Notes under the pieces: generated by a model | Databases searched by the model: none | The model's input: only the letters and a program-made list of their open reading frames with translations | Told to the model about the DNA's origin: nothing | Shown: piece by piece, positions 1-64,000 of the stretch | Position numbering within the stretch: the first letter of the stretch is position 1 | How the letters are laid out: each line of letters opens with the position of its first letter | Program-made: the position numbers and the translations under genes | DNA from: Escherichia coli | GTDB lineage: Bacteria > Pseudomonadota > Gammaproteobacteria > Enterobacterales > Enterobacteriaceae | DNA length: 64,000 bases | Direction: 5' to 3' (one strand) | Assembly (NCBI RefSeq): GCF_013315695.1 | Contig: NZ_CP054353.1

Positions 1-396
1 GTGATCTGGCAGATGCCAGGCTGGTGGATGGGCGCGCCGTGGACAGTGAAAAAATACATTGATGATGTATTCACCGAAGGTCACGGGACGCTGTATGCCA
101 GCGATGGTCGTACCCGCAAAGATCCGTCGAAAAAATACGGCTCCGGCGGCCTGGTACAGGGCAAAAAATATATGCTTTCTCTGACCTGGAACGCACCAAT
201 GGAAGCCTTCACCGAAAAAGATCAGTTCTTCCACGGCGTTGGTGTTGACGGTGTGTACCTGCCGTTCCATAAAGCAAACCAATTCCTTGGCATGGAACCG
301 CTGCCGACATTTATCGCTAATGACGTGATAAAAATGCCTGATGTTCCCCGCTATACTGAAGAATATCGCAAGCATCTTGTGGAAATTTTTGGTTAA
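1..396 (+). CDS. mdaB: NAD(P)H:quinone oxidoreductase MdaB, C-terminal 131 aa; 5' end lies outside the window
   Basis: ORF track frame open from base 1; translation recognised as MdaB C-terminus. Confidence 0.9.
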   Translation: MIWQMPGWWMGAPWTVKKYIDDVFTEGHGTLYASDGRTRKDPSKKYGSGGLVQGKKYMLSLTWNAPMEAFTEKDQFFHGVGVDGVYLPFHKANQFLGMEPLPTFIANDVIKMPDVPRYTEEYRKHLVEIFG

Positions 397-426
397 CTAG
401 AGCTCTGGCTTTAGAAGGAGTTAACC

Positions 427-741
427 ATGATTACAGTAATCGCAGAAATCCGTACTCGTCCTGGTCAACATCACCGTCAGGCAGTGTTGGATCAGTTTGC
501 TAAAATCGTTCCAACCGTACTGAAAGAAGAAGGTTGCCACGGCTATGCGCCAATGGTGGATTGCGCTGCTGGCGTGAGTTTCCAGTCTATGGCACCGGAT
601 TCTATCGTGATGATTGAGCAGTGGGAAAGCATCGCGCATCTTGAAGCGCATCTGCAAACCCCGCACATGAAAGCATATAGCGAAGCCGTAAAAGGTGACG
701 TGCTGGAGATGAATATTCGTATCCTGCAGCCGGGGCTTTGA
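427..741 (+). CDS. ygiN: quinol monooxygenase YgiN (ABM domain)
   Basis: 104 aa ORF, sequence recognised; GGAG-type RBS upstream. Confidence 0.9.
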   Translation: MITVIAEIRTRPGQHHRQAVLDQFAKIVPTVLKEEGCHGYAPMVDCAAGVSFQSMAPDSIVMIEQWESIAHLEAHLQTPHMKAYSEAVKGDVLEMNIRILQPGL

Positions 742-746
742 CATTT

Positions 747-780
747 CTAAAAAGAGGCCGGTGCTGCTACCGGTCTCAGC
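747..780 (-). terminator. rho-independent terminator at the end of the minus-strand transporter operon
   Basis: GC stem gagaccggt/accggcctc followed by a T-run on the minus strand, directly 3' of the regulator stop at 786. Confidence 0.5.
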
Positions 781-785
781 CCAGA

Positions 786-1673
786 TTAGCCATTCTTTCT
801 TCCCGTTTTCAGTCCTCGATGGAAATCGTTAATTCGCTTAATGGTTTTAACCGCACGCTGCGGCACTGCGGAAGCTACCGACCAGACAATCATTTCCAGA
901 CACAACAATACCGTACCATGTAGCGGCGTTTTCCCTTTTTCATCCCCGCGCGGAACATGAATCACGATACTGGCGTCTTTGCTAAAACGTGAATCCAGCG
1001 CGTTTGTCAGCAAAATAACAGGGATCCCCAGCCGCCTCGCCTCACGAAGCGTTGTCAGCCCTTCCCGGTGCGCAGATTTTTGCGCCATCATGATCAGAAC
1101 ATCGCCACGTTGAAGCGCGATCAGTTGCTCGGCAAGGCCAATACCCGTACGGTTTAGTGCCGTGGCAGGCAAACCTATGCGGTTGAATAGTCGTGCGGTA
1201 TAGTCCGCCAGGATACCCGAAGCGCCAATGCCAAAAATAGCGACTTGCCGTGCCTGCACCAACAACGCTACAGCTTGCGCAAGCGCGTGGCGGTTTTCAG
1301 GCTCTGACAGGACATTACAGGTATACAAATGCCCTTCAAGAACAAAGTCGATTGCGGTGTTAACATCGCTCGTCAAGTTACTCACCGTCGTAGACATCTT
1401 TTCGCTGGAACTAAGGGCTGGACCAAGCCACTGTTCCAGAGTGCGTTTCAGATCACGCAGCCCGGCAAACCCCAGGGCCTGTATAGCCCTGATAACAGTG
1501 GCATCGGAAGTGTTCAACGTGGCCGCAATTTCCATCGCCGTTTGCTCGAGTACCACTTCACGATGCTCATTAATGTAGCTGGCGACAGCTCTTAACCCAG
1601 GCGTTAACTGACTCGCGCGAGTGCGAAAACGCTCACCAAAAATATCAACCCGCGCTTTATCTTTCTGGATCAT
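786..1673 (-). CDS. RpiR/MurR-family transcriptional regulator (N-terminal HTH, C-terminal SIS sugar-phosphate-binding domain)
   Basis: 295 aa ORF; HTH region followed by SIS-like glycine-rich motif (VAIFGIGASG); start overlaps upstream gene stop by 4 nt. Confidence 0.8.
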   Translation of the reverse strand: MIQKDKARVDIFGERFRTRASQLTPGLRAVASYINEHREVVLEQTAMEIAATLNTSDATVIRAIQALGFAGLRDLKRTLEQWLGPALSSSEKMSTTVSNLTSDVNTAIDFVLEGHLYTCNVLSEPENRHALAQAVALLVQARQVAIFGIGASGILADYTARLFNRIGLPATALNRTGIGLAEQLIALQRGDVLIMMAQKSAHREGLTTLREARRLGIPVILLTNALDSRFSKDASIVIHVPRGDEKGKTPLHGTVLLCLEMIVWSVASAVPQRAVKTIKRINDFHRGLKTGRKNG

Positions 1674-2617
1674 TTAGCCTCCGGTAGAGGTCGCCCTGCA
1701 ATTTGTGATTGTATCTGCGCAGCCATCAGCCCCAGTGATGCAAAGGAGTTAGAAATTGCCTCTTCACGAGAAATCAGCACATAACGCCCGGAACGACAGG
1801 CAGTCAGAAACTGACACCATCCCGGCATGACTTTTTCCATTGCTGCCAGCTCATCCTGAGGTTTACCACCGGTGTCACCGCGCCAGGTTGCAAAAACAAA
1901 ATCGGCATCCAGTTCAGGTAAACGCTCCGCGCTCACATCCATTCGCCCACCTTCAGGAATGCTCTCAATCAGCGGCGGAAAACGAAAACCAGCATCGCGT
2001 AATACCCGCCCCAGCGAATGATAGCTATGCATCACATTAATTTTTCCCTGGTTTGCCTGAATCACCGATACCGTTATTTTTTGGCTGTCCAGCGTCGCCT
2101 TCAGCGCATTGATTTGTGCCTGATAGCGGCGTTCAAGTATCGCCAGCTGCGACTGCGTTCCTGTAAGTTCTGCCAGCTTGCGATAGATTTCTGGCGCGCC
2201 CCCTTTGAGATGATCAATGCTCACCGTGGGCGCAATTTTTTCAAGTTGTTCAATGGGCGTATTACGGGTCGGTTCTGTGATGATCAAGTCAGGCTTTGCC
2301 GCCACAATCGCTTCAATATCAATATCAGCGGTACCAATAAAGGCGATCGATGAATTATCAAAGTCGACACCTGTCAATAACGCGCCAGATCGAATGAAAT
2401 GGCTACCGTCAGGCCGAGTTCGCCCGTGGCTGGCGACAGGAGGTACACCGAGCTCAATCAGAGGAATAGTGATATCAAGATCGTGTAAAGAGACAATTCT
2501 CTTTGGATGAGCAGGAACAGTGACTTTGCGCCCTAAATCATCAGTAAATACCTGAACAGGTTCTGTTGCACGGGAAAAAAATGACAACAGTATCAGCAGA
2601 GAAAAAAATAAACGCAT
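1670..2617 (-). CDS. periplasmic substrate-binding protein of a siderophore/heme/B12-type (FecB-like) ABC importer
   Basis: ORF 1670..2680; start placed at internal Met preceding a signal peptide (MRLFFSLLILLSFFSRA). Confidence 0.75.
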   Translation of the reverse strand: MRLFFSLLILLSFFSRATEPVQVFTDDLGRKVTVPAHPKRIVSLHDLDITIPLIELGVPPVASHGRTRPDGSHFIRSGALLTGVDFDNSSIAFIGTADIDIEAIVAAKPDLIITEPTRNTPIEQLEKIAPTVSIDHLKGGAPEIYRKLAELTGTQSQLAILERRYQAQINALKATLDSQKITVSVIQANQGKINVMHSYHSLGRVLRDAGFRFPPLIESIPEGGRMDVSAERLPELDADFVFATWRGDTGGKPQDELAAMEKVMPGWCQFLTACRSGRYVLISREEAISNSFASLGLMAAQIQSQIAGRPLPEAK

Positions 2618-2627
2618 ATAACTCCCG

Positions 2628-3677
2628 TTAAAAACTGTTCCTGCGCTGCCAGAGCAGTAGCAAAAAAAATGGTCCACCAATCAGTGAGATAATGATTCCG
2701 GCAGGCAGTTGCAAAGGCAAAAAAGCCAAACGACCAATGCTATCCGCCAGAATAACTAACAACGCCCCCGATACCGCACTCCCCAGCAGTAATGTCGTCT
2801 GCCCGCCACGTAGAATAAAACGTGATATATGGGGTGCTATCAATCCGACAAAACCGATGTTACCAACACACGAAACGCAGACGGCTGTCAGGATTATGGG
2901 TGCGGCGACACGTAACAACGCCAGACGAGAACTATTCACCCCTAACCCGGTTGCAACCTGATGACCAAGCAGAGCGATATCCGCCGTCCTGGCGGTGAAC
3001 AGCAATAAAAGAGCGGCTGGCAACATCCAACAGGCTGAAATACCGACTAACATCCAGTTAGCTGCATGCAGGCTTCCCGATAACCACATCAATGCAGTTT
3101 GTACATCTCGAACATCTGCAGTGGTCATAAATACACCGATACCGGCGGCGAAAAACCAAGAAACACCAATACCAATCAGAACAAATCGCGGGCGGGAAAT
3201 ATCGCGCGCACAAAAAATCACGATTAAAGCCACCAACAGGCCACCAGCAAGACCAGCCACTGGACGCCAGAACACTCCCAGCATTGGAAACTGGAAAATC
3301 AGCCACAGCACAGCCACGCTACATCCTTCTTTGACGCCGATTAACCCAGGATCGGCAAGGCCGTTACGTGCAATGGATTGCATTGCGGCCCCTGCCATAC
3401 CTAACATGGCCCCGCATAGCAATGCCATGATGACTCTCGGCAAGCGAATATCCTGCACAATATAACGTGCGTCTGTGCTTACGTTTTCTGGAGCAAACAA
3501 CGCTCGTCCTACTTCCGATGCCGGAACAGAGAAAGAACCCTGCATCAGACCGAATATCAGTATTCCAACCGCAAACAGAAACAGCCCACCAAGCAACAGC
3601 AGATTTTTAGGGCGTACCAGTGTCGAAAACTTACCAACACGTAGTGGGCGTAGCCCGACGTTCATTATCCGACTCAT
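2628..3677 (-). CDS. ABC importer permease, FecCD family
   Basis: 349 aa polytopic membrane ORF with FecCD-like sequence. Confidence 0.8.
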   Translation of the reverse strand: MSRIMNVGLRPLRVGKFSTLVRPKNLLLLGGLFLFAVGILIFGLMQGSFSVPASEVGRALFAPENVSTDARYIVQDIRLPRVIMALLCGAMLGMAGAAMQSIARNGLADPGLIGVKEGCSVAVLWLIFQFPMLGVFWRPVAGLAGGLLVALIVIFCARDISRPRFVLIGIGVSWFFAAGIGVFMTTADVRDVQTALMWLSGSLHAANWMLVGISACWMLPAALLLLFTARTADIALLGHQVATGLGVNSSRLALLRVAAPIILTAVCVSCVGNIGFVGLIAPHISRFILRGGQTTLLLGSAVSGALLVILADSIGRLAFLPLQLPAGIIISLIGGPFFLLLLWQRRNSF

Positions 3678-4657
3678 TTGAACATCCTCGTCGCCATAAT
3701 GACAAAAACAGGCGCACCAACTAACGCCGTCATGACACCGGTCGCTAATTCATGGGGCGTGAAAAGCGTACGGGCAATAATATCTGCCAGTAATAACAAA
3801 AGTGCGCCGACACAAGCTGAAAGAGGGAGCAGAACGCGCAGATCCGCTGATACCAGGCGCCGGACAATCTGCGGTACTAGCAGGCCGACAAAACCAATGG
3901 GGCCAGCAATCGATACGGCTGCGCCACAGAGCAACGCGATCGCAAGCAGGGTGAATGTTCGCGTGCGGAGTACAGAGACGCCCAGCCCCTGCGCCATGCG
4001 ATCGCCCAGTGCCAACATGTTAAGGGAGGGTGCAAGGTAAAGGGCTAACACAAATCCCCCCAGAGAAAACCAGGCGGACGTACCCAGCGTCGCCCAATCC
4101 TGCCCCGCTAAATCACCTGCTAGCCATGTCCGCATCGCCAGCAGTGTTTGTTCGTCAAGAATCAGGATTGCAGCCGTTATTGAGGACACGAACGCCGATA
4201 GCGCCACGCCGCATAAAGTAACTTTCATTGGCGTTAACCCTGAACGCCCTGCGGAGGAAAGCAGCAATATCAACAGGAACAATAACGCGCCGCCCGTAGA
4301 TGCCAGCAGTGGGCGTCCAACCGGAAAGGCCAGCCCAAGCGCACTGGCAGCAACGACAGCAAGAGCGGCTCCGGCATTTAAGCCTAAAATATGTGGCTCC
4401 CCCAATGGGTTACGAATGACAGCCTGCAACAAAGCACCAGCAACTCCAAGAGAAGCACCGGTAAGCAATGCTGCCGCTAAACGCGGCAAACGGAGTCTTA
4501 CAATTACGTTGTGATCGAAGTTTTGCGGTTCAAAATGAAGAAATGCCTGCAATACCGTTTGTGGTGCAATAAATCGGGCACCAATCCCTGGATATACCAC
4601 GCATCCCACCAGCAGTAAGGCGAGGAAAATTACAGTAACCAGCCCTGTGCGCATCAT
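3674..4657 (-). CDS. ABC importer permease, FecCD family
   Basis: 327 aa polytopic membrane ORF; 4-nt overlaps with both neighbours. Confidence 0.8.
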   Translation of the reverse strand: MMRTGLVTVIFLALLLVGCVVYPGIGARFIAPQTVLQAFLHFEPQNFDHNVIVRLRLPRLAAALLTGASLGVAGALLQAVIRNPLGEPHILGLNAGAALAVVAASALGLAFPVGRPLLASTGGALLFLLILLLSSAGRSGLTPMKVTLCGVALSAFVSSITAAILILDEQTLLAMRTWLAGDLAGQDWATLGTSAWFSLGGFVLALYLAPSLNMLALGDRMAQGLGVSVLRTRTFTLLAIALLCGAAVSIAGPIGFVGLLVPQIVRRLVSADLRVLLPLSACVGALLLLLADIIARTLFTPHELATGVMTALVGAPVFVIMATRMFK

Positions 4658-5463
4658 ACTTTTTCTACACCACGAAACGGCATGAAGAACGGCTTTCCCG
4701 TCAGAGGATTTATTGATGCGTGAACATCAACGTCAAAGACAGCTTTTACCAGCTCAGGCGTGCAATGCTCCCCCTCATTCAACACACGCACCACTTTCCC
4801 CTGGCGTAAAAATATCAACGTATCGCCATAATTGACGGCAAAATTCAGATCATGCAACACCACGACGACTGTACGCCCGTGATGACGTGTTAAATCATGT
4901 AATAACTCAAGAATTTCAACCTGATAACGTAAATCAAGCCAGGTTGTGGGTTCATCCAGCAGGATATAAGGCGTCTTTTGCGCCAACACCATCGCAATCC
5001 AGCAACGCTGACGCTGCCCGCCAGAGAGTTTTTCAACAGGTAAATGTGCAAACTCCTGCGTACCCGTTAATTTCAGGGCCTCTTCTACCGCCAGCTCATC
5101 GGCGTCGCTCCATTGACGAATGAAATTCTGCCAGGGAAAACGCCCACGCGACACCAGTTCATAAACGGTTAAGCCCTCCGGCAATAATGGCGACTGCGGC
5201 AAGATCCCAAGTCTACGGGATAACGCTTTCGTTGGTTGCTCGTGAATCGCTTTGCCATCAAGCAATATCGAACCGCCCATGGGTTGCAAGATACGTGCAA
5301 TGGTGCTGAGCAACGTCGACTTTCCACAGCCGTTTGCCCCAACCAGAACGGTCATTTTTTCTGTGGGAACGGAGAAAGAAACACCATCAACAATGATCTT
5401 CTTGTGATACCCGGCAGAAACATTGTCGAGGATCAGCCCCTGCCCTTTTGCGTTATGTGCCAC
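4654..5463 (-). CDS. ABC importer ATP-binding protein (FecE-like)
   Basis: Walker A GANGCGKST, ABC signature LSGGQRQR, Walker B ILLDEPT. Confidence 0.85.
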   Translation of the reverse strand: MAHNAKGQGLILDNVSAGYHKKIIVDGVSFSVPTEKMTVLVGANGCGKSTLLSTIARILQPMGGSILLDGKAIHEQPTKALSRRLGILPQSPLLPEGLTVYELVSRGRFPWQNFIRQWSDADELAVEEALKLTGTQEFAHLPVEKLSGGQRQRCWIAMVLAQKTPYILLDEPTTWLDLRYQVEILELLHDLTRHHGRTVVVVLHDLNFAVNYGDTLIFLRQGKVVRVLNEGEHCTPELVKAVFDVDVHASINPLTGKPFFMPFRGVEKV

Positions 5464-5469
5464 GTGTAC

Positions 5470-5836
5470 GCCAACTTAATCAAAGACAAACAAAAATAAA
5501 ACTCATTCTCCTTTGAGAGTTTGACGCCACAAAATGTAGTAGTCAAGCAGTTAAAAGCCACACAAAAACAAGGTAAATAACAGGTAAAATATTTTTGCAC
5601 ATAAAAATAAAAACATTAAATATCAATAATTTAAAAGCAATCAAATTGTATAAACTTTTCATAAAAACACATGTAGCAATTTTTTGTTATTTCTCATTTA
5701 CTACTACATTACTGCGTGATTGAATGATTCTCAATTACATATCCGATGGCGAAATAACAAACGGATAGTGCTTAGTGAGCAATAAGAAACAATTTTCACT
5801 CGCGACAATCCGCGAGTTTTTGGGATAACAGACTAA
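5470..5836. promoter_or_regulatory. AT-rich divergent promoter region between the ABC operon and the receptor gene; weak Fur-box-like motif near 5717-5738
   Basis: about 370 bp of AT-rich sequence between divergent starts; tgattgaatgattctcaattac resembles the Fur consensus only partially. Confidence 0.3.
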
Positions 5837-7978
5837 ATGGCTATGTTCACACCTTCATTCTCAGGACTCAAAGGTCGGGCGCTCTTTTCACTGCTTTTTG
5901 CGGCACCGATGATTCATGCAACAGACTCTGTAACGACCAAAGATGGCGAAACAATCACTGTTACAGCAGATGCAAATACCGCAACTGAGGCAACCGATGG
6001 TTATCAACCTCTGAGCACCTCTACGGCGACATTAACCGATATGCCGATGCTGGATATCCCGCAGGTGGTCAATACGGTTAGCGATCAGGTTCTGGAAAAC
6101 CAGAATGCGACAACGCTGGATGAGGCGCTTTATAACGTCAGTAACGTGGTACAGACCAATACATTAGGCGGGACTCAGGATGCTTTTGTACGCCGTGGGT
6201 TTGGCGCAAACCGGGATGGCTCCATCATGACCAACGGCCTGCGAACTGTACTTCCTCGCAGTTTCAACGCCGCCACAGAACGTGTGGAAGTGCTAAAAGG
6301 TCCGGCCTCCACGCTGTATGGCATTCTCGATCCTGGTGGATTGATTAACGTCGTGACCAAGCGCCCGGAAAAAACATTCCATGGTTCTGTCTCAGCCACG
6401 TCCTCCAGTTTTGGCGGAGGCACTGGGCAACTTGATATCACAGGTCCCATTGAAGGCACTCAGCTGGCATACCGCCTGACGGGGGAAGTGCAGGATGAAG
6501 ATTACTGGCGAAACTTCGGTAAAGAGCGCAGTACATTTATTGCCCCGTCACTCACCTGGTTTGGTGATAATGCAACAGTAACCATGCTCTATTCCCATCG
6601 GGACTATAAAACTCCGTTCGATCGTGGAACGATTTTCGACCTTACGACGAAACAGCCCGTAAACGTTGATCGAAAAATACGTTTTGACGAACCGTTTAAT
6701 ATTACAGATGGTCAGTCCGATCTGGCGCAACTCAACGCAGAATATCATCTCAATAGCCAGTGGACAGCGCGCTTTGATTACAGCTACAGCCAGGATAAAT
6801 ACAGCGACAATCAGGCTCGCGTTACCGCGTATGATGCAACGACAGGAACGCTGACACGGCGTGTTGATGCAACTCAGGGATCTACCCAGCGTATGCATTC
6901 TACTCGTGCGGATCTGCAAGGGAATGCTGATATTGCTGGGTTCTATAATGAGATTCTGGGTGGGGTGTCATATGAATATTATGATCTTCTGCGCACAGAT
7001 ATGATTCGCTGTAAAAACGCTAAAGATTTCAATATCTACAACCCCGTTTATGGCAATACCAGCAAATGCACAACGGTTTCGGCGTCGGACAGTGATCAGA
7101 CGATCAAACAGGAGAGCTACTCAGCGTATGCACAGGACGCGCTCTATCTGACCGATAACTGGATTGCCGTCGCCGGGATCCGCTATCAGTATTACACGCA
7201 GTATGCGGGTAAAGGCCGTCCTTTTAATGTCAATACTGACAGCCGCGATGAACAATGGACGCCCAAACTGGGGTTAGTCTACAAACTGACGCCATCGGTA
7301 TCCTTATTTGCCAATTATTCGCAAACATTTATGCCGCAGTCGTCAATTGCCAGCTACATTGGCGATCTTCCACCGGAATCATCTAATGCTTACGAAGTCG
7401 GGGCAAAATTCGAGCTATTCGATGGTATCACCGCAGATATTGCGCTGTTTGATATCCATAAACGTAACGTGTTGTATACCGAAAGTATTGGTGATGAAAC
7501 CATTGCCAAAACGGCAGGCCGTGTTCGTTCAAGAGGGGTAGAAGTCGACCTTGCGGGAGCATTAACTGAAAACATTAATATCATTGCCAGCTACGGCTAT
7601 ACCGATGCTAAGGTTCTGGAGGATCCTGATTATGCAGGGAAACCATTGCCGAATGTTCCTCGTCATACCGGTTCGCTATTCCTGACTTATGACATTCATA
7701 ACATGCCTGGCAATAACACACTGACGTTTGGCGGTGGTGGACATGGCGTAAGCCGTCGTTCGGCAACCAATGGGGCTGACTATTATCTGCCAGGCTATTT
7801 CGTTGCCGATGCCTTCGCTGCATACAAAATGAAATTGCAGTATCCGGTCACACTGCAATTAAACGTCAAAAACCTGTTTGATAAAACGTATTACACCTCT
7901 TCCATCGCCACAAATAATCTGGGGAATCAGATTGGCGATCCGCGTGAAGTGCAATTCACGGTGAAAATGGAATTTTGA
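5837..7978 (+). CDS. TonB-dependent outer-membrane receptor
   Basis: 713 aa; signal peptide, TonB-box-like ETITVTA, plug and barrel motifs, C-terminal Phe. Confidence 0.85.
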   Translation: MAMFTPSFSGLKGRALFSLLFAAPMIHATDSVTTKDGETITVTADANTATEATDGYQPLSTSTATLTDMPMLDIPQVVNTVSDQVLENQNATTLDEALYNVSNVVQTNTLGGTQDAFVRRGFGANRDGSIMTNGLRTVLPRSFNAATERVEVLKGPASTLYGILDPGGLINVVTKRPEKTFHGSVSATSSSFGGGTGQLDITGPIEGTQLAYRLTGEVQDEDYWRNFGKERSTFIAPSLTWFGDNATVTMLYSHRDYKTPFDRGTIFDLTTKQPVNVDRKIRFDEPFNITDGQSDLAQLNAEYHLNSQWTARFDYSYSQDKYSDNQARVTAYDATTGTLTRRVDATQGSTQRMHSTRADLQGNADIAGFYNEILGGVSYEYYDLLRTDMIRCKNAKDFNIYNPVYGNTSKCTTVSASDSDQTIKQESYSAYAQDALYLTDNWIAVAGIRYQYYTQYAGKGRPFNVNTDSRDEQWTPKLGLVYKLTPSVSLFANYSQTFMPQSSIASYIGDLPPESSNAYEVGAKFELFDGITADIALFDIHKRNVLYTESIGDETIAKTAGRVRSRGVEVDLAGALTENINIIASYGYTDAKVLEDPDYAGKPLPNVPRHTGSLFLTYDIHNMPGNNTLTFGGGGHGVSRRSATNGADYYLPGYFVADAFAAYKMKLQYPVTLQLNVKNLFDKTYYTSSIATNNLGNQIGDPREVQFTVKMEF

Positions 7979-7980
7979 TC

Positions 7981-8022
7981 AAAAAAGCCCGGTATACACT
8001 TGTATACCGGGCTATTTTTTAT
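7981..8022. terminator. bidirectional rho-independent terminator shared by the receptor gene and parE
   Basis: stem agcccggtataca/tataccgggct flanked by A-run and T-run. Confidence 0.6.
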
Positions 8023-8041
8023 TCTTCTGGCGGGAGGATTA

Positions 8042-9937
<1,896 letters not shown>

Positions 9938-9962
9938 TTAAGTTAGCAATTCGAGTTGATCG

Positions 9963-10544
9963 TCAGAGATGGTGCAGACCAAGAAAATCGACGATCGGGT
10001 TGAAATAATCTTCGAAGCCCGTGAATGCGTGGTTGCCGCCTTCTATGACAGTCTGGCGGCAGGAAGCGTAGTACGCCACCGCCTGGCGGTAATCCAGCAC
10101 TTCATCTCCCGTCTGTTGCAGCAGCCAGATCAAATCCGGCGCTTCCAGCGGGTCAATCTGCATGACTTTGAGATCGTAAATATGGCGTGACTCTAGCACA
10201 TATTGCTGCCCGGTGTAGGGGTTCTCGTTCTGACCGAGATAGTCCGTCAGCAGTTCAAACGGGCGCACCGCCGGGTTGACCACCACTGCGGGCAGCATAA
10301 AACATTGCGACAACCAGGTGGCGTAATATCCCCCCAGTGACGAACCGACAATACCCAGCGAATCGCCGCCATGTTCCAGGACAATGGATTCCAGCAGTTC
10401 TGCCGCGTCAGAAGGATACGGCGGCAACTGCGGAATGATCATCTCTACGTCAGGGTGATGTTCCGCCAACCAGTTTTTTAACAAGCTCGCTTTTGCAGAG
10501 CGCGGCGAGCTGTTGAAACCGTGTAAATAAAGAAGCGTAGACAT
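9963..10544 (-). CDS. yqiA: esterase YqiA
   Basis: 193 aa ORF, sequence recognised. Confidence 0.85.
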
Positions 10545-11371
10545 CAGTAGCCTTCTGAAGCGGTATCAGGTTGGAAACGTGTGTCCGCCAGGCGATGCAC
10601 CTCGGTGGTCAGCGTGCCATCAGCATGTAACTCGAGAGTACGCCAGCCGGGCGCGATGGTGTCCAGCGTAAAGTTAGAACAGTGCGGCTTAAACTGCACA
10701 CAGGTCGACGGCGTTGCCAGCAGGCGGCGACCGTTCCAGTCGAGATCCAGCTCCTGATGAATATGACCGCACAGCAAGTATTTGACGTGCGGAAACTTCG
10801 CCAGCACGGTATCCAGTTCGCCCGCGTTACGCAGGCTGTGTTGATCAAGCCAACTACAACCCGCAGGTAGCGGATGATGATGCAGCAGCAGCAACGTATG
10901 GCGTTCTGGCGCATCGGCCAGTTTACGTTCCAGCCACTCAAGCTGAAACTCGCTCAGCTCACCGTGCGGCACGCCAAACACCTGGCTATCCAGCAACAGG
11001 ATTTGCCATTGCTCACCAATAAACACCCGCTTCGCCGGGGAGATACCCGCATCCTGTAACGCGCTGTACATCGCGGGCTGGAAATCGTGGTTGCCCGGCA
11101 GCCAGACGCAGGGCGCACGAAAACTTGCGATGCCTTCAGCGAAATGCTGATAGGCCGCAGAGGATTGATCCTGCGCTAAATCACCTGTCGCGACAATCAG
11201 GTCGAATTCGTGCTGGTGTGGCCGAATCGCCTCCAGCACCGCCTGGTAGCTTTCCCAGGTGTTTACCCCTAACAGGGCTTCGTGCTTTTGCGCAAACAGG
11301 TGAGTGTCGGTAATTTGTAAAATCCTGACTCTGGCCTCACCAGCCAGAGGAAGGGTTAACAGGCTTTCCAA
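10544..11371 (-). CDS. cpdA: 3',5'-cAMP phosphodiesterase
   Basis: 275 aa metallophosphoesterase (GDLAQD, GNHD motifs). Confidence 0.9.
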
Positions 11372-11395
11372 ATGGTGTCCTTAGGTTTCACGACG

Positions 11396-11818
11396 CTAAT
11401 AAACCGGAATCGCCATCGCTCCATGTGCTAAACAGTATCGCAACCAGTCCGCTAAAAACTGATTAATTTGATGCTTTTCGTCGCGTTGATGCAACTTTTT
11501 ATTAGGATAATCATACCGCGCTTTGAAGCGAAAAATCTGCTGGCTTGAACACACTTCAGCCACCATCGCGTCATGATACAGACGCACCGTCATTGACGGA
11601 AGGCTCCAGTAACTGATCGCGGGCGCAGTCTGTTCTATTGTCACCAGGGTAGTGTATCGGGTCGATTCCACAATCGTCAGCCGATATTGTGCGTTTGCCA
11701 CCTGATAGCTTACAGTTTCGCCGGGTGCGTCATTGCGCGGTAACAAACGGCGCAATTGTGAAAAGTTCATCTCGCACAGGCGCATCATTTCAGGAAAGTC
11801 AGGTGTGTAACGCTTCAT
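11396..11818 (-). CDS. yqiB: DUF1249 protein YqiB
   Basis: 140 aa ORF in conserved position. Confidence 0.8.
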
Positions 11819-12448
11819 TTATGCCCACTCATTTTTTAACGCTTGATGATGCAGCTGCAGCCATTGCAAAGCGATGACCGACGCTGCGTTGTCGATTTTC
11901 CCCTCTTCTACCCACTGGTATGCCTGTTCCCGGCTTACCACATGAACGCGAATATCTTCGTTTTCATCAGCCAGACCGTGAATACCGCTTGCGGTCGTGG
12001 CGTCCACTTCGCCCACCATAATTGACGAACGCTCACTGGTGCCCCCCGGGCTTGCCAGGAAACTTAACACCGGTTTGGTCCGTTTGACTATCAGCCCCGC
12101 CTCTTCAATCGCTTCGCGACGGGCAACATCTTCCACACTTTCCCCCTCTTCAATCATCCCGGCAACCATCTCCAGTAGCCAGGGGGTTTCGCTAGTGTCG
12201 TACGCGGCAATTCGAATCTGCTCAATCAGCACAACTTCATCACGCACTGGGTCAAAGGGTAGCAAGACTGCGGCGTGACCGCGCTCAAAAATTTCCCGCC
12301 GTACCTCATGACTCATTTGCCCGTTGAATAGACGATGACGAAATCTATAAAGATCTAATGAAAAAAAGCCGCGATAAAGTGTTTCTCGTGCAATAATTTC
12401 TACATCGTTTTTGCCAAATGTAACGGGCAGGTTGTCTGGCTTAAGCAT
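11819..12448 (-). CDS. nudF: ADP-ribose pyrophosphatase (Nudix)
   Basis: 209 aa; Nudix box around [22 protein letters not shown]. Confidence 0.9.
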
Positions 12449-12550
12449 TGTTAATGTCCTGGCACTAATAGTGAATTAAATGTGAATTTCAGCGACGTTT
12501 GACTGCCGTTTGAGCAGTCATGTGTTAAATTGAGGCACATTAACGCCCTA

Positions 12551-12572
12551 TGGCACGTAACGCCAACCTTTT
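12551..12572. promoter_or_regulatory. candidate MarA/SoxS/Rob box in the tolC promoter
   Basis: tggcacgtaacgccaaccttttg matches my recollection of the tolC marbox; position about 80 bp upstream of the tolC start. Confidence 0.4.
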
Positions 12573-12652
12573 GCGGTAGCGGCTTCTGCTAGAATCCGCA
12601 ATAATTTTACAGTTTGATCGCGCTAAATACTGCTTCACCACAAGGAATGCAA

Positions 12653-14134
12653 ATGAAGAAATTGCTCCCCATTCTTATCGGCCTGAGCCTTTCTGGGTTC
12701 AGTTCGTTGAGCCAGGCCGAGAACCTGATGCAAGTTTATCAGCAAGCACGCCTTAGTAACCCGGAATTGCGTAAGTCTGCTGCCGATCGTGATGCTGCCT
12801 TTGAAAAAATTAATGAAGCGCGCAGTCCATTACTGCCACAGCTAGGTTTAGGTGCAGATTACACCTACAGCAACGGCTACCGCGACGCGAACGGCATCAA
12901 CTCTAACGCGACCAGTGCGTCCCTGCAGTTAACTCAATCCATTTTTGATATGTCGAAATGGCATGCGTTAACGCTGCAGGAAAAAGCAGCTGGGATTCAG
13001 GACGTCACGTATCAGACCGATCAACAAACCTTGATCCTCAACACCGCGACCGCTTATTTCAACGTGTTGAATGCTATTGACGTTCTTTCCTATACACAGG
13101 CGCAAAAAGAAGCGATCTACCGTCAATTAGATCAAACCACCCAACGTTTTAACGTGGGCCTGGTAGCGATCACTGACGTGCAGAACGCCCGCGCACAGTA
13201 CGATACCGTGCTGGCGAACGAAGTGACCGCACGTAATAACCTTGATAACGCGGTAGAGCAGCTGCGCCAGATCACCGGTAACTACTATCCGGAACTGGCG
13301 GCGCTGAATGTCGAAAACTTTAAAACCGACAAACCACAGCCGGTTAACACGCTGCTGAAAGAAGCCGAAAAACGCAACCTGTCGTTGTTACAGGCGCGCT
13401 TGAGCCAGGACCTGGCGCGCGAGCAAATTCGCCAGGCGCAGGATGGTCACTTACCGACTCTGGATTTAACGGCTTCTACCGGGATTTCTGACACCTCTTA
13501 TAGCGGTTCGAAAACCCGTGGTGCCGCTGGTACCCAGTATGACGATAGCAATATGGGCCAGAACAAAGTTGGCCTGAGCTTCTCGCTGCCGATTTATCAG
13601 GGCGGAATGGTTAACTCGCAGGTGAAACAGGCCCAGTACAACTTTGTTGGTGCCAGCGAGCAACTGGAAAGCGCGCATCGTAGCGTCGTGCAAACCGTAC
13701 GTTCCTCCTTCAACAACATTAATGCTTCTATCAGTAGCATTAACGCCTACAAACAAGCCGTAGTTTCCGCTCAAAGCTCATTAGACGCGATGGAAGCGGG
13801 CTACTCGGTCGGTACGCGTACCATTGTTGATGTGTTGGATGCGACCACCACGCTGTACAACGCTAAGCAAGAGCTGGCAAATGCGCGTTATAACTACCTG
13901 ATTAACCAGTTGAATATTAAGTCAGCTCTGGGTACGTTGAACGAGCAGGATCTGCTGGCACTGAACAATGCGCTGAGCAAACCGGTTTCCACTAATCCGG
14001 AAAACGTTGCCCCGCAAACGCCGGAACAGAATGCTATTGCTGATGGTTATGCGCCTGATAGCCCGGCACCCGTCGTTCAGCAAACATCCGCACGCACTAC
14101 CACCAGTAACGGTCATAACCCTTTCCGTAACTGA
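12653..14134 (+). CDS. tolC: outer-membrane efflux channel TolC
   Basis: ORF 12614..14134; start placed at MKKLLPILIG signal peptide (493 aa). Confidence 0.95.
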   Translation: MKKLLPILIGLSLSGFSSLSQAENLMQVYQQARLSNPELRKSAADRDAAFEKINEARSPLLPQLGLGADYTYSNGYRDANGINSNATSASLQLTQSIFDMSKWHALTLQEKAAGIQDVTYQTDQQTLILNTATAYFNVLNAIDVLSYTQAQKEAIYRQLDQTTQRFNVGLVAITDVQNARAQYDTVLANEVTARNNLDNAVEQLRQITGNYYPELAALNVENFKTDKPQPVNTLLKEAEKRNLSLLQARLSQDLAREQIRQAQDGHLPTLDLTASTGISDTSYSGSKTRGAAGTQYDDSNMGQNKVGLSFSLPIYQGGMVNSQVKQAQYNFVGASEQLESAHRSVVQTVRSSFNNINASISSINAYKQAVVSAQSSLDAMEAGYSVGTRTIVDVLDATTTLYNAKQELANARYNYLINQLNIKSALGTLNEQDLLALNNALSKPVSTNPENVAPQTPEQNAIADGYAPDSPAPVVQQTSARTTTSNGHNPFRN

Positions 14135-14281
14135 TGACGACGACGGGGCTTCGGCCCCGTCTGAACGTAAGGCAACGTAAAGATACGGGTTATCTGCCGC
14201 ATTCTTCCCCCTTCTCGCTTCAATTTCGACCAGCCATCCTCTATTCTGATGGGTATTTACCACTGGTCCCGGAAGACAAAA

Positions 14282-14953
14282 ATGAAACGGACAAAATCCA
14301 TACGCCACGCATCGTTCCGCAAAAACTGGAGCGCACGCCATCTGACACCAGTCGCTCTCGCGGTTGCCACTGTTTTTATGCTGGCGGGCTGTGAAAAGAG
14401 TGATGAAACAGTGTCTCTCTATCAAAATGCTGACGACTGTTCAGCTGCAAACCCAGGCAAAAGCGCCGAATGTACCACTGCGTACAACAATGCGCTGAAA
14501 GAAGCCGAACGTACTGCGCCGAAATACGCCACCCGTGAAGACTGTGTTGCTGAATTTGGTGAAGGTCAGTGCCAGCAGGCACCAGCCCAGGCTGGCATGG
14601 CACCGGAAAACCAGGCGCAGGCCCAGCAATCCAGCGGGAGTTTCTGGATGCCGCTGATGGCCGGTTACATGATGGGGCGTCTGATGGGCGGCGGCGCGGG
14701 ATTTGCACAGCAGCCGCTGTTCTCCTCGAAAAACCCAGCCAGCCCGGCTTACGGTAAATATACCGACGCGACGGGTAAAAACTATGGCGCAGCCCAGCCA
14801 GGCCGCACCATGACCGTACCGAAGACGGCAATGGCACCAAAACCGGCGACCACCACCACCGTTACTCGTGGCGGTTTTGGTGAATCTGTTGCCAAACAAA
14901 GCACTATGCAGCGTAGCGCAACCGGCACCTCTTCTCGTTCAATGGGTGGCTGA
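14282..14953 (+). CDS. ygiB: DUF1190 lipoprotein YgiB
   Basis: ORF 14249..14953; start at MKRTKSIRH with lipobox LAGC. Confidence 0.85.
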
Positions 14954-14958
14954 TACCG

Positions 14959-16119
14959 ATGGAAAGAGTCAGTATTACCGAGCGCCCGGACTGGCGCGAA
15001 AAAGCCCACGAATACGGTTTCAATTTTCACACCATGTACGGCGAGCCGTACTGGTGTGAAGATGCTTACTACAAGTTGACCCTCGCCCAGGTTGAAAAGC
15101 TGGAAGAAGTCACCGCCGAACTGCACCAGATGTGCCTGAAAGTGGTGGAAAAAGTGATCGCCAGCGATGAGCTGATGACCAAATTCCGCATACCAAAACA
15201 CACCTGGAGTTTTGTGCGCCAGTCATGGCTGACGCACCAGCCATCGCTTTATTCGCGTCTTGATCTGGCGTGGGATGGCACTGGCGAACCTAAGCTTCTG
15301 GAAAATAACGCCGATACGCCAACGTCACTATACGAGGCGGCGTTCTTTCAGTGGATCTGGCTGGAAGATCAGCTTAACGCCGGTAACTTGCCGGAGGGCA
15401 GCGACCAGTTTAACAGTTTGCAAGAAAAGCTGATCGATCGCTTCGTTGAGCTGCGTGAACAGTATGGCTTCCAGTTGCTGCATCTCACCTGCTGTCGCGA
15501 CACGGTGGAAGATCGCGGAACCATTCAGTATTTGCAGGACTGCGCGACGGAAGCTGAAATCGCTACCGAGTTCCTCTACATCGACGATATCGGGTTAGGT
15601 GAAAAAGGTCAGTTCACGGATTTACAGGATCAGGTGATTTCCAACCTGTTCAAGCTGTATCCGTGGGAATTTATGTTGCGTGAGATGTTCTCCACCAAGC
15701 TGGAGGATGCAGGCGTACGCTGGCTGGAACCGGCGTGGAAGAGCATTATCTCCAACAAAGCGCTTCTACCGCTACTGTGGGAGATGTTCCCGAATCACCC
15801 GAACCTGCTGCCCGCTTATTTTGCGGAAGATGATCATCCGCAAATGGAAAAATATGTGGTTAAACCGATCTTCTCCCGTGAAGGCGCAAACGTGTCGATC
15901 ATTGAGAACGGCAAAACCATTGAAGCAGCGGAAGGTCCGTATGGCGAAGAAGGGATGATTGTTCAGCAATTCCACCCGTTACCGAAATTCGGCGACAGCT
16001 ATATGCTGATTGGTAGCTGGCTGGTGAACGATCAACCTGCCGGAATTGGCATTCGTGAAGACCGTGCATTGATCACCCAGGATATGTCTCGGTTTTATCC
16101 GCATATTTTTGTTGAGTAA
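14959..16119 (+). CDS. ygiC: glutathionylspermidine-synthetase-like ATP-grasp protein YgiC
   Basis: 386 aa ORF, sequence recognised. Confidence 0.85.
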
Positions 16120-16603
16120 TACAGCTTAATATTGCCCCGATAAGCGGGGCAATCTCTTATAATCCACCATTCATAATTCCCATCAATATATAAACACATA
16201 CATATCCAACCTTTATTTAACATTAATACTCAATTTAATGTTAAATCGTCATATGCAAGCGATATTGTAATTAAAGTAAGTGAATACATCACAACATAAC
16301 TATTTGATATTATTTGAATACTTTACTTTTATCTCACCAGATTTAAATTTAATAATTAAAAAACAATGTTGCAGGGATCACACTACACAGTATTGAACAT
16401 TGTGATTGATATATTGCCCCCCTACTATCCATTAAACATAAATATTTGTTTCACCGAATAACAACATATTTAAAAGAAACACAAAAGCATTCTCACTCTT
16501 TATTGAATTAATATTCATATTCACGTAACGAATTTATTAGAACCCTCTCAACAGTCGATATTCATCATTATTATATATTTGCGTTATATAAGGAGATATA
16601 TCC

Positions 16604-18400
16604 ATGTTTGATAAATATAGAAAAACACTCGTAGCCGGAACTGTGGCGATAACCCTGGGTTTGTCAGCATCGGGGGTGATGGCTGCGGGTTTTAAACCAG
16701 CGCCGCCTGCCGGGCAACTGGGTGCGGTCATTGTCGATCCCTACGGCAATGCACCACTGACCGCTTTGGTTAACTTAGATAGCCATGTTATTTCTGACGT
16801 CAAAGTTACCGTCCATGGGAAGGGCGAAAAAGGCGTAGAAATCAGCTATCCCGTGGGTCAGGAATCACTAAAAACTTACGATGGTGTACCGATTTTTGGT
16901 CTTTATCAGAAATTTGCTAACAAAGTGACCGTTGAGTGGAAAGAAAACGGCAAGGTCATGAAAGATGATTATGTGGTGCACACTTCGGCCATCGTCAACA
17001 ATTACATGGATAACCGCTCCATCTCCGACCTACAGCAAACCAAAGTCGTTAAAGTCGCGCCAGGTTTTGAAGATCGCCTCTATCTGGTTAATACCCACAC
17101 CTTTACCGCCCAAGGTTCCGATCTCCACTGGCATGGTGAGAAAGATAAAAATGCCGGTATCCTTGATGCGGGTCCGGCAACTGGCGCACTCCCTTTTGAT
17201 ATCGCGCCCTTTACTTTCATCGTCGATACCGAAGGTGAATACCGCTGGTGGCTGGATCAAGACACTTTCTACGATGGTCGTGACCGCGATATCAACAAGC
17301 GTGGTTATCTGATGGGTATCCGCGAAACGCCACGCGGCACCTTTACCGCTGTACAAGGTCAGCACTGGTACGAGTTCGACATGATGGGGCAGGTGCTCGA
17401 AGATCACAAACTACCGCGCGGATTTGCTGACGCTACTCATGAATCCATTGAGACGCCAAATGGCACAGTATTGTTGCGCGTAGGTAAGAGCAATTACCGT
17501 CGCGATGACGGCGTACACGTCACCACCATTCGTGACCATATCCTCGAAGTCGATAAATCTGGTCGCGTTGTAGATGTATGGGATCTGACGAAGATCCTCG
17601 ATCCGAAACGCGATGCACTGCTCGGCGCGCTGGATGCAGGTGCAGTTTGCGTTAACGTTGACCTTGCCCATGCAGGACAACAGGCAAAACTGGAACCAGA
17701 TACACCGTTCGGCGACGCTCTGGGTGTAGGGCCAGGCCGTAACTGGGCGCACGTTAATTCCATCGCTTATGACGCAAAAGATGACTCAATTATTCTCTCT
17801 TCTCGTCACCAGGGTGTTGTGAAGATTGGTCGTGATAAGCAAGTGAAATGGATCCTTGCACCCTCTAAAGGTTGGGAAAAACCGCTGGCCAGCAAGCTGC
17901 TGAAACCGGTTGATGCTAACGGTAAGCCAATTACCTGTAACGAAAATGGCCTGTGCGAAAACTCAGACTTCGACTTTACCTACACCCAGCATACCGCCTG
18001 GATTTCCAGCAAAGGAACGCTCACCATTTTTGATAATGGCGATGGTCGTCATCTGGAACAACCTGCCTTACCAACCATGAAATATTCCCGCTTTGTGGAA
18101 TATAAGATTGATGAGAAGAAAGGCACCGTTCAGCAAGTGTGGGAATACGGTAAAGAACGTGGCTACGATTTCTATAGCCCAATCACCTCCATCATTGAAT
18201 ATCAAGCCGACCGTAACACCATGTTTGGCTTCGGTGGTTCTATTCATTTGTTCGATGTCGGGCAGCCAACCGTCGGTAAGTTGAACGAAATCGATTACAA
18301 AACCAAAGAAGTGAAAGTGGAAATCGACGTGCTGTCAGATAAACCCAATCAGACTCACTATCGTGCATTGTTAGTCCGTCCACAACAGATGTTCAAATAA
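16604..18400 (+). CDS. assT: periplasmic arylsulfate sulfotransferase
   Basis: 598 aa, signal peptide, sequence recognised as ASST as described in uropathogenic E. coli. Confidence 0.8.
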   Translation: MFDKYRKTLVAGTVAITLGLSASGVMAAGFKPAPPAGQLGAVIVDPYGNAPLTALVNLDSHVISDVKVTVHGKGEKGVEISYPVGQESLKTYDGVPIFGLYQKFANKVTVEWKENGKVMKDDYVVHTSAIVNNYMDNRSISDLQQTKVVKVAPGFEDRLYLVNTHTFTAQGSDLHWHGEKDKNAGILDAGPATGALPFDIAPFTFIVDTEGEYRWWLDQDTFYDGRDRDINKRGYLMGIRETPRGTFTAVQGQHWYEFDMMGQVLEDHKLPRGFADATHESIETPNGTVLLRVGKSNYRRDDGVHVTTIRDHILEVDKSGRVVDVWDLTKILDPKRDALLGALDAGAVCVNVDLAHAGQQAKLEPDTPFGDALGVGPGRNWAHVNSIAYDAKDDSIILSSRHQGVVKIGRDKQVKWILAPSKGWEKPLASKLLKPVDANGKPITCNENGLCENSDFDFTYTQHTAWISSKGTLTIFDNGDGRHLEQPALPTMKYSRFVEYKIDEKKGTVQQVWEYGKERGYDFYSPITSIIEYQADRNTMFGFGGSIHLFDVGQPTVGKLNEIDYKTKEVKVEIDVLSDKPNQTHYRALLVRPQQMFK

Positions 18401-18417
18401 TTAAGAAGGGAATAAAA

Positions 18418-19086
18418 ATGTCGAAATTAGGGATCTCATCACTATTTAAAAGCATACTGCTTACTGCAGCTTTGGCTGTTTCATTTACCGCCTCTGCATT
18501 TACCGAAGGCACGGATTACATGGTTCTGGAAAAACCTATTCCGAATGCAGACAAAACGCTGATTAAGGTATTCAGCTACGCCTGCCCGTTCTGTTACAAG
18601 TACGACAAAGCGGTTACCGGTCCGGTATCGGAAAAAGTGAAAGATATCGTTGCTTTCACGCCGTTCCATCTGGAAACCAAAGGTGAATACGGCAAACAAG
18701 CAAGCGAAGTCTTTGCGGTCTTGATCAATAAAGATAAAGCAGCAGGCATTTCCTTATTTGATGCTAACTCTCAGTTTAAGAAAGCCAAGTTTGCCTACTA
18801 CGTGGCTTATCACGACAAAAAAGAACGCTGGTCTGACGGTAAAGATCCGGCTGCTTTTATCAAAACCGGTCTGGATGCCGCAGGTATGAGTCAGGCGGAT
18901 TTTGAAGCGGCACTGAAAGAACCAGCGGTTCAAGAAACACTGGAAAAATGGAAAGCCTCTTATGATGTCGCCAAAATCCAGGGGGTTCCAGCCTATGTCG
19001 TTAATGGTAAGTACTTGATCTACACCAAGAGCATCAAATCCATCGACGCGATGGCAGACCTTATCCGTGAGTTAGCAAGCAAATAA
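18418..19086 (+). CDS. dsbL: periplasmic thiol:disulfide oxidoreductase DsbL (DsbA paralogue)
   Basis: 222 aa, signal peptide, CPFC active-site motif. Confidence 0.8.
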
Positions 19087-19100
19087 CAGGGAAACAGGCT

Positions 19101-19772
19101 ATGGGTATTAAGGGAATGTGGAAAGATCTTCGCACATCACCAGTTGACACACTGGTCAGATGGCAGGAGCAACGCTTGTTGTGGTTGTTAATGGCCGTTG
19201 CGATGGGCGCGTTAATTATCCTGGCGCACTCTTTCTTCCAGATCTATCTCTACATGGCACCCTGTGAGCAATGTGTATACATTCGCTACGCCATGTTTGT
19301 GATGGTTATTGGAGGATTGGTTGCAGCGATCAACCCAAAGAACATCATCCTAAAGCTAATTGGCTGCGTGATGGCATTTTACGGCAGCATTTTGGGACTG
19401 AAGTTTTCGCTCAAACTGAACGATATCCACCATGCAGTACATAATCCGGATCCCGATTCACTGTTTGGCGTACAGGGTTGCTCTACCGATCCAACTTTTC
19501 CCTTTAACCTGCCGCTGGCACAGTGGGCACCAAATTGGTTCAAGCCTACCGGGGATTGTGGCTATGACGCACCAATCGTTCCTGATGGCGTCACACTGAG
19601 CAGCACGCAACAGTGGTTTGTGGAAATGTATCAGCAATCTGAAGGCTGGTATCTGCTACCACCATGGCATTTTATGAATATGGCTCAGGCTTGTATGCTG
19701 GCTTTTGGTATGTGTCTGGTGCTGCTGGTCATTATGAGTGGCGCATGGGCGCTTAAAATCATCAGAGGCTAA
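19101..19772 (+). CDS. dsbI: membrane disulfide oxidoreductase DsbI (DsbB paralogue)
   Basis: 223 aa polytopic protein with CxxC (CEQC) and a second Cys pair. Confidence 0.8.
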
Positions 19773-19778
19773 CTCAGC

Positions 19779-19818
19779 AACACCCGAAGCCAGTCATTCT
19801 GGCTTCGGGTTCTTTTAT
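19779..19818. terminator. terminator hairpin between dsbI and convergent ygiD
   Basis: stem acccgaagccag/ctggcttcgggt followed by tcttttatt. Confidence 0.55.
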
Positions 19819-20633
19819 TAACCTATCTGCACCGACAGCATACTTAAACTGCCCATTTCTATACCATCGACCGGAATGGTAATTGGCTCCTGCCCATCCC
19901 ACGCACCTAACACATACAACAACGGCAGATAGTGCTCTGGCGTTGGGTTCGATAACGCGCCACCTTCATGGTCGAGATAATTCACCAGAGGATGTTGTTC
20001 CACCGGCCCTTGCCACGTCAGATTCGCTTTCACATACTCATTAAACGACGTCGCCCACGGATACGGTGAACTATCACCGTGCCACTTCACTGTACGCAGG
20101 TTATGCACCACGTTGCCACTGGCGACCAACATTATCCCTTCATCACGCAGCGCCGCGAGTTTGCGCCCCATTTCGAAATGCCAGGCGGCAGGTTTGCTAC
20201 TGTCGATACTCAACTGCACCATCGGGATATCGGCGTCAGGATACATCTTAATCAGTACGCCCCACGAGCCGTGGTCGAAGCCCCAGGCTTCTTTATCCAG
20301 CGTCACAGGGACCGGCGCTAACAGCTCAACCAGATGCTGTGCCAGCGCAGGTGAACCCGGAGCAGGATAATGCGTATCGTACAGCGCCTGCGGGAAGCCA
20401 CCAAAGTCATGAATCGTGGGCGGCGTCTCCATCGCGGTCACTCCTGTTCCACGGGTAAACCAGTGAGCCGAAACCACCACTATTGCTTGCGGGCGTGGCA
20501 ATGTCATCCCCAACGTCTGCCAGCTGCGGGTATACAAATTATCTTCCAGCACGTTCATCGGACTACCGTGACCTAAAAACAATGCTGGCATACGTGTTGA
20601 AGACATGATGATATCCTTAACTAAAGGTGTCAT
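19818..20633 (-). CDS. ygiD: LigB-family extradiol dioxygenase (DOPA-dioxygenase-like) YgiD
   Basis: 271 aa ORF; true start may be the internal Met at MSSTRMPALF. Confidence 0.85.
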   Translation of the reverse strand: MTPLVKDIIMSSTRMPALFLGHGSPMNVLEDNLYTRSWQTLGMTLPRPQAIVVVSAHWFTRGTGVTAMETPPTIHDFGGFPQALYDTHYPAPGSPALAQHLVELLAPVPVTLDKEAWGFDHGSWGVLIKMYPDADIPMVQLSIDSSKPAAWHFEMGRKLAALRDEGIMLVASGNVVHNLRTVKWHGDSSPYPWATSFNEYVKANLTWQGPVEQHPLVNYLDHEGGALSNPTPEHYLPLLYVLGAWDGQEPITIPVDGIEMGSLSMLSVQIG

Positions 20634-20748
20634 TTTGATATCCTCACAATACGCTTGTTCGGCGGAGTAAGAACCCGGATAACAATGATGATGATCATCA
20701 GTTATTTTGACGATCTGCCTGAAAGTGAAGATTTATAAGGAGTTGTCG

Positions 20749-21522
20749 ATGTCAGTACCTCTCATTCTGACCATACTGGCGGGGGCAGCCACGTTTATTG
20801 GCGCGTTTCTCGGCGTTCTCGGGCAAAAACCCTCGAACCGCTTACTGGCGTTTTCGCTAGGATTTGCGGCGGGGATCATGTTGCTCATCTCATTAATGGA
20901 AATGCTTCCTGCCGCATTAGCCGCCGAAGGAATGTCACCTGTGTTGGGTTATGGAATGTTTATCTTCGGTCTGCTTGGCTATTTTGGCCTGGACCGCATG
21001 TTGCCACATGCGCATCCGCAGGATTTAATGCAAAAATCGGTGCAGCCGTTGCCAAAATCGATCAAGCGCACAGCCATTCTGCTCACTCTCGGCATCAGTC
21101 TGCATAACTTCCCGGAAGGGATTGCCACCTTTGTCACGGCGAGCAGCAACCTGGAGCTGGGCTTTGGCATCGCACTGGCCGTTGCGTTACACAATATTCC
21201 TGAAGGTCTGGCGGTTGCAGGCCCGGTTTACGCGGCAACGGGGTCTAAACGCACCGCGATTCTTTGGGCGGGGATTTCTGGACTGGCAGAAATTCTTGGT
21301 GGTGTGCTGGCGTGGTTAATCCTCGGTAGCATGATTTCCCCGGTGGTCATGGCGGCAATCATGGCGGCGGTTGCAGGAATTATGGTGGCGCTCTCGGTTG
21401 ATGAATTAATGCCGCTCGCCAAAGAGATTGACCCTAATAATAACCCCAGCTATGGCGTACTATGTGGAATGTCAGTGATGGGATTCAGTTTAGTGCTGCT
21501 ACAAACGGCGGGAATTGGTTAA
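20749..21522 (+). CDS. zupT: ZIP-family zinc transporter ZupT
   Basis: ORF 20707..21522; start placed at [12 protein letters not shown] (257 aa). Confidence 0.9.
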
Positions 21523-21579
21523 AAGCAACATCAGAAGTTGTCCAGCGCATGGACAACTTCTGCCAGCTTCACTAAAGCC

Positions 21580-21750
21580 TTATTCTACCTTTTCGGCTGT
21601 CTCTTCTCTCGTACTGTTTAAGTATTTGTTCCGCGCTTCAAGCAGTGCGTCTCTGTCCTGGCGAAACGCCCGACAATAACGTTTCAAATGCAGGAAATAA
21701 CCCACAACAACAAGAGCAATCAATACAATCCAGTACCAGGCGATAAACAT
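21580..21750 (-). CDS. small single-pass membrane protein, hypothetical (about 56 aa)
   Basis: ORF with TAAGGG RBS 7 nt upstream of ATG; one predicted TM helix then charged tail; no homologue recognised. Confidence 0.4.
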   Translation of the reverse strand: MFIAWYWIVLIALVVVGYFLHLKRYCRAFRQDRDALLEARNKYLNSTREETAEKVE

Positions 21751-21940
21751 CCTTTTACCCTTAATATTTAACAATACTAAACATTTAGCGCATAAATTTC
21801 ACATATCCTTTTTCGGATATATTCATATGGTCGCATAATAACGGAACAATTATATGATTTTGATCATAATGAAAAAGAATGCCTGATATTAATGAAATTT
21901 TCTCATAGAAAGAGAAGCGGAATTAACATCTTGCTTAGCA

Positions 21941-21980
21941 GGGAAAAATAAAAACCGAAGCCTGCTACAACTTCGGTTTC
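21941..21980 (-). terminator. rho-independent terminator of ribB
   Basis: stem aaaccgaag/cttcggttt followed by a T-run on the minus strand. Confidence 0.6.
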
Positions 21981-22011
21981 TTGATTAAGGCAGTAAATTA
22001 AGCAGCGGTTT

Positions 22012-22665
22012 TCAGCTGGCTTTACGCTCATGTGCCTGACGGTATGCCACCAGGTCTTCAATAGTCACGAGCGCCATATTGTGTTTATTGGCAAACTCAA
22101 TGCACTCTGGTGCACGCGCCATCGTGCCATCGTCATTAGTCAGCTCACACAGCACACCAGCCGGTTTAAAGCCTGCCAGCGTCATTAGATCAATAGTTGC
22201 TTCAGTATGACCGCCACGCGTCAGTACTCCACCTGCCTGCGCGCGAAGTGGGAAAACGTGGCCCGGGCGATTCAGATCAGAAGGTTTTGCGTCATCGGCA
22301 ATCGCTGCGCGAACGGTCGTAATACGGTCAGCGGCAGAAACACCGGTAGTCACACCTTCAGCCGCTTCAATGGTCACGGTAAAACCGGTGCCATAGGCGC
22401 TGGTGTTATTTTCTACCATCATTGGCAGATCGAGTTGTTTACGGCGATCTTCAGTAATGCACAGGCAAACAATACCGCTACCGTGGCGAATGGTCAGCGC
22501 CATCTGCTCAACGGTCATGGTTTCTGCCGGGAAGATCATATCGCCTTCGTTTTCACGGTCTTCATCATCAAGCACCATTACACCGCGTCCTTCACGCAGC
22601 GCAGCCAGTGCATTTTCAACACGTTCGAAAGGCGTACCAAAAGAGGAAAGTAGCGTCTGATTCAT
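22012..22665 (-). CDS. ribB: 3,4-dihydroxy-2-butanone-4-phosphate synthase
   Basis: 217 aa ORF, sequence recognised. Confidence 0.95.
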
Positions 22666-22689
22666 GGTAAAAAAACCTCACTAAAATTA

Positions 22690-22930
22690 TGGTTACCAGA
22701 ATCAGGGCAGTCTTAGGAGTGGCGGCATATAGCCAAAATAACGTGAGCGGGTCCATGCCCGACAGAATCGTTACTCTCTCCCATCCGGACTCTAACCGTC
22801 GGCCCCGGAATTACACCGGATCTGCTGTCCTTTGAGTTCGCACCCAAAGCGCTCGCGGGCTTTCAACTGAGTTGATTTACCGCCGGTGGGGAATTTCGCC
22901 CCGCCCTGAGAATAAGCGGATTCACTATAA
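22690..22930 (-). ncRNA. sroG: FMN riboswitch (RFN element) in the ribB leader
   Basis: minus-strand sequence AGGGCGGGGCGAAATTCCCCACCGGCGG ... GGATGGGAGAGAGTAACG matches RFN conserved blocks; bounds approximate. Confidence 0.7.
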
Positions 22931-23038
22931 CGCTAATGATTAGCGGCAGCAACGCATAGCTTCACATAATTCTGGTTTATGACTTACCCTTATCGCACTA
23001 CAATGGCACTCAACACCTATCAGTACAGGGAAACTACA

Positions 23039-23338
23039 ATGATTGACCCGAAAAAAATTGAGCAAATCGCTCGCCAGGTTCACGAATCAATGCCTAAAGG
23101 AATCAGGGAGTTCGGGGAAGATGTGGAGAAAAAAATCCGCCAAACCCTACAAGCGCAGCTGACACGTCTCGATCTGGTAAGCCGCGAAGAATTCGACGTT
23201 CAGACGCAAGTCCTGTTACGGACTCGTGAAAAACTGGCGTTACTGGAACAGCGCATCAGTGAACTGGAAGCGCGCAATAATTCGGTAGCAGATCTTCAAT
23301 CTCCTCCGGCTATCCCGCCTATTGATAAAGCAGAATAA
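23039..23338 (+). CDS. ubiK: ubiquinone biosynthesis accessory factor UbiK (YqiC)
   Basis: ORF 22979..23338; start placed at [13 protein letters not shown]. Confidence 0.8.
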
Positions 23339-23372
23339 AGCAACACAAAAACGGGCCAGACGGCCCGTAATA

Positions 23373-23573
23373 TCAGTGTTCTAATTCAAGTTCTCTGGTT
23401 TGCATCATTTGTTGGCAATACCAGGCATAACGTGCGCAAAACCAGGTTCTATGTTCTTCATCCATGTTACCAGTAACGGCCAGAATATCGACCGGGCGAC
23501 CTTCTGCGTGCATTCTGGCAAAACTACGCGCCAGGAAATCGAAATTATTTAAAGAATTAAGACTATGATCCAT
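23373..23573 (-). CDS. glgS: glycogen synthesis / surface composition regulator GlgS
   Basis: 66 aa from [10 protein letters not shown]. Confidence 0.85.
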
Positions 23574-23841
23574 AAGCACATCCTCCGGTTATCGCATACC
23601 TTTTAAGGCCATATGCTTTTTCTGATTTCAGTATTCACCAATCAGTGTAGTGCCTTTAAACATAACGTGCGTAAATATATTGTCCCCGATCACACTTTTT
23701 AGTGAAAAATAAAAAACCATATTAAAAGACTTTCTCTTCCAGAACTTCTCTAACATGTGTTATTATTAACAAAGATAAATGTAAGCAAGGAAACTATCAT
23801 AAAGTAAATATTGCGTCACTAAATGGACATTGGAGTGACAT

Positions 23842-24471
23842 ATGATTTTATTCGCCGACTATAACACCCCTTATCTTTTCGCTATTTCCTTTGTACTGTT
23901 GATCGGCCTTTTAGAAATTTTTGCGCTTATCTGCGGTCACATGCTCTCCGGTGCACTTGATGCACATCTTGACCATTATGATTCCATAACCACAGGTCAT
24001 ATTAGCCAGGCACTTCATTATCTCAATATCGGAAGATTGCCAGCTCTCGTCGTTCTTTGCTTACTGGCTGGTTTTTTTGGTCTTATTGGCATCCTGTTGC
24101 AGCATACCTGCATCATGGTCTGGCAATCACCACTCTCGAACCTGTTTGTGGTTCCTGTCAGTTTACTGTTTACGATTATTGCGGTGCATTATACCGGTAA
24201 AATAGTTGCGCCCTGGATTCCACGCGATCATAGCTCAGCTATTACAGAAGAAGAATATATTGGTAGCATGGCGTTAATTACCGGTCATCAAGCCACTTCA
24301 GGTAATCCCTACGAAGGAAAACTCACCGATCAATTTGGCCAAATACATTATTTACTACTGGAGCCTGAAGAAGGAAAAATTTTCACTAAAGGAGACAAAG
24401 TGTTAATTATTTGCCGACTTTCTGCAACTCGATATTTGGCGGAAAACAATCCCTGGCCCCAAATATTGTAA
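23842..24471 (+). CDS. yqiJ: NfeD-like inner membrane protein YqiJ
   Basis: 209 aa membrane ORF with C-terminal OB-like domain. Confidence 0.8.
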
Positions 24472-24497
24472 TTTATTAATCAAAAGGAAATTTAATA

Positions 24498-26159
24498 ATG
24501 GATGATATTGTTAATTCTGTGCCCTCCTGGATGTTTACCGCGATTATTGCCGTATGCATTCTGTTTATTATTGGAATTATTTTCGCCAGGCTCTATCGTC
24601 GCGCTTCGGCAGAGCAAGCTTTTGTTCGTACTGGTTTAGGTGGGCAAAAAGTGGTAATGAGCGGTGGCGCAATCGTGATGCCGATCTTTCATGAAATAAT
24701 CCCCATCAATATGAATACTCTGAAGCTGGAAGTCAGCCGCTCAACCATTGATAGCCTGATTACGAAAGATCGTATGCGCGTCGATGTCGTTGTCGCTTTC
24801 TTTGTGCGGGTAAAACCGTCAGTGGAAGGTATTGCCACCGCCGCCCAGACGCTGGGGCAACGCACCCTGTCGCCTGAAGACTTACGTATGTTGGTTGAAG
24901 ATAAATTTGTCGATGCCCTCCGTGCAACAGCTGCACAAATGACCATGCATGAGTTACAGGATACCCGCGAGAACTTCGTGCAGGGCGTACAAAATACCGT
25001 TGCTGAAGATCTGTCGAAAAACGGCCTGGAACTGGAAAGCGTTTCACTTACCAACTTTAACCAGACGTCGAAAGAACATTTCAATCCTAACAACGCCTTT
25101 GACGCCGAAGGTTTAACCAAGCTGACGCAGGAGACGGAGCGCCGTCGTCGCGAACGTAACGAAGTTGAACAGGATGTAGAAGTTGCGGTGCGTGAGAAAA
25201 ACCGTGATGCGCTTTCGCGGAAGCTGGAGATTGAACAGCAAGAAGCGTTTATGACGCTTGAGCAGGAGCAGCAGGTTAAAACCCGTACCGCTGAGCAGAA
25301 TGCGAAAATTGCGGCTTTTGAAGCTGAACGTCGTCGTGAAGCAGAGCAGACGCGAATTCTGGCTGAACGACAGATTCAGGAAACAGAAATCGACCGCGAA
25401 CAGGCCGTCCGCTCAAGAAAAGTTGAAGCTGAACGTGAAGTTCGCATTAAAGAGATCGAACAACAGCAGGTCACCGAAATCGCCAACCAGACGAAATCGA
25501 TCGCTATTGCCGCCAAATCGGAACAGCAGTCACAAGCGGAAGCGCGTGCCAACCTTGCACTTGCAGAAGCGGTAAGCGCCCAGCAAAACGTAGAAACCAC
25601 TCGCCAGACCGCAGAAGCCGATCGTGCTAAACAAGTTGCCCTAATCGCTGCCGCGCAGGATGCAGAAACCAAAGCGGTTGAACTGACCGTGCGGGCGAAA
25701 GCAGAGAAAGAAGCCGCAGAGATGCAGGCGGCGGCGATCGTTGAGTTAGCCGAAGCAACACGCAAAAAAGGCCTGGCGGAAGCAGAAGCGCAACGTGCGC
25801 TGAACGACGCTATCAACGTACTTTCTGACGAGCAAACCAGCCTTAAATTCAAACTGGCCTTGTTGCAGGCGCTACCTGCGGTAATTGAGAAATCCGTGGA
25901 ACCAATGAAGTCCATTGACGGTATCAAGATTATTCAGGTCGATGGATTAAACCGAGGTGGTGCTGCGGGGGATGCGGCATCAGGCAGCGTTAGTGGCGGA
26001 AACCTGGCAGAACAGGCATTGTCTGCCGCCCTTTCTTACCGCACACAGGCACCGCTGATTGACTCCTTGCTCAATGAAATTGGCGTTTCAGGCGGCTCAC
26101 TGGCGGCATTGACTTCCCCCTTAACCTCAACAACTCCCGTCGAAGAAAAAACAGAGTAA
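24498..26159 (+). CDS. yqiK: SPFH/band-7 flotillin-like protein YqiK
   Basis: 553 aa; N-terminal TM, SPFH domain, long A/E/Q/R-rich coiled coil. Confidence 0.85.
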   Translation: MDDIVNSVPSWMFTAIIAVCILFIIGIIFARLYRRASAEQAFVRTGLGGQKVVMSGGAIVMPIFHEIIPINMNTLKLEVSRSTIDSLITKDRMRVDVVVAFFVRVKPSVEGIATAAQTLGQRTLSPEDLRMLVEDKFVDALRATAAQMTMHELQDTRENFVQGVQNTVAEDLSKNGLELESVSLTNFNQTSKEHFNPNNAFDAEGLTKLTQETERRRRERNEVEQDVEVAVREKNRDALSRKLEIEQQEAFMTLEQEQQVKTRTAEQNAKIAAFEAERRREAEQTRILAERQIQETEIDREQAVRSRKVEAEREVRIKEIEQQQVTEIANQTKSIAIAAKSEQQSQAEARANLALAEAVSAQQNVETTRQTAEADRAKQVALIAAAQDAETKAVELTVRAKAEKEAAEMQAAAIVELAEATRKKGLAEAEAQRALNDAINVLSDEQTSLKFKLALLQALPAVIEKSVEPMKSIDGIKIIQVDGLNRGGAAGDAASGSVSGGNLAEQALSAALSYRTQAPLIDSLLNEIGVSGGSLAALTSPLTSTTPVEEKTE

Positions 26160-26319
26160 ACCCTCTTCTATGAATAATCCCTGGCCCAAAAAGCCGGGGA
26201 TTTTTTATATCTGCGTTCCGCTAAAAAGTACAAATGTTCAGGTTGTTACAGCGTTTTTCGAGCCGACTCGGGGAAGAGAAAACTGCATAAGAGAAAGCAT
26301 TGCGCGGGGTCTGGCGCTC

Positions 26320-26480
26320 ATCAACAATCGGGGAGTCAGCAAGGGGCTGAAACGGGAAAGCCCCTCCCGAGGAAGGGGCCTTATAGAAGGAAAGGGTTAT
26401 GATGAAGTTCGTCATCATACTGGTTGTGTTGTTACTGTTAAGTTTCCCGACTTACTAACAACTCATCAGAGGGGGGAGAA
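26320..26480 (-). ncRNA. Sib-type antisense RNA (antitoxin) overlapping the ibs ORF; bounds approximate
   Basis: inferred from the ibs ORF and flanking GC hairpins (ggggct...agcccc, cccctcc...ggaagggg); K-12 carries sib/ibs loci between yqiK and hldE. Confidence 0.45.
26399..26458 (+). CDS. Ibs-family type I toxin (19 aa hydrophobic peptide MMKFVIILVVLLLLSFPTY)
   Basis: tiny ORF with AAGGAAAGGG RBS; peptide nearly identical to E. coli Ibs toxins. Confidence 0.65.
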   Translation: MMKFVIILVVLLLLSFPTY

Positions 26481-26577
26481 ATCCTCCCTTACCCTTGTTC
26501 CTTTACTTTAGGTTGAAAAAACAACAGCGTCAATAGGTCTATCCGGCACAACGCGAGAACTGTGAAGCGCTTTCCGG

Positions 26578-28011
26578 TTAGCCTTTTTTATCCTGTTGGA
26601 TCTTCTTGATAATGTTAGTGGTCGAGCAACCGTCTTCAAAGTTGAGCACCAGCACTTCGCCACCATTGGCCCAGACTTCTTTACTCCCGGCAATCTCTTC
26701 TGGTTTATAATCGCCGCCTTTCACCAGCAGGTCTGGCAGGATCCCGGCGATCAAGCGCTGCGGCGTGTCTTCTTCAAACGACACCACCCAGTCGACCGCT
26801 TCCAGTGCGCCCAGCACAATCATACGCTGTTCGAGCGGGTTAACGGGGCGGGAATCCCCTTTCAGCCGTTTGGTGGAGGCATCGCTGTTGACGGCGACAA
26901 TCAAACGGTCACCCAGTTTACGGGCATTTGCCAGATAAGAGACGTGTCCGGCGTGCAGGATGTCAAAGACGCCATTGGTCATCACCACTTTTTCACCGCG
27001 TTTACGCGCTGCCGCTACAGCAAGCTTCAGTTCCTCTTCGGTCATCACGCCAAAGCCGGTATCTGCACGTCCACGTACTGCATTTTCCAGCTCGATCGGC
27101 GAAACCGTGGATGTCCCCAGTTTGCCGACCACCACACCAGCCGCCGCATTGGCAAAGAAGCAGGCTTCTTCCAGCGAATTACCCGCTGCCAGCGTTGCCG
27201 CCAGGACACCAATCACCGTGTCGCCCGCACCGGTAACGTCATACACTTCCTGCGCCTGGGTTGGCATATGCAGCGGCGCTTTACCCGGTTGCAGCAGCGA
27301 CATACCCTGTTCGGAACGGGTCACTAACAGAGCCGAGAGTTCGTAATCGGCAATCAGTTTCATGCCGCGCTCAACAATCTCTTCTTCGGTTTTACATTTA
27401 CCGACAACAGCTTCAAATTCCGAGAGATTCGGCGTTAACAGCGTAGCGCCGCGGTAGCGCTCAAAATCGGTACCTTTTGGATCAATCAGCACCGGAACAC
27501 CCGCTTTACGCGCCAGTTGGATCATCTGCTGTACGCTTGCCAGCGCACCTTTGGCGTAGTCAGAAAGCACCAGCGCGCCAATCGAACTCAGCGCCTGATT
27601 AATCCGTTCGTGCAGCGGCTGCGGATCAACACCTTCGAAACCTTCTTCAAAATCCAGACGAATCAGCTGTTGGTTGCGGGAAAGCACCCGTAATTTGGTG
27701 ATGGTCGGATGCGTCGGTACAGAAACGAAGTCGCATTTGACGTTGACGTCGGCCAGAGATTTACTCAGCGCGCGCGCCGCATCGTCAATGCCCGTTAACC
27801 CGACCAGGCGTGCATTAGCACCGAGAGAAGCGATATTCATCGCCACGTTAGCCGCGCCGCCCGGACGTTCTTCGATGGTATTTACTTTAACCACGGGCAC
27901 CGGCGCTTCCGGCGAGATACGGCTGGTGGGACCGTACCAGTAACGATCCAGCATCACATCACCAACCACCATCACTCCTGCACGTTCAAACTCTGGCAGC
28001 GTTACTTTCAT
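26578..28011 (-). CDS. hldE: bifunctional heptose 7-phosphate kinase / heptose 1-phosphate adenylyltransferase
   Basis: 477 aa ORF, sequence recognised. Confidence 0.95.
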
Positions 28012-28058
28012 TCCTGTCTCCTGAGAGATTCAAAATTTGCGCGCGATAATACCATACT

Positions 28059-30899
28059 TCATTCTTCCACCAGCCACTTCTGCCAGCTTGCCCGCACCAG
28101 ATCACGCTCTGCGGTGAAGCAATCCTCCGACACATGGCCCGGCAATTCCTGTAATGCCAGATGATGAAGTTCATCGCGCAGCGTAGTGTAAGCACGGGTC
28201 AGCACCATCGCTTCCTGCTCTTCCATAATGTCGTTTTGCGCCAGCAGCTCCAGAATACGCACGTTGTCTGACCAGCGCGTTAACTTCGGTTTTTCATGAG
28301 CGTAGCGCAACACCAGATATTGGGTAATAAATTCGATATCGGTAATTCCGCCTTCATCGGCTTTGATATCAAAGCGATCGCGATGTTTATTGCCGAGATG
28401 AGCGCGCATTTTCTCGCGCATTTCCCGCACTTCCGTTTGCAGGGTTTTGCCTTCGCGCGGCAGCGTCATAATCTCCCGGCGTACTGCGTCAAAGTGCGCG
28501 GTGAGCTGCGGATCGCCGTACACTACACGCGCACGCACCAGCGCCTGATGCTCCCACGTCCAGGCCTCGTTTTTCTGATAATCAGCAAATGCTTCTGCGG
28601 ATGTCACCAGCATTCCCGCCGCCCCGGACGGACGCAGTCGAGCATCCACTTCATACAAAATGCCGGAAGAGGTTCGCGTACTGAACAGATGCATAATGCG
28701 TTGCGCCAGACGCAGATAAAACTGTCGCCCGTCGATTTCCCGCTCGCCGTCAGTCATCGCATCCATTGGGCAATCATGGAGGAAGATAAGGTCAAGATCG
28801 GAACTGTAGCCTAACTCCCAGCCGCCCAGCTTGCCGTAGCCGACCACCGCAAAACCACGGCCTTCGCGATCGTTGAGGTGATTTGGCTTACCGTAGCGGG
28901 CCACCATTTGAACCCACGCCTGCTGAACAACGGCGTCAATCATGGCTTCCGCCAGCCAGGTTAAGTGATCGCTCACTTTCATTACCGGCAGCGTACCGGC
29001 GATATCCGCTGCCGCAATGCGTAACAGTTGCGCCTGTTTGAACTGACGCAGCGCCTCAAGCTGTTGTTCTTCGTCATCTTCCGGCACGCGCAGCAAATAC
29101 TGGCGCAACTCATCACGGTAAGCATCGGTCGCCGTCGGCTGGTAGAGAGTGTTTGGATCGAGCAGTTCATCCAGCAATAACGGATAACGCGCCAGCTGGC
29201 TGGCAATCATCGGCGATGCGGCACACAGAGAAATCAAATGCTTAAGCGCCGCAGGAAATTCACTAAGCAATTCTAAATAGGTGGTGCGGGTAACAATCCC
29301 CACCAGCAAGGCCGTAATGCGCGACAGCGTGACAGCAGCGTCTTCACGTGTACAGACATCTCTTAGCAGATGTGGCATCAGATGGTCGAGCACCTGACGT
29401 CCGCGTGGCCCGATTGTGCGCTTATCCAGCTCTTTGCGGAAATCGGCAATCAGCGTCAGCACCTGTTTGCGATCGTCCTCGCTAAGATGCGCCAGCACTG
29501 GTGTAGTGTCATCTTCCTGCAACGCGTCCTGCCACAGCTCACGCCACTGTTCCGACAGCGACTCTTCCTGAGTTTCACTTTCGTCGTCGCCAATCAATTC
29601 ATTAAACACCCGGCGCACATTGGTCATATGTCCGGTCAGCGCCCCAGTCAGTTGCTGCCAGTCAGCAAAGTCCATCGCCCACGCCAGCCGCGCACGGTTA
29701 AGCTCATCAGAAGTAAGCGTCTGGGTTTGTTCGTCGTTAATGCTTTGCAGCAGGTTTTCCAGACGCCGCAGGAACAGATACGCCACTCGCAATTGTTCAG
29801 CATCGTTTTCAGAAAGCAGATGCAGCTCGGCAATAGCGCTGAGCGTTGGTAGTAAAGAGCGCGATTGCAGCGACGGCTCGCGCCCGCCGCGAATAAGCTG
29901 GAATACCTGGACGATAAATTCAATTTCACGAATGCCACCCGCGCCAAGTTTGATGTTGTCGGTCAAACCGCGCCGACGCACTTCACGGGCAATCATCCCT
30001 TTCATGTTGCGCAGCGACTGAATCACGCTGAAATCGATGTAACGACGGAAAACAAACGGGCGCAGCATCGCACGCAACTCGTTAGCATAGACGCCTTCGC
30101 TATCGCCCATAATCCGCGCCTTGACCATCGCGTAACGCTCCCAGTCGCGCCCCTGCTCCTGGTAATAATCTTCCAGTGCCGCAAAGCTCAGCACCAGCGG
30201 GCCACTTTCGCCAAACGGACGCAGTCGCATATCCACGCGATAGACGAAGCCATCCTGCGTTGGTTGATCCAGCACTTTAATCAGCCGCTGCCCCATGCGG
30301 GTAAAAAACTGGGCGTTATCCAGTTCCCGGCGTCCGCCCTGCGTACAACCATGTTCCGGCCAGGCAAAAATCAGATCGATATCTGATGAGAAATTCAGCT
30401 CCCCACCGCCCAGCTTACCCATGCCTAAAATCAGCAGCGGTTGCGCTTCGCCCTGCGCATTGCACGGCGTTCCCCATTCGCGGCAGCAGGCGTCATACAG
30501 CCAGTCACGCGCCGCAACAATCAGCGTCTCCGCCAGATGGCTGAGCTGCTGCAAAATGCTCTCTTCAGTAACCAATGCCAGCGTTTGCGCCCAGGCGATG
30601 CGCACCATAATGCGCCGCCGGAATAGCCGCAGCTCGCGCATTAACCCGGCTTCGTCACTCACATTACTGAGCGCCTCCTGCCACCATGCAGAGTAATGCT
30701 GCCATTCGTCGGCCTGCGGCGGTTGGCTTTCCAGTTCCGTCAGCCACTCTGGATGCGCAATCACGCTGTCCTGCACAAAATCACTGAAAGTAAGTACCGA
30801 CTTCGCCTGTGCGCTAAGTGATTCGTCGGCTAAAGGCTCTGGCAGCCGCTCAACAACGGTCTGCCAGTACTGCTGTAACGGTGAAGAGAGCGGCTTCAT
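28059..30899 (-). CDS. glnE: glutamine synthetase adenylyltransferase/deadenylase
   Basis: ORF 28059..30992; start placed at [12 protein letters not shown] (946 aa). Confidence 0.95.
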
Positions 30900-30921
30900 A
30901 AGCGATTTTATCCTTGCCTGA

Positions 30922-32223
30922 TTAACGTTTTCCGCTGTGCAACCAGAACGGTTCCTGATTGTTTGCCTCATTACGGAAATGTTCAATTTCAATGCGTTGC
31001 CCGGTCACAATAGCGTGACGCAGCCCCTGCCAGTTCTCCAGCCAGGCTTGAGCCACGACAGGATCATAGTAACCCGCCAGCAACAGTATTGAGTCAATAT
31101 CACGCGTCAGACGTGGCAACTGGTCACGGTAGCGATCGCCTAACGGCTGGCAGAAAACGCTTTTCAGTTCAGCGGCATGGCGGGAAAGATGGATATCGGC
31201 AAAGCGTTTGAAGGAATCGCTCATTTTACTCTGCGCTTTGGCATCTAAAAACGGCTGCCAGGCTTTGCTTACCAGCCATTCGGTCAACGCCAGCTTCGCC
31301 ATTGCCGTTTCGGTAGAATAGACCGCCGTCACGGCAGAAACCGCTGAAGCGATGGTCGCTTCGCATTGGGTCAGCAAATCACGTAAGTGAGTGCTCGCTT
31401 TACGCGGCACAATGCCACCGAACAGCATCAGCGTATGACGGACCAGGCCAATGGCTGCCAGCACCTGCTCTTTCGCCGCATCGTTGCCGCGTACCCACAG
31501 CTCTTCATGATACTGCCATTGCGCTAACGCCAGCTCGAGCGCCGCTTCCAGCCCCTGCTCGACATCCGCTTTTGCCGCAACATGTAAAATGGTGGTCGGT
31601 TTGATTTCACGCGCCGGATTGCCCTGCGCCAGATGATAGCCACGCGCCGCTTTGCTCAGGCTGCCCTGGCGTAATCCGGTTTGCGATACCAGTTGGTTCG
31701 CCAGTTTCAGCACCGCGCGCGTGTCGCCGCTAAGCAGTTCCAGTTCCAGCTCGCAGATAGGTTCAGCAAATTCACCCGCTTTCACTTCCCCCTGGTCGAG
31801 GGCGATTTCAATTTGGCTACCATCAACCTCTACCAGCCACTTTTCGCGATAAAAATCGGTGCTAAACAGCGGCTGCACGCGGGAAGCGAGATCGGTAGGC
31901 AATTCGCCGTTCGGCCAGACTTCCGTCGGTAACTGCGCCAGGTCGAGCGTCGGTTCGCTCAACGCCACGTTATATTCCGGGCGCTGGTGTAAGCCGCCTG
32001 TCACTCTTCCTGCAACTTTCATGGTCATCTCATAGCGACCGTTTTCGCCACGAATACGCAAGCCCATGTCGTGCCCACGCAGCCAGTTATCCGGCGTTTC
32101 GTAGTAAATATTCAGCAACTGCACGGGGTCATGGTGCTCGCCGCCCAGCGTATTGAGATGGTCACGCAACGCCTCAACGGCACTGTGATTAACAATAAAC
32201 TTTAATTCGATTTCCTGAGCCAT
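30922..32223 (-). CDS. ygiF: inorganic triphosphatase (CYTH + CHAD domains) YgiF
   Basis: 433 aa ORF, sequence recognised. Confidence 0.85.
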
Positions 32224-32464
32224 AGCCTTTACTTATCGGTTATGTCACATAAGTGACGATGAACGGCGAACTTAATGCGATCTTTTTTGTCAGTAGATAG
32301 TATTTTGCGCCAAATTGCCATGCAACGGGCAATTTGACGGGCGTAAAAGTTTGAAGCAGTGGCAAGACCTGACACAGAGGATTCCGATTGATGTCGAATG
32401 CTTTGCGTAGCGACACTGATGCCACTACTATCGTTCCACTTTCCATGACAATAACGACAGCCTG

Positions 32465-33085
32465 ATGCCAAAATTACGCCTGATCGGATTAACTTTACTC
32501 GCACTTAGCGCGACTGCCGTCTCACACGCTGAAGAAACGCGCTATGTTTCTGACGAACTGAATACCTGGGTCCGTAGCGGTCCGGGAGATCATTATCGCC
32601 TCGTAGGCACGGTTAACGCCGGCGAGGAAGTGACCTTATTACAAACTGACGCCAACACCAATTATGCCCAGGTGAAAGACAGCTCTGGCCGTACCGCCTG
32701 GATCCCGTTGAAACAACTTAGCACTGAGCCAAGCCTGCGCTCCCGTGTGCCAGATCTGGAAAATCAGGTCAAAACCCTGACCGATAAACTCACCAATATC
32801 GATAACACCTGGAATCAGCGCACCGCAGAAATGCAGCAAAAAGTGGCGCAGAGCGACAGCGTGATCAACGGGTTAAAAGAAGAAAATCAGAAACTGAAAA
32901 ACGAGCTGATTGTCGCGCAGAAAAAGGTCGATGCCGCCAGCGTACAGCTGGATGACAAACAGCGCACCATCATCATGCAATGGTTTATGTATGGCGGCGG
33001 CGTGCTGGGGCTTGGCTTGCTGCTCGGTCTGGTACTGCCGCACCTGATCCCAAGCCGCAAACGCAAAGATCGCTGGATGAACTAA
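32465..33085 (+). CDS. ygiM: SH3-domain membrane-anchored protein YgiM
   Basis: 206 aa; signal peptide, coiled coil, C-terminal TM. Confidence 0.85.
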   Translation: MPKLRLIGLTLLALSATAVSHAEETRYVSDELNTWVRSGPGDHYRLVGTVNAGEEVTLLQTDANTNYAQVKDSSGRTAWIPLKQLSTEPSLRSRVPDLENQVKTLTDKLTNIDNTWNQRTAEMQQKVAQSDSVINGLKEENQKLKNELIVAQKKVDAASVQLDDKQRTIIMQWFMYGGGVLGLGLLLGLVLPHLIPSRKRKDRWMN

Positions 33086-33148
33086 ATCGCCTTCTTCGTT
33101 GCACTGTCTTATTATTAGGAATTGTGTATTTGACGAAGGGATGATGGC

Positions 33149-34387
33149 GTGAAGATTTATCTGGTCGGTGGTGCTGTTCGGGATGCATTGTTAGGGCTAC
33201 CGGTCAAAGACAGAGATTGGGTGGTGGTCGGCAGTACGCCACAGGAGATGCTCGACGCGGGCTACCAGCAGGTAGGCCGCGATTTTCCTGTTTTTCTGCA
33301 TCCGCAAACGCATGAAGAGTATGCGCTGGCACGTACTGAACGGAAATCCGGTTCCGGTTACACCGGTTTTACCTGCTATGCCGCACCGGATGTCACGCTG
33401 GAAGATGATCTTAAGCGTCGCGATCTGACCATTAATGCGCTGGCCCAGGACGATAACGGCGAGATTATCGACCCGTACAACGGTCTGGGCGATCTGCAAA
33501 ATCGTCTGCTGCGCCATGTTTCCCCCGCTTTTGGCGAAGATCCGTTACGCGTACTGCGCGTGGCGCGTTTTGCTGCGCGTTATGCCCACCTCGGTTTTCG
33601 TATTGCCGATGAAACTCTGGCGCTGATGCGCGAGATGACCCATGCGGGTGAACTGGAACACCTGACGCCTGAACGGGTATGGAAAGAGACGGAAAACGCC
33701 CTCACCACCCGCAATCCCCAGGTGTTCTTCCAGGTACTGCGCGATTGCGGCGCACTGCGCGTTTTATTCCCGGAAATTGACGCCCTGTTTGGCGTTCCGG
33801 CCCCTGCCAGGTGGCATCCGGAAATCGACACCGGTATTCATACCTTAATGACGCTCTCAATGGCGGCGATGCTGAGTCCGCAGGTCGATGTCCGTTTCGC
33901 AACTTTATGCCACGATCTCGGTAAAGGACTGACGCCACCAGAACTTTGGCCGCGTCATCATGGTCATGGCCCGGCGGGTGTTAAGTTAGTGGAACAACTA
34001 TGCCAGCGTCTGCGCGTGCCAAATGAAATTCGCGATTTAGCCAGACTGGTGGCTGAGTTTCACGATCTCATCCACACCTTCCCAATGCTGAACCCAAAAA
34101 CCATCGTCAAATTGTTTGATTCCATCGACGCCTGGCGTAAACCGCAGCGTGTCGAGCAACTGGCGCTGACCAGCGAGGCTGACGTGCGCGGCAGAACCGG
34201 TTTTGAATCAGCGGACTACCCGCAAGGCCGCTGGTTGCGCGAAGCCTGGGAAGTGGCGCAGTCAGTGCCGACAAAAGCCGTCGTTGAAGCAGGATTTAAA
34301 GGTGTGGAGATTCGTGAGGAGCTGACCCGACGGCGGATTGCGGCGGTAGCCAGCTGGAAGGAACAACGTTGCCCAAAGCCTGATTAA
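33149..34387 (+). CDS. cca: tRNA CCA-adding nucleotidyltransferase
   Basis: 412 aa ORF, sequence recognised. Confidence 0.95.
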
Positions 34388-34422
34388 CTTTTTAAATTCA
34401 GTATATTGCAGAAATCCCTTAG

Positions 34423-34454
34423 GTCGGATAAGACGCACAAGCGTCATATCCGAC
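34423..34454. repeat. REP-like imperfect palindrome between convergent cca and uppP
   Basis: gtcggataagacgc...gcgtcatatccgac inverted repeat. Confidence 0.4.
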
Positions 34455-34466
34455 ACTATTCCTCAA

Positions 34467-35288
34467 TCAAAAGAACACGACATACACCGCAGCCGCCACA
34501 ATAAAGCGATAAATGGCGAACGGAATAAACGAAATGCGCTTAATCAATTGCAGGAAGGTTTTAATCGCTATCAGCGCCACCACAAAAGCGGTGATAAACC
34601 CAACGGCAAACATCGGGATATCGCCGGTTGTCAGGAAGCCCCAGCTTTTGTAGAGATCGAGCGCCGTTGCGCCCATCATCATCGGCACCGCCAGCAGGAA
34701 CGAGAACTCGGAAGCCGCATAACGGCTCACACCCATCAGCATCCCACCTGAAATGGTCGCCCCGGAACGGGAGAAACCCGGCCACAGCGCCAGACACTGG
34801 AAACAGCCAATCATAAACGCCTGACGATAGGTCATATCATCAAGACCCGGCGCACGCGGCTCTTTCGGCTTCAGGCATTCAGCGGCAATCAGCAACAGAC
34901 CGCCAACGACCAGTGCATACATCACATTTATCGGGTTAAACAATGATTTAATCGTGTCGTGGAACAACAGCCCCAGTACCACCGCCGGAATCATCCCCAG
35001 CAAAATGTGGATCAGCGTTAAACGGCCTTTGCTTTCTCCTTCGTGCTGCAACGGGCGACCAAAGTGAATACCAATAAGGCCAAACAGACGTCGCCAGAAC
35101 ATGACAACCACAGCCAGAATTGATCCTAACTGGATCACGACTTCAAAGGTTTTCGCCGTGTCGCCCTCAAACCCCAACAAGTGACCGACAATAATCATAT
35201 GGCCCGTGCTGGATACCGGCAGAAATTCTGTCAATCCTTCGACCACACCCAATATTGCCGCTATCAGCAGCGAGTGCATATCGCTCAT
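34467..35288 (-). CDS. uppP: undecaprenyl-diphosphate phosphatase
   Basis: ORF 34467..35291; start at [10 protein letters not shown] (273 aa). Confidence 0.9.
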
Positions 35289-35378
35289 CAATAAACCCCT
35301 AAATTATAAAAATGTAACGCTTGTCCGAACTACTGCAGTATGACCAGGTTATAACCGTTTGGTTTAACAGCTGTAAAA

Positions 35379-35747
35379 TTAATTATTTTCTTTCAGATTA
35401 TTGCCACGCTCAATGATGACACCAACATTCGCCGCCCGCGCCACTGCGCCTGGCTTGCTGAGTTTGATACGCACCCACGGCGAGTTGAAGCGTGCTAACA
35501 GCAGCTCCGCCACCTCTTCAGCCACGCGTTCCACCAGCGCAAAACGCGCCCCCTCGACGTGGCTGACCACCGTTTCTGCAATGTCAGCGTAACTGAGGCA
35601 ATCCGCCACATCATCACTTTTCGCCGCTTTACGGTTATCCCACGCCATTTCGATATCGAACACTAACTTCTGTTCGATGGTCTGTTCCCAGTCGTAAACA
35701 CCAATAGTGGTGATTACCGAAAGTTGCTCTATAAATACAATATCCAT
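35379..35747 (-). CDS. folB: dihydroneopterin aldolase
   Basis: 122 aa from MDIVFIEQLS. Confidence 0.9.
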   Translation of the reverse strand: MDIVFIEQLSVITTIGVYDWEQTIEQKLVFDIEMAWDNRKAAKSDDVADCLSYADIAETVVSHVEGARFALVERVAEEVAELLLARFNSPWVRIKLSKPGAVARAANVGVIIERGNNLKENN

Positions 35748-35851
35748 CACGTCCTGCCTGCTTTTTGGCTAACCGGATACCACTTCCGGCGAAATGTGCG
35801 TATTATCCACAGATTCATCGTTGAACACGAATTTTCAAAACGGAACAGCTT

Positions 35852-36469
35852 ATGAGTGCAATCGCGCCTGGAATGATCCTCATCGCGTACCTCTGCGGCT
35901 CCATTTCCAGTGCCATTCTGGTTTGCCGCTTGTGTGGGCTGCCCGATCCGCGAACCAGCGGCTCCGGCAATCCAGGCGCAACCAATGTGTTACGTATCGG
36001 TGGCAAGGGAGCAGCCGTAGCAGTACTGATTTTCGACGTTCTGAAAGGAATGTTGCCCGTCTGGGGCGCGTATGAATTAGGTGTCAGCCCCTTCTGGCTA
36101 GGCTTAATTGCCATCGCCGCCTGTCTTGGACACATCTGGCCCGTTTTCTTCGGTTTTAAAGGAGGAAAAGGCGTTGCTACCGCTTTTGGTGCCATCGCAC
36201 CAATTGGCTGGGATCTCACTGGAGTAATGGCGGGAACCTGGTTACTGACCGTGCTATTGAGTGGTTACTCGTCGCTGGGAGCGATTGTCAGTGCACTGAT
36301 TGCTCCGTTTTATGTCTGGTGGTTTAAGCCACAATTCACCTTCCCGGTTTCGATGCTCTCTTGCCTGATCCTGCTGCGTCATCATGACAACATCCAGCGT
36401 CTGTGGCGTCGTCAGGAGACAAAAATCTGGACGAAATTCAAAAGAAAGCGCGAAAAGGATCCCGAGTGA
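35852..36469 (+). CDS. plsY: glycerol-3-phosphate acyltransferase PlsY
   Basis: 205 aa membrane ORF, sequence recognised. Confidence 0.9.
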
Positions 36470-36481
36470 TTTCTGGTGGAT

Positions 36482-37414
36482 TTACATGACCTGATAGCCT
36501 TCGTCGGGCTTGCCCAGCCGTTGCTGGCACCATGCCGCCAGAAATTCCACGCAGACACGTAATTTCATGCTGCGATAGAGCGGCTCCCGGTAAACAGCCC
36601 AGATATTGGCGCTTTGTGCATACTCCGGCAATACTCGCACCAGTTTGCCACTCTCCAGAAACGGCAACACATCCCACTCGGAACGCAACATAATCCCTTT
36701 GCCCTCCAGCGCCCATTGCAACACTATCTCGCCGCTATTGGAGGAAAGATGCCCGCTTACCTTCACCGATTTTTTCTCCTGACCGTTCCCCAACTCCCAT
36801 ATTCCGTGGGTCATATCGCGCTCTTTGGTCACCAGACAATCATGACGACTTAATTCCTGTAAGGATTGTGGCTGCGGATATTTTTGCAGATACTCAGGTG
36901 CTGCGCATAATATTCTTTTATTTTTCGTTAACAGATGCGCAATATAATAATCAGGAATTTCGTCATTAATACGAATATCCAGATCAATATTATCCTGCAC
37001 TAAATCAATTTGCCGATCGAACAATTCAAAATGCACCTGTAACTCAGGATAATTGCGCATCAGTTCGGTAATGGCTGGCGCAATATGGCTGCGCCCAAAA
37101 CCAAAACTGCAACCAATACGAATCATCCCCTCCGGGCGCGTTTTGATTTGCGTGACGTCATCGACCAGTCGCTGATATTGGGTGAGGATTTCCAGCGCAT
37201 GCTCGTAACAACGTTGGCCACTTTCAGTCAGCGCCACGCCGCGAGCGGAGCGGTTCAGCAGCGTTGTTGCCAGCGTATTTTCAAGGATTTGGATCCGCTT
37301 GGTGACAAATGCAGGCGTCTGCCCAAGCGTCGCCGCTGCGGCGCTAAAACTCCCGCTGTGGACGATTTCTACCAGTACCTGCAAATCTTTGGCTAAAGGC
37401 CAGCTATTCAGCAT
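36482..37414 (-). CDS. ttdR: LysR-family activator of the tartrate operon
   Basis: 310 aa LysR-type ORF divergent from ttdA. Confidence 0.85.
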
Positions 37415-37620
37415 CGTTAATTATCCGCAGTTGTGATAAGCGCAGTGTATTTCGTAAAACATTGCCATTCCCTGCTCTGGCGCAATATTCATTCTTATTT
37501 TCGCGTTGATTCACGAACTGTGAATTACATATTCACGGCAGCAAAAAATATAAAACCACATTTTTAGTGGTAGTTTGTGGCGGTGAATTTTTCCAGACAA
37601 ATACATAAACTGGAGTTGCC

Positions 37621-38532
37621 ATGATGAGCGAAAGTAATAAGCAACAGGCAGTGAATAAGTTGACGGAGATTGTCGCTAACTTTACCGCCATGATTTCTAC
37701 CCGAATGCCCGATGACGTGGTGGACAAACTAAAACAGCTAAAGGATGCCGAAACATCGTCGATGGGAAAAATCATCTACCACACGATGTTCGATAACATG
37801 CAAAAAGCGATCGACCTGAATCGTCCTGCCTGTCAGGACACCGGCGAAATCATGTTTTTTGTTAAGGTCGGTTCCCGTTTCCCACTGCTTGGCGAGCTGC
37901 AAAGCATACTCAAACAAGCCGTGGAAGAGGCAACCGTCAAAGCGCCACTGCGTCACAATGCGGTAGAAATTTTTGACGAAGTAAACACCGGCAAAAATAC
38001 CGGCAGCGGCGTACCGTGGGTCACCTGGGACATCATCCCCGACAATGACGATGCGGAAATCGAAGTTTACATGGCAGGCGGCGGCTGCACGCTACCAGGC
38101 CGCTCGAAAGTGTTAATGCCGTCAGAAGGCTACGAAGGCGTAGTGAAATTCGTCTTCGAAAATATCTCCACCCTCGCCGTAAACGCCTGTCCGCCGGTAC
38201 TTGTGGGCGTTGGCATCGCCACCTCGGTGGAAACCGCCGCCGTGCTCTCGCGTAAAGCCATTTTGCGCCCGATTGGCAGCCGCCACCCCAATCCGAAAGC
38301 GGCAGAGCTGGAGCTACGCCTGGAAGAAGGACTCAACCGTCTGGGGATTGGTCCACAAGGGCTGACTGGCAACAGTTCAGTGATGGGCGTACATATCGAA
38401 TCTGCCGCCCGCCATCCGTCAACCATCGGCGTTGCTGTTTCTACAGGCTGCTGGGCGCATCGTCGCGGCACACTGCTGGTTCATGCCGATCTCACCTTTG
38501 AAAATCTGTCTCACACCCGGAGCGCGTTATGA
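37621..38532 (+). CDS. ttdA: L(+)-tartrate dehydratase alpha subunit
   Basis: 303 aa ORF, sequence recognised. Confidence 0.9.
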
Positions 38533-39134
38533 AAAAGATCCTGACAACCCCGATCAAAGCTGAAGATCTGCAAGATATTCGCGTCGGCGATGTGATCTAC
38601 CTGACCGGTACGCTGGTGACCTGCCGTGACGTTTGTCACCGTCGCTTGATCGAACTCAAACGTCCGATCCCTTACGATCTCAACGGCAAAGCGATTTTCC
38701 ACGCTGGCCCCATCGTGCGCAAAAACGGCGACAAATGGGAGATGGTATCCGTCGGCCCGACAACCAGTATGCGTATGGAAAGTTTTGAACGTGAATTTAT
38801 CGAACAGACCGGCGTGAAACTGGTGGTCGGCAAAGGCGGAATGGGGCCGCTGACCGAAGAAGGCTGCCAGAAATTCAAGGCGCTACATGTGATTTTCCCG
38901 GCAGGCTGCGCAGTACTGGCGGCAACCCAGGTGGAAGAGATTGAAGAAGTGCACTGGACAGAACTCGGGATGCCGGAGTCACTGTGGGTCTGCCGGGTCA
39001 AAGAGTTCGGCCCGCTGATTGTCTCTATTGATACCCACGGCAACAACCTGATAGCCGAAAACAAAAAGCTGTTCGCCGAACGCCGCGATCCCATCGTGGA
39101 AGAGATCTGCGAGCACGTCCATTACATCAAATAA
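38529..39134 (+). CDS. ttdB: L(+)-tartrate dehydratase beta subunit
   Basis: 201 aa; ATGA overlap with ttdA. Confidence 0.9.
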
Positions 39135-39181
39135 CCCTCCCGGAGAGGCTCGCCCCTCTCCTTTTTCGCAGGCATAACACG

Positions 39182-40645
39182 ATGAAACCTTCCACTGAAT
39201 GGTGGCGATACCTTGCGCCGCTGGCGGTCATCGCCATTATTGCTCTAATTCCGGTTCCCGCAGGGCTGGAGAGTCATACCTGGCTCTACTTTGCTGTTTT
39301 TACTGGCGTGATCGTTGGACTGATCCTCGAACCCGTGCCGGGTGCCGTGGTGGCGATGGTGGGTATCTCCATTATCGCCATTCTCTCTCCCTGGCTGCTG
39401 TTCAGCCCGGAGCAGCTCGCCCAGCCAGGTTTTAAGTTCACCGCCAAATCCCTCTCCTGGGCGGTTTCTGGTTTTTCTAATTCGGTTATCTGGCTGATTT
39501 TCGCCGCCTTTATGTTTGGCACAGGCTATGAAAAAACCGGGCTGGGGCGACGTATCGCGCTGATTCTGGTGAAAAAGATGGGGCATCGCACGCTGTTTCT
39601 CGGCTATGCGGTGATGTTCTCCGAGCTTATCCTGGCACCTGTAACACCGTCCAACTCGGCGCGTGGTGCGGGGATTATCTATCCCATCATCCGTAACCTG
39701 CCACCGCTCTATCAATCACAACCAAACGACAGCAGTTCGCGCAGCATTGGCTCGTACATCATGTGGATGGGGATTGTTGCCGACTGCGTGACCAGCGCCA
39801 TTTTCCTGACGGCGATGGCACCTAACTTGCTGTTAATTGGCCTGATGAAAAGCGCATCTCACGCCACACTGAGTTGGGGCGACTGGTTCCTCGGGATGTT
39901 GCCGCTCAGTATTTTACTGGTTCTGCTGGTTCCCTGGCTGGCTTACGTGCTGTACCCGCCGGTACTGAAGTCTGGTGATCAGGTGCCGCGCTGGGCAGAG
40001 ACGGAACTGCAGGCAATGGGCCCGCTCTGTTCGCGTGAAAAACGGATGCTGGGGCTGATGGTAGGCGCGCTGGTGCTGTGGATTTTCGGCGGTGATTATA
40101 TCGATGCCGCGATGGTCGGTTACAGCGTGGTGGCGCTGATGCTGCTTCTGCGCATTATCAGTTGGGACGACATTGTCAGTAATAAAGCCGCGTGGAACGT
40201 TTTCTTCTGGCTGGCCTCGCTTATCACCCTCGCTACCGGACTCAACAACACCGGTTTTATTAGCTGGTTTGGCAAACTGTTAGCAGGCAGCTTAAGCGGT
40301 TATTCGCCAACGATAGTGATGGTGGCGTTGATTGTGGTCTTTTATCTGCTGCGCTACTTTTTCGCCAGCGCCACGGCGTATACCTCCGCTCTCGCACCGA
40401 TGATGATTGCCGCCGCGCTGGCGATGCCGGAAATCCCGCTGCCGGTGTTCTGCCTGATGGTTGGCGCGGCAATTGGTCTGGGGAGCATTCTTACGCCATA
40501 CGCCACCGGACCCAGCCCGATTTACTACGGTAGTGGTTATCTGCCAACGGTGGATTACTGGCGACTGGGGGCAATTTTTGGGCTGATATTCCTCGTATTG
40601 CTGGTGATTACCGGCTTACTGTGGATGCCCGTGGTGTTGCTTTAA
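39182..40645 (+). CDS. ttdT: tartrate/succinate antiporter
   Basis: 487 aa polytopic ORF. Confidence 0.9.
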   Translation: MKPSTEWWRYLAPLAVIAIIALIPVPAGLESHTWLYFAVFTGVIVGLILEPVPGAVVAMVGISIIAILSPWLLFSPEQLAQPGFKFTAKSLSWAVSGFSNSVIWLIFAAFMFGTGYEKTGLGRRIALILVKKMGHRTLFLGYAVMFSELILAPVTPSNSARGAGIIYPIIRNLPPLYQSQPNDSSSRSIGSYIMWMGIVADCVTSAIFLTAMAPNLLLIGLMKSASHATLSWGDWFLGMLPLSILLVLLVPWLAYVLYPPVLKSGDQVPRWAETELQAMGPLCSREKRMLGLMVGALVLWIFGGDYIDAAMVGYSVVALMLLLRIISWDDIVSNKAAWNVFFWLASLITLATGLNNTGFISWFGKLLAGSLSGYSPTIVMVALIVVFYLLRYFFASATAYTSALAPMMIAAALAMPEIPLPVFCLMVGAAIGLGSILTPYATGPSPIYYGSGYLPTVDYWRLGAIFGLIFLVLLVITGLLWMPVVLL

Positions 40646-40687
40646 GTGAGGACGGTGCCGGAAGTGACTCTCCGGCACCCAATAGTT

Positions 40688-41701
40688 TTACGCGGCCGGT
40701 AACTCCGCCAGCGGCCAGCGCGGACGCACGCTAACGCCGAGATCCGCCGTCGCGCCTGCTTTAAACCGCACCATTCCGGCATAGGCGATCATCGCGCCGT
40801 TATCAGTACAAAATTCCGGACGCGCGTAGAACACTTCGCCACGGCGTTTTTTCATCATTTCAGCCAGCTTCGCCCGTAACGTGCGGTTAGCACTCACGCC
40901 GCCTGCCATTACCAGTCGCTTAAAGCCCGTCTGATCCAGTGCTCGCTTACACTTAATCATCAACGTATCGACCACCGCATCTTCAAAGGCGCGGGCGATA
41001 TCAGCACGCGTCTGGTCGTCGGTGCCGTTGTCACGAATCGTGTTCGCCGCAAAGGTTTTCAGACCAGAAAAGCTGAAATCCAGCCCCGGACGGTCGGTCA
41101 TCGGGCGCGGGAAGACAAAGCGCCCGGCAGTACCCTGAGCCGCCATTTTCGACAGTAACGGTCCGCCAGGATAATCCAGCCCCAGCAGCTTCGCGGTTTT
41201 ATCAAACGCTTCACCGGCGGCATCATCAATAGACTCACCGAGCAGCTCGTACTGACCAATGCCAGTCACGCTGATTAACTGCGTATGACCGCCGGAAACC
41301 AGCAGCGCGACAAACGGAAATTCCGGTGGGTTATCTTCCAGCATCGGCGCTAACAGATGTCCTTCCATATGATGTACCGGGATTGCCGGAACGTCCCAGG
41401 CAAACGCCAGAGAACGCCCCACGGTCGCGCCAACCAGCAGTGCGCCGACTAATCCTGGGCCTGCGGTATAGGCCACAGCATCAATGTCTTTTGCCGTTAA
41501 ACCAGACTCCTTTAGCGCCTCCTGGATCAACGGTACGGTTTTACGCACGTGATCGCGGGAGGCCAGTTCAGGCACGACGCCGCCGTAGTCAGCGTGCAAT
41601 TTCACCTGACTATACAATTGGTTGGCTAACAAACCTTTTTCATCGTCGTAAATGGCGATGCCGGTTTCATCGCAGGAAGTTTCAATACCCAGTACACGCA
41701 T
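40688..41701 (-). CDS. tsaD: tRNA N6-threonylcarbamoyladenosine synthase TsaD
   Basis: 337 aa ORF, sequence recognised. Confidence 0.95.
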
Positions 41702-41899
41702 GACTTGTTTTACCTCGCTTTATTACCGCGCAGTGTAGGACCAATGCGGGTTGATGTAAAACTTTGTTCGCCCCTGGAGAAAGCCTCGTGTATACTCCTC
41801 ACCCTTATAAAAGTCCCTTTCAAAAAAGGCCGCGGTGCTTTACAAAGCAGCAGCAATTGCAGTAAAATTCCGCACCATTTTGAAATAAGCTGGCGTTGA

Positions 41900-42154
<255 letters not shown>

Positions 42155-42264
42155 TTCCCCGAGAGCGTTGCTCTCCGATCAGACCGAGTTGTAGTTGTAA
42201 GGCCGTGCTTCCGAAAGGAATGCGCGGCTTATTTTCGTTTATGAATTGCTAAAAATCGGGGCCT

Positions 42265-44010
42265 ATGGCTGGACGAATCCCACGCGTATTCATTAATGAT
42301 CTGCTGGCACGCACTGACATCGTCGATCTGATCGATGCCCGTGTGAAGCTGAAAAAGCAGGGCAAGAATTTCCACGCGTGTTGTCCATTCCACAACGAGA
42401 AAACCCCATCATTCACCGTTAACGGTGAGAAACAGTTTTACCACTGCTTTGGATGTGGCGCGCACGGCAACGCGATCGACTTCCTGATGAACTACGACAA
42501 GCTTGAGTTCGTCGAAACGGTCGAAGAGCTGGCAGCAATGCACAATCTTGAAGTGCCATTTGAAGCAGGTAGCGGCCCCAGCCAGATCGAGCGCCATCAA
42601 CGACAAACGCTTTATCAGTTGATGGACGGTCTGAATACGTTTTACCAACAATCTTTACAGCAACCTGTTGCCACGTCTGCGCGCCAGTATCTGGAAAAAC
42701 GCGGATTAAGCCACGAGGTTATCGCCCGCTTTGCGATTGGTTTTGCCCCCCCTGGCTGGGACAACGTCCTGAAGCGGTTTGGCGGCAATCCAGAAAATCG
42801 CCAGTCATTGATTGATGCGGGCATGTTGGTCACTAACGATCAGGGGCGCAGTTACGACCGTTTCCGCGAGCGGGTGATGTTCCCCATTCGTGATAAACGC
42901 GGTCGGGTGATTGGTTTTGGCGGACGCGTGCTGGGCAACGATACCCCCAAATACCTGAACTCGCCGGAAACGGACATTTTCCATAAAGGCCGCCAGCTTT
43001 ACGGTCTTTATGAAGCGCAGCAGGATAACGCTGAACCCAATCGTCTGCTTGTGGTCGAAGGCTATATGGACGTGGTGGCGCTGGCGCAATACGGCATTAA
43101 TTACGCCGTTGCGTCGTTAGGTACGTCAACCACTGCCGATCACATACAACTGTTGTTCCGCGCGACCAACAATGTCATTTGCTGTTATGACGGCGACCGT
43201 GCAGGCCGCGATGCCGCCTGGCGAGCGCTGGAAACGGCGCTGCCTTACATGACAGACGGTCGTCAGCTACGCTTTATGTTTTTGCCTGATGGCGAAGACC
43301 CTGACACGCTGGTACGAAAAGAAGGTAAAGAAGCGTTTGAAGCGCGGATGGAGCAGGCGATGCCACTCTCCGCATTTCTGTTTAACAGTCTGATGCCGCA
43401 AGTTGATCTGAGTACCCCTGACGGGCGCGCACGTTTGAGTACGCTGGCACTGCCATTGATATCGCAAGTGCCGGGCGAAACGCTGCGAATATATCTTCGT
43501 CAGGAATTAGGCAACAAATTAGGCATACTTGATGACAGCCAGCTTGAACGATTAATGCCAAAAGCGGCAGAGAGCGGCGTTTCTCGCCCTGTTCCGCAGC
43601 TAAAACGCACGACCATGCGTATACTTATAGGGTTGCTGGTGCAAAATCCAGAATTAGCGACGTTGGTCCCGCCGCTTGGGAATCTGGATGAAAATAAGCT
43701 CCCTGGACTTGGCTTATTCAGAGAACTGGTCAACACTTGTCTCTCCCAGCCAGGTCTGACCACCGGGCAACTTTTAGAGCACTATCGTGGTACAAATAAT
43801 GCTGCCACCCTTGAAAAACTGTCGATGTGGGACGATATAGCAGATAAGAATATTGCTGAGCAAACCTTCACCGACTCACTCAACCATATGTTTGATTCGC
43901 TGCTTGAACTGCGCCAGGAAGAGTTAATCGCTCGTGAGCGCACGCATGGTTTAAGCAACGAAGAACGCCTGGAGCTCTGGACATTAAACCAGGAGCTGGC
44001 GAAAAAGTGA
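42265..44010 (+). CDS. dnaG: DNA primase
   Basis: 581 aa; zinc-binding CPFHNEKTPSF motif. Confidence 0.97.
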   Translation: MAGRIPRVFINDLLARTDIVDLIDARVKLKKQGKNFHACCPFHNEKTPSFTVNGEKQFYHCFGCGAHGNAIDFLMNYDKLEFVETVEELAAMHNLEVPFEAGSGPSQIERHQRQTLYQLMDGLNTFYQQSLQQPVATSARQYLEKRGLSHEVIARFAIGFAPPGWDNVLKRFGGNPENRQSLIDAGMLVTNDQGRSYDRFRERVMFPIRDKRGRVIGFGGRVLGNDTPKYLNSPETDIFHKGRQLYGLYEAQQDNAEPNRLLVVEGYMDVVALAQYGINYAVASLGTSTTADHIQLLFRATNNVICCYDGDRAGRDAAWRALETALPYMTDGRQLRFMFLPDGEDPDTLVRKEGKEAFEARMEQAMPLSAFLFNSLMPQVDLSTPDGRARLSTLALPLISQVPGETLRIYLRQELGNKLGILDDSQLERLMPKAAESGVSRPVPQLKRTTMRILIGLLVQNPELATLVPPLGNLDENKLPGLGLFRELVNTCLSQPGLTTGQLLEHYRGTNNAATLEKLSMWDDIADKNIAEQTFTDSLNHMFDSLLELRQEELIARERTHGLSNEERLELWTLNQELAKK

Positions 44011-44204
44011 TTTAACGGCTTAAGTGCCGAAGAGCGATCGGGAAGCCCCCGACAGCCGCACAGAGAGGCAGCGGCAAATATATAAGTACGCCCTCGTAAT
44101 TATCGTTGGCGGTAAACAACCGTTGGATTTCAGCGTTAACGGCTGAAGGACATCGGGTCAATCGCCCAACACCAACCTCATGAAATAAGTGTGGATACCG
44201 TCTT

Positions 44205-46046
44205 ATGGAGCAAAACCCGCAGTCACAGCTGAAACTTCTTGTCACCCGTGGTAAGGAGCAAGGCTATCTGACCTATGCCGAGGTCAATGACCATCTGCCG
44301 GAAGATATCGTCGATTCAGATCAGATCGAAGACATCATCCAAATGATCAACGACATGGGCATTCAGGTGATGGAAGAAGCACCGGATGCCGATGATCTGA
44401 TGCTGGCTGAAAACACCGCGGACGAAGATGCTGCCGAAGCCGCCGCGCAGGTGCTTTCCAGCGTGGAATCTGAAATCGGGCGCACGACTGACCCGGTACG
44501 CATGTACATGCGTGAAATGGGCACCGTTGAACTGTTGACCCGCGAAGGCGAAATTGACATCGCTAAGCGTATTGAAGACGGGATCAACCAGGTTCAATGC
44601 TCCGTTGCTGAATATCCGGAAGCGATCACCTATCTGCTGGAACAGTACGATCGTGTTGAAGCAGAAGAAGCGCGTCTGTCCGATCTGATCACCGGCTTTG
44701 TTGACCCGAACGCAGAAGAAGATCTGGCACCTACCGCCACTCACGTCGGTTCTGAGCTTTCCCAGGAAGATCTGGACGATGACGAAGATGAAGACGAAGA
44801 AGATGGCGATGACGACAGCGCCGATGATGACAACAGCATCGACCCGGAACTGGCTCGTGAAAAATTTGCGGAACTGCGCGCTCAGTACGTTGTAACGCGT
44901 GACACCATCAAAGCGAAAGGTCGCAGTCACGCTGCCGCTCAGGAAGAGATCCTGAAACTGTCTGAAGTATTCAAACAGTTCCGCCTGGTGCCAAAGCAGT
45001 TTGACTACCTGGTCAACAGCATGCGCGTCATGATGGACCGCGTTCGTACGCAAGAACGTCTGATCATGAAGCTCTGCGTTGAGCAGTGCAAAATGCCGAA
45101 GAAAAACTTCATTACCCTGTTTACCGGCAACGAAACCAGCGATACCTGGTTCAACGCGGCAATTGCGATGAACAAGCCGTGGTCGGAAAAACTGCACGAT
45201 GTCTCTGAAGAAGTGCATCGCGCCCTGCAGAAACTGCAGCAGATTGAAGAAGAAACCGGCCTGACCATCGAGCAGGTTAAAGATATCAACCGTCGTATGT
45301 CCATCGGTGAAGCGAAAGCCCGCCGTGCGAAGAAAGAGATGGTTGAAGCGAACTTACGTCTGGTTATTTCTATCGCCAAGAAATACACCAACCGTGGCTT
45401 GCAGTTCCTTGACCTGATTCAGGAAGGTAACATCGGCCTGATGAAAGCGGTTGATAAATTCGAATACCGCCGTGGTTACAAGTTCTCCACCTACGCAACC
45501 TGGTGGATCCGTCAGGCGATCACCCGTTCTATCGCGGATCAGGCGCGCACCATCCGTATTCCGGTGCATATGATTGAGACTATCAACAAACTCAACCGTA
45601 TTTCTCGCCAGATGCTGCAAGAGATGGGCCGTGAACCGACGCCGGAAGAACTGGCTGAACGTATGCTGATGCCGGAAGACAAGATCCGCAAAGTGCTGAA
45701 GATCGCCAAAGAGCCAATCTCCATGGAAACGCCGATCGGTGATGATGAAGATTCGCATCTGGGGGATTTCATCGAGGATACCACCCTCGAGCTGCCGCTG
45801 GATTCTGCGACCACCGAAAGCCTGCGTGCGGCAACGCACGACGTGCTGGCTGGCCTGACCGCGCGTGAAGCAAAAGTTCTTCGTATGCGTTTCGGTATCG
45901 ATATGAACACCGACCACACGCTGGAAGAAGTGGGTAAACAGTTCGACGTTACCCGCGAACGTATCCGTCAGATCGAAGCGAAGGCGCTGCGCAAACTGCG
46001 TCACCCGAGCCGTTCTGAAGTGCTGCGTAGCTTCCTGGACGATTAA
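44205..46046 (+). CDS. rpoD: RNA polymerase sigma-70 factor
   Basis: 613 aa; acidic insert and regions 2-4 recognised. Confidence 0.97.
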
Positions 46047-46061
46047 TTGTAAAGATGTGCA

Positions 46062-46090
46062 TAAGCCCTCCATCGTGAGGGCTTTTTTTT
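46062..46090 (+). terminator. rpoD rho-independent terminator
   Basis: stem agccctc/gagggct followed by eight T. Confidence 0.7.
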
Positions 46091-46104
46091 AAGGAAATCT
46101 GGCA

Positions 46105-46668
46105 ATGCAGCAAGGATACTACTCTCTCCCCGCCCTTATTTCCGCTCTCGATGCCGGGAAAAAGGTGAAATACCTGTGGTTCTGGGGCCATCAACCTGCC
46201 GCGAATCACGAAATTACCGCCTCTTGCTTTAGCCAGTGGTGGCAGGGTTCGCCTTTTACCTATGATGGTATAACCTATGCCACCGCAGAACACTGGATGA
46301 TGGCGGGAAAAGCGCGGCTGTTTAATGACAGTAAAACACTTGCCAGAATTCTGGCGGCGGCGACCCCGGCAGAAGCCAAAAAGCTGGGGCGACAGGTGAC
46401 AAACTTTGACGAGCAATGCTGGCAAGCTTGCTGCTTTGATCTGGTCTGCGAATGGAACTACCATAAATTTAGCCAACATTCGGCATTAAAAACATTCCTG
46501 CTGAATACGCAGCCTCGCATTCTGGTTGAAGCCAGCCCGGTGGATAAAATCTGGGGGATTGGCCTTGCAAAAGATCATCCCCATGCCGGTGTGCCATCTC
46601 ACTGGAAGGGGAAAAATCTGCTGGGATTTGCGCTTATGGTAGTCAGAGACCGTTTGGCGGAAGAATAA
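46105..46668 (+). CDS. NADAR-family protein (YbiA-like, DUF1768)
   Basis: 187 aa; motifs shared with E. coli YbiA (TAEHWMMAGK vs TSEHYFQAQK; IWGIGL...KGKNLLGFALMVVRDRL vs YWGDGGHGKGKNRLGYLLMELREQL); AAGGA RBS. Confidence 0.7.
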   Translation: MQQGYYSLPALISALDAGKKVKYLWFWGHQPAANHEITASCFSQWWQGSPFTYDGITYATAEHWMMAGKARLFNDSKTLARILAAATPAEAKKLGRQVTNFDEQCWQACCFDLVCEWNYHKFSQHSALKTFLLNTQPRILVEASPVDKIWGIGLAKDHPHAGVPSHWKGKNLLGFALMVVRDRLAEE

Positions 46669-46724
46669 GCCAGTAGCGGTGAGGAGCGGTGCCTGGCCCG
46701 CTCATAACTTCGTTACACTGTACT

Positions 46725-47231
46725 TCACAAGCCACGCACTACCAGCGCCTGGTCCAGCTCGCGATACGCTTCAACCAGTTTCTCCAGTGAAACGCGACTT
46801 AAACCACTGGGATTTGGCAGCACCCAAATCTGCGTCGAACCAATGGTGAGCGTTTGTTTCCCCCACTGTGCACCGCGCTGGCTGAATCCCTGTTCATATG
46901 CTTGTTTGCCCAGAATCGCCAACGCCTGCGGCTGATAATCTTCTATTTTTTCAATTAGCTTACGCCCGCCTGCGTGCAGCTCCTGCTTTGACACTTCATT
47001 GGCTTGCACCGTTGGACGGTCTACCAGTTTGGTGACGCCACAACGATAATCCAGCAGATGCTGTGCCTCCTGCGGCTTCAACTGACGGTCGGTAAACCCG
47101 GCCTGATATATCACCTTCCAGAAGCGATTTGCCGGATGAGCAAAGGGAAAACCAGTCCCGGCGGATGAAAGCCCAGGGTTGATACCGCAAAACACGACCC
47201 GTAACCCTGGAGCCAAAATATCCTCAACCAT
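46725..47231 (-). CDS. mug: G/U mismatch-specific uracil-DNA glycosylase
   Basis: 168 aa ORF, sequence recognised. Confidence 0.95.

Positions 47232-64000: not shown

Follow-up and report, generated by a model that had tools for sequence, protein, structure and literature searches.

What is the cargo of the six-gene transport cluster which, in some Escherichia coli, stands between ygiN and parE, and how did it come to occupy that junction? The window analysed here, a stretch of 64,000 nucleotides of the contig NZ_CP054353.1, carries between these two genes six intact genes, with fitA on the plus strand diverging from fitB-fitC-fitD-fitE-fitR on the minus strand (Table). An earlier note on this DNA had described a six-gene cluster of a TonB-dependent receptor and an ABC importer; the open reading frames lie exactly where it had placed them, and the RefSeq record of NZ_OZ547117.1, a 100%-identical genome, is annotated with the same six genes. 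We conclude, with a probability of about 85%, that positions 786-7978 constitute the E. coli Fit system, a Fur- and FitR-repressed TonB-dependent importer of ferric chelates already described, initially from the septicaemic isolate i484 (Ouyang & Isaacson 2006 and 2008).

The identities of the genes are established by several agreements with the published system. All 17 of the published fit primers (for fitA-E, fitR and the fit promoter; PMC2593036 Table 2, strain E. coli i484) map to the expected gene in the expected orientation with 0-1 mismatch, and the gene order ATPase, permease, permease, binding protein and regulator agrees with the gene assignments of that study. The 'fit operon' region of a 2026 genome paper measures 7193 bp, the exact length of 786-7978, and FitE is identical at 295 of 297 positions (residues 19-315) to the structures 3BE5/3BE6, the latter of which is labelled Ec-FitE in PMC10553834. 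Thus the name proposed in the earlier note is upheld by the primers and by FitE: gene number, order, orientation, primer sequences and segment length all agree, FitE is 99% identical, and the differences (0-1 mismatch per primer; 2 of 297 FitE residues) are allelic only. What is added here to the known locus is its spread over at least 12 genera, its age within Escherichia, conserved Fur-like boxes with a paired promoter element, and a variant found in Erwinia and Pantoea.

Table. Features of the fit locus and its flanks, by position in the window
Feature	Positions	Strand	Remarks
ygiN	427-741	+	flanking gene
fitR/ygiN terminator-like hairpin	747-780	-	stem 773-758: CCGGTAGCAGCACCGG then CCTCTTTTTA
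fitR	786-1673	-	295 aa; ORF and RefSeq name; primers fitR1, fitR2 and fitR qPCR pair
fitE	1670-2617	-	315 aa with signal peptide; fitE qPCR primers; mechanical ORF extends to 2680
fitD	2628-3665	-	FecCD-family permease, 345 aa (349 aa with alternative start 3677); fitD primers
fitC	3674-4657	-	FecCD-family permease, 327 aa; fitC primers
fitB	4654-5463	-	ABC ATPase, 269 aa, GTG start; fitB primers
divergent fitB/fitA promoter region	5464-5836		AT-rich, GC ~0.37
Fur-box-like site, fitB side	5492-5510		13/19 matches to GATAATGATAATCATTATC
invariant element copy 1, candidate FitR operator	5535-5546	+	TGTAGTAGTCAA; complement has TTGACT, -35-like for fitB
invariant element copy 2, candidate FitR operator	5697-5708	-	TGTAGTAGTAAA (minus), TTTACTACTACA (plus); overlaps -35-like TTTACT of fitA
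Fur-box-like site, fitA side	5720-5738		TTGAATGATTCTCAATTAC; 12/19 matches to Fur consensus
fitA	5837-7978	+	TonB-dependent outer-membrane receptor, 713 aa; fitA primers
fitA/parE bidirectional terminator hairpin	7981-8018		12-pair stem 7986-8013, A and T runs on either side
parE	8042-9934	-	flanking gene

The minus-strand genes are tightly packed. The 4-nt overlaps previously claimed for them are present at fitB/fitC (4654-4657) and fitE/fitR (1670-1673), whereas one at fitC/fitD arises only with the ATG at 3677; the RefSeq start of fitD is 3665, and a gap of 10 nt lies between fitD and fitE. The hairpins reported at both ends of the cluster were likewise found (stems 758-773 and 7986-8013), and the sequence of that on the fitR side is absent from the ygiN-parE junction of K-12. 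In K-12 BW25113 ygiN and parE are indeed adjacent, as the earlier note had it, and an alignment of the insertion boundaries has the K-12 homology ending at the ygiN stop codon and returning at the parE stop codon, with 7300 bp (742-8041) standing in place of a 47-bp intergenic spacer. In agreement with the earlier note, the ORF list has only the six fit genes and no integrase-like ORF between ygiN and parE, no tRNA was detected in positions 1-12000, and a search for direct repeats flanking the fit segment found none. An integrase-mediated genomic island was ruled against, there being no integrase or recombinase, tRNA target or flanking repeats.

Of 5426 complete E. coli genomes, 1870 (34%) carry the fit segment, which confirms its accessory status, and every one of these 1870 copies covers at least 80% of it. 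The six-gene unit is intact in at least 12 genera, adjoining parE in Enterobacter and related genera, and in Erwinia, Pantoea and Affinibrenneria a variant has genes for a PepSY_TM protein and two PstS-like proteins inserted between fitE and fitR. The dN/dS values of the fit genes, where dS is estimable, are 0.02-0.12, which together with their intactness across genera is indicative of functional constraint. The limited presence within E. coli, along with the clean replacement of the 47-bp spacer, might suggest that fit is a genomic islet recently acquired by horizontal transfer in pathogenic E. coli, whose ygiN-parE junction would have been empty ancestrally. Such an arrival would also suit the GC3 of the fit genes (0.44-0.53), which is lower than in most of the E. 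coli genes on either side (0.49-0.64), and the Fit protein tree, which places Escherichia with the Enterobacter clade and not with Citrobacter, against the expected species tree. Nevertheless, we regard it as unlikely: besides the missing integrase, tRNA and repeat, fit copies diverge between E. coli lineages by 1-2.5%, much as their flanks do, and the dS of fit relative to Escherichia sp. MOD1-EC7003 (0.18-0.37) falls inside the range of the flanks (0.06-0.53), fitting residence before the diversification of E. coli. Moreover, all sampled fit-negative genomes share one empty junction of identical length, consistent with the spread of a single loss allele. As fit has diverged like its flanks within Escherichia, it is an old resident; given this divergence and its presence at the same site in a cryptic Escherichia lineage, loss in K-12-like strains is at least as likely as gain, and some Escherichia lineages probably lost it. 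The 'old cassette acquisition' proposed earlier stays compatible with these data; 'inserted' holds only relative to K-12.

The products constitute a complete uptake route at the level of protein families. FitA scores 371.7 bits against the model for TonB-dependent siderophore receptors (TIGR01783; cut-off 223.5), and its translation displays a TonB box, ETITVTA, at residues 38-44. It is devoid of an N-terminal signalling domain, a 99%-identical cluster representative carrying only the Plug and barrel domains (PF07715 and PF00593). It reaches the cut-off of none of the known-ligand equivalog models for FhuA, FoxA, FhuE, Fiu, FauA, FecA, FepA, CirA, IreA, BtuB and PqqU; the scores are 164 versus 1300 bits for FoxA, 159 versus 666 for FhuE and 229 versus 803 for FhuA, so that FitA is not an orthologue of the latter, and the rest score lower still. 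Solved receptors match it at 170 bits or less, with FoxA and FhuA among its top structural relatives, and functional data for FitA were not found by PMC9409007 (2022). The ATPase, two FecCD permeases and binding protein of the earlier note are borne out at the family level, with NCBIfam matches of FitB to a FecE-like model (282 bits; cut-off 375), FitC to a FecC-like model (E 1.7e-70, under cut-off) and FitD to FhuB/FecD-like models (E 1e-55 to 1e-57, all under equivalog cut-offs), while FitE belongs to Peripla_BP_2, the cluster A periplasmic substrate-binding proteins. Enterobacter orthologues (72-89% identical) contain two PF01032 domains, PF00005 and PF01497, and the operon thereby combines the two FecCD permeases, one ABC ATPase and one Peripla_BP_2 protein of a type II ABC importer. 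After 3BE5/3BE6, the next-best solved relatives of FitE are YfiY, FhuD and SirA (E 1e-16 to 2e-8).

What had been termed simply a regulator can be refined to FitR, an autorepressor of the MurR/RpiR type acting alongside Fur. Its NCBIfam matches to this type lie under their cut-offs; its closest solved structures are MurR/RpiR regulators aligned over the full length (E ~1e-15; 4e-15), and its orthologues combine an N-terminal HTH_6 (PF01418) with a C-terminal SIS domain (PF01380). The SIS domain retains a GIGASG motif, and its second motif reads AQKSAHRE versus SQSGRSKD in a HexR-like structure. Fur and FitR repress both directions of the fit promoter, and FitR binds that fragment (PMC2593036), the published primers for which map at 5457-5480 and 5794-5815. 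The fragment includes two Fur-box-like sites, that on the fitB side lying within a block nearly invariant across 15 genera/species and that on the fitA side associated with a block, TTGAATGATTCTCAATTACA, nearly invariant across 15 aligned sequences. The matches of these sites amount to only 12-13 of 19 positions, in a region that is AT-rich. We further observed two convergent elements of the pattern TGTAGTAGT, invariant in the alignment and placed over the -35 regions. This pattern has two matches in the 64-kb window versus 0.14 expected, and exactly two copies are present in each of 42 fit loci, spaced start to start by 161-163 bp or 183-185 bp according to clade. On the basis of conservation and position we propose them as candidate FitR operators; alternatively, the motif could belong to the promoter itself or be bound by some other factor.

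Taken together, these features suggest the following scheme. Iron limitation would relieve Fur from the two conserved Fur boxes, one for each of the divergent promoters of fitA and fitBCDER, while FitR, the product of the last gene of the operon, would impose a second, iron-independent repression. It may do so at the two TGTAGTAGT elements that overlap the -35 hexamers, perhaps with the ~160 bp between them looped out, until a cytoplasmic effector bound to its SIS domain releases it. FitA is predicted to bind, on the outside of the cell, a ferric chelate of external origin and to pass it to the periplasm, drawing on TonB-ExbBD for energy through its TonB box; FitE would then capture it by a Venus-flytrap motion, and a BtuCD/FhuB-like type II heterodimer of FitC and FitD, powered by a FitB dimer, would import it. 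Since neither a reductase nor an esterase is encoded in the E. coli cluster, general ferric-chelate reductases would have to release the iron. These transport steps are modelled on the families concerned.

As to the ligand, which the earlier note had called unknown, PMC5907654 (2018) concurs and excludes enterobactin, in line with the findings of PMC9409007, and our comparisons brought up no close receptor or binding protein of known ligand. No biosynthesis genes adjoin fit in any of about 40 loci; because linked biosynthesis genes are lacking in E. coli, a xenosiderophore, produced by other organisms, is the most likely ligand. Distant homologues of FitE occur in loci devoted to uptake alone, together with reductases of the SIP or FhuF-like type.

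One tentative possibility is a second hydroxamate system, for fungal or bacterial chelates of the ferrichrome, ferrioxamine or coprogen type, partly redundant with FhuA/FhuE-FhuBCD. The best known-ligand models for FitA are those of FhuA (229 bits), ferrioxamine receptors (164-194) and FhuE (159), and the structural kinship of FitA to FoxA and FhuA, and of FitE to YfiY and the FhuD of Bacillus subtilis, its closest solved relatives besides itself, points the same way. However, these receptor scores are three- to eight-fold under the equivalog cut-offs, which places the similarity at the superfamily level. The genomic context is likewise suggestive: one of the distant FitE homologues adjoins a FhuF-like reductase, and the PepSY_TM protein of the Erwinia variant belongs to what we take to be the family of the reductase FoxB. 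The cloned fit genes are also said to have given ferrichrome-dependent growth promotion in the 2006 study. The adjacency of fit to foxA in Citrobacter and Kosakonia can be taken for the same ligand and equally for a different one, and neutral trihydroxamates are unlike the anionic ligand suggested by the pocket of FitE, which is reportedly lined with arginines. Likewise, PMC5907654 treats the substrate as unknown.

Those arginines would instead suit an anionic chelate, whether a carboxylate or citrate-hydroxamate resembling schizokinen, rhizoferrin, achromobactin or staphyloferrin, or some other acidic chelate of plants or the microbiota, a reading that we deem conceivable though short of probable. 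YfiY, the closest solved relative of FitE (E 1e-16), and SirA, among its top matches, presumably bind schizokinen and staphyloferrin B, respectively. Furthermore, fit is often found in Enterobacterales that live with plants or in soil (Kosakonia, Erwinia, Pantoea, Lelliottia and Enterobacter), the SIS fold of FitR normally binds anionic phosphosugars, and the two additional proteins of the Erwinia/Pantoea/Affinibrenneria variant have the phosphate-binding PstS fold. Yet these similarities are weak, a carboxylate-siderophore synthetase is linked to none of the ~40 fit loci, and the second SIS motif of FitR departs from the canonical phosphate-binding sequence.

The regulator raises a further question, since siderophore systems do not usually involve an SIS domain, and hence the cargo or the inducer may not be a classical siderophore. 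Taken to its extreme, this would allow a cargo other than iron, be it the chelate of a different metal, a corrinoid, haem or a nutrient derived from sugars. Such a cargo would agree with the sugar metabolism normally controlled by the family of FitR and with the uptake of PQQ and B12 by TonB-dependent receptors of the general FitA kind. We consider this very improbable: fit expression is controlled by Fur and iron (PMC2593036), FitA passes the siderophore-receptor cut-off with haem and B12 models scoring far lower, and no haem- or B12-binding protein matches FitE at E<=1e-3. A bolder conjecture, which we offer against the odds, retains iron: Fit would take up an iron chelate of an unusual, anionic kind, perhaps bearing sugar or phosphate and derived from the host, plants or the microbiota, the SIS domain of FitR would sense the chelate or a breakdown product, and FitR oligomers would bridge the phased TGTAGTAGT operators, looping off both promoters. 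Were this so, Fit would be more than another redundant siderophore system, and the PstS-like and PepSY_TM genes of Erwinia, Pantoea and Affinibrenneria would serve the same pathway as accessory components.

Among well-understood systems, FhuA/FhuE-FhuBCD of K-12 likewise joins a TonB-dependent receptor and a cluster A binding protein to a type II ABC importer under Fur control, with FhuA among the best-scoring known-ligand models for FitA; however, the permease FhuB is a fusion, whereas Fit has two separate permeases and its own cytoplasmic repressor. The ferric citrate system FecABCDE also keeps its two FecCD permeases separate and has a regulator of its own besides Fur, and among NCBIfam models those of FecE and FecC score best for FitB and FitC. 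Yet the FecB model gives FitE only 37 bits, FitA is without the N-terminal signalling domain, and a MurR/RpiR repressor stands in place of the FecI/FecR sigma/anti-sigma pair. With the MurR/RpiR regulators HexR, MurR, AlsR and NanR, FitR shares the two-domain architecture and the encoding of the repressor with its regulon. Those are phosphosugar sensors controlling carbohydrate metabolism, whereas FitR, which differs from the HexR-like structure in its second SIS motif, controls an iron importer.

The six-gene cluster at window positions 786-7978 is the described Fit system, and the copy in the window is an ordinary allele of it. The earlier note had proposed this name, and the name proved correct, with published primers, the sequence match of FitE to its crystallised counterpart and the operon length all in agreement. 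Ouyang & Isaacson (2008; PMC2593036) listed primers and described fitA as the receptor, fitB as the ATPase, fitC and fitD as permeases and fitE as the binding protein, together with fitR; the published fit primers map in the window without exception (17/17, 0-1 mismatch each), each to its own gene and in the right orientation, and those for the promoter fall at 5457-5480 and 5794-5815. FitE is identical at 295 of 297 positions to the chains of PDB entries 3BE5/3BE6, a protein named Ec-FitE in a later paper. Further, a 2026 genome comparison delineated the BEN2908 'fit operon' as a 7193-bp region common to ExPEC and AIEC strains, which is exactly the length of 786-7978. In terms of domain architecture, FitA has only a Plug and a barrel, displays the TonB box ETITVTA, and scores 371.7 bits against a cut-off of 223.5 for the TonB-dependent siderophore receptor subfamily. 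FitC and FitD belong to the FecCD permeases and FitE to the Peripla_BP_2 proteins; FitB is an ABC ATPase, and FitR an HTH_6 + SIS protein of the MurR/RpiR family.

The reading of the locus as a six-gene receptor and importer cluster between ygiN and parE is borne out by six long ORFs and by the matching RefSeq annotation of E. coli AF3 (NZ_OZ547117.1), a UK blood-culture isolate 100% identical to the window, in which six fit genes lie between ygiN and parE. The hairpins reported at both ends of the cluster were confirmed in the sequence. Of the 4-nt overlaps, those at fitB/fitC and fitE/fitR are certain, and that at fitC/fitD hinges on the start codon chosen.

Coding regions of the fit locus and conserved blocks of the fitB/fitA intergenic region (window positions)
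Feature	Position	Strand	Remark
fitR, regulator	786-1673	-	ORF
fitE, binding protein	1670-2617	-	ORF
fitD, permease	2628-3665/3677	-	ORF; two possible starts
fitC, permease	3674-4657	-	ORF; 327 aa
fitB, ATPase	4654-5463	-	ORF; 269 aa
Fur-like box	5492-5510		13/19 match; invariant or nearly so
TGTAGTAGTCAAG	5535-5547		invariant or nearly so
CATTTACTACTACAT	5695-5710		invariant or nearly so
TTGAATGATTCTCAATTACA	5720-5741		12/19 to Fur consensus; invariant or nearly so
fitA, receptor	5837-7978	+	ORF; 713 aa

That ygiN and parE are neighbors in K-12, as the earlier note stated, is seen in strain BW25113. Alignment of the junctions upholds the proposed insertion boundaries: homology to K-12 runs up to the stop codon of ygiN (741) and restarts at that of parE (8042), with 7300 bp in place of a 47-bp spacer and no duplicated bases. 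As had also been observed, there is no integrase ORF, tRNA or flanking direct repeat; a search for mobile-element signatures around fit found none, and an Rfam scan recovered no structured RNA at the fit region. A GCCCGG/CCGGGC stem is all that the K-12 hairpin and the hairpin between fitA and parE have in common, too generic a remnant to give the polarity of the difference from K-12. Just upstream of window position 1 lies a second presence/absence difference near the fit site, where K-12 has ygiZ (DUF2645) between qseC and mdaB and the window strain has a 110-bp spacer (L001:705-815 vs L002:164-496 in the extracted loci). Elsewhere in the window, assT (arylsulfate sulfotransferase), a dsbA/dsbL-like gene and dsbI are situated between ygiC and ygiD (16604-19772), which we take to be another accessory, ExPEC-associated cluster lacking in K-12. 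Downstream of the ebg operon (59154-59851), an IS1A-family transposase gene with a programmed frameshift is followed by a truncated hypothetical gene.

The cluster is accessory rather than universal, as supposed: of 5426 complete E. coli genomes, 1870 (about a third) carry the 7.3-kb fit segment, always with a coverage of at least 80% and an identity of 95-100%. Its carriers include B2 ExPEC/AIEC strains, the probiotic Nissle 1917 and O157:H7. One of the 1873 match places of the segment in this collection lies on a record typed as a plasmid. Every fit-negative genome among the matches listed has the 2747-bp mdaB-to-yqiA span of K-12, and hence the ygiN-parE site has two clean alleles. Beyond E. 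coli, when one genome was scanned for each species, the six-gene unit turned up in Escherichia sp. MOD1-EC7003 (FitA 98% identical to that of the window), in Enterobacter, Lelliottia, Silvania and Huaxiibacter (87-90%), in Citrobacter and Kosakonia (81-83%), in Kluyvera and Yokenella (77-79%), and in Erwinia, Pantoea and Affinibrenneria (71-75%). The unit directly adjoins parE in the Enterobacter group, with mdaB-ygiN on the other side in several cases, i.e. the E. coli site; in genera outside this group and Escherichia it occupies other sites. Some Enterobacter species carry 3.6-6.8 kb of extra DNA between fitA and parE (loci L008 and L012, ~12130-18990; L035, ~12140-15750).

The fit genes show dN/dS values of 0.02-0.12 where dS could be estimated, and are under purifying selection. 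Against the cryptic Escherichia lineage (MOD1-EC7003), their dS of 0.18-0.37 lies within the 0.06-0.53 of the flanks, and among E. coli lineages the divergence of the cluster approximates that of its flanks. These resemblances speak against a recent insertion and fit a long residence at the site within Escherichia, K-12-like lineages having probably lost the cluster. That fit and its flanks were simply inherited together in vertical descent between Escherichia and Enterobacter was considered, and is opposed by the silent sites: between E. coli and Enterobacter (window vs L003, L009, L015), the fit genes, all six nearly saturated, are 32-43% identical at 4-fold sites, vs 47-68% for the unsaturated adjacent core genes, and the GC3 of fit is 0.44-0.53 in E. 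coli (unusually low) vs 0.67-0.77 in Enterobacter. In a neighbor-joining tree of the six Fit proteins, Escherichia pairs with the parE-adjacent Enterobacter clade as its sister, and Kosakonia and Citrobacter fall outside this pair, a branching that differs from the species tree. The Escherichia-Enterobacter discrepancy could stem either from an ancient transfer by way of the conserved flanks or from silent sites that changed unusually fast.

FitR represses both fit promoters and binds the intergenic fragment between them (PMC2593036). In an alignment of the fitB/fitA intergenic region from 15 genera/species, with a mean column identity of 46%, four blocks show no or almost no variation. The second and third form an inverted pair, and each, read in the direction of transcription of its own gene, gives TT(G/T)ACTACTACA, so that a -35-like hexamer is overlapped by either one. 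The 64-kb window has two occurrences of the pattern TGTAGTAGTMAA, vs 0.14 expected, and all 42 fit loci have exactly two, in convergent orientation, with no further copy anywhere in the locus. The start-to-start spacing of the TGTAGTAGT elements is 161-163 bp in loci of the Escherichia/Enterobacter group and 183-185 bp in those of the Citrobacter/Kosakonia/Kluyvera/Erwinia type, values that differ by some two helical turns and thereby point to conserved phasing. Given their conservation and position, we posit that the two TGTAGTAGT elements (5535-5546 and 5697-5708) would serve as FitR operators and that the phasing between them would matter.

In keeping with the earlier note, no receptor or binding protein of known ligand is close, and none of the literature searched names a ligand for Fit. 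PDB sequence searches with FitA, FitE and FitR, along with NCBIfam, yielded nothing close save FitE itself. The best equivalog scores of FitA are 229 bits for FhuA (cut-off 803), 164 for FoxA (1300) and 159 for FhuE (666), and it reaches at most 170 bits with solved receptors; after FitE itself, the nearest solved binding proteins are YfiY, Bacillus subtilis FhuD and SirA (E-values 1e-16 to 2e-8). The substrate has been stated to be unknown and not enterobactin (PMC5907654), and no functional data were found for FitA (PMC9409007). Across ~40 fit loci from 12 genera, no gene other than the six is conserved in the neighborhood, and biosynthesis genes are absent from it. FitE homologs at 41-63% identity, looked up in six cases, occur in uptake-only loci or on contigs too short to judge, the 63%-identical one still being followed by an HTH_6 + SIS gene; the uptake-only loci of distant homologs include SIP- or FhuF-type reductases. 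Because no biosynthetic neighbor occurs at any locus examined, the cargo is most likely a xenosiderophore. As to its class, the 2006 work of Ouyang & Isaacson may have reported that ferrichrome promotes growth when cloned fit is present, and the FitE structure paper is said to describe an arginine-lined pocket pointing to an anionic ligand; a hydroxamate and an anionic carboxylate or citrate-hydroxamate are about equally likely.

In Citrobacter and Kosakonia the fit unit adjoins foxA and an AraC-type regulator gene (L018:12961-16171; also L019-L021, L023 and L024), the ferrioxamine receptor scoring 1403 bits, above the 1300 cut-off, and forming with fit a small iron-uptake neighborhood. Erwinia sp. 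JUb26 has three extra genes between fitE and fitR (L032:2600-5666), coding for a PepSY_TM membrane protein, of the family of the siderophore reductase FoxB, and two PstS-like PBP_like_2 proteins that lack an obvious signal peptide; the same fitE-fitR gap of ~3 kb is seen in Pantoea coffeiphila and Affinibrenneria salicis (L034, L042). These genes may be accessory parts of the Fit pathway. In the window, the strongest Fur-box-like matches in their part of the sequence (14/19 and 13/19) lie at 48296-48320, between nfeF (yqjH) and nfeR (yqjI). Annotated as an NADPH-dependent ferric-chelate reductase, NfeF might release iron from the chelates that Fit brings in.

Fit serves as a marker of AIEC and ExPEC, and the papers naming it trace its discovery to in-vivo expression screening in a septicaemia model. 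Its share in iron piracy in gut, blood and urine can be judged only once the substrate is known. The ligand is a recognized gap rather than a surprise, and the question becomes easier to test through the six-gene unit conserved across many Enterobacterales, the candidate FitR operator and the accessory genes of plant-associated relatives. The system itself has been known since 2006/2008, with a crystal structure for one component, and the operator candidates, cross-genus synteny and accessory genes described here are incremental additions to it.

Follow-up and report, generated by a model that had tools for sequence, protein, structure and literature searches.

The fit iron-uptake islet of Escherichia coli: a candidate operator and an altered SIS pocket for its RpiR-type repressor FitR

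Gene content and identity of the locus

Positions 786-7978 of the window (the whole 64-kb stretch of E. coli DNA that was analysed) are the fit iron-uptake islet, which consists of fitA and the divergent operon fitB-fitC-fitD-fitE-fitR and is inserted between ygiN and parE. On the minus strand, open reading frames and family matches define a FecE-like ABC ATPase, fitB (5463..4654), and two FecCD-family permeases, fitC (4657..3674) and fitD (3677..2628; the RefSeq start is 12 nt downstream). These are followed by the Peripla_BP_2-type periplasmic siderophore-binding protein, fitE (2617..1670, with the RefSeq start), and, as the last gene, fitR (1673..786), which encodes a 295-aa regulator of the RpiR/MurR family with HTH_6 and SIS domains. 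RefSeq has the same 888-nt coding sequence for fitR, labelled 'MurR/RpiR family transcriptional regulator'. A terminator-like hairpin, CCGGTAGCAGCACCGG, with a T-rich tract behind it (758..773, minus strand), lies 12 nt past the fitR stop codon and is common to the convergent ygiN. On the opposite strand, fitA (5837..7978, plus strand) encodes a TonB-dependent siderophore receptor, which matches TIGR01783 with 371.7 bits (cut-off 223.5).

Receptor, binding protein, two permeases and ATPase make up a complete set for TonB-dependent siderophore import. The nearest solved relatives of FitA are FetA, FoxA and FhuA, which score about 150-170 bits; the permeases and the ATPase match the FecC, FecD and FecE models, and FitE matches siderophore-binding proteins. 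Residues 19-315 of FitE match PDB structures 3BE5/3BE6 (E=2e-195), and the protein is identical to that of 3BE5; structure 3BE6 is labelled Ec-FitE in the literature (PMC10553834).

The fit stretch, fitR included, is 100% identical at the DNA level to E. coli chromosomes, and at least 80% of its 7.4 kb is present in 1870 of the 5426 complete E. coli genomes, or about a third. The islet is found also in dozens of other species of Enterobacterales. Within E. coli, extraintestinal and adherent-invasive strains show an enrichment of fit genes (PMC9409007).

This system has been described before. The genes, their order and their products, as derived from open reading frames, family matches and RefSeq, agree with the published description, with the same six-gene layout and divergent promoter region and no difference in sequence; there, too, the regulator is of HTH plus SIS type and is encoded last in the operon. 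The paper that defined the fit system of E. coli is reportedly that of Ouyang and Isaacson in Infect Immun, 2006. FitR was then described as the regulator of fit by the same authors (Open Microbiol J 2008; PMC2593036). The gene at 786-1673 on the minus strand is, accordingly, the published RpiR/SIS-type autorepressor fitR, so that the observation of such a gene at the end of an iron-type importer operon is real, and its novelty is none. As stated, it leaves knowledge unchanged, since fit and FitR have been in the literature since 2006/2008 and a crystal structure of FitE exists. The sequence-only reading, from which this analysis started, did not recognise the published system; it was right about the RpiR/SIS regulator, its place at the end of the operon and its control of the cluster, while its points on the replacement of Fur and on sugar are not supported. 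Literature searches for more recent studies of FitR and for RpiR-type regulators of siderophore uptake found nothing relevant. To the fit papers, which left these points open, we add a candidate operator, a description of the SIS pocket as it stands in FitR, and the cassette's distribution.

The fitE-fitR junction

The stop codon of fitE and the start codon of fitR overlap in an ATGA at 1670..1673 of the minus strand: the plus strand reads tcat, which places the ATG of fitR at 1673..1671 and the TGA of fitE at 1672..1670. A GGAGG Shine-Dalgarno sequence of fitR is found at 1682..1678, 4 nt upstream of the ATG. Of 59 orthologous loci in other species, 28 preserve the 4-nt overlap, and nearly all the others have a gap of at most 17 nt; the tight junction is therefore no peculiarity of one strain. 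Junction and gene order together bear out the view that a siderophore-type importer operon ends with this regulator gene, tightly coupled to the gene before it.

Domains and fold of FitR

The profile check that the sequence-only reading had proposed was run, and Pfam recovers both domains: HTH_6 (PF01418, E=1.1e-9) at residues 15-81 (1431..1631, minus strand), and SIS (PF01380, E=1.3e-13) at residues 138-247 (933..1262, minus strand). Within the DNA-binding domain, Ser56, Asp57, Ala58, Thr59 and Arg62 show little or no variation across the subfamily. The AlphaFold2 model of FitR has a mean pLDDT of 91.5, with the helices of the HTH_6 region modelled at high confidence. Foldseek searches with this model gave a probability of 1.00 for RccR, NanR, MurR and 3sho; the model resembles full-length RccR and NanR, and its SIS-fold effector domain superimposes on that of 3sho with a TM-score of 0.83 (normalised to 3sho). 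Profiles and fold thus confirm an RpiR-family protein with an SIS domain.

The closest solved relative, by fold as well as by sequence score (59 bits), is RccR, a KDPG-responsive member of the RccR/HexR group of Pseudomonas (PDB structures: 8K3B and 8JU9). The domain order is the same in both proteins, but sequence identity is only 22-23%, and RccR controls carbon metabolism whereas FitR controls iron uptake. The HTH_6 plus SIS architecture and the fold are also common to NanR of Vibrio vulnificus and S. pneumoniae and to MurR and AlsR/RpiR of E. coli. NanR, MurR and other solved members bind sugar 6-phosphates, to judge by the titles of their structure entries; FitR, unlike NanR, MurR and AlsR, lacks the SSSGST-type loop and is unlinked to sugar catabolic operons.

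In the NCBIfam profile search, FitR stays far under the cut-offs of all the models for named phosphosugar regulators. The highest scores it reaches are 79.6, 72.9, 66.2 and 52 bits, where the equivalog cut-offs are 920, 378, 400 and 296 (the AlsR, MurR, HexR and glucokinase-fused models are among them), and the models with the names MurR, MurR/RpiR or AlsR, which have cut-offs of 355-408 bits, give it 27-73 bits.

FitR and Fur in the control of fit

That the regulator controls its own cluster, as the sequence-only reading had proposed, is known from reporter, knockout, complementation and EMSA data. Overexpression of FitR represses the fit promoters, in a knockout they are derepressed 2- to 5-fold, and repression returns on complementation; FitR binds DNA of the fitA-fitB intergenic region by EMSA, and both fit promoters are repressed, in LB with nothing added (PMC2593036). 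Apart from a ligand screen, the experiments on the regulator that had been suggested from the DNA alone were of this EMSA and reporter type, published in 2008 (PMC2593036).

The suggestion that FitR stands in place of Fur does not hold. A fur mutant shows 23-fold derepression of fit that is independent of FitR, and repression by FitR is in turn independent of Fur and additive with it (PMC2593036). Conserved Fur-like boxes also flank both promoters: a TGATTGAATGATTCTCAATTACAT block lies over the -10 region of fitA (5717..5740, plus strand; 12/19 to the consensus), and GAGAATGAGTTTTATTTTT lies downstream of the fitB promoter (5492..5510, minus strand; 12/19 on the minus strand and 13/19 on the plus strand). 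No Fur box with three or fewer mismatches to the 19-bp consensus GATAATGATAATCATTATC occurs in the window; the best Fur-like sites match it at 12-13 of 19 positions, for which about 1.9 occurrences are expected in shuffled sequence, and two of these sites are invariant across genera.

Dedicated local regulators that act on top of Fur and serve a single receptor and transporter, as FitR does, include the FecIR-type ECF sigma systems and the AraC-type proteins PchR, YbtA and AlcR. These are activators or sigma/anti-sigma pairs from unrelated families, whereas FitR is a repressor. The AraC-type siderophore regulators detect, in the cytoplasm, the ferri-siderophore that has been imported, and this is the role that we propose below for FitR.

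Candidate FitR operator

Comparison of the fitA-fitB intergenic region across genera points to a 12-bp box, TT(G/T)ACTACTACA, that overlaps the -35 element of both promoters and is probably the FitR operator. Box B, TTGACTACTACA (5535..5546, minus strand), consists of the -35 hexamer TTGACT of the fitB promoter and ACTACA; box A, TTTACTACTACA (5697..5708, plus strand), likewise joins the -35-like TTTACT of the fitA promoter to ACTACA. The two candidate operators are inverted relative to each other and are 165 bp apart, and they hold the sole copies of the 9-mer TGTAGTAGT/ACTACTACA in the window. Both are invariant in seven of seven aligned genera, against an average column identity of 57% in the rest of the intergenic region. 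All 53 cassettes for which the intergenic region was fetched have the box, 51 as the exact pair and two with a one-base difference. Outside intergenic regions it was matched once in 789 kb, with about six matches expected by chance.

The box also follows the regulator beyond the fit cassette. Our species survey covered the 80 closest FitR relatives listed (66-99% identity), and the ABC cassette was found at 57 of these 80 species-level loci. At the 20 where a FitR-like gene is instead divergent from a different TonB-dependent siderophore receptor, the sequence of box A is present in every case. Regulators of the FitR clade can thus be inferred to adjoin genes for TonB-dependent siderophore receptors in two different gene arrangements. 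Extra PstS-like genes were seen in only three of about 60 cassettes, and were considered as a hint of phosphate-bearing cargo. In the surroundings of four distant relatives of FitR (39-52% identity) there were no FecCD transporters and no sugar genes, two of the contigs being too short to judge; three of these four contexts carry the box. It adjoins regulators only 39-44% identical to FitR in unrelated contigs: the 12-mer is near FitR-like genes in loci L006, L008 and L007, the last of which is a GC-rich unrelated contig with two copies.

Independent information on the half-site comes from RccR, for which TGTAGT/ACTACA has been defined by ChIP-seq, SPR and footprinting (PMC5489143); the hexamer ACTACA is contained in both fit boxes. 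The sites of RccR are palindromes of 15 or 28 bp, whereas fit has one strong half-site per promoter, with about 165 bp between them. No conserved partner half-site or local palindrome was found within 25 bp of either box, so that a FitR dimer would either sit on an unusual single half-site or pair the two boxes at long range. DNA looping between boxes A and B was considered: the spacing varies from 164 to 189 bp across loci and shows no helical phasing, which leaves the looping model without support from spacing.

The boxes might, alternatively, be promoter elements or the sites of another factor, with FitR bound elsewhere, for example at the block that we have labelled Fur-like. The -35 hexamer lies inside the box, so that part of its conservation is promoter conservation; a palindromic partner is not conserved nearby; and the 21-bp Fur-like block, which includes TGTAAT, agrees with the Fur consensus at no more than 12 of 19 positions. 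Against this, the same 12-mer occurs beside FitR-like genes in L006, L007 and L008, that is, in unrelated contigs, for which promoter conservation is no sufficient explanation; the box tracks the regulator into the second gene arrangement, with its different receptor (20/20 loci); and the half-site proven for RccR lies within it. We therefore regard a function of the boxes apart from FitR as unlikely, and retain them as candidate FitR operators.

The SIS pocket of FitR

In RccR, the phosphate of KDPG is bound by Ser139, Ser183, Ser185 and Ser188, and a quadruple mutant of these serines loses its response to KDPG (PMC11014249). In the alignment, FitR keeps only the first of the four: Ser152, which aligns with Ser139 of RccR, belongs to the retained first SIS loop G148-I-G-A-S152 (1218..1232, minus strand), and the loop reads FGIGAS or FGINAS in 79 of the 80 species surveyed among the closest relatives listed. 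The three other serines are replaced by Ala197, Lys199 and His202. These belong to the second SIS loop, A197-Q-K-S-A-H202 (1068..1085, minus strand), which can be read directly from the codons GCG CAA AAA TCT GCG CAC and which stands in place of the canonical phosphate loop S-x-S-G-x-S/T (SQSGRS in RccR, SSSGST in NanR).

The canonical second loop is seen in none of the 80 FitR-clade sequences (the closest relatives listed) and in none of 47 subfamily representatives; at identities down to 26%, the whole subfamily lacks it. The loop that replaces it, [AG]Q[KQN]S[AP]H[RK]E, hardly varies over the same 80 species, which suggests a functional site. A VPRG...LHG motif is strongly conserved over those species also, and partly over the whole subfamily. 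The altered pocket has the basic residues Arg165, Lys199, His202, Arg203 and Arg242, which, as far as the sequence tells, could hold a phosphate.

A possible effector of FitR

No effector or inducer of FitR was reported in the literature searched, the 2008 study included (PMC2593036), and the Fit substrate was still called unknown in 2018 and 2022 (PMC5907654, PMC9409007). The sequence-only reading had argued from the SIS domain to a sugar or amino-sugar in the cargo, or to a phosphosugar effector. In its full form, the SIS domain would sense a phosphosugar or amino-sugar phosphate, and either the cargo would be a sugar-containing siderophore or a non-iron substrate, or uptake would be tied to sugar-phosphate status. 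The SIS fold and the HTH_6 domain are indeed genuine, the pocket is basic and retains the GIGAS loop with Ser152, and all solved ligand-bound regulators of the RpiR type bind phosphosugars, namely KDPG, ManNAc-6P, MurNAc-6P and GlcNAc-6P (PMC11014249 and titles of structure entries). The pocket itself nevertheless speaks against this argument, given the replacement of three of the four serines whose joint mutation makes RccR unresponsive to KDPG (PMC11014249) and the subfamily-wide loss of the S-x-S-G-x-S/T loop; so do the scores of FitR, well under the cut-offs of all named phosphosugar regulator models. The neighbourhood points the same way: no sugar kinase, PTS, catabolic or other sugar-metabolism gene is conserved beside the cassette at the 80 species-level loci (closest relatives listed), where the neighbours vary by genus, and FitA and FitE resemble receptors and binding proteins for hydroxamate-type and other siderophores, not sugar systems. 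The inference from SIS fold to sugar is thus not borne out, and we hold phosphosugar sensing by FitR to be quite improbable.

FitR might also have no effector at all, and serve as a negative autoregulator that caps or steadies fit expression after release by Fur, with the SIS domain used only for oligomerisation. Repression is just 2- to 5-fold and is already active in plain LB, with no inducer reported (PMC2593036), so that FitR might need no ligand in order to act; the cradle that canonically holds the ligand is degenerate; and the dimer and tetramer interfaces of RccR are made by SIS domains (PMC11014249). The conservation of the pocket loop and of the VPRG...LHG motif argues, on the other hand, for a selected site and not for decay. 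Regulators dedicated to a single xenosiderophore importer, those of the FecIR, PchR and YbtA types, are also usually substrate-responsive, which we count against an effector-free FitR. On balance such a role appears rather doubtful.

As an effector of FitR, the siderophore that is imported, or one of its products, is more likely than a classical phosphosugar. An effector of the siderophore type is favoured because the serine cradle is mostly replaced and because receptors and transporters for siderophores are all that the clade is linked to; the argument is one from sequence and gene context.

A model of fit regulation and its implications

The observations can be combined in the following model. 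FitR, as published, shares its transcript with the transporter and is a local autorepressor; it would bind the TT(G/T)ACTACTACA box at each -35 element and, through the overlap of box and hexamer, would compete with RNA polymerase. Fur would act through boxes of its own, located at the -10 regions or downstream of them. The SIS-fold domain would bind a small anionic effector, upon which FitR would leave the DNA, and full expression of fit would then need both low iron, to remove Fur, and the effector, to remove FitR. We consider it likely that this joint account (the fit islet, a FitR autorepressor at the -35 boxes, separate Fur boxes, an anionic effector in the SIS domain) is correct.

A narrower proposal is made tentatively, and we see it as possible rather than probable: that the FitR subfamily has lost the phosphosugar cradle, that its SIS pocket senses a non-phosphosugar anionic ligand, which is the imported siderophore or its product, and that the TT(G/T)ACTACTACA operator acts by occlusion of the -35 element. 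If true, this would add a class of ligand that is new for SIS domains, and FitR would represent a new kind of siderophore sensor in the cytoplasm. The predicted operator box and the pocket residues make the Fit substrate and the FitR effector approachable by experiment, and the inducer of FitR, once found, will probably also reveal the siderophore of the Fit system.

Gene content and identity of the locus

The gene at 786-1673 on the minus strand (fitR) is an open reading frame of 295 codons, annotated in RefSeq as 'MurR/RpiR family transcriptional regulator'. Pfam models place an HTH_6 domain at residues 15-81 (E=1.1e-9) and a SIS domain at residues 138-247 (E=1.3e-13) of its product, FitR. 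The AlphaFold2 model, with 47 relatives as input, has a mean pLDDT of 91.5; by structure it best matches RccR (8K3B/8JU9) and NanR (4IVN), both full-length RpiR regulators, with the RpiR SIS domain 3SHO (TM 0.83) also among the best matches. The tcat at 1670-1673 on the plus strand is ATGA on the minus strand, so that fitR's ATG shares bases with the TGA that ends the upstream gene; GGAGG lies four bases 5' of this ATG. Upstream on the same strand are the genes for a Peripla_BP_2 binding protein (fitE, 2617..1670), two FecCD permeases (fitD, 3677..2628, and fitC, 4657..3674) and a FecE-like ATPase (fitB, 5463..4654); a terminator-like hairpin (773..758) is found 3' of fitR. The fitD start in RefSeq is 12 nt downstream of that of the longest ORF (window 3665-3677), and the 4-nt overlap at the permease-permease junction hinges on the start codon chosen. 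Gene fitA (5837-7978, plus strand), for a TonB-dependent siderophore receptor, is divergent from the importer operon and separated from it by an AT-rich spacer of 373 bp. The sequence-only reading had described an RpiR/SIS regulator as the last, translationally overlapping gene of an importer operon, and had proposed a domain search; gene calls, both domains, the ATGA overlap and the neighbouring genes confirm this observation in every detail.

The locus is flanked by mdaB and ygiN on one side and by parE on the other. The 7.4-kb stretch matches E. coli chromosomes with 100% identity; of 5426 complete genomes, 1870 contain 80% or more of it, and in the remaining genomes only the flanks match; the stretch is a variable islet of the chromosome. 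This islet is the published fit system, consisting, according to Ouyang and Isaacson, of receptor fitA, ATPase fitB, permeases fitC and fitD, binding protein fitE, and fitR (PMC2593036). The fitE product is identical to the protein of PDB 3BE5/3BE6 (E=2e-195), labeled Ec-FitE in a later paper (PMC10553834); enterobactin is not the substrate of Fit, according to later papers (PMC5907654; PMC9409007).

Elsewhere in the window, ygiC and ygiD enclose assT-dsbL-dsbI (an arylsulfate sulfotransferase with a disulfide-bond pair of its own) at about 16604-19772, as placed from the annotation of a genome with four differences from the window in 50 kb. About 40 kb from fit, at about 47485-49160, are nfeF and nfeR (NADPH-dependent ferric-chelate reductase and its regulator), ordinary core genes mentioned here as likewise acting on ferric chelates.

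FitR is an autorepressor of fitA and fitBCDER, which binds their shared control region and is additive with Fur (PMC2593036). Overexpressed FitR reduces fitB-lacZ and fitA-lacZ about 3-fold; both are derepressed 2- to 5-fold in a fitR knockout and repressed again on complementation; purified FitR shifts a 347-bp fitA-fitB intergenic fragment, the shift being competed by cold probe; and iron starvation still induces fit in the fitR mutant (PMC2593036). Two experiments suggested from the sequence, gel shift of the intergenic region and reporter fusions in a regulator deletion, are thus positive in published work. The regulator feature is real and correctly described, yet already known, including the regulatory role that had been proposed for testing.

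Distribution of FitR and its gene neighborhoods

FitR orthologues with 66-99% identity are found in Escherichia, Salmonella, Enterobacter, Lelliottia, Kosakonia, Citrobacter, Klebsiella, Raoultella, Kluyvera, Phytobacter, Erwinia, Pantoea, Tatumella, Serratia, Shimwellia and Sodalis. In 57 of the best 80 species-level loci, the Fit ABC genes stand immediately upstream of the regulator; 20 have a second arrangement, in which the regulator lacks ABC genes and is transcribed divergently from another TonB-dependent siderophore receptor (35-38% identity to FitA); the other three give no arrangement information, the DNA of two of them ending early. Siderophore receptors thus accompany the FitR clade in two independent arrangements. 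The second one occurs in Pantoea, Serratia, and some Erwinia and Enterobacter, with a FitR orthologue of 66-73% identity (L047, L056, L059, L065, L067, L068, L070-L073, L076, L078, L080-L084, L087, L090 and L092 in our numbering of loci from other genomes; the regulator spans about 7001-7870 and the receptor, on the opposite strand, about 4400-6560). At the Pantoea locus L076, a ferrichrome/ferrioxamine-type binding protein follows this pair. In 28 of 59 loci the genes for binding protein and regulator overlap by 4 nt; in nearly all others they are separated by 17 nt or less. No FecCD transporters adjoin the more distant FitR relatives examined (39-52% identity).

At three loci (L003:7007-10004, L049 and L053), three extra genes, about 3.07 kb, separate the binding-protein gene from fitR: one codes for a PepSY_TM membrane protein, the other two for phosphate-binding-like proteins of the PstS family (111 bits to PDB 4PQJ). 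The PepSY_TM family may include ferric-siderophore reductases.

The SIS pocket

The suggestion that the SIS domain wires Fit transport into sugar-phosphate sensing is not borne out by ligand-site residues or genomic context. In RccR, a KDPG-responsive Pseudomonas regulator and the closest solved relative of FitR, the phosphate of KDPG is held by four serines, S139, S183, S185 and S188, and an RccR mutant with alanine at all four no longer responds to KDPG (PMC11014249). A HMMER alignment pairs these with S152, A197, K199 and H202 of FitR; NanR has S and SSSGST at those phosphate-loop places. The replacement loop, AQKSAH in the E. coli protein (confirmed on DNA, 1068-1085), takes the form [AG]Q[KQN]S[AP]H[RK]E in 78 of 80 readable orthologues (best 80, species level). 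AYGxxYxE-like loops are seen in 46 sampled relatives (as low as 26% identity), all of which lack the S-x-S-G-x-S/T loop. FitR scores 27-80 bits with the matched models of named phosphosugar regulators, against curated cut-offs of 296-920. No conserved sugar gene stands beside the cassette across orthologous loci, where flanking genes vary from genus to genus; a sugar link is not backed by the neighborhood. FitR thus has a SIS fold but, judged by its ligand-site residues, a phosphosugar site that is not canonical. The pocket is basic (R165, K199, H202, R203, R242) and so may hold an anionic ligand, even a phosphorylated one.

Candidate operators in the divergent control region

Divergent intergenic regions were aligned from five genera and later from seven. 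Two kinds of invariant block occur in DNA that otherwise has 57% mean column identity. One is a 12-bp box, TTTACTACTACA at the fitA promoter (box A, 5697-5708) and TTGACTACTACA at the fitB promoter (box B, 5546..5535), in inverted orientation and 165 bp apart. The first six bases of each box are the -35 hexamer, with a -10-like hexamer 17 bp later. The 9-mer core has no further copy in the 64-kb window, and outside intergenic regions there is one box match in 789 kb, with about six expected by chance. The exact pair is found in 51 of 53 cassettes with the intergenic region in hand, with one mismatch in the remaining two; TGTAGTAGTAAA is present in the intergenic region of all 20 second-arrangement loci; and TTGACTACTAC(A/C) lies beside regulators that share only 39-44% identity with FitR and come from unrelated metagenomic contigs (L007:695-712 and 1861-1875; L006:655-670; L008:1391-1405). 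On one of these, the GC-rich L007, TTGACTACTACA occurs twice within 300 bp of the regulator gene. The boxes also contain the hexamer TGTAGT/ACTACA, the RccR half-site by ChIP-seq, SPR and footprinting (PMC5489143). Because its core is unique in the window, and the box is kept with the regulator across loci and carries the RccR half-site, we infer that it is probably the FitR operator, a candidate new here.

One box copy of L007 is just upstream of an Rrf2-family gene, and in L006 the box is followed by Fur-box-like GGTAATGAGATTCATTTAC (14/19). No conserved partner half-site was found within 25 bp of the boxes; their spacing is 164 to 189 bp across loci, without helical phasing. Box A's ACTACA (5703-5708) has, 25 bp upstream, a TGTAGC (5672-5677) that forms with it a long pseudo-palindrome, 31 bp centre to centre; this TGTAGC, kept only in Escherichia and Kosakonia among the five aligned genera, is perhaps a weak partner half-site.

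The other kind of block is Fur-box-like: TGATTGAATGATTCTCAATTACAT covers the -10 of the fitA promoter, and GAGAATGAGwTTTATTTTT is downstream of the fitB promoter. Both match the Fur consensus at 12-13 of 19 positions and are assigned to Fur as putative sites. Such a split between FitR boxes and Fur blocks fits the two independent repressors published for both promoters.

A model of fit control

Comparison across genera argues that FitR would bind the -35-overlapping boxes and exclude RNA polymerase, and that its synthesis would be coupled to that of the transporter by co-transcription and by the overlapping ATGA. It is quite improbable, given their retention beside the regulator, that the boxes belong to something other than FitR; this doubt touches the operator only. 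As for the signal, FitR, a published autorepressor, might regulate itself independently of any ligand, which we consider unlikely, though somewhat less so. A true phosphosugar effector, compatible with the basic pocket but at odds with the replaced serines and the neighboring genes, is the least likely of the three. We tentatively favor an anionic effector, which might bind in the SIS-fold pocket and release FitR from DNA; expression of fit would then require both low iron and the presence of this effector, for which the cognate siderophore, or something derived from it, is the most plausible candidate.

Follow-up and report, generated by a model that had tools for sequence, protein, structure and literature searches.

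The fitA-fitB intergenic region of Escherichia coli as a divergent promoter repressed by Fur and FitR: Fur boxes, predicted promoters and candidate FitR half-sites

The siderophore receptor gene fitA and the transport operon headed by fitB are transcribed in opposite directions from a stretch of AT-rich DNA in Escherichia coli, raising the question of which regulators act on the two genes and at which bases they do so. The region was considered here within a 64,000-nucleotide stretch of E. coli DNA (the window; all coordinates refer to it unless stated otherwise). The first-pass annotation of the window described an AT-rich divergent gap of about 370 bp, and proposed that its control may be shared between Fur, the RpiR-family regulator of the locus, and possibly H-NS. 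The gap measures 373 bp (5464-5836), from the GTG start codon of fitB on the minus strand (5463) to the ATG codon of fitA (5837), with a GC content of 0.31 for the whole gap and of about 0.26 for its core. The feature exists and is of an ordinary type, namely the fit promoter already known to be repressed by Fur and FitR.

The fit cassette consists of six genes at positions 786-7978, between ygiN and parE. The plus-strand gene fitA (5837-7978) starts with ATG and encodes a TonB-dependent siderophore receptor (TIGR01783, E = 7.7e-111; RefSeq annotation). The minus-strand operon (786-5463), assigned by RefSeq annotation and profile matches, contains fitB for the ABC ATPase (4654-5463), fitC and fitD for two FecCD permeases, fitE for the periplasmic binding protein, and fitR (786-1673) for a repressor of the RpiR/MurR family with HTH_6 (PF01418, 5.2e-10) and SIS (PF01380, 7.7e-14) domains. 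The same six-gene order is found in Erwinia and Kluyvera. The intergenic control region (5464-5836), which holds the bidirectional fit promoter, was delimited by ORFs, RefSeq annotation, and published primers. Because the primers that Ouyang & Isaacson list for the "fit promoter" (PMC2593036, Table 2) have perfect matches in the window, at 5457-5480 and 5794-5815, the DNA flagged in the annotation is the 359-bp fragment used in the published lacZ fusions and FitR gel shifts. The CFT073 sequence is collinear with the window, with four substitutions in 421 positions and no indels. Roughly one in three complete E. coli genomes (1870/5426), UPEC and O157:H7 included, have the region. Two main allele classes are observed, one with at least 99% identity and the other, to which O157:H7 belongs, with 90-95% identity.

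The fitA/fitB intergenic DNA was described as a bidirectional promoter in 2008 (PMC2593036). FitR represses it 2-5 fold in both directions and specifically binds the whole fragment in EMSA; Fur likewise represses the promoter independently of FitR, and the effects of the two proteins are multiplicative (PMC2593036). In a fur mutant, fit expression rises 23-fold by qRT-PCR (PMC2593036), and RNA-seq demonstrates a 5.7-fold increase for c3774 and a 7.0-fold (6.96) increase for c3775, the change for fitR (c3770), a member of the same Fur-regulated operon, being 2.3-fold (PMC7157518). Dipyridyl induces the fit genes about 3-fold (PMC2593036, PMC7157518). Two Fur ChIP-seq peaks were reported here in CFT073, at 3607777 (height 2545, c3774) and 3607979 (height 2720, c3775) of the CFT073 genome (PMC7157518, Table S5A); for comparison, the heights for fepA, cirA, and chuA are 3285, 3050, and 3245, respectively (PMC7157518). 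Thus, published experiments and the mapping described below show independent repression of both directions by Fur-Fe2+ and by FitR, as well as Fur occupancy at two places in vivo. That Fur and the RpiR-family regulator share control was correctly anticipated in the annotation, and had already been published, both proteins repressing both directions (PMC2593036).

Dual repression and the two Fur peaks were therefore reported previously for the same DNA (Ouyang & Isaacson 2006, 2008; Banerjee et al. 2020), with control by Fur and FitR on record from 2008 and Fur occupancy from 2020. The precise binding sites of Fur and FitR were named by the original authors as still to be identified (PMC2593036), and the published fit papers contain no mapped Fur sites, FitR sites, or start sites. 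What we infer here, and what is new, is the base-level map, the TGTAGT/ACTACA motifs with their constrained spacing, and the hairpins of the leader. The map, comprising two Fur boxes, two predicted promoters, and a candidate FitR half-site with a precedent in the RpiR family, addresses what those authors left for future work.

Since Chen et al. 2007 provides no site sequences, the Fur matrix was made from CFT073 ChIP summits. It was trained on 18 other strong summits, each with 60 bp on either side, by consensus-seeded, palindromic EM, yielding GATAATGATAATCATTATC (15.7 bits); the iroN summit at 1198978, located inside the iroN coding sequence and having no box, was left out. The best Fur site of the training regions scores 11.9-24.4 bits and lies in each case at most 35 bp from its own summit. 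In the fit region, Fur box 1, AAAAATAAAACTCATTCTC (5492-5510, fitB side), with 15.2 bits and 13/19 consensus positions, has the top score of the whole 64-kb window. It outscores the Fur boxes at 48296 and 48302 between yqjH (nfeF) and yqjI (nfeR), for which the values are 12.2 and 11.4 bits (14/19 and 12/19). The description of the region as having only weak Fur-box-like motifs, and no clean box like that of yqjH, must thus be revised: the best site was overlooked, and the DNA carries two ChIP-seq peaks (heights 2545 and 2720). Fur box 2, TTGAATGATTCTCAATTAC (5720-5738; 10.0 bits, 11/19), is contained in the string tgattgaatgattctcaattac quoted in the annotation, which is present as given at 5717-5738. 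The conserved cores are CTCATTCTC in Fur box 1 and GAATGATTCTC in Fur box 2. A third match to the matrix, at 5785-5803 (8.0 bits), lacks conservation and was set aside.

Chance expectation was estimated from 5000 dinucleotide shuffles of the AT-rich region. A maximum of at least 15.2 bits has P = 0.009, and a 15.2-bit site together with a second, non-overlapping site of at least 10 bits has P = 0.0012. Fur box 2 alone is not significant by score (P(max >= 10) = 0.16); it is supported by the ChIP summit and by conservation instead. With the region's own composition as background, the scores become 9.3 bits for Fur box 1 and 7.8 bits for Fur box 2, and 9.3 and 8.1 bits for the yqjH boxes. Thus, the matrix scan that the annotation had proposed as a check gives Fur scores above background, and published expression is Fur- and iron-dependent, so that Fur control stands on both counts.

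The mapped ChIP summits agree with these positions. Summit 3607777 corresponds to window position 5524, 23 bp from the centre of Fur box 1, and summit 3607979 to position 5726, 3 bp from the centre of Fur box 2; both distances fall inside the ±35 bp range of the training peaks. Conservation was assessed by scanning one genome per species. This yielded 39 orthologous loci, all with the divergent ATPase gene, from Escherichia, Enterobacter, Lelliottia, Silvania, Huaxiibacter, Citrobacter, Kosakonia, Kluyvera, Yokenella, Erwinia, Pantoea, and Affinibrenneria, with FitA identity of 71-99%. The 19-mer of Fur box 2 is identical in 34 of the 39 loci. Fur box 1 is found in nearly all of them, often with a second overlapping site 6 bp off. 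In an alignment of 43 sequences, mean identity to the window is 0.94 for Fur box 1 and 0.99 for Fur box 2, and reaches 1.00 and 0.99 in two short blocks, TGTAGTAGTCAAG (5535-5547) and TTTACTACTACAT (5697-5709), respectively. The corresponding values are 0.61-0.75 for the adjacent coding sequence and 0.49 for the interval between the blocks, which is the least conserved sequence of the region.

A similar arrangement is provided by the Fur-repressed divergent siderophore promoters fepA-fes, fepB-entC, and fepD-entS, which, like fit, have short intergenic regions and divergent receptor or transport genes, and whose Fur boxes overlap -10/+1, as is predicted for fit. The ChIP heights at fit (2545 and 2720) are similar to the 2860-3485 recorded at these promoters. 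However, each of them has in CFT073 a single listed summit common to both genes, whereas fit has two summits and boxes 228 bp apart. The fit promoter also differs in having a second, locus-specific repressor and in being derepressed only 5.7- to 7-fold in the fur mutant, compared with 274-fold for fepA (PMC7157518).

To place the boxes relative to transcription, promoters were predicted; a literature search by fit locus tag returned no relevant start-site or H-NS data. A sigma-70 consensus scan of positions 5400-5900 gave no site at its threshold, and because this stricter scan came up empty, weaker candidates with at least 8/12 consensus matches (n = 13) were enumerated and ranked by conservation. 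The most conserved of the 13 (1.0) is the predicted PfitA on the plus strand (5697-5725), with the -35 hexamer TTTACT (5697-5702), a 17-bp spacer, the -10 hexamer TTGAAT (5720-5725), and a start site near 5732. Its -10 hexamer is devoid of the usual A at position 2. The TG dinucleotide at 5717-5718 is invariant and the next base is variable, which corresponds to a TGn extended -10 pattern. The second most conserved candidate is the predicted PfitB on the minus strand (5518-5546), with TTGACT (5546-5541) as the -35 hexamer, a 17-bp spacer, CAAACT (5523-5518) as the -10 hexamer, and a start site near 5511. As judged by eye from hand-made reverse complements in about six representative genera, the PfitB -10 hexamer varies between CAAACT, CAAGAT, CAAAAT, and CATGAT, but keeps A as its second base and T as its sixth. 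On this prediction, Fur box 1 covers +2 to +20 of PfitB, and Fur box 2 covers -12 to +7 of PfitA; the location of both boxes over -10/+1 refers to predicted promoters only.

The two invariant blocks may link the promoters with the second repressor. They have the form TT(G/T)ACTACTACA and are inverted copies of each other, each facing its own gene and each starting with a -35-like hexamer. Within them we identified two candidate FitR half-sites. Motif L, TGTAGTAGT on the plus strand (5535-5543), lies over the -35 hexamer of PfitB in the block 5535-5547. Motif R (5700-5708), which reads ACTACTACA on the plus strand and hence TGTAGTAGT on the minus strand, lies over the -35 hexamer of PfitA in the block 5697-5709. 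The TGTAGT core occupies 5535-5540 in L and 5703-5708, on the opposite strand, in R. Motif L is invariant in all 43 aligned sequences, and conservation amounts to 100% for L and 99% for R. The 9-mer TGTAGTAGT occurs in the 64-kb window exactly twice, as L and as R, with 0.16 occurrences expected by chance, and every orthologous region contains it exactly once per orientation. TTGAAT is at a constant distance of 20 bp from motif R in each of the 40 sequences compared. A putative auxiliary half-site R', TGTAGC on the plus strand (5672-5677), is located 28 bp upstream of R. TGTAG is present at this position in 28 of 40 sequences, from Escherichia, Enterobacter, Lelliottia, Citrobacter, and Kosakonia. 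The density of TGTAG/CTACA is 7.6 per kb in fit intergenic regions versus 1.1 per kb in the flanks. In E. coli, no clear partner half-site is seen beside L. In Erwinia rhapontici and Kluyvera intermedia, where the cassette has unrelated genomic contexts, fitR is also the last gene of the operon; therefore, the regulator and the motif travel together.

A precedent for such half-sites exists in the same family. RccR, an RpiR-family regulator of Pseudomonas, recognizes TGTAGT/ACTACA pseudo-palindromes, as determined by ChIP-seq, SPR, and footprinting (Campilongo et al. 2017; PMC5489143), with linkers of 3 or 16 nt between the half-sites (PMC5489143). The fit system shares with RccR and HexR a regulator with HTH_6 and SIS domains, and the RccR half-site is identical to the cores of L and R and matches R' as TGTAGY; flexible linker lengths are documented for RccR. 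The arrangement of half-sites is different. RccR sites are compact pseudo-palindromes of 15 or 28 bp, whereas the spacing of the inverted half-sites at fit is 31 bp for R'-R and 165 or 187 bp for L-R. A compact pseudo-palindrome with a 3- or 16-nt linker is absent at fit, the linkers being 25 nt for R'-R and 159 nt for L-R. As the linkers differ, the fit region is not classified as an RccR-type site, and the likeness is limited to the half-sites. The functions differ as well, FitR controlling an iron transporter and RccR controlling carbon metabolism. Based on this comparison, L, R, and R' are best regarded as candidate FitR operator half-sites.

These observations can be combined in a model of a back-to-back bidirectional promoter repressed by Fur and FitR, with FitR at the -35 regions and Fur at -10/+1, to which we assign a probability of about 0.8. 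Each divergent promoter would have its -35-like hexamer (TTGACT for fitB, TTTACT for fitA) inside an invariant TT(G/T)ACTACTACA block, and a Fur box downstream over -10/+1, box 1 for fitB and box 2 for fitA. FitR bound to the TGTAGT/ACTACA half-sites would block recognition of the -35 hexamers, and Fur, given its position at -10/+1, would block open-complex formation or promoter escape. Such an arrangement, with FitR over each -35 region and Fur over each -10/+1 region, would explain the published findings that both promoters are repressed by both proteins and that the effects multiply.

The distance between the two candidate half-sites raises the question of whether the promoters are also coupled. 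In all 40 sequences, L and R are separated by either 164-166 or 186-188 bp. The short class comprises Escherichia, Enterobacter, Lelliottia, Silvania, and Huaxiibacter, and the long class comprises all other genera. In contrast, among the orthologues the distance from R to the fitA ATG ranges from 134 to 286 bp, and that from the fitB start to L from 69 to 133 bp. Between the half-sites, E. coli has an IHF-like motif, TATCAATAATTTA (5621-5633, plus strand), which is an exact match to the consensus WATCAANNNNTTR. The IHF consensus arises by chance in 5.6% of shuffles of the region, and the exact consensus recurs in only four orthologous loci. The pattern TCA[A/T]-N4-TT[A/G], typically TTTCAAT-N3-TTAA, is found at a fixed central position in 27 of 39 orthologues; judged by eye, most of these motifs have one mismatch (T for A, position 2) to the nine specified IHF positions. 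In the short class, the central motif is located at L+88/89 and R-77; its positions in the long class are L+99/100 and R-87/88. Thus, the long class has an extra 10-11 bp, about one helical turn, on each side of the motif.

The addition of about one turn per side suggests a phased three-site complex with a loop and a central bend, as this is what such a complex would require. More speculatively, L, R, and the central IHF-like site, held in fixed helical register (164-166 or 186-188 bp), could form one looped complex. Phase-dependent repression loops are known for gal (with HU), lac, and ara. The fit region resembles these systems in having two distant candidate operators at divergent or tandem promoters, a distance constrained to helical turns, and a putative central bending site, and differs from them in that the case for a loop at fit is a comparative one.

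Another explanation is that L and R have stayed a fixed distance apart through common descent with few indels, and that the action of Fur and FitR is local and independent at each of the promoters. The spacing pattern comes down in essence to two indels on a single branch and a lack of further ones, and could be history. There are only two length classes, which follow clades, and the 21-22 bp difference between them may have arisen in one or two events. Moreover, the published repression is independent and multiplicative, without a sign of cooperativity (PMC2593036). On the other hand, the interval between the half-sites is the least conserved sequence of the region (0.49) and yet varies by only ±1 bp within each class, whereas neighbouring segments vary by 9-140 bp, and the extra length is divided into 10-11 bp per side of a conserved central motif. 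Given these arguments, ancestry with local action of both repressors has close to an even chance of being the whole explanation of the spacing.

The back-to-back promoter model also defines an RNA that can be compared between genera. Given the predicted PfitA start near 5732, the 5' UTR of fitA would be about 105 nt long, and 38 orthologous fitA leaders were aligned. Hairpin P1, TATCCG ... CGGATA on the plus strand (5740-5767), pairs 5740-5745 with 5762-5767. Compensatory changes are observed at all six pairs, and 91.7% of the cells are paired, compared with 22-39% when the partner is slid; the observed value was reached in none of 500 shuffles. A mini-ORF inside P1, ATG-GCG-AAA-TAA, is E. coli-specific, and as the small ORFs of the leader are not conserved in frame, a leader peptide was rejected. 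Downstream of P1 lies a predicted single-stranded motif (5775-5785, plus strand), GUGAGCAAUAA in E. coli and GGGCAAUGA in orthologues, in which GCAAT (GCAAU in the RNA) is nearly invariant in the 38 leaders.

Hairpin P2, ACTCGCG-acaatc-CGCGAGT followed by a T-run (5798-5821, plus strand; stem-loop 5798-5817), is terminator-like. In E. coli it has a 7-bp stem with five GC pairs followed by UUUU, and ends 19 nt before the ATG codon. A hairpin of at least 6 bp is present in all 38 leaders, with sequences unrelated between genera, a mean dG of -9.4, and a mean z of -1.8. Its 3' end is 17-22 nt before the ATG codon in 29 of the 38 leaders and 9-13 nt before it in the other nine, for which an extended helix was returned. 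The U-run follows P2 in most genera, with the exception of Erwinia and Pantoea. Both the MFE and the centroid fold of the E. coli leader include P1 and P2 (-22.1 kcal/mol, z = -2.0). RNAalifold on a MAFFT alignment recovered P1 only, since P2 is unalignable by sequence, and P2 was therefore judged per sequence. The published fitA fusion could not report on P2, because it ends at 5815, inside the hairpin.

These hairpins may add a control step after initiation. A stronger proposal is that the fitA leader is riboregulatory by virtue of P2 and the GCAAU motif, as an attenuator, a RyhB-activated leader, or a source of a 5'UTR-derived small RNA, the Fur boxes being only part of the control. It is in line with the covariation in P1 and with the fixed position of P2 in 38/38 leaders despite unrelated sequences. 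In addition, the GCAAU motif is complementary to AUUGCUCAC in the core of RyhB, with nine Watson-Crick pairs in E. coli (the RyhB sequence was verified). Deletion of ryhB in a fur mutant decreases the change of c3775 from 6.96-fold to 4.0-fold, similarly to cirA (from 9.85 to 4.92) (PMC7157518). However, this 1.7-fold effect on c3775 is below the threshold of the paper itself (PMC7157518), and the energies of the RyhB-leader duplexes have z near 0, no better than shuffles, so that the assignment of the leader as a RyhB target is kept only as a lead. Further, a search of the leader against Rfam 15 gave sub-threshold matches only (MIR827, 27.6 bits at a threshold of 65; Leu_leader, 16.2 bits at a threshold of 50), P2 was not called by a terminator consensus scan of 5400-5900, its U-run is missing in Erwinia and Pantoea, and the start site that places these elements in the RNA is itself predicted. 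A riboregulatory leader is accordingly a tentative proposal.

The broadest combination of these elements would be a single phased switch, in which FitR half-sites bridged over 165/187 bp by an IHF-type bend form one loop shutting both promoters, and the structured leader adds attenuation or RyhB control. We consider it possible, but doubtful. Should the spacing and the hairpins of the leader prove functional, fit would exemplify compact three-layer control of a siderophore receptor, by a global metal sensor, a local ligand-responsive looped repressor, and a leader RNA; if true, this would also provide a handle on the FitR inducer and hence on the substrate of Fit.

Less probable is an explanation that removes FitR from the conserved blocks and regards TT(G/T)ACTACTACA as promoter elements only, a -35 hexamer with the adjacent spacer, with FitR binding elsewhere in the fragment. 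Indeed, both blocks start with a -35-like hexamer located 17 bp from a plausible -10, and FitR binding is known for the whole 359-bp fragment only (PMC2593036). However, the blocks include six further invariant bases that a -35 hexamer does not need, and this extension is an exact half-site of RccR, a characterized RpiR-family regulator. Conservation also extends to a third TGTAG, 28 bp upstream of R, where no promoter element is located. The palindromes of P1 and P2 change in sequence and keep their pairing, as is typical of RNA structure rather than of a protein operator. The placement of FitR at the -35 blocks is thus preferred, and its absence from them is rather unlikely.

The least probable view, which goes further than the first-pass annotation, holds that Fur contact is weak or marginal and silencing is mainly due to H-NS coating of AT-rich DNA; the GC content of 0.26-0.31 in E. 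coli and the modest derepression in the fur mutant (5.7- to 7-fold versus 274-fold for fepA) would agree with it, but the Fur ChIP peaks at fit rank with the tallest of the CFT073 genome, the matrix score of box 1 tops the window, orthologues with GC 0.36-0.46 keep the boxes, and the derepression is modest because FitR still represses. The E. coli allele has GC 0.30 (about 0.26 in the core), and orthologues at 0.36-0.46 have the same conserved elements; the extreme AT-richness is thus E. coli-specific, and the conserved elements are independent of it.

The fit cassette, comprising six genes (fitA, fitBCDE, and fitR) and their control region, occupies positions 786-7978 of the window and is flanked in Escherichia coli by ygiN and parE. 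Of 5426 complete E. coli genomes, only 1870 carry the cassette, which falls into two allele classes. The Erwinia cassette adjoins PTS and glycosyl hydrolase genes and the Kluyvera cassette adjoins TetR and YkuD genes, two unrelated settings. Thus, the fit cassette behaves as a mobile unit.

The E. coli fitB gene starts with GTG at 5461-5463, preceded by a weak Shine-Dalgarno sequence, whereas the orthologs from Kosakonia, Kluyvera, and Erwinia (loci L037, L039, and L050) start farther upstream, with MPQR…; for two of these orthologs, the gene product as called confirms this start. Therefore, both the FitB N-terminus and the length of the fitB 5′ UTR vary by clade. On the opposite side of the control region, the predicted fitA 5′ leader (5740-5821) contains two covarying hairpins, P1 and P2, and the invariant GCAAU motif, and has no match in Rfam. 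P2 with the accompanying T-run looks like an attenuator; the end of the published lacZ fusion falls within P2.

Two inward-facing promoter-like sequences, mirror images of each other, were observed at 5513-5547 (plus strand) and 5699-5734 (minus strand). In each, the −35 element is the TTGAGA within a Fur box, and the −10 element is part of the candidate FitR half-site L or R. The pair is conserved only because of its overlap with these conserved elements and is probably non-functional. In Enterobacter and Lelliottia, motif L is followed by a small conserved inverted repeat, CACCCTG-N6-9-CCAGGG, located 20-45 bp to its right in Enterobacter-type loci (e.g., L021-L028); the E. coli counterpart is degenerate (GCCACACAAAAACAAGG).

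The Fur ChIP summit of iroN is listed as CFT073 position 1198978 (Table S5A, PMC7157518), corresponding to 22779 in the CFT073 sequence L005. This position lies approximately 800 bp within the iroN coding sequence, and no Fur box was found near it. Perhaps 1197978 was intended and the listed value is a typographical error; alternatively, the peak may be genuinely intragenic.

Further matches to the Fur matrix in the window, scoring 11.8-14.7 bits, are located at 22926-22944 (TATAACGCTAATGATTAGC), 16557-16575, 37484-37502, 20678-20696, and 61300-61318. The intergenic region between nfeF (yqjH) and nfeR (yqjI) contains a REP-like palindromic element at 48395-48440 (…GGATGCGGCGTGAACGCCTTATCCGGCCTAC…), flanked by Fur boxes at 48296-48320 and by a Fur-like match at 48458-48476, close to the nfeR start.

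Follow-up and report, generated by a model that had tools for sequence, protein, structure and literature searches.

The GC-rich hairpin that lies just downstream of tolC in Escherichia coli is a real, functional and ordinary element, whose RNA 3' end, predicted fold and association with Rho can already be found in published tables. We put at roughly 60% the probability that it is the 3'-end-defining, exonuclease-blocking stem-loop of the tolC mRNA, set at a leaky, Rho-assisted stop within the tolC-ygiBC transcription unit, and on the best reading it belongs to a class that has already been described (Dar and Sorek, 2018). As TolC is the outer-membrane exit duct of the main multidrug efflux pumps of E. 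coli, the level of tolC mRNA is of some practical interest. The hairpin also accounts for reports in which tolC and ygiBC appear now as one operon, now as separately regulated genes; inducers of tolC need not induce ygiBC, and ygiBC expression may change where the hairpin is lost through a tolC deletion or fusion. Coordinates given here are those of the window, by which we mean the whole stretch of 64,000 nt that was analysed, and those of the individual features are collected in Table 1.

Table 1. Features in and around the tolC-ygiB spacer, in window coordinates, with the loci that carry REP-like palindromes in the last line.
Feature	Position	Strand	Remarks
tolC	12653..14134	+	stop codon TGA at 14132-14134; from translation and RefSeq annotation of E. 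coli records
former ygiA (b3036) ORF, 86 codons	14134..14394	+	ATG overlaps the tolC stop codon; name persists in some published tables
GC-rich hairpin, GACGGGGC-UUCG-GCCCCGUC	14142..14161	+	from sequence and folding; variable-sequence hairpin at the orthologous site in 80/80 loci
hairpin, 5' arm GACGGGGC	14142..14149	+	
hairpin, loop TTCG	14150..14153	+	
hairpin, 3' arm GCCCCGTC	14154..14161	+	
mapped RNA 3' ends	14163..14167	+	2-6 nt past the stem; K-12, supplementary tables of PMC6131387, PMC7815308 and PMC10687069
CpxR-type box, GTAAG-N5-GTAAA direct repeat, GTAAGGCAACGTAAA	14167..14181	+	invariant in 80/80 loci; probable upstream activator site of ygiBC
C-rich, G-poor tract, candidate Rho-utilisation region	14190..14250	+	23 C, 6 G; overlaps the spacer of the ygiBC promoter
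-10 element, TATTCT, of ygiBC's internal promoter	14242..14247	+	ends the conserved block CATCCTCTATYCT (alignment A1)
ygiB-ygiC transcription start	14254	+	MG1655 3179716, from SMRT-Cappable-seq (PMC6131387); coordinate verified
ygiB, DUF1190 lipoprotein gene	14282..14953	+	from the ORF list and RefSeq annotation
ygiC, glutathionylspermidine-synthase-family gene	14959..16119	+	last gene of the unit; from the ORF list and RefSeq annotation
loci with REP-like palindromes in the first ~90 nt after tolC			L005, L006, L016, L019, L020, L028, L032, L041-L043, L065

The gene order, taken from RefSeq-annotated E. coli DNA that is identical or nearly so, is nudF, then tolC, ygiB and ygiC. The tolC stop codon is followed directly by a second in-frame TGA (14135-14137), and 147 nt separate tolC from ygiB. 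A 501-nt query around the hairpin finds matches, annotated as tolC and ygiB, in 5425 of 5426 complete E. coli genomes, and positions 14100-14290 are 100% identical to K-12 MG1655, W3110 and DH5alpha. Because the spacer is identical to that of K-12, published K-12 data are directly applicable to it, the verified offset from window to MG1655 coordinates being 3165462. The window departs from MG1655 at the ygiC stop codon (from ~16115 on), the tolC-ygiB spacer staying identical; downstream of ygiC there is here an aryl-sulfate sulfotransferase gene on the same strand (ORF 16604-18400, +), in the place of the convergent ygiD of K-12, so that the source of the window is a strain other than K-12. 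Another GC hairpin that lacks a T-run, ATTGCCCCG-ATAAG-CGGGGCAAT (16131-16153), starts 12 nt past the ygiC stop codon and is followed by AT-rich sequence; at the equivalent place K-12 has a different hairpin, with a 3' end mapped at 3181617. In one MG1655 derivative (NZ_CP025268.1) the match to the spacer starts in mid-hairpin, at window position 14148, in what looks like an engineered tolC deletion that has lost the 5' arm and left ygiBC without the upstream hairpin.

The hairpin begins 7 nt past the tolC stop codon. Its stem is made up of eight perfect pairs, seven of them G-C, and is capped by a C(UUCG)G tetraloop with a C-G closing pair; it folds by itself at -16.6 kcal/mol and is retained in the MFE structure of an 81-nt context. 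The 31-nt segment that runs from the tolC stop codon to the conserved box reaches z = -3.7, with none of 200 dinucleotide shuffles folding as well, the 81-nt context by itself attaining only z = -1.75. The hairpin thus has the GC-rich stem and the short loop of an intrinsic terminator, its 8 bp falling within the range of about 5-14 bp usual for such stems, and what it lacks is the U-tract right behind the stem. The tail, TGAACGTAAGG, contains no T-run, with two T in the eight positions of TGAACGTA and one U among the first four positions of CUGAACGU. For want of this T-run, the hairpin is not called by a consensus terminator scan, and an Rfam scan of positions 11000-18000 at E values up to 10 returned a chance miRNA match only. 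A REP or BIME element, also considered, was ruled out: the hairpin is 20 nt long, single-copy and devoid of the GCC(G/T)GATG consensus, whereas REPs are multi-copy, imperfect palindromes of ~35 nt.

The window holds 28 perfect 8-bp hairpins where 6.3 are expected, and the tolC 3' hairpin is the sole one among them with at least seven G-C pairs; it is single-copy in the window and occupies a median of one place per E. coli genome. Shuffled sequence yields 0.33 hairpins of this kind (8 bp, at least seven G-C pairs) per 64 kb, and since at least one is contained in 23% of the shuffles, the presence of such a hairpin somewhere in the window is unremarkable. What is notable instead is its placement so soon after a stop codon in a spacer of 147 nt, its recurrence across genera and the RNA 3' ends that map to it. 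The non-significance of one such hairpin per 64 kb would suit the view that the palindrome is a chance occurrence, or else part of a real small gene, with no role of its own, as would the fact that an 86-codon ORF, once annotated as ygiA, overlaps it. As a gene, ygiA is rejected here, since no more than 5 of the 80 loci retain the ORF and the current K-12 annotation no longer lists it. The view as a whole, to which we give next to no credence, is already refuted by the mapped 3' ends and by the conservation of the structure, a hairpin with z far below the shuffles being found in 80 of 80 loci.

Three K-12 datasets, all from unstressed cells, place RNA 3' ends at the hairpin. Term-seq (Adams et al., 2021; PMC7815308) has an end at 3179628 (window 14166), classed as 'primary' for tolC in three of three growth conditions. 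The TRS analysis of RNAtag-seq as well as Term-seq data (PMC10687069) has it at 3179628/9, with p down to 5e-205, under the label 'alternative primary in transcription unit' and with the hairpin drawn in the table. SMRT-Cappable-seq (Yan et al., 2018; PMC6131387) reports a tolC-only primary transcript from 3178000 to 3179625 (window 14163), the end of which is called a 'novel TTS', that is, one not entered as a terminator in RegulonDB. Among the SMRT-Cappable-seq reads that begin at the tolC start site 3178000, 12 stop at 3179625, 5 do so no more than 50 bp from it, and 11 continue past the site, the median extension of these being 1029 bp; variants that span the whole tolC-ygiBC operon are listed as well (PMC6131387). 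The stop at the hairpin is real and partial, these reads putting read-through at ~40%.

The sequence-only reading had described, correctly in every detail, a perfect 8-bp stem with a 4-nt loop just past the tolC stop codon and without a U-tract. Its proposal that this is a partial terminator or an RNA-stability element, put forward without a choice between the two, is supported by the K-12 3' ends at the hairpin and by the read-through. Uniform coverage with no 3' end is the opposite of what the three datasets contain, and tolC-only and tolC-ygiBC transcripts are both present among the full-length SMRT-Cappable-seq reads. An orphan 3' end between nudF and tolC also figures in the published Term-seq and TRS tables; it is at window position 12521 (MG1655 3177983, +), and the tolC start site (window 12538) follows 17 nt downstream.

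How polymerase is brought to a stop can be approached through the scores that Adams et al. (2021; PMC7815308) assign to this end. The intrinsic-terminator score of the tolC 3' end is 1.32, where a value >3 is the cut-off for an intrinsic terminator. Its Rho score is 2.16, flagged 'Yes' as within a Rho termination region, with a regional peak of 2.30 at 3179617 (p = 1.6e-7; PMC7815308); the score is a modest one and derives from 800-nt windows, of which the downstream one includes transcripts from the ygiBC promoter. The DirectRNA-seq reads, downstream over upstream, number 110/197 without bicyclomycin and 194/161 with it (PMC7815308), so that inhibition of Rho raises read-through ~2.2-fold, an effect that a bicyclomycin-induced change in the ygiBC promoter would mimic. 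Taken together, the bicyclomycin effect and the score of 1.32 point to Rho termination with a protective hairpin, not to a self-sufficient terminator.

This is the behaviour described by Dar and Sorek (2018; PMC6061677) for a class of Rho-dependent transcripts that end precisely, just past stable stem-loops without U-rich tails, with more C than G downstream and with trimming by PNPase or RNase II. At the tolC hairpin, too, the 3' end falls just past the stem-loop, the tail is not U-rich, the sequence downstream has more C than G and inhibition of Rho gives more read-through, subject to the caveat of the ygiBC-promoter transcripts in the downstream window. At the candidate Rho-utilisation tract, the difference between %C and %G amounts over 78 nt to 23%, the 99.5th percentile of the window. 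Between the C-rich leader and the U-less hairpin there is, however, no association, the leaders of species with and without a T-run being equally C-rich (p = 0.48). As the same C>G skew is seen in T-run species, it is weak evidence for the Rho class, and the C-rich leader may owe its composition to constraints on the promoter or the leader and not to the loading of Rho. The tolC hairpin site goes unmentioned in a paper that deals with Rho mutants and TolC efflux, and in the early tolC sequence literature we found no mention of the stem-loop.

It is possible, though in our estimate unlikely, that the hairpin is instead a weak, non-canonical intrinsic terminator which, with or without NusA or NusG, brings about partial release without a U-tract, Rho having no real part in it. 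The hairpin is of the terminator type, GC-rich with a UUCG loop, its 3' ends are sharp and close to the stem, and read-through of ~40% would suit a weak terminator. The homologous hairpins of Kosakonia and Phytobacter (ACGGGGGC...GCCCCCGT) are, moreover, followed by TTTTT, and as a run of 5-7 T stands behind the hairpins at the same site in Kosakonia, Phytobacter, Entomohabitans and Cedecea davisae, that of E. coli could be an intrinsic terminator in weakened form, able even now to release part of the polymerases alone. On the other hand, E. coli RNA polymerase needs a proximal U-tract for hairpin-driven release, and the tail CUGAACGU has one U in its first four positions. The 3' ends, 2-6 nt past the stem, stand slightly closer to it than the usual 7-9 nt, the consensus scan makes no call, the score of 1.32 lies below 3, and read-through is sensitive to bicyclomycin.

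The 3' end might also come about with no termination at all, an endonuclease cutting the tolC-ygiBC mRNA in the spacer and the hairpin merely stopping 3' exonucleases, so that the two parts of the message would differ in stability, much as for the malE-malF REP. Steady-state 3'-end maps cannot separate termination from processing, many 3' ends arise by processing according to the Term-seq authors (PMC7815308), and REP-like palindromes, which are classic stabilisers, are found at the site in Salmonella, Enterobacter and Lelliottia. An effect of bicyclomycin would nevertheless be unexpected from pure processing, and for the independent regulation of tolC and ygiB, seen with BaeR and Cpx, a genuine fall in transcription together with an internal promoter is the simpler explanation; we regard processing alone as distinctly unlikely. 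Under all three of these readings (Rho with trimming, weak intrinsic termination, and processing with a barrier), the hairpin fixes and protects the 3' end.

Taken within the window alone, the case for more than chance is only moderate, and what decides it is the recurrence of the hairpin in other genomes. A YgiB-based scan gave 80 Enterobacteriaceae loci, with tolC-ygiB synteny confirmed in 79, the upstream DNA of the other (L031) being too short. A stable hairpin stands shortly 3' of tolC in all 80, including three (L018, L045 and L075) in which hairpin and box were recognised by inspection. When the MFE of each sequence is compared with that of its dinucleotide shuffles, 97% of the 68 distinct segments have z < -2, with a median of -4.3. 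The stem sequences are nonetheless unrelated between genera, reading TGTACCCGGCGC... in Trabulsiella, ACCGGCCTGG... in Leclercia, TTAGCCCGGTGCA... in Yokenella and CGGGGGCATG... in Buttiauxella. MAFFT and RNAalifold, applied to 24 hairpin-plus-box sequences, left the stems out of register and returned only a spurious 4-bp helix in the box.

That structure is conserved and sequence is not points to a function at the level of RNA and speaks against a protein site in DNA. The latter might be suspected from the fact that the hairpin is, as DNA, a perfect 20-bp palindrome 5 bp from the invariant CpxR-type box, and it would make of the palindrome a site for a dimeric protein in the CpxR-dependent control region of ygiBC, with no RNA function. 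A specific DNA site, though, would show the opposite of what is seen, namely conservation of the palindrome sequence between genera and not of its ability to pair, and the RNA 3' ends map exactly to the 3' edge of the palindrome; we consider a DNA site extremely improbable.

The cross-genus comparison of what fills the site is the modest addition that we can make to the published record. With T-run classes assigned by the strongest-hairpin method, a T-run of 4-7 stands behind the hairpin in 13 of 78 distinct loci, which belong to Kosakonia, Phytobacter, Entomohabitans, Cedecea davisae and two 'Enterobacter sp.', and these hairpins look like ordinary intrinsic terminators. The Kosakonia/Phytobacter hairpin is visibly homologous to that of E. 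coli (Kosakonia AACGGGGGC...GCCCCCGTTTTTACGTAAGG, E. coli GACGGGGC...GCCCCGTCTGAACGTAAGG). REP-like palindromes occur at the hairpin site in Salmonella, many Enterobacter, Lelliottia, Huaxiibacter and some Citrobacter, and the remaining loci, including Escherichia and most Citrobacter (in which the hairpin is identical), have a U-less hairpin. A canonical terminator, a U-less hairpin and a REP element thus stand in for one another at a single orthologous site, always directly before the invariant activator box.

Three loci of this collection are peculiar in other respects. In one Enterobacter hormaechei locus (L029) the distance from the tolC stop codon to the box is ~520 nt, and the ~450 extra bases, in which structure is very strong (an MFE of -244 kcal/mol over 523 nt), may be a palindromic repeat cluster or a small insertion. 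A MAG labelled 'uncultured Clostridia bacterium' (L002) contains E. coli tolC-ygiB DNA with a spacer 17 nt shorter, and an entry labelled 'Chryseobacterium sp.' (L046) contains Enterobacteriaceae DNA; both are probably mis-binned or contaminated assemblies.

The box itself begins 5 nt past the hairpin stem, and the gap is 1-6 nt in many genera. The CpxR consensus is GTAAA-N5-GTAAA, with which GTAAG-GCAAC-GTAAA agrees at 9 of 10 positions, and nowhere else in the 64 kb is GTAAR-N5-GTAAA matched, the number expected being 0.15. The box is a tandem repeat whose centre lies at about -80 relative to the start site at 14254, within ~100 bp of the promoter. The -10 element ends 7 nt ahead of the mapped ygiBC start site, for which 195 and 175 reads were obtained in two conditions (PMC6131387). 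Between box and -10 element (TATYCT) there are three classes of spacing, 37-39, 48-50 and 59-60 bp, and such steps of one helical turn are as expected of an upstream activator site. In C. rodentium a putative CpxR site has been reported between tolC and ygiB, and there a ygiB-lux reporter was Cpx-dependent and a tolC-lux reporter was not; these lux reporters were afterwards made anew in a clean strain. In the papers that we consulted we found, for E. coli, neither CpxR binding at the box nor Cpx dependence of ygiBC. The ygiBC promoter is an independent one, probably activated by Cpx.

With a promoter and a CpxR-type box of its own, ygiBC leaves the hairpin as only one of several setters of the tolC:ygiBC ratio. 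Neither the promoter nor the box figured in the sequence-only reading. Its suggestion that the hairpin could set this ratio holds insofar as the partial stop contributes to it and fails insofar as the stop does not act alone: the ratio is set by read-through at the hairpin together with the independent ygiBC promoter. When BaeR was overproduced, tolC rose 1.9-fold and ygiA, ygiB and ygiC were not raised, while for persister cells it was reported that the expression of ygiA, ygiB and ygiC went along with that of tolC, which indicates that read-through can be substantial. Both the BaeR data and this reported co-variation upon strong induction of tolC agree with read-through plus a promoter proper to ygiBC.

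On the preferred reading, in which Rho-assisted release is combined with a protective hairpin, RNA polymerase would exit tolC, transcribe the hairpin and enter the untranslated, C-rich spacer of 147 nt. Part of the polymerases would be released with the help of Rho, in the spacer or in early ygiB, and 3'-to-5' exonucleases would next shorten the tail as far as the UUCG hairpin, the product being a stable tolC-only mRNA that ends 2-6 nt past the stem. The other polymerases would read through to give tolC-ygiBC mRNA, and the hairpin may in addition shield the ygiBC promoter, which starts 5 nt downstream, from upstream traffic. One can extend this scheme by supposing that the close and conserved spacing of hairpin and box is itself functional, and that CpxR-P, bound at 14167-14181 under envelope stress, both activates ygiBC and blocks the polymerases arriving from tolC, so that more 3' ends are formed at the U-less hairpin; in that event ygiBC would pass from being transcribed along with tolC to stress-driven, independent expression. 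Such a roadblock seems to us very unlikely, its geometry being unfavourable: a block at 14167 would be expected to halt polymerase with its active site close to 14150, where the hairpin is still incomplete, and the mapped ends lie at 14163-14167, although they were mapped in unstressed cells.

Among known systems, the U-tract-less 'I-shaped' terminators proposed for mycobacteria, the activity of which is disputed, resemble the tolC hairpin in that a U-tract-free hairpin coincides with a transcript end; the Rho dependence at tolC, however, argues against release of E. coli RNA polymerase by the hairpin alone. The intercistronic REP, or stem-loop, of malE-malF reportedly acts as a stabiliser that gives rise to differential mRNA stability within the operon, as Newbury et al. 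are said to have described in 1987. There, as here, the upstream message of a multi-gene unit is favoured by a stable structure behind its gene, but the tolC hairpin is a single-copy structure of 20 nt without the REP consensus, and there is evidence at tolC for a real, Rho-linked drop in transcription. With canonical intrinsic terminators the tolC hairpin shares the GC-rich stem, the extra-stable UUCG tetraloop and the position shortly past a stop codon; it differs from them in that the copy of E. coli and Citrobacter has CUGAACGU in the place of the U-tract, scores 1.32 (<3) and is sensitive to Rho.

The resemblance to the class of Dar and Sorek extends to the stable GC stem-loop just upstream of a precise 3' end, to the absence of a U-rich tail and of an upstream A-tract, to the C>G composition downstream and to bicyclomycin-sensitive read-through. 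Trimming by PNPase or RNase II is a feature of that class, and for the tolC hairpin we infer it from this kinship. What sets the tolC site apart is that its stop is leaky and lies within a transcription unit, with the promoter of the downstream genes starting only 5 nt past the stem.

What the first reader, a model, noticed from the sequence alone, without database searches (positions are those of the whole stretch)
16152..16603. About 450 bp strongly AT-rich leader upstream of assT
The tract between the ygiC terminator and the assT start is far more AT-rich than the surrounding genes (runs such as aatttaatgttaaatcg, ttaaatttaataattaaaaaac) and lacks a credible ORF. Such tracts upstream of horizontally acquired operons are typical H-NS nucleation sites, and the length could also hold a long 5' UTR or a small RNA. 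The GC content is judged by eye, not computed.
Basis: seen in the sequence. Interest (0 to 1): 0.3.

Follow-up and report, generated by a model that had tools for sequence, protein, structure and literature searches.

The report
AT-rich two-promoter control region of assT
The 450-bp AT-rich stretch is the on/off control region of an accessory E. coli operon (assT-dsbL-dsbI), holding two weak promoters inside DNA of the kind the silencing protein H-NS coats; it is an ordinary, largely already-understood type of element.

Summary
Observation confirmed. Window 16152-16603 has 26.5% GC, against a window mean of 51.4%. It is the lowest of all 452-bp windows in the 64 kb. No ORF in it is conserved and there is no Rfam match.

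It is not the ygiC 3' UTR, because a strong hairpin (16131-16153) follows the ygiC stop. It is the regulatory region of assT-dsbL-dsbI, a 3.7-kb islet absent from K-12 and present in 1508 of 5426 complete E. coli genomes.

Three blocks are conserved in an otherwise fast-diverging tract. Two of them align with the two assT transcription start sites mapped by dRNA-seq in Salmonella Typhimurium.
- Distal promoter: TTGTGA-17-TACTAT, predicted +1 at 16435, 5' UTR 169 nt.
- Proximal promoter: -10 GATATT, predicted +1 at 16570, 5' UTR 34 nt.

A conserved CRP-like site sits at -60.5 of the distal promoter. This is a hypothesis only.

The tract's composition is conserved across genera while its sequence is not. 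In S. Typhi the orthologous operon is repressed by H-NS and activated by LeuO. In UPEC CFT073 the chromosomal copy is silent in laboratory media. H-NS silencing is therefore the best reading.

No canonical H-NS nucleation motif, A-tract phasing, structured RNA or sRNA was found. This is a new member of a known kind, of low interest.

The parts
16131..16153 (+). Hairpin AUUGCCCCG-AUAAG-CGGGGCAAU, 12-34 nt after the ygiC stop (16117-16119). Probable ygiC terminator and left edge of the assT control region.
   Evidence: dG -15.4 kcal/mol, z = -3.43, 0 of 200 shuffles fold as well. The stem is identical and only the loop differs in the divergent ST38 allele. The T-run is imperfect (TCTCTTAT) and the terminator scan did not call it. 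K-12 has a different hairpin at the same place, where the ygiC 3' end was mapped.
16152..16603 (.). AT-rich, TpA-rich tract (GC 26.5%). Proposed H-NS-coated silencing scaffold that contains the promoters.
   Evidence: composition; lowest GC in the window. (TpA steps 13.3% against 4.4% in the window). (low GC upstream of assT in all 23 enterobacterial loci checked). (sequence diverges quickly while composition is kept).
16215..16246 (.). Perfect 12-nt inverted repeat ATTTAACATTAA-N8-TTAATGTTAAAT inside an Escherichia-conserved distal block (about 16210-16290). Candidate regulator-binding site of unknown identity, about 190-220 bp upstream of the distal +1.
   Evidence: I3, 100% complementary. 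Searches show the left arm invariant in five Escherichia lineages and the right arm changing without compensation; 88-90% identity here between alleles, against 47-70% in the flanks.
16367..16382 (.). CRP-like site TGTTG-CAGGGA-TCACA, centre 16374.5, which is -60.5 from the predicted distal +1. Hypothetical class I activator site. It contains the only GATC of the leader (16376).
   Evidence: TG and GATCACA are invariant in 16 sequences from 5 genera, while the central spacer varies; spacing to TACTAT is fixed at 47 bp; 13 of 22 matches to the CRP consensus (15 of 22 in Citrobacter by hand count); the match alone is at chance level (19 found against 26 expected).
16400..16428 (+). Distal promoter: -35 TTGTGA (16400-16405), 17-bp spacer, -10 TACTAT (16423-16428).
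   Evidence: ungapped alignment with the -50..+1 sequence of the S. Typhimurium SL1344 secondary assT TSS (3375044; PMC3963941 Table S7). TTG and TA.TAT are conserved; 4/6 + 4/6 matches to consensus.
16435..16435 (+). Predicted distal transcription start (A), giving a 169-nt 5' UTR (16435-16603).
   Evidence: Homology to the mapped Salmonella TSS. Not measured in E. coli. The UTR folds no better than shuffles (z = 0.04). C/G ratio 1.9.
16534..16562 (+). Proximal promoter: -35-like TTATTA (16534-16539), 17-bp spacer, -10 GATATT (16557-16562).
   Evidence: alignment with the -50..+1 sequence of the S. Typhimurium primary assT TSS (3375170, 36 nt before the ATG); 93-100% identity between E. coli alleles from 16540; 3/6 + 4/6 matches to consensus.
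16570..16570 (+). Predicted proximal transcription start (A), giving a 34-nt 5' UTR.
   Evidence: by homology only.
16586..16606 (+). Block ATATAAGGAGATATATCC-ATG, nearly invariant (17 of 21 columns identical in all 12 aligned sequences): Shine-Dalgarno AAGGAG (16590-16595), 8-nt spacer, assT start codon.
   Evidence: this block is conserved across Escherichia, Citrobacter, Salmonella, Pseudocitrobacter and Intestinirhabdus.
16604..19772 (+). The controlled operon: assT (16604-18400), dsbL (18418-19086), dsbI (19101-19772).
   Evidence: ORFs. (RefSeq annotation in E2348/69). PMC7810732 describes a tri-cistronic operon.
16120..19817 (.). Variable islet (leader plus operon) that replaces the 37-bp ygiC-ygiD spacer of K-12.
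   Evidence: Present in 1508 of 5426 complete E. coli genomes.

Best explanation
The tract is the transcriptional control region of the accessory operon assT-dsbL-dsbI.

**Anatomy**
- ygiC transcription ends at the hairpin 16131-16153.
- The rest is non-coding DNA that carries two weak sigma-70-type promoters.
- The distal promoter is TTGTGA-17-TACTAT, with predicted +1 at 16435 and a 169-nt unstructured 5' UTR.
- The proximal promoter has -10 GATATT, with predicted +1 at 16570 and a 34-nt 5' UTR.
- A strong, invariant ribosome-binding block follows.

**Proposed mechanism**
- These elements lie in about 450 bp of 26.5%-GC, TpA-rich DNA. Its sequence drifts freely, but its length and composition are kept in every lineage.
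- The most likely mechanism is that H-NS polymerises over this tract and occludes both weak promoters. This keeps the operon silent in ordinary culture.
- Expression would then need counter-silencing or activation: by LeuO, as shown for the S. Typhi ortholog, and possibly by cAMP-CRP bound at the conserved TGT-N8-GATCACA site centred at -60.5 of the distal promoter.

**Shown here**
- The composition.
- The conserved blocks.
- The homology of those blocks to mapped Salmonella start sites.
- The absence of a conserved ORF or RNA structure.

**Inferred**
- Start sites in E. coli, H-NS occupancy, LeuO action in E. coli, and CRP action.

**Sub-claim confidences**
- Two-promoter control region: about 0.8.
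- H-NS silencing: about 0.7.
- LeuO counter-silencing in E. coli: about 0.5.
- CRP activation: about 0.35.
For: - **Composition.** GC is 0.265, the minimum of the 64 kb. TpA steps are three times the window average.
- **Conservation across lineages.** A low-GC gap of about 290-790 bp lies upstream of assT in nearly all of 23 enterobacterial loci, despite different neighbouring genes.
- **Promoter core.** An 80-nt core aligns without gaps in 16 sequences from 5 genera. The GATCACA-to-TACTAT spacing is fixed at 47 bp, while the distance to the ATG varies from 141 to 371.
- **Conservation within E. coli.** The core is at least 90% identical in 1507 of 1508 genomes, whereas the whole leader is below 90% in 262.
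- **Mapped start sites.** S. Typhimurium dRNA-seq lists two assT TSSs, 36 and 162 nt before the ATG. Their -50..+1 sequences align with window 16520-16570 and 16385-16435 (PMC3963941 Table S7).
- **Promoter strength.** Both promoters are weak matches to consensus (8/12 and 7/12) and were not called by the promoter scan. This fits dependence on an activator.
- **Literature on the ortholog.** The S. Typhi assT-dsbL-dsbI cluster is regulated negatively by H-NS and positively by LeuO, depending on growth conditions (PMC4264507 citing Gallego-Hernandez 2012).
- **Literature on E. coli.** Chromosomal assT of CFT073 is not expressed in standard media and is reported to be up-regulated in the urine of infected mice (PMC7810732).
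- **More distant lineages.** assT there carries a divergent LeuO-like LysR regulator.
Against: - No E. coli transcript, ChIP or reporter data were available. The start sites are inferred by homology only.
- No good match to the published H-NS high-affinity motif was found. There are six matches with 2 mismatches, as expected for AT-rich DNA, and none with 1 or fewer.
- There is no A-tract phasing.
- The primary S. Typhi paper could not be read, so its mapped promoters and footprints could not be compared.
- The CRP-like match is at chance level on its own. Its left half is weak (TGTTG), and the centre is -60.5 rather than the canonical -61.5.
- Extreme AT content could partly reflect mutation bias on unconstrained spacer DNA.
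Confidence: 0.72

Rival explanations
1. The tract is mostly neutral spacer. Only the two promoters and the ribosome-binding block are functional. The extreme AT content and rapid divergence of the rest would then reflect AT-biased mutation on unconstrained DNA, not selection for H-NS binding.
For: - Outside the conserved blocks, two E. coli alleles are only 47-70% identical, while the flanking genes are 97-100% identical.
- No H-NS motif or curvature signal was found.
- The distance from core to ATG varies, and the region tolerates 128-135-bp insertions.
Against: - The gap is kept long (about 290-790 bp in nearly all loci) and 15-24 GC points below the local mean in every lineage, including Edwardsiella at about 60% GC.
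- It is far more AT-rich than any other intergenic stretch of the window (next lowest 33%).
- H-NS repression has been reported for the Salmonella ortholog.
- Even under this reading, DNA of this composition would still bind H-NS in vivo (established knowledge of H-NS preference for AT-rich DNA).
Confidence: 0.15
2. The long leader encodes a structured cis-regulatory RNA (riboswitch or attenuator), a small RNA, or a leader peptide that controls assT.
For: - A 169-nt 5' UTR is predicted from the distal promoter.
- A 31-codon ORF starts at the conserved ATG 16366.
- An inverted repeat CAATGTT/AACATTG flanks the core (I2).
- The + strand is C-rich and G-poor (C/G 2.2), which would allow Rho loading.
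Against: - Rfam gave no match at E up to 10. The whole-window run found the FMN riboswitch, Sib RNA and a tRNA, which serve as positive controls.
- RNAalifold predicts 0 pairs on either strand of the core.
- The inverted repeat shows no covariation beyond shuffles.
- The UTR folds no better than shuffles (z = 0.04 on the + strand, -0.19 on the minus strand).
- The ORF is not conserved: its ATG is lost in 3 taxa and it stops after 6 codons in another.
- The UTR sequence is the least conserved part of the leader.
Confidence: 0.05
3. The tract is a scar or cargo end of a mobile element that delivered assT-dsbL-dsbI.
For: - The islet is present in only 28% of complete E. coli genomes and absent from K-12.
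- It sits at a different site (yqiD-ribB) in Salmonella and Citrobacter.
- AT-rich ends are common in islands.
Against: - There are no flanking direct repeats, no terminal inverted repeats, and no integrase, transposase or tRNA at the borders.
- The borders coincide exactly with the stop codons of ygiC and ygiD.
- The same site is used in four Escherichia species.
- The tract contains conserved promoters aligned to mapped TSSs.
Confidence: 0.03

Closest known systems
[quoted passage not shown] 2012, J Bacteriol 194:2254; cited in PMC4264507), and the two assT TSSs of S. Typhimurium SL1344 (PMC3963941 Table S7)
   Same: - Orthologous operon with the same gene order.
- A long AT-rich upstream region.
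- Both promoter blocks and the RBS block are conserved and align without gaps (distal) or nearly so (proximal).
- The spacing from -10 to +1 is the same.
- H-NS repression and LeuO activation are reported for the Salmonella locus.
   Different: - The chromosomal site differs: ygiC/ygiD in Escherichia, yqiD/ribB in Salmonella and Citrobacter.
- The roughly 240 bp upstream of the core, including the 12-nt inverted repeat, is specific to Escherichia.
- The proximal -10 is GATATT instead of TATATT.
- No experimental data exist for the E. coli region in the material searched.
- The Salmonella footprints could not be compared because the paper is not held.
H-NS-silenced, LeuO-antagonised promoters of enterobacteria (ompS1 and the casA/CRISPR-Cas operon in S. 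Typhi; bgl and yjjQ-bglJ in E. coli). The E. coli examples are from general knowledge; the S. Typhi examples appear in PMC4264507.
   Same: - An AT-rich upstream region several hundred bp long.
- Weak promoters.
- Silence in laboratory culture.
- Activation by an LTTR acting as an H-NS antagonist.
- More than one start site, depending on conditions.
   Different: - H-NS and LeuO binding were not tested here.
- No recognisable nucleation motif.
- The leader carries a conserved CRP-like half-site, and in distant lineages a dedicated LeuO-like regulator sits next to assT.
Class I CRP-dependent promoters (lac type, site centred near -61.5)
   Same: - A perfect right half GATCACA and a conserved TG of the left half.
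- The conservation profile mirrors CRP contact positions.
- The distance to the -10 is fixed, and the centre is at -60.5 from the homology-inferred +1.
- The -35 is weak.
   Different: - The left half is poor (TGTTG or TGTCG).
- The centre is 1 bp off the canonical position.
- The match is at chance level in the window.
- No functional data.
Divergent allelic promoter regions between conserved genes in E. coli ('horizontal regulatory switching', Oren et al. 2014 PNAS; recalled from memory, not read here)
   Same: Flanking genes are 97-100% identical while the intergenic region falls into discrete allele classes, from 95% or more down to 60-80% identity.
   Different: - The alleles here are still homologous and share the promoter cores.
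- Whether they arose by import or by local fast divergence was not resolved.

Membership tests
H-NS-silenced AT-rich regulatory region (xenogeneic-silencing target) | GC content far below the genome mean over at least 200-300 bp | tested here: met
   GC 0.265 over 452 bp against 0.514. Lowest in the 64 kb.
H-NS-silenced AT-rich regulatory region (xenogeneic-silencing target) | High-affinity nucleation motif (tCG(t/a)T(a/t)AATT, Lang et al. 2007; recalled) | tested here: not met
   Only matches with 2 mismatches (6 in the tract), none with 1 or fewer. The window-wide count equals shuffles.
H-NS-silenced AT-rich regulatory region (xenogeneic-silencing target) | Intrinsic curvature from phased A-tracts | tested here: not met
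   No excess AA/TT power at periods of 10-11.25 bp (97.8% of simulations were higher). Only 6 A/T runs of 4 or more. This is a simple proxy, not a full curvature model.
H-NS-silenced AT-rich regulatory region (xenogeneic-silencing target) | H-NS occupancy, and derepression in hns mutants | not testable with these tools
   Reported for the S. Typhi ortholog (PMC4264507). CFT073 assT is silent in laboratory media (PMC7810732). No E. coli ChIP data were found.
H-NS-silenced AT-rich regulatory region (xenogeneic-silencing target) | Associated gene is accessory or variably present | tested here: met
   Present in 1508 of 5426 complete genomes and absent from K-12. But assT GC is about 49%, so the coding part is not compositionally foreign.
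Sigma-70 promoter | -35 and -10 hexamers with a 16-18 bp spacer | tested here: met
   Distal TTGTGA-17-TACTAT (8/12). Proximal TTATTA-17-GATATT (7/12). Both fall below the scan threshold of 9/12.
Sigma-70 promoter | Mapped transcription start 6-8 nt downstream of the -10 | tested here: inconclusive
   Met in the S. Typhimurium ortholog (dRNA-seq) and transferable by alignment. Not measured in E. coli.
Class I CRP-dependent promoter | Match to TGTGA-N6-TCACA | tested here: inconclusive
   8 of 10 core positions and 13-15 of 22 overall (and hand count). Frequency is at chance level in the window. Invariant in 16 orthologs at the contact positions.
Class I CRP-dependent promoter | Site centred near -61.5 (or one or more helical turns further upstream) | tested here: inconclusive
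   Centre 16374.5 lies at -60.5 from the inferred +1 at 16435. The spacing is invariant.
Class I CRP-dependent promoter | Dependence on cAMP-CRP | not testable with these tools
   No literature was found.
Structured cis-regulatory RNA or sRNA | Match to a described RNA family | tested here: not met
   Rfam 15 gave nothing in the tract at E up to 10 over 15000-18000. Positive controls were found elsewhere in the window.
Structured cis-regulatory RNA or sRNA | Conserved secondary structure with covariation, and stability above shuffles | tested here: not met
   0 consensus pairs on either strand. The inverted repeat scores no better than shuffles. z = 0.04 and -0.19.
Leader peptide or small protein gene | ORF conserved in start, frame and length | tested here: not met
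   start lost in 3 of 16, stop after 6 codons in 1, lengths of 6-40 aa. Changes between alleles are mostly non-synonymous.
3' UTR of ygiC | No terminator between ygiC and the tract | tested here: not met
   A strong conserved hairpin lies at 16131-16153. In K-12 the ygiC 3' end maps to the hairpin right after the stop.

The most novel reading that the evidence does not exclude
The leader may be a portable 'silencer-plus-promoter cassette' that has travelled with assT between chromosomal sites.
- A small promoter core, derived from an ancestral LysR-controlled promoter and now carrying a CRP-type site, is held constant.
- The surrounding H-NS-binding DNA is selected for composition only.
- That surrounding DNA has split into ancient allele classes, up to 30% diverged between strains whose flanking genes are nearly identical. 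One allele class is closer to E. whittamii than to other E. coli.
- These alleles may set different silencing thresholds in different E. coli lineages.
Probability: 0.2. Interest if true: 0.45.

Novelty: new member of a known kind. Interest (0 to 1): 0.22.

Why it matters
AssT is used as a reporter for DsbA and DsbL inhibitors. It is one of the accessory functions that separates B2/D-type (extra-intestinal pathogenic and probiotic) E. coli from K-12. Its chromosomal copy is silent in the laboratory but reported to be induced in infected urine.

Knowing where its promoters are, and that they lie in a probable H-NS target with a possible CRP input, gives concrete constructs for finding the inducing signal.

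The sharp contrast between conserved composition and unconserved sequence is a neat natural example of how silencing regions evolve. The contrast between a conserved core and allele classes 20-30% diverged within one species makes the same point. None of this changes current understanding.

Tried and rejected
- **Known RNA families.** Rfam scans of the region at E up to 10, and of the whole window at gathering threshold, found nothing in the leader.
- **Conserved RNA structure.** RNAalifold on the 80-nt core (+ strand) and a 101-nt version (minus strand) gave 0 pairs. An explicit test of the CAATGTT/AACATTG helix showed no covariation beyond shuffles.
- **Folding stability.** The predicted 5' UTR and the minus-strand core fold no better than shuffles.
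- **Leader ORF.** The ORF from ATG 16366 is not conserved.
- **Minus-strand promoter.** The only promoter-like hit of the scan (16337-16309, minus strand) lies in the least conserved segment, so it was rejected.
- **H-NS signals.** The consensus motif scan and the AA/TT periodicity test showed no specific signal.
- **CRP pattern in isolation.** It occurs at chance level.
- **A misleading alignment.** MAFFT aligned the E. coli ATTTAACATTAA with a Citrobacter/Salmonella TTTAACGTTAAA palindrome. That left part of the Citrobacter/Salmonella sequences is in fact the yqiD-ribB spacer (homologous to window 21760-21870), because their assT cluster sits at a different site. The similarity was therefore discarded.
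- **Repeat ATATTGCCCC.** It occurs at 16129 and 16411 and was judged a chance or lineage-specific coincidence.
- **Second copy of the core.** None was found elsewhere in E. coli genomes.
- **Literature not held.** The primary S. Typhi papers are not held, and the Lucchini 2006 supplements are not held.
- **Literature searches without result.** Searches by locus tag and for CRP or cAMP links gave nothing useful. The Ramachandran 2012 supplements do not contain assT. No TSS table for a B2 E. coli strain was located.
Full report
**1. Observation**

The window is E. coli. The local gene order is tolC, ygiB, ygiC (14959-16119), assT (16604-18400), dsbL (18418-19086), dsbI (19101-19772), then ygiD on the minus strand and zupT.

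The reported interval 16152-16603 has GC 0.265. The window mean is 0.514, and the sd of all 452-bp windows is 0.0475. The global minimum of the 64 kb (0.257) lies at 16173-16624, and the next lowest non-overlapping region has GC 0.334. TpA steps make up 13.3% of dinucleotides, against 4.4% in the window.

The ORFs inside are only 30-42 aa and none is conserved. RefSeq annotates nothing in the gap.

**2. Borders and context**

A hairpin lies 12-34 nt after the ygiC stop (16131-16153). Its free energy is -15.4 kcal/mol and its z-score is -3.4. Its stem is unchanged in a divergent allele, while the loop differs.

In K-12, which has a different hairpin at the same place, the ygiC 3' end was mapped to that hairpin, 37-39 nt after the stop (PMC10687069 supplement). 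The tract is therefore not the ygiC 3' UTR.

K-12 lacks everything from the ygiC stop to the ygiD stop (window 16120-19817) and has a 37-bp spacer instead. The leader is present in 1508 of 5426 complete E. coli genomes, once per genome. These include E2348/69, ATCC 25922, Nissle 1917, and ST95, ST38 and APEC strains. No repeats, mobile-element genes or tRNA mark the borders.

**3. Comparative anatomy**

AssT relatives were located in 52 loci from one genome per species.

In nearly all of the 23 enterobacterial loci examined, assT is preceded by a non-coding gap of about 290-790 bp. Its GC is 15-24 points below the local mean: 0.23-0.37 where the locus is 0.46-0.54, and 0.40-0.43 in Edwardsiella at 0.58-0.60.

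The neighbouring genes differ:
- Escherichia species have the cluster after ygiC.
- Salmonella and Citrobacter have it between yqiD and ribB.
- Budviciaceae and Edwardsiella have a divergent LysR-type regulator next to it.

The AT-rich leader therefore travels with assT.

Within the leader, most sequence is unalignable between genera, but three blocks stand out:
- **Core block.** An 80-nt core (window about 16356-16435) aligns without a single gap in 16 sequences from Escherichia, Citrobacter, Salmonella, Pseudocitrobacter and Intestinirhabdus. Its invariant positions read A.AA...TG.......GATCACA.T, then TT (within a conserved ATTGT), then TA..AT. The GATCACA-to-TACTAT distance is fixed at 47 bp, while the distance to the ATG ranges from 141 to 371.
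- **Proximal block.** This covers about 16541-16603 and ends in the nearly invariant ATATAAGGAGATATATCC-ATG.
- **Distal block, in Escherichia only.** This covers about 16210-16290 and contains a perfect 12-nt inverted repeat, ATTTAACATTAA-N8-TTAATGTTAAAT.

**4. What the blocks are**

A dRNA-seq study of S. Typhimurium SL1344 lists two start sites for assT (SL1344_3165, in operon 3165-3167). They were detected in early stationary phase in LB and not in late stationary phase. The primary start is 36 nt before the ATG and the secondary start is 162 nt before it. Each is given with its -50..+1 sequence (PMC3963941 Table S7).

The secondary-promoter sequence aligns ungapped with window 16385-16435. 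This places -35 TTGTGA at 16400-16405, -10 TACTAT at 16423-16428 and +1 at A16435. I had inferred this promoter from the conservation pattern before I found the data.

The primary-promoter sequence aligns with the proximal block. This places -10 GATATT at 16557-16562 (TATATT in Salmonella) and +1 at A16570.

Both promoters are weak (8/12 and 7/12 matches to consensus) and were missed by the consensus scan.

The leader is thus a two-promoter control region, with predicted 5' UTRs of 169 and 34 nt. This is shown by homology and has not been measured in E. coli.

**5. A possible activator site**

Upstream of the distal -35, the invariant TG-N8-GATCACA fits the CRP consensus. The right half matches AGATCACA perfectly, and the left half is TGTTG or TGTCG. 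The match is 13 of 22 in the window and 15 of 22 in Citrobacter by hand count.

Its centre (16374.5) lies at -60.5 from the inferred +1, one base from the canonical class I position. The conservation profile is high at the contact positions and low in the central spacer.

Against this, a match with 2 mismatches occurs at chance frequency in the window (19 found, 26 expected), and I found no literature linking CRP to assT. I treat it as a hypothesis, with a probability of about 0.35.

**6. Why H-NS**

H-NS binding cannot be computed directly. The evidence for it is as follows:
- The composition is extreme and TpA-rich.
- Composition and length are conserved while sequence is not.
- The orthologous S. 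Typhi cluster is reported to be repressed by H-NS and activated by LeuO in a condition-dependent way (PMC4264507). The primary paper is not held.
- In CFT073 the chromosomal gene is not expressed under standard conditions and is reported to be up-regulated in the urine of infected mice (PMC7810732).
- The regulators encoded next to assT in Budviciaceae and Edwardsiella hit LeuO second best among NCBIfam families. They are 25% identical to E. coli LeuO. Their intergenic region carries a palindrome TTATCTCT-N4-AGAGATAA directly beside the same CCTACTATC element. This suggests an ancestral LysR-controlled promoter.

The evidence against a discrete 'nucleation site' is the absence of any match to the published motif with 1 mismatch or fewer and the absence of A-tract phasing.

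**7. RNA and peptide readings rejected**

- Rfam found nothing in the leader, while it did find the FMN riboswitch, a Sib RNA and a tRNA elsewhere in the window.
- RNAalifold predicts no pairs on either strand of the core.
- The inverted repeat around the core shows no covariation.
- The predicted UTR folds like its shuffles.
- The ORF at 16366 is not conserved.
- In the distal inverted repeat, the right arm changes without compensation. This favours a DNA-binding site over an RNA hairpin.

**8. An unusual side feature**

Within E. coli the leader is far more divergent than its surroundings. Compared with an ST38 genome:
- the last 300 bp of ygiC are 100% identical;
- assT is 97.2% identical;
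- other intergenic regions are 0-4% diverged;
- the leader is only 77% identical, falling to 47-51% in 40-bp windows.

Across the 1508 genomes the whole leader falls into identity classes: 95% or more (1246 genomes), 80-90% (118) and 60-80% (144). The 91-bp core, by contrast, is at least 90% identical in all but one genome.

The ST38-type leader is closer to that of E. whittamii (87%) than to the window type (77%). I did not resolve whether this reflects old alleles kept apart by failure to recombine, import from another lineage, or fast local mutation.

**9. Verdict**

It rests on composition and on data from the orthologous locus, not on any specific motif.

The sRNA and structured-RNA suggestion is not supported. 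A long 5' UTR is likely for one of the two promoters.

This is an E. coli member of a kind of region already characterised in Salmonella. Interest is low. The conserved core with its CRP-like site, the divergent allele classes and the LeuO-like neighbour in distant lineages are modest leads.

Noticed in passing
L016 2605-3573(-), L017 2595-3581(-), L018 2494-3531(-), L021 2604-3596(-), and their intergenic regions about 3570-3700: In Limnobaculum, Leminorella, Budvicia and Edwardsiella, assT has a divergently transcribed LysR-type regulator. Its second-best NCBIfam hit is LeuO (best is BsrA), and it is 25% identical to E. coli LeuO. A palindrome TTATCTCT-N4-AGAGATAA abuts the same CCTACTATC element that forms the distal -10 in E. 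coli. In most of these loci (not Budvicia), a CRP-like CGTGA-N6-TCAAA site lies about 30-40 bp further on. This suggests an ancestral dedicated regulator that was lost in Enterobacteriaceae.
   Followed up: partly
window 16120-16603 compared with L003 5021-5504; E. coli genome survey: The leader is 8-30 times more diverged between E. coli strains than the flanking genes and other intergenic regions. It falls into three identity classes (95% or more, 80-90%, 60-80%). The ST38-type allele is closest to the E. whittamii leader. The promoter core escapes this divergence.
   Followed up: partly
L011 (S. enterica arizonae) 3427-7908; window 21750-21870: In Salmonella and Citrobacter the assT-dsbL-dsbI cluster lies between yqiD and ribB, two genes away from its Escherichia position between ygiC and ygiD. 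The left part of their 'leader' is homologous to the E. coli yqiD-ribB spacer.
   Followed up: yes
L020 3844-3971 and L013 3790-3924: A 128-135-bp insertion with ERIC/IRU-like ends (CCCTAAATAATTCGAGTTGCAG ... GAAGTATGACGGGTATA, by recollection of the consensus) sits between the distal promoter and the RBS in Intestinirhabdus and C. amalonaticus. It would lengthen the distal 5' UTR. E. coli genomes match it only at about 75-80% identity and at one place per genome.
   Followed up: partly
L005 about 3950-3975 (Escherichia sp. MOD1-EC7003): A 10-bp deletion removes the -10 region of the proximal promoter while the distal core is intact. This is a natural single-promoter variant.
   Followed up: no
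window 18900-19199: A second local peak of divergence between the window and the ST38 genome (14% and 9% in consecutive 150-bp bins) lies at the 3' end of dsbL and the start of dsbI. The background is 0-3%.
   Followed up: no
window 16129-16138 and 16411-16420: The 10-mer ATATTGCCCC occurs both in the left arm of the ygiC terminator hairpin and in the spacer of the distal promoter. This is probably coincidence and it is absent outside Escherichia.
   Followed up: partly
window 16152-16603, + strand: There is a strong C-over-G bias (C 82, G 38; 19 C and 0 G in 16160-16237), and the predicted distal 5' UTR is unstructured. This composition would permit Rho loading on untranslated leader RNA.
   Followed up: no
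window 26384-26533(-), 22769-22917(-), 47356-47428(+): Rfam matches above gathering score elsewhere in the window: a Sib antitoxin RNA, the FMN riboswitch upstream of ribB, and a tRNA. They served as positive controls for the RNA search.
   Followed up: no
window 5448-5899, 23537-23988, 21553-22004: These are the next most AT-rich stretches of the window (GC 0.33-0.37). All are much less extreme than the assT leader.
   Followed up: no

Follow-up and report, generated by a model that had tools for sequence, protein, structure and literature searches.

Known assT-dsbL-dsbI systems

The assT-dsbL-dsbI operon of Escherichia coli CFT073 was reportedly described in 2008 by Grimshaw et al. (J Mol Biol) and by Malojcic et al. 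(PNAS). This system (assT is also named astA; PDB 3ELQ, 3ETS, 3ETT and 3C7M) shares its genes, gene order and locus with the window analysed here, a 64-kb stretch of E. coli DNA, and differs from it by only three conservative substitutions across mature AssT and DsbL (two in AssT and one in DsbL). The segment is an already well-studied operon, and its recognition is correct but ordinary. The chromosomal copy of CFT073 is silent under standard laboratory conditions and the operon is dispensable for mouse bladder colonisation (PMC7810732); in agreement with the sequence-only reading of this DNA, a review still counts the natural substrates of AssT, both donor and acceptor, as unsettled after 40 years (PMC13426309).

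In Salmonella enterica (S. Typhi IMSS-1 and S. Typhimurium; PDB 3L9U for SeDsbL) the cluster has the same tricistronic layout. Compared to the window, the S. arizonae proteins are 86% (AssT) and 88% (DsbL) identical, and the Salmonella clusters share an upstream block (TGT-N8-TCACA ... TACTAT) as well as the sequence around the ribosome-binding site, whereas the chromosomal slot differs (yqiD-ribB). In Campylobacter, too, genes of the DsbL and DsbI type adjoin that of an AssT homologue (astA), but this homologue is only about 45% identical, the gene order and orientation are different and two DsbL-like copies are often found. The canonical DsbA/DsbB pair of K-12 has the same folds and the same relay, in which a periplasmic CXXC oxidase is re-oxidised by a membrane partner with four cysteines; DsbL and DsbI of the cassette are paralogues of this pair and not orthologues.

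In the window, the segment is very probably a chromosomal assT-dsbL-dsbI operon whose AssT is oxidised through DsbL and DsbI, with an AT-rich control region, that is non-mobile and present or absent according to lineage. Its presence types the strain as a non-K-12 E. coli with a textbook accessory operon. The small additions made here are that the module behaves as an old, immobile one, that its slot in Escherichia is not the one it has in Salmonella/Citrobacter, and that an upstream block is conserved.

Organisation of the operon and its terminators

Three co-directional open reading frames fill the span 16604–19772, which opens with the assT ATG, closes with the stop codon of dsbI and matches to the base the extent given in the sequence-only reading. 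They are flanked by ygiC (14959–16119, plus strand) and ygiD (19818–20606, minus strand). The spacers are 17 bp between assT and dsbL (containing GAAGGG) and 14 bp between dsbL and dsbI, and inside the genes a terminator scan gives weak matches with stems of 5–6 bp only. By their common direction, their short spacers with ribosome-binding sites and a single terminal terminator, the three genes have the layout of a tricistronic operon. Extra start sites for dsbL-dsbI in S. Typhi were reportedly described by Gallego-Hernandez in 2012, so the single-transcript organisation may not be strict. Co-transcription has been reported for both CFT073 and S. Typhi (PMC4264507; PMC13426309; PMC7810732).

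The unit had been described as bounded by hairpins on both sides, and this holds for the downstream end. The intrinsic terminator of the operon (19782–19819, plus strand) comprises a perfect GC-rich stem of 12 bp (19782–19810) with a 5-nt loop followed by TCTTTTATT; it folds at -23.5 kcal/mol (z -9.0), is the top match of the terminator scan and lies directly against the stop codon of ygiD. Read on the minus strand, the stem has no T run behind it. The upstream hairpin (16131–16153, plus strand; ATTGCCCCG-ATAAG-CGGGGCAAT) has a 9-bp stem (16131–16139/16145–16153), folds at -15.4 kcal/mol (z -3.3) and begins 12 nt past the ygiC stop codon. It lacks a T run, and the terminator scan did not pick it up; other Escherichia species keep a hairpin at this position. 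It is probably the terminator of ygiC, 450 bp upstream of assT, and the AT-rich stretch of about 450 bp between it and assT belongs to the unit as its control region.

AssT

The assT gene (16604–18400, plus strand) encodes a periplasmic, PAPS-independent aryl sulfotransferase of 598 aa. An N-terminal Ig-like domain (PF17425, residues 42–127, E 1e-28) is followed by the C-terminal beta-propeller ASST domain (PF05935, residues 146–587, E 5e-136, full profile) in the Pfam search; none of the NCBIfam models matched the protein. Mature AssT (residues 28–598) is identical to the crystallised CFT073 enzyme 3ELQ at 569 of 571 positions (99.6%), the two conservative substitutions being D30N and I122V in mature numbering (N30 and V122 here). 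The catalytic His436 and the sulfuryl-binding residues His252, His356, Asn358, Arg374 and Thr501 listed for EcAST (PMC13426309) are all at their expected positions in EcAST numbering. Cys445 and Cys451 are both present and correspond to mature Cys418 and Cys424, the pair assigned as the AssT disulfide (PMC8405906). The signal peptide (residues 1–27, encoded at 16604–16684, plus strand) ends in AMA, and the 3ELQ chain begins at residue 28. In domains, residues and export signal AssT is a member of the ASST family (PF05935), cluster I. Its transfer of a sulfuryl group from a phenolic donor to an acceptor is inferred from the near-identity (99.6%) with the enzyme whose activity has been measured.

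DsbL and DsbI

DsbL (18418–19086, plus strand; 222 aa) is a periplasmic DsbA paralogue with a DsbA-type thioredoxin fold (PF01323, E 2e-12, Pfam search), a CPFC active site at residues 56–59 (mature 29–32) and a cis-proline loop with a GVP motif within QGVPAYV. The mature protein (residues 28–222) is identical to 3C7M at 194 of 195 positions, with A102V (mature numbering) as the sole, conservative change. Against the NCBIfam DsbA equivalog model it scores 77.3 bits, far under the cutoff of 279; DsbL is thus distinct from the housekeeping DsbA, a paralogue without orthology. The active site is CPFC in DsbL and CPHC in DsbA, and DsbL is the more oxidising of the two (-95 mV compared to about -122 mV; PMC8405906). 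For both AssT and DsbL, the first residue of the mature PDB chain (3ELQ and 3C7M) coincides with the cleavage site predicted for the signal peptide.

DsbI (19101–19772, plus strand; 223 aa) is a membrane DsbB paralogue that matches the DsbI equivalog model NF003304 over residues 3–222 (417.7 bits, cutoff 212) and PF02600 (E 2e-23, Pfam search), whereas it scores 83 bits against the cutoff of 157 for the DsbB equivalog (NCBIfam). In the alignment to E. coli DsbB, Cys55/Cys58 (CEQC) and Cys127/Cys153 fall on DsbB Cys41/44 and Cys104/130, giving two pairs in periplasmic loops. Hydrophobic stretches lie at about 23–51, 57–104 and 191–223, and the protein is some 45 residues longer than DsbB. The profile searches and the near-identity to the CFT073 chains thus bear out the gene identities first read from the DNA (AssT, DsbL with CPFC, DsbI), and the domain matches show that the frames did not arise by chance.

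From these identities the following working of the operon is proposed. AssT would be exported to the periplasm by a Sec-type signal peptide, where strongly oxidising DsbL (CPFC) would introduce the single disulfide, Cys418–Cys424, and membrane DsbI would re-oxidise DsbL. In a ping-pong reaction that needs no PAPS, the folded enzyme would take the sulfuryl group of a phenolic sulfate ester onto His436, which is transiently sulfated, and pass it on to another phenol. The three genes would be read as one unit, under control from the 484-bp AT-rich region upstream. The export, transfer and oxidation steps were established with the CFT073 proteins, which are nearly identical, and are carried over to the window by sequence identity.

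Upstream control region

The region upstream of assT (16120–16603, plus strand) is 484 bp long and AT-rich (28% GC). A promoter scan of its plus strand at a threshold of 9/12 gave no site and a relaxed sigma-70 scan gave weak 8/12 matches only. Small ORFs of 20–42 aa in the region are without support, and Rfam searches (gathering threshold on the whole window, E<=1 on 16000–19900) gave a chance match to a snoRNA as their sole result in or beside the cassette. The repeat search found a palindrome with perfect 12-nt arms (16215–16246; ATTTAACATTAA N8 TTAATGTTAAAT) that falls in a conserved island of the upstream alignments and is a candidate regulator site. A putative CRP-like site (16367–16382; TGTTG-N6-TCACA) agrees at 8 of 10 positions with TGTGA-N6-TCACA and is the sole intergenic match at 8/10 or above; its TGT and GATCACA bases are invariant in Escherichia, Citrobacter, Salmonella, Pseudocitrobacter and Intestinirhabdus. 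A candidate distal promoter from the relaxed scan (16400–16428, plus strand; TTGTGA-17 nt-TACTAT) follows, and TACTAT and its exact distance from TCACA are kept between genera. Given this promoter, the CRP-like site would be centred near -60.5/-61.5, a spacing that may fit a class I promoter, and the implied leader would be about 170 nt, with a start near 16435. A proximal TATTAT match would instead put the start about 30 nt ahead of the ATG. The Shine-Dalgarno sequence AAGGAG (16590–16595, plus strand) is read directly 8 nt upstream of the assT ATG, and TATAAGGAGATAT at this site is invariant across genera. Within E. coli the upstream alleles are very divergent (up to 21%).

In S. Typhi, H-NS represses the orthologue and LeuO activates it (PMC4264507), and since no good promoter match was found upstream of assT, the region here is, by analogy, probably also H-NS-silenced and activator-dependent. 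A literature search on catabolite or CRP control of assT found nothing relevant. It can be proposed tentatively, although it is doubtful, that the operon is controlled from the block at 16355–16430: here a class I site for cAMP-CRP (centre near -61) would drive the weak TTGTGA-17-TACTAT promoter with its leader of about 170 nt within H-NS-bound AT-rich DNA, synthesis of AssT would be confined to host fluids poor in carbon, for example urine, and the divergent upstream alleles would tune this control. If so, the silence in the laboratory, which has stood in the way of finding natural AssT substrates, could be bypassed. The conserved CRP-like block and the very divergent upstream alleles are the only items that are mildly new.

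Genomic location and distribution

The cassette segment (16120–19817, plus strand; 3,698 bp) fills precisely the interval from the stop codon of ygiC to that of ygiD, in place of the 37-bp hairpin spacer of K-12. In MG1655 (NC_000913.3) the ygiC-ygiD gap is only these 37 bp and holds none of the three genes (the K-12-like JME66 was also compared); both the absence from K-12, which the sequence-only reading had stated, and the use of the cassette as a marker of non-K-12 strains are thereby upheld. The empty site carries a REP-like hairpin unrelated to the cassette ends. That the K-12 lineage simply deleted the cassette was considered, but this hairpin is not a scar built of those ends, so the difference may have come about by loss or by gain. 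Among 5,426 complete E. coli genomes, the cassette (counted at >=80% coverage) is present in 1,508, about a quarter, and never in part.

E. whittamii and a genome of an Escherichia cryptic clade use the same slot, ygiC|ygiD being the location in Escherichia. The cassettes of Salmonella, Citrobacter and Intestinirhabdus are found one slot further along, flanked by yqiD and ribB, so that the cassette and the ygiD-zupT-yqiD block have changed places between Escherichia and these three genera. The three genes in the same order are found in Escherichia spp., Pseudocitrobacter, Citrobacter, Salmonella, Intestinirhabdus, Edwardsiella, Budvicia, Leminorella and Limnobaculum. There is no integrase or transposase between ygiC and ygiD and no tRNA nearby, and the repeat search found only short chance pairs of direct or inverted repeats at the borders. 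The full-length matches in the plasmid collection are all records of 4.9 Mb, a size at which they are presumably chromosomes labelled as plasmids by mistake; the phage and plasmid collections hold no genuine copies, the other matches being distant Salmonella paralogues or unannotated fragments. The cassette is thus not a mobile genomic island. As it shows no signs of mobility and has the same or a neighbouring slot in other species, it looks like an old, lineage-variable enterobacterial chromosomal module and not like a UPEC island.

Three other explanations bear on how this locus is understood. The cassette could be a horizontally acquired, uropathogen-specific virulence islet at ygiC/ygiD, as its absence from K-12 and O157:H7 and its low GC (28% upstream and 44.8% in dsbL, compared to 51.4% for the whole window) would suggest, and reviews describe it as UPEC-associated and up-regulated in infected urine (PMC13426309; PMC6067686; PMC8405906). 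This is quite unlikely: besides the lack of mobility genes, flanking repeats and genuine plasmid or phage copies, and the slot and neighbourhood shared with the other species above, among the carriers are isolates of animal (poultry, dog) and environmental origin (soil, river water, marine sediment) and from a probiotic product, and bladder colonisation does not need the cassette (PMC7810732). The E. coli cassette alleles also differ by 2–6%, similar to or above the flanking genes and not much lower. The link to uropathogenic E. coli in the sequence-only reading stands as far as the near-identity to CFT073 goes, but in view of the count of carriers, their varied sources and the other Escherichia the cassette marks lineage and not pathotype. 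A decaying, non-functional remnant is highly improbable. The silence of the CFT073 copy in laboratory media (PMC7810732) and the missing strong promoter match would agree with it, but the three ORFs are full-length and have kept all catalytic residues and cysteines, the copies in the 1,508 carriers are without exception whole and synonymous changes greatly outnumber non-synonymous ones between E. coli alleles (assT 47/4, 60/10 and 45/2; dsbL 38/4).

It is also rather unlikely that DsbL/DsbI serve mainly as a second general pathway of periplasmic oxidation, to which the linkage of assT would be incidental. DsbL can partly replace DsbA (PMC7810732; PMC8405906), complementing motility in part (PMC8405906; PMC6067686), and DsbA/DsbB also folds AssT, with DsbA oxidising it at a similar rate in vitro (PMC7810732; PMC8405906; PMC6067686); the DsbL/DsbI pair is therefore not strictly required and the word "private", by which it had been characterised, is too strong. 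Its specificity for AssT is nevertheless published (PMC13426309; PMC7810732), the order assT-dsbL-dsbI is kept in at least nine Enterobacterales genera in differing genomic contexts, and the AssT homologues of Campylobacter also adjoin DsbL/DsbI-like genes.

The allele in the window is rare, with 45 of the 1,508 carriers at >=99% identity across the cassette. Over its 64 kb the window has five mismatches to the bloodstream isolate AF3.

The assT-dsbL-dsbI Genes

Three plus-strand open reading frames in the six-frame list, at 16604-18400 (598 aa), 18418-19086 (222 aa) and 19101-19772 (223 aa), lie between ygiC (14959-16119, plus strand) and ygiD (4,5-DOPA extradiol dioxygenase, 19818-20606, minus strand), the latter downstream and convergent with them. 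They coincide exactly with the interval 16604-19772 that the sequence-only reading had assigned to an assT-dsbL-dsbI cassette, and its three gene identities were confirmed as well: the first product matches PF05935 (aryl sulfotransferase, E 5e-136) and PF17425 (N-terminal Ig-like), the second matches PF01323 (DsbA family) and carries CPFC at residues 56-59, and the third matches PF02600 (DsbB family) and scores above the NCBI curated DsbI equivalog cutoff (417.7 bits vs. 212). DsbL falls well under the DsbA equivalog cutoff (77 vs. 279 bits), as expected of a DsbA paralogue.

The AssT structures of uropathogenic strain CFT073 (3ELQ, 3ETS, 3ETT) align end to end with residues 28–598 of the first product, which differs from them at two positions (N30 for D, V122 for I, mature numbering), and CFT073 DsbL (3C7M) aligns with residues 28–222 of the second, which differs at one (V102 for A). 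The crystal chains start exactly at the expected signal peptidase cut points (…GVMA followed by AGF in AssT, …TASA followed by FTE in DsbL), which supports the predicted periplasmic export of both proteins. Purifying selection on the cassette genes within E. coli is clear, with synonymous/non-synonymous codon differences among alleles of 47/4, 60/10 and 45/2 in assT and 38/4 in dsbL. The system has been described in detail before, from the genes, structures and mechanism to the helper pair and, in a sister species, the regulation, and the sequence-only account of it was correct in both observation and interpretation; the by-products of the present analysis are modest, namely a slot exchange between genera, a non-mobile, lineage-variable cassette and a conserved upstream block.

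Mechanism and the Helper Pair

The mechanism was demonstrated on the near-identical CFT073 proteins and is carried over to the window from them. AssT operates by a ping-pong mechanism via sulfo-His436 and without PAPS (PMC13426309). The enzyme encoded here would likewise be a periplasmic homodimer that moves sulfuryl groups between phenolic compounds, PAPS-independently and through sulfo-His436; it keeps the catalytic His436 and the sulfuryl-binding His252, His356, Asn358, Arg374 and Thr501 (residues as listed in a 2026 review, PMC13426309). It also has Cys418 and Cys424, tabulated as the single AssT disulfide (PMC8405906), which AssT would require and DsbL (E°′ about -95 mV) would introduce. 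DsbL would in turn be recycled by DsbI, whose cysteines (CEQC at 55–58, plus Cys127/Cys153) fall on the two DsbB cysteine pairs in a HMMER alignment to E. coli DsbB.

The description of DsbL/DsbI as a private oxidase pair stands in part. Genes of the DsbL/DsbI type are linked to AssT across Enterobacterales and even in Campylobacter, where genes resembling those for DsbL (up to 67% identity) and DsbI (up to 57%) accompany an AssT homologue, and this argues that the pairing is under selection. On the other hand, published work shows that DsbA/DsbB folds AssT too, about as fast in vitro, and that DsbL partly replaces DsbA, so 'private' is too strong a word. In metagenome-assembled genomes of oral and gut Campylobacter (loci L026, L030, L035, L048, L054 and others) the AssT homologues show about 45% identity, with the helpers within a few kb and more conserved than the enzyme; one of them (L048) has two AssT paralogues in tandem. 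Salmonella records filed as plasmids (matches H84-H89) contain distant aryl-sulfate sulfotransferase paralogues with 65–73% DNA identity over short stretches.

Distribution and Origin of the Cassette

Absence of the cassette from K-12, as stated in the sequence-only reading, was verified. In MG1655, as in a K-12-like strain, 37 bp separate the ygiC and ygiD stop codons, and this spacer is a strong REP-like hairpin (-21.2 kcal/mol; L001 1721-1757 and L061 3583-3619, the two empty-site loci). The window has 3,698 bp (16120-19817) in its place, and homology to K-12 restarts exactly at the two stop codons. Of the 5,426 complete E. coli genomes compared, 5,425 match the flanks and 1,508 (28%; RefSeq complete assemblies, with their sampling bias) have the cassette, always at a coverage of at least 80% and chromosomal except for one plasmid-labelled place. 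Only 45 of these carriers are at least 99% identical to the window over the cassette, which makes its allele rare. Carriers include UPEC and bloodstream strains as well as poultry, dog, soil, river, marine-sediment and probiotic strains; the ygiC-ygiD junction is empty in O157:H7 and K-12 relatives.

No integrase, transposase or tRNA was found at the cassette site, a repeat search returned no border repeats, and no genuine copy turned up in the plasmid and phage collections. A scan with one genome for each bacterial species, together with tblastn of the neighbouring genes, found assT, dsbL and dsbI in this order in E. whittamii, an Escherichia cryptic-clade genome, E. albertii, Pseudocitrobacter, Citrobacter, Salmonella arizonae, Intestinirhabdus, Edwardsiella, Budvicia, Leminorella and Limnobaculum. 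The position of the cassette varies (window 16120-22011 compared with loci L010, L011 and L007): ygiC, cassette, ygiD-zupT-yqiD, ribB in Escherichia, where flanks are available; ygiC, ygiD-zupT-yqiD, cassette, ribB in Salmonella, Citrobacter and Intestinirhabdus; and an intermediate order in Pseudocitrobacter (ygiC, yqiD-like gene, cassette, ygiD-zupT), with the yqiD-like gene just 5′ of assT. These differences indicate that the cassette was kept in the tolC-ribB neighbourhood and traded places with the ygiD-zupT(-yqiD) block. The most parsimonious account, somewhat more likely than not, is that the cassette is an old module of the chromosome that goes back at least to the ancestor of Escherichia and is missing from some E. 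coli lineages. Plain deletion fits poorly: the junction comparison found no sequence common to the ends of 16120-19817 and the K-12 spacer, and the unrelated REP-like hairpin there means that the empty state is not a simple deletion scar. REP-like hairpins are also present where Citrobacter and Salmonella have an empty ygiC-ygiD spacer.

Transcription Signals and the Upstream Region

Within the unit, assT has a strong ribosome-binding site (AAGGAG, 8 nt 5′ of the ATG), and the spacers measure 17 bp between assT and dsbL, with GAAGGG, and 14 bp between dsbL and dsbI. The only convincing terminator lies 3′ of dsbI (19782-19810, plus strand), with a 12-bp perfect stem followed by TCTTTTATT (-23.5 kcal/mol, z -9). 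A second hairpin, placed at about 16131-16151 by the sequence-only reading, is real (16131-16153; -15.4 kcal/mol, z -3.3). It starts 12 nt past the ygiC stop codon, has no T run and most plausibly marks the end of that gene, not one of the cassette's own signals. From it, 450 very AT-rich bp lead to assT, and the whole ygiC-assT intergenic region has 28% GC against 51% in the window.

The chromosomal copy of CFT073 is reported to be silent in standard laboratory assay conditions, and in S. Typhi H-NS represses the cluster while LeuO activates it (PMC4264507). Both reports agree with what the window shows, namely this extreme AT-richness and the lack of any plus-strand promoter match at 9/12 upstream of assT. 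This upstream region evolves much faster than the genes: in one E. coli allele class (SCU-313 is an example) its identity to the window is just 79%, against 93–98% for the genes. Alignments across genera and E. coli alleles nevertheless reveal three conserved islands in the otherwise fast-evolving 16120-16603: a perfect 12-nt palindrome pair (16215-16246), a block around 16355-16430 and the final 80 bp 5′ of the assT ATG. The block contains TGTTG-N6-TCACA (16367-16382), the sole CRP-like match of at least 8/10 in the region, and a candidate promoter, TTGTGA-17 nt-TACTAT (16400-16428). The TCACA-to-TACTAT spacing does not vary between Escherichia, Citrobacter and Salmonella and would centre the putative CRP site at -60.5/-61.5, a classical class I position for the TACTAT promoter. 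Nothing was found in the literature on CRP-type control of assT through this block.

Other Features of the Window

The window matches 2760871-2824870 of E. coli isolate AF3 (NZ_OZ547117.1, UK blood culture) with five mismatches, including one upstream of assT at 16316. Between ygiN and parE, a second segment that K-12 lacks (786-7978) encodes an RpiR-family regulator, a four-gene FecCD-type iron-siderophore ABC transporter (minus strand) and a TonB-dependent siderophore receptor (5837-7978, plus strand). It occurs in 1,870 of the 5,426 complete genomes, O157:H7 EDL933 among them, a distribution unlike that of the assT cassette; the ygiN/parE junction is empty in K-12-like strains. A ybiA-annotated gene (riboflavin-intermediate N-glycosidase family, 46105-46668) lies between rpoD and mug; in K-12, mug comes directly after rpoD. 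Annotation of the near-identical AF3 genome places an IS1A at 59154-59851, just past an amino-acid permease gene (57867-59120) and ahead of an N-terminally truncated ORF (59868-60077). Ordinary features are an FMN riboswitch ahead of ribB (22769-22917, minus strand), a Sib antitoxin RNA opposite ibsE (26384-26533, minus strand) and a tRNA-Ile (47356-47428, plus strand).

Follow-up and report, generated by a model that had tools for sequence, protein, structure and literature searches.

yqiD, between zupT and ribB of Escherichia coli, encodes a conserved 56-residue protein with one predicted transmembrane helix

In a 64,000-nucleotide stretch of Escherichia coli DNA (hereafter, the window), a short reading frame lies on the minus strand between zupT and ribB. 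The locus raises the question of whether this frame encodes a protein, which protein that is, and how it might act. An earlier, sequence-only reading took it for a small membrane-protein gene with a good ribosome-binding site and matched it to no named gene. The frame is almost certainly a real coding gene, yqiD. We consider it highly probable that yqiD is genuine, is transcribed independently and translated, and encodes a bitopic inner-membrane protein of 56 residues. The features of the locus are collected in Table 1.

Table 1 Coordinates of yqiD, its neighbours and the elements of its gene and control region in the window
Feature	Position	Strand	Basis or remark
zupT, ZIP-family metal importer, convergent neighbour	20749..21522	+	zupT stop 57 nt from yqiD stop
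yqiD terminator-like hairpin	21532..21562	-	13-bp perfect stem, 5-nt loop, then ATGTTGCTTTT; between the yqiD and zupT stops
yqiD coding sequence	21580..21750	-	56 codons + TAA; ORF translation, K-12 identity, RefSeq CDS, dN/dS
Variable charged C-terminal tail, codons 38-56	21583..21639	-	little conservation of sequence or length across genera
Conserved basic membrane-adjoining segment KRYCRAFRQDRDALL, codons 23-37	21640..21684	-	conserved columns; predicted cytoplasmic
N-terminal transmembrane helix (predicted) FIAWYWIVLIALVVVGYFLHL, codons 2-22	21685..21747	-	hydropathy; AlphaFold2 helical, pLDDT 83-87
Conserved yqiD 5' region (promoter + leader)	21751..21892	-	cross-genus identity
Shine-Dalgarno TAAGGG	21758..21763	-	read from sequence; 7 nt upstream of ATG
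Candidate hairpin 2	21792-21756	-	covers part of Shine-Dalgarno
Candidate hairpin 1	21822-21801	-	leader
TATAAT	21854-21849	-	within yqiD 5' region
Palindrome TATGATCAAAATCATA, 16 bp	21868-21853	-	conserved in alignments
Promoter-like site	21892-21863	-	prediction; score not above chance
ribB terminator-like hairpin	21950..21981	-	separates ribB from yqiD
ribB, upstream neighbour	22012..22665	-	same strand as yqiD
FMN riboswitch upstream of ribB	22769-22917	-	RF00050, 120.9 bits; the known sroG/RFN element

A named gene conserved across eight genera

The frame runs from an ATG at 21750-21748 to a TAA stop at 21582-21580, and positions 21583-21750 translate on the minus strand to the 56 residues MFIAWYWIVLIALVVVGYFLHLKRYCRAFRQDRDALLEARNKYLNSTREETAEKVE, in agreement with the minus-strand frame of about 56 codons described from the sequence alone. 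This product is 100% identical to K-12 YqiD (b4756), both as printed in PMC6001520 and as encoded by the K-12 CDS. The K-12 gene occupies the same position between zupT and ribB on the same strand, and the two do not differ at the protein level. Over the 421-nt segment 21530-21950, K-12 is 98.8% identical to the window. A megablast search with positions 21400-22100 matched 5,425 of 5,426 complete E. coli genomes, and all full-length matches among those listed carry the annotation ‘yqiD: protein YqiD’ in the zupT-ribB interval. The corresponding RefSeq CDS, shared by the best-matching strains and K-12 MG1655, is named ‘protein YqiD’ (WP_000469266.1).

The gene had already been described. VanOrsdel et al. 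2018 (Proteomics 18:1700064, PMC6001520) give yqiD the K-12 coordinates 3183381-3183551, in the zupT-ribB interval and with the same 56-residue sequence, and include YqiD in their table of named small-protein genes. In the same study, YqiD is among the small proteins identified by a chromosomal SPA tag and immunoblotting, in LB cultures sampled in exponential and stationary phase, and it is listed there as positive in tetracycline-inhibited ribosome profiling too. Epitope tagging and ribosome profiling, the two experimental checks proposed in the sequence-only reading, thus already had positive outcomes in the literature. The label ‘unassigned’ is wrong, since the gene has been named and annotated and its translation has been demonstrated since 2018. 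In a 2026 paper, ‘b4756 yqiD’ stands as the last EcoCyc locus. Our literature search found no published function, localisation or partner of YqiD. Papers on ‘yqiD’ of B. subtilis were set aside, as they concern an unrelated gene, a homologue of ispA. What the present analysis adds is the cross-genus family, the dN/dS estimates, the conserved core, the predicted topology, the 5' region with its palindrome, and a weak link to ZupT.

In a word-indexed protein search, 108 sequences scored as relatives at E <= 1e-3; those that are named belong to Escherichia, Citrobacter and Salmonella. More distant members, with identities of 30-45% and a common motif, [KR]Rx[C]x A x R[QH][DE]R[DE]A, came from an exhaustive HMMER profile search of 1.84 billion representatives. 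When one genome per species was scanned for the pattern, 39 loci in eight genera matched. Within Escherichia, these were from E. coli, E. whittamii, E. albertii and two other species; the remainder came from many Citrobacter, Salmonella, Intestinirhabdus, Enterobacter sp. kpr-6, Kosakonia, Phytobacter and Pseudocitrobacter. Of the 39 matched loci, 28 were translated, and the frame was intact in every one, at 51-74 aa.

The substitution pattern is that of a protein-coding sequence. Identity is 86-90% at codon positions 1 and 2 but falls to 44-60% at the third. Over codons 1-43, dN/dS by the Nei-Gojobori method is 0.03-0.22, with dS between genera at or past saturation. When E. coli is compared with S. 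enterica, pS reaches 0.71 against a pN of 0.11 (Fisher p = 8e-10); across comparisons, Fisher p ranges from 1e-3 down to this value. As judged from these substitutions, purifying selection on yqiD is strong across the eight enterobacterial genera, and the cross-species conservation rules out a chance 56-codon frame in an AT-rich spacer. The conservation and dN/dS analysis suggested along with the initial description therefore came out in favour of a gene.

Pfam and NCBIfam scans with YqiD and 20 family members gave only matches under the cut-offs, driven by transmembrane/charged-helix composition. The candidates rejected on these grounds were DUF2621 (19.8 bits against a cut-off of 27.7), NF038143 ‘HYxxLL’ (18.2 bits against 50), and DUF4381 and DUF6526, which scored under their curated cut-offs. 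A profile search of the PDB returned nothing significant, the best match being GapR/UPF0335 with E = 0.026 over 26 residues. The orthologues in Salmonella and Citrobacter, 63-80% identical to YqiD and likewise located beside zupT, are called ‘DUF4051 domain-containing protein’ by NCBI and UniRef; they differ from E. coli YqiD in their length of 58 aa, a different tail and an additional Cys20. The copy of Pfam that we searched holds no DUF4051 model.

Predicted membrane topology and candidate partners

The protein begins with a strongly hydrophobic segment. Its Kyte-Doolittle mean, taken over 19 residues, reaches 2.43 at its highest (residues 2-20), against a usual transmembrane threshold of ~1.6, and the Wimley-White octanol sum for the segment is -15.8 kcal/mol. 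The hydrophobic helix followed by a charged tail, noted from the sequence alone, is thus recovered as residues 2-22 and what follows them, and the description as a small membrane protein with a good ribosome-binding site is borne out by hydropathy, conservation and the published detection of the protein. At 56 aa with one predicted transmembrane helix, YqiD fits the size (about 60 residues or fewer) and the single helix of the small single-pass inner-membrane regulatory proteins of the AcrZ/MgtS type, a class defined by function and not by homology. AlphaFold2, run with a 19-sequence alignment, gives one continuous helix over residues 2-55 (mean pLDDT 72, and the higher values of Table 1 over the transmembrane part), a lone-helix model that carries no fold information. 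Five K/R residues lie within residues 23-37, and no residues stand ahead of the hydrophobic helix. By the positive-inside rule this charge distribution implies an N-out/C-in orientation, and YqiD is thus likely to be a single-pass membrane protein with its N-terminus in the periplasm and its C-terminus in the cytoplasm.

A28 and R30 are invariant across the wide family, and W5, W7, R24, R33 and A35 are nearly so, whereas beyond residue ~43 the tail varies freely. The conserved core, as read from the aligned family members, comprises the transmembrane helix and the arginine-rich, cysteine-bearing segment KRYCRAFRQDRDAL; we infer that the tail is dispensable or species-specific.

AcrZ, a protein of 49 aa, is the small partner of the AcrB efflux pump, and MgtS, MntS, PmrR and MgrB are small inner-membrane proteins that regulate transporters, enzymes and sensor kinases. 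AcrZ resembles YqiD in its small size, in a transmembrane helix that starts at about residue 1-2, in a helical cytoplasmic C-terminus and in having a small transcription unit of its own; it differs in that its partner is demonstrated and co-regulated with it, and the two proteins show no sequence similarity. AcrZ serves as a working model for the possible action of YqiD. MgtS, MntS, PmrR and MgrB are single-pass small proteins, as YqiD is predicted to be, and bind larger membrane proteins; they are not homologous to YqiD, and a defined metal signal induces their genes via known regulators. A review of this class is PMC12648545. By analogy with these systems, YqiD would insert into the inner membrane in the N-out/C-in orientation, and its transmembrane helix and the adjoining helix would dock onto a larger inner-membrane protein or complex and modulate it. 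That YqiD works by binding a larger membrane protein, as AcrZ, MgtS, MgrB and PmrR do, is in our estimate an even bet. Many verified small membrane proteins of E. coli, YqiD among them, lack an assigned function; for YqiD, the eight-genus family, the core with its compensated cysteine, the topology, the control region and the weak ZupT link now offer leads.

The genomic neighbourhood provides one circumstantial candidate for the larger partner. In 37 of the 39 species loci, zupT is adjacent to yqiD and convergent with it, tail to tail, with a spacer of 30-70 nt or with overlapping stop codons. On the upstream side the neighbour varies. K-12-type E. coli, C. freundii, Kosakonia and Phytobacter have ribB there; Salmonella, C. 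rodentium and C. amalonaticus carry an assT-dsbL-dsbI island, and E. albertii has fimbrial genes. The ribB-yqiD gap (21751-22011 in the window) is an insertion hotspot across genera, as observed at four loci. In the window itself, dsbL and dsbI lie outside this gap, beyond ygiD, at ~19101-19772 and upstream.

ZupT comes into consideration as a partner on account of the persistent adjacency and of a Cys/His cluster in the family. Almost all Cys and His positions in the family lie within residues 17-34 (21649-21702 in the window), at the predicted boundary between membrane and cytoplasm. Of 26 sequences, 21 carry C26; among the other five, four have a cysteine at position 29 instead, one turn of the helix away, in positional compensation; the motif CHMKRYC occurs in Citrobacter and Salmonella and HxxxxHCxxCxH in Kosakonia. 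YqiD might accordingly be read as a metal-handling or regulatory accessory of the ZIP transporter ZupT, in which the cluster at the cytoplasmic face of the membrane, possibly in a dimer, would coordinate Zn2+ or a different divalent metal and would either gate ZupT or take metal from it. The islands, which repeatedly break the ribB side and not the yqiD-zupT junction, are in line with this reading, and MgtS and MntS, which act on metal transport, offer a parallel.

Several observations weigh against it. The adjacency is explained by the ordinary synteny of close relatives together with a very short shared terminator spacer of ~30-70 nt, and it belongs to a general conservation of gene order (ygiB-ygiC-ygiD-zupT ... 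ribB). Further, yqiD persists where the neighbour is missing: in three Pseudocitrobacter-type loci it stands next to ygiC, with the adjacent zupT and ygiD absent, and in K. oryziphila it lies beside a 63-residue zupT remnant. E. coli YqiD itself contains a single Cys and a single His, and one member of the family is devoid of both. Finally, the zupT promoter is described as constitutive in the passage of PMC7567609 that cites Grass et al. 2005, whereas yqiD has a distinct conserved control region of its own. The accessory reading, including its metal-binding mechanism, is therefore unlikely, and we likewise give only a small chance to the broader proposition that the partner is ZupT or that the function is metal-related. 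Slightly more doubtful is a fuller version, in which YqiD would be a Cys/His-dependent, metal- or redox-responsive accessory subunit of ZupT and a regulator would set its expression by binding the conserved TATGATC-N3-ATCATA palindrome. If true, YqiD would be the first small protein described as regulating a bacterial ZIP transporter.

One metagenome contig of 2 kb joins the two genes. Its positions 1499-2027 hold a frame for a 125-residue fusion of ZupT residues 1-71 to a YqiD-like C-terminal part of 54 residues, followed by the 3' end of zupT on the opposite strand. The arrangement reflects either an inversion between two convergent genes or an assembly chimera.

Transcription unit, control region and start codon

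Terminator-like hairpins stand on both sides of yqiD. The upstream one corresponds to the ribB terminator region just past which the frame had been placed in the sequence-only reading. In the downstream hairpin, an alignment of the divergent E. coli allele (described below) and E. albertii shows the stem kept through changes in both arms, and the T-rich run follows on the yqiD strand only, so that the element looks like a one-directional intrinsic terminator for yqiD. On the other strand, zupT is left with no obvious U-tract terminator.

The sequence upstream of yqiD is conserved as well. When E. coli is compared with Salmonella, Citrobacter or Intestinirhabdus, identity is 69-77% over the upstream 130 nt and 74-85% over the proximal 60 nt; the levels for comparison are those of the third codon positions given above and 39-58% for the zupT-ygiD spacer. 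By this comparison the 5' region is better conserved than synonymous sites. Together with the terminators on both sides, it is evidence that yqiD forms its own transcription unit. Natural variants upstream of yqiD alter its expression, with consistent results from GWAS, a promoter model and a GFP reporter (bioRxiv 10.1101/2025.06.10.658842).

Within the conserved region, the palindrome has the consensus TATGATC(A/G)AAATCAT(A); other conserved blocks are a TATA(T/G)G-like element at ~21829-21824 and a block that runs into the Shine-Dalgarno sequence. A reading of the palindrome (core TGAT-N4-ATCA) as an FNR box was considered but not adopted. The sequence ATGATCAAAATCAT agrees with the FNR site TTGAT-N4-ATCAA at 8 of 10 positions and is conserved in five genera, but such matches occur at chance frequency: 42 two-mismatch matches were found in the window against 32.6 expected, so the match is no better than chance there. 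A literature search on FNR or anaerobic regulation at the yqiD locus found nothing relevant.

The leader may also fold. Tested with a structure derived from one of the aligned sequences, the two candidate local hairpins have 82-85% of alignment cells paired, four pairs with compensatory changes and z = -1.75, a modest covariation that is suggestive only. A weak long-range stem over the start codon proposed by RNAalifold (-3.3 kcal/mol, no covariation) was set aside; the local hairpins fit better.

Such a leader recalls those of type I toxins (Ibs, Ldr, TisB, ShoB, Hok), which are likewise small proteins with a single hydrophobic helix. YqiD could accordingly be a membrane-perturbing peptide of this kind, its translation kept low by the long conserved leader, with an unusually conserved stretch of ~90-120 nt and a candidate hairpin over part of the Shine-Dalgarno sequence; an Ibs type I toxin gene is, moreover, annotated ~10 kb away, in the hldE-yqiK interval of an E. 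coli strain with the divergent allele. Unlike typical type I toxins, however, YqiD is detectable from its native locus in rich medium and by ribosome profiling, and its single-copy gene keeps strict synteny in all eight genera. The best-conserved part of the protein is the polar, predicted cytoplasmic helix and not the transmembrane segment alone. In positions 19000-25000 of the window, Rfam found no RNA family, and hence no antisense RNA family, except the FMN riboswitch, unannotated antisense RNAs being beyond its reach. If type I toxins are taken as proteins with little or no translation in normal growth and repression by an antisense RNA or an overlapping small RNA, YqiD falls outside the class, and we regard a toxin-like role as very improbable.

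The Shine-Dalgarno sequence TAAGGG, seen also in the sequence-only reading at about 7 nt from the ATG, lies at exactly that distance. Most of the aligned sequences from Escherichia, Citrobacter, Salmonella and Intestinirhabdus keep its AAGGG; E. albertii, the divergent E. coli allele and one Salmonella each differ from it by a single base. A longer product of 64 residues could begin at a TTG at 21774, which is in frame 24 nt upstream of the ATG with no stop codon between them. This TTG has no Shine-Dalgarno sequence, however, and in Salmonella and E. whittamii an extra A between AAGGG and the ATG breaks the frame; conservation of the protein starts exactly at MFIAWYW, and the ATG is the start used by RefSeq and by VanOrsdel et al. 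2018 (PMC6001520). Because one-base indels break the TTG frame and the MFIAWYW N-terminus is conserved, we assign the start to the ATG at 21750 and give the longer form hardly any credence. The remaining alternative, that the frame is incidental to a conserved non-coding RNA or a ribB 3' regulatory region, draws on the conservation of the surrounding non-coding sequence but can be set aside with near certainty in view of the codon-periodic substitutions with dN/dS far under 1, the detection of tagged YqiD (PMC6001520), the lack of an Rfam match, and the ribB-yqiD islands of Salmonella, several Citrobacter, E. albertii and some E. coli, which leave yqiD intact.

A divergent allele in E. coli

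About 993 of 5,424 complete E. coli genomes (~18%) carry a deeply divergent yqiD allele, sampled here at three loci. It shares ~80% nucleotide identity with the window allele over the reading frame and 66% identity at the protein level, with a dS of 1.58, and is about as distant from it as the Salmonella gene is. RefSeq names its product ‘hypothetical protein’ (WP_001296421.1). The divergent allele is accompanied by a four-gene chaperone-usher fimbrial operon between yqiD and ribB, and in one strain also by IS1. The zupT gene beside it can be the ordinary allele, which places a recombination breakpoint in the 57-nt spacer.
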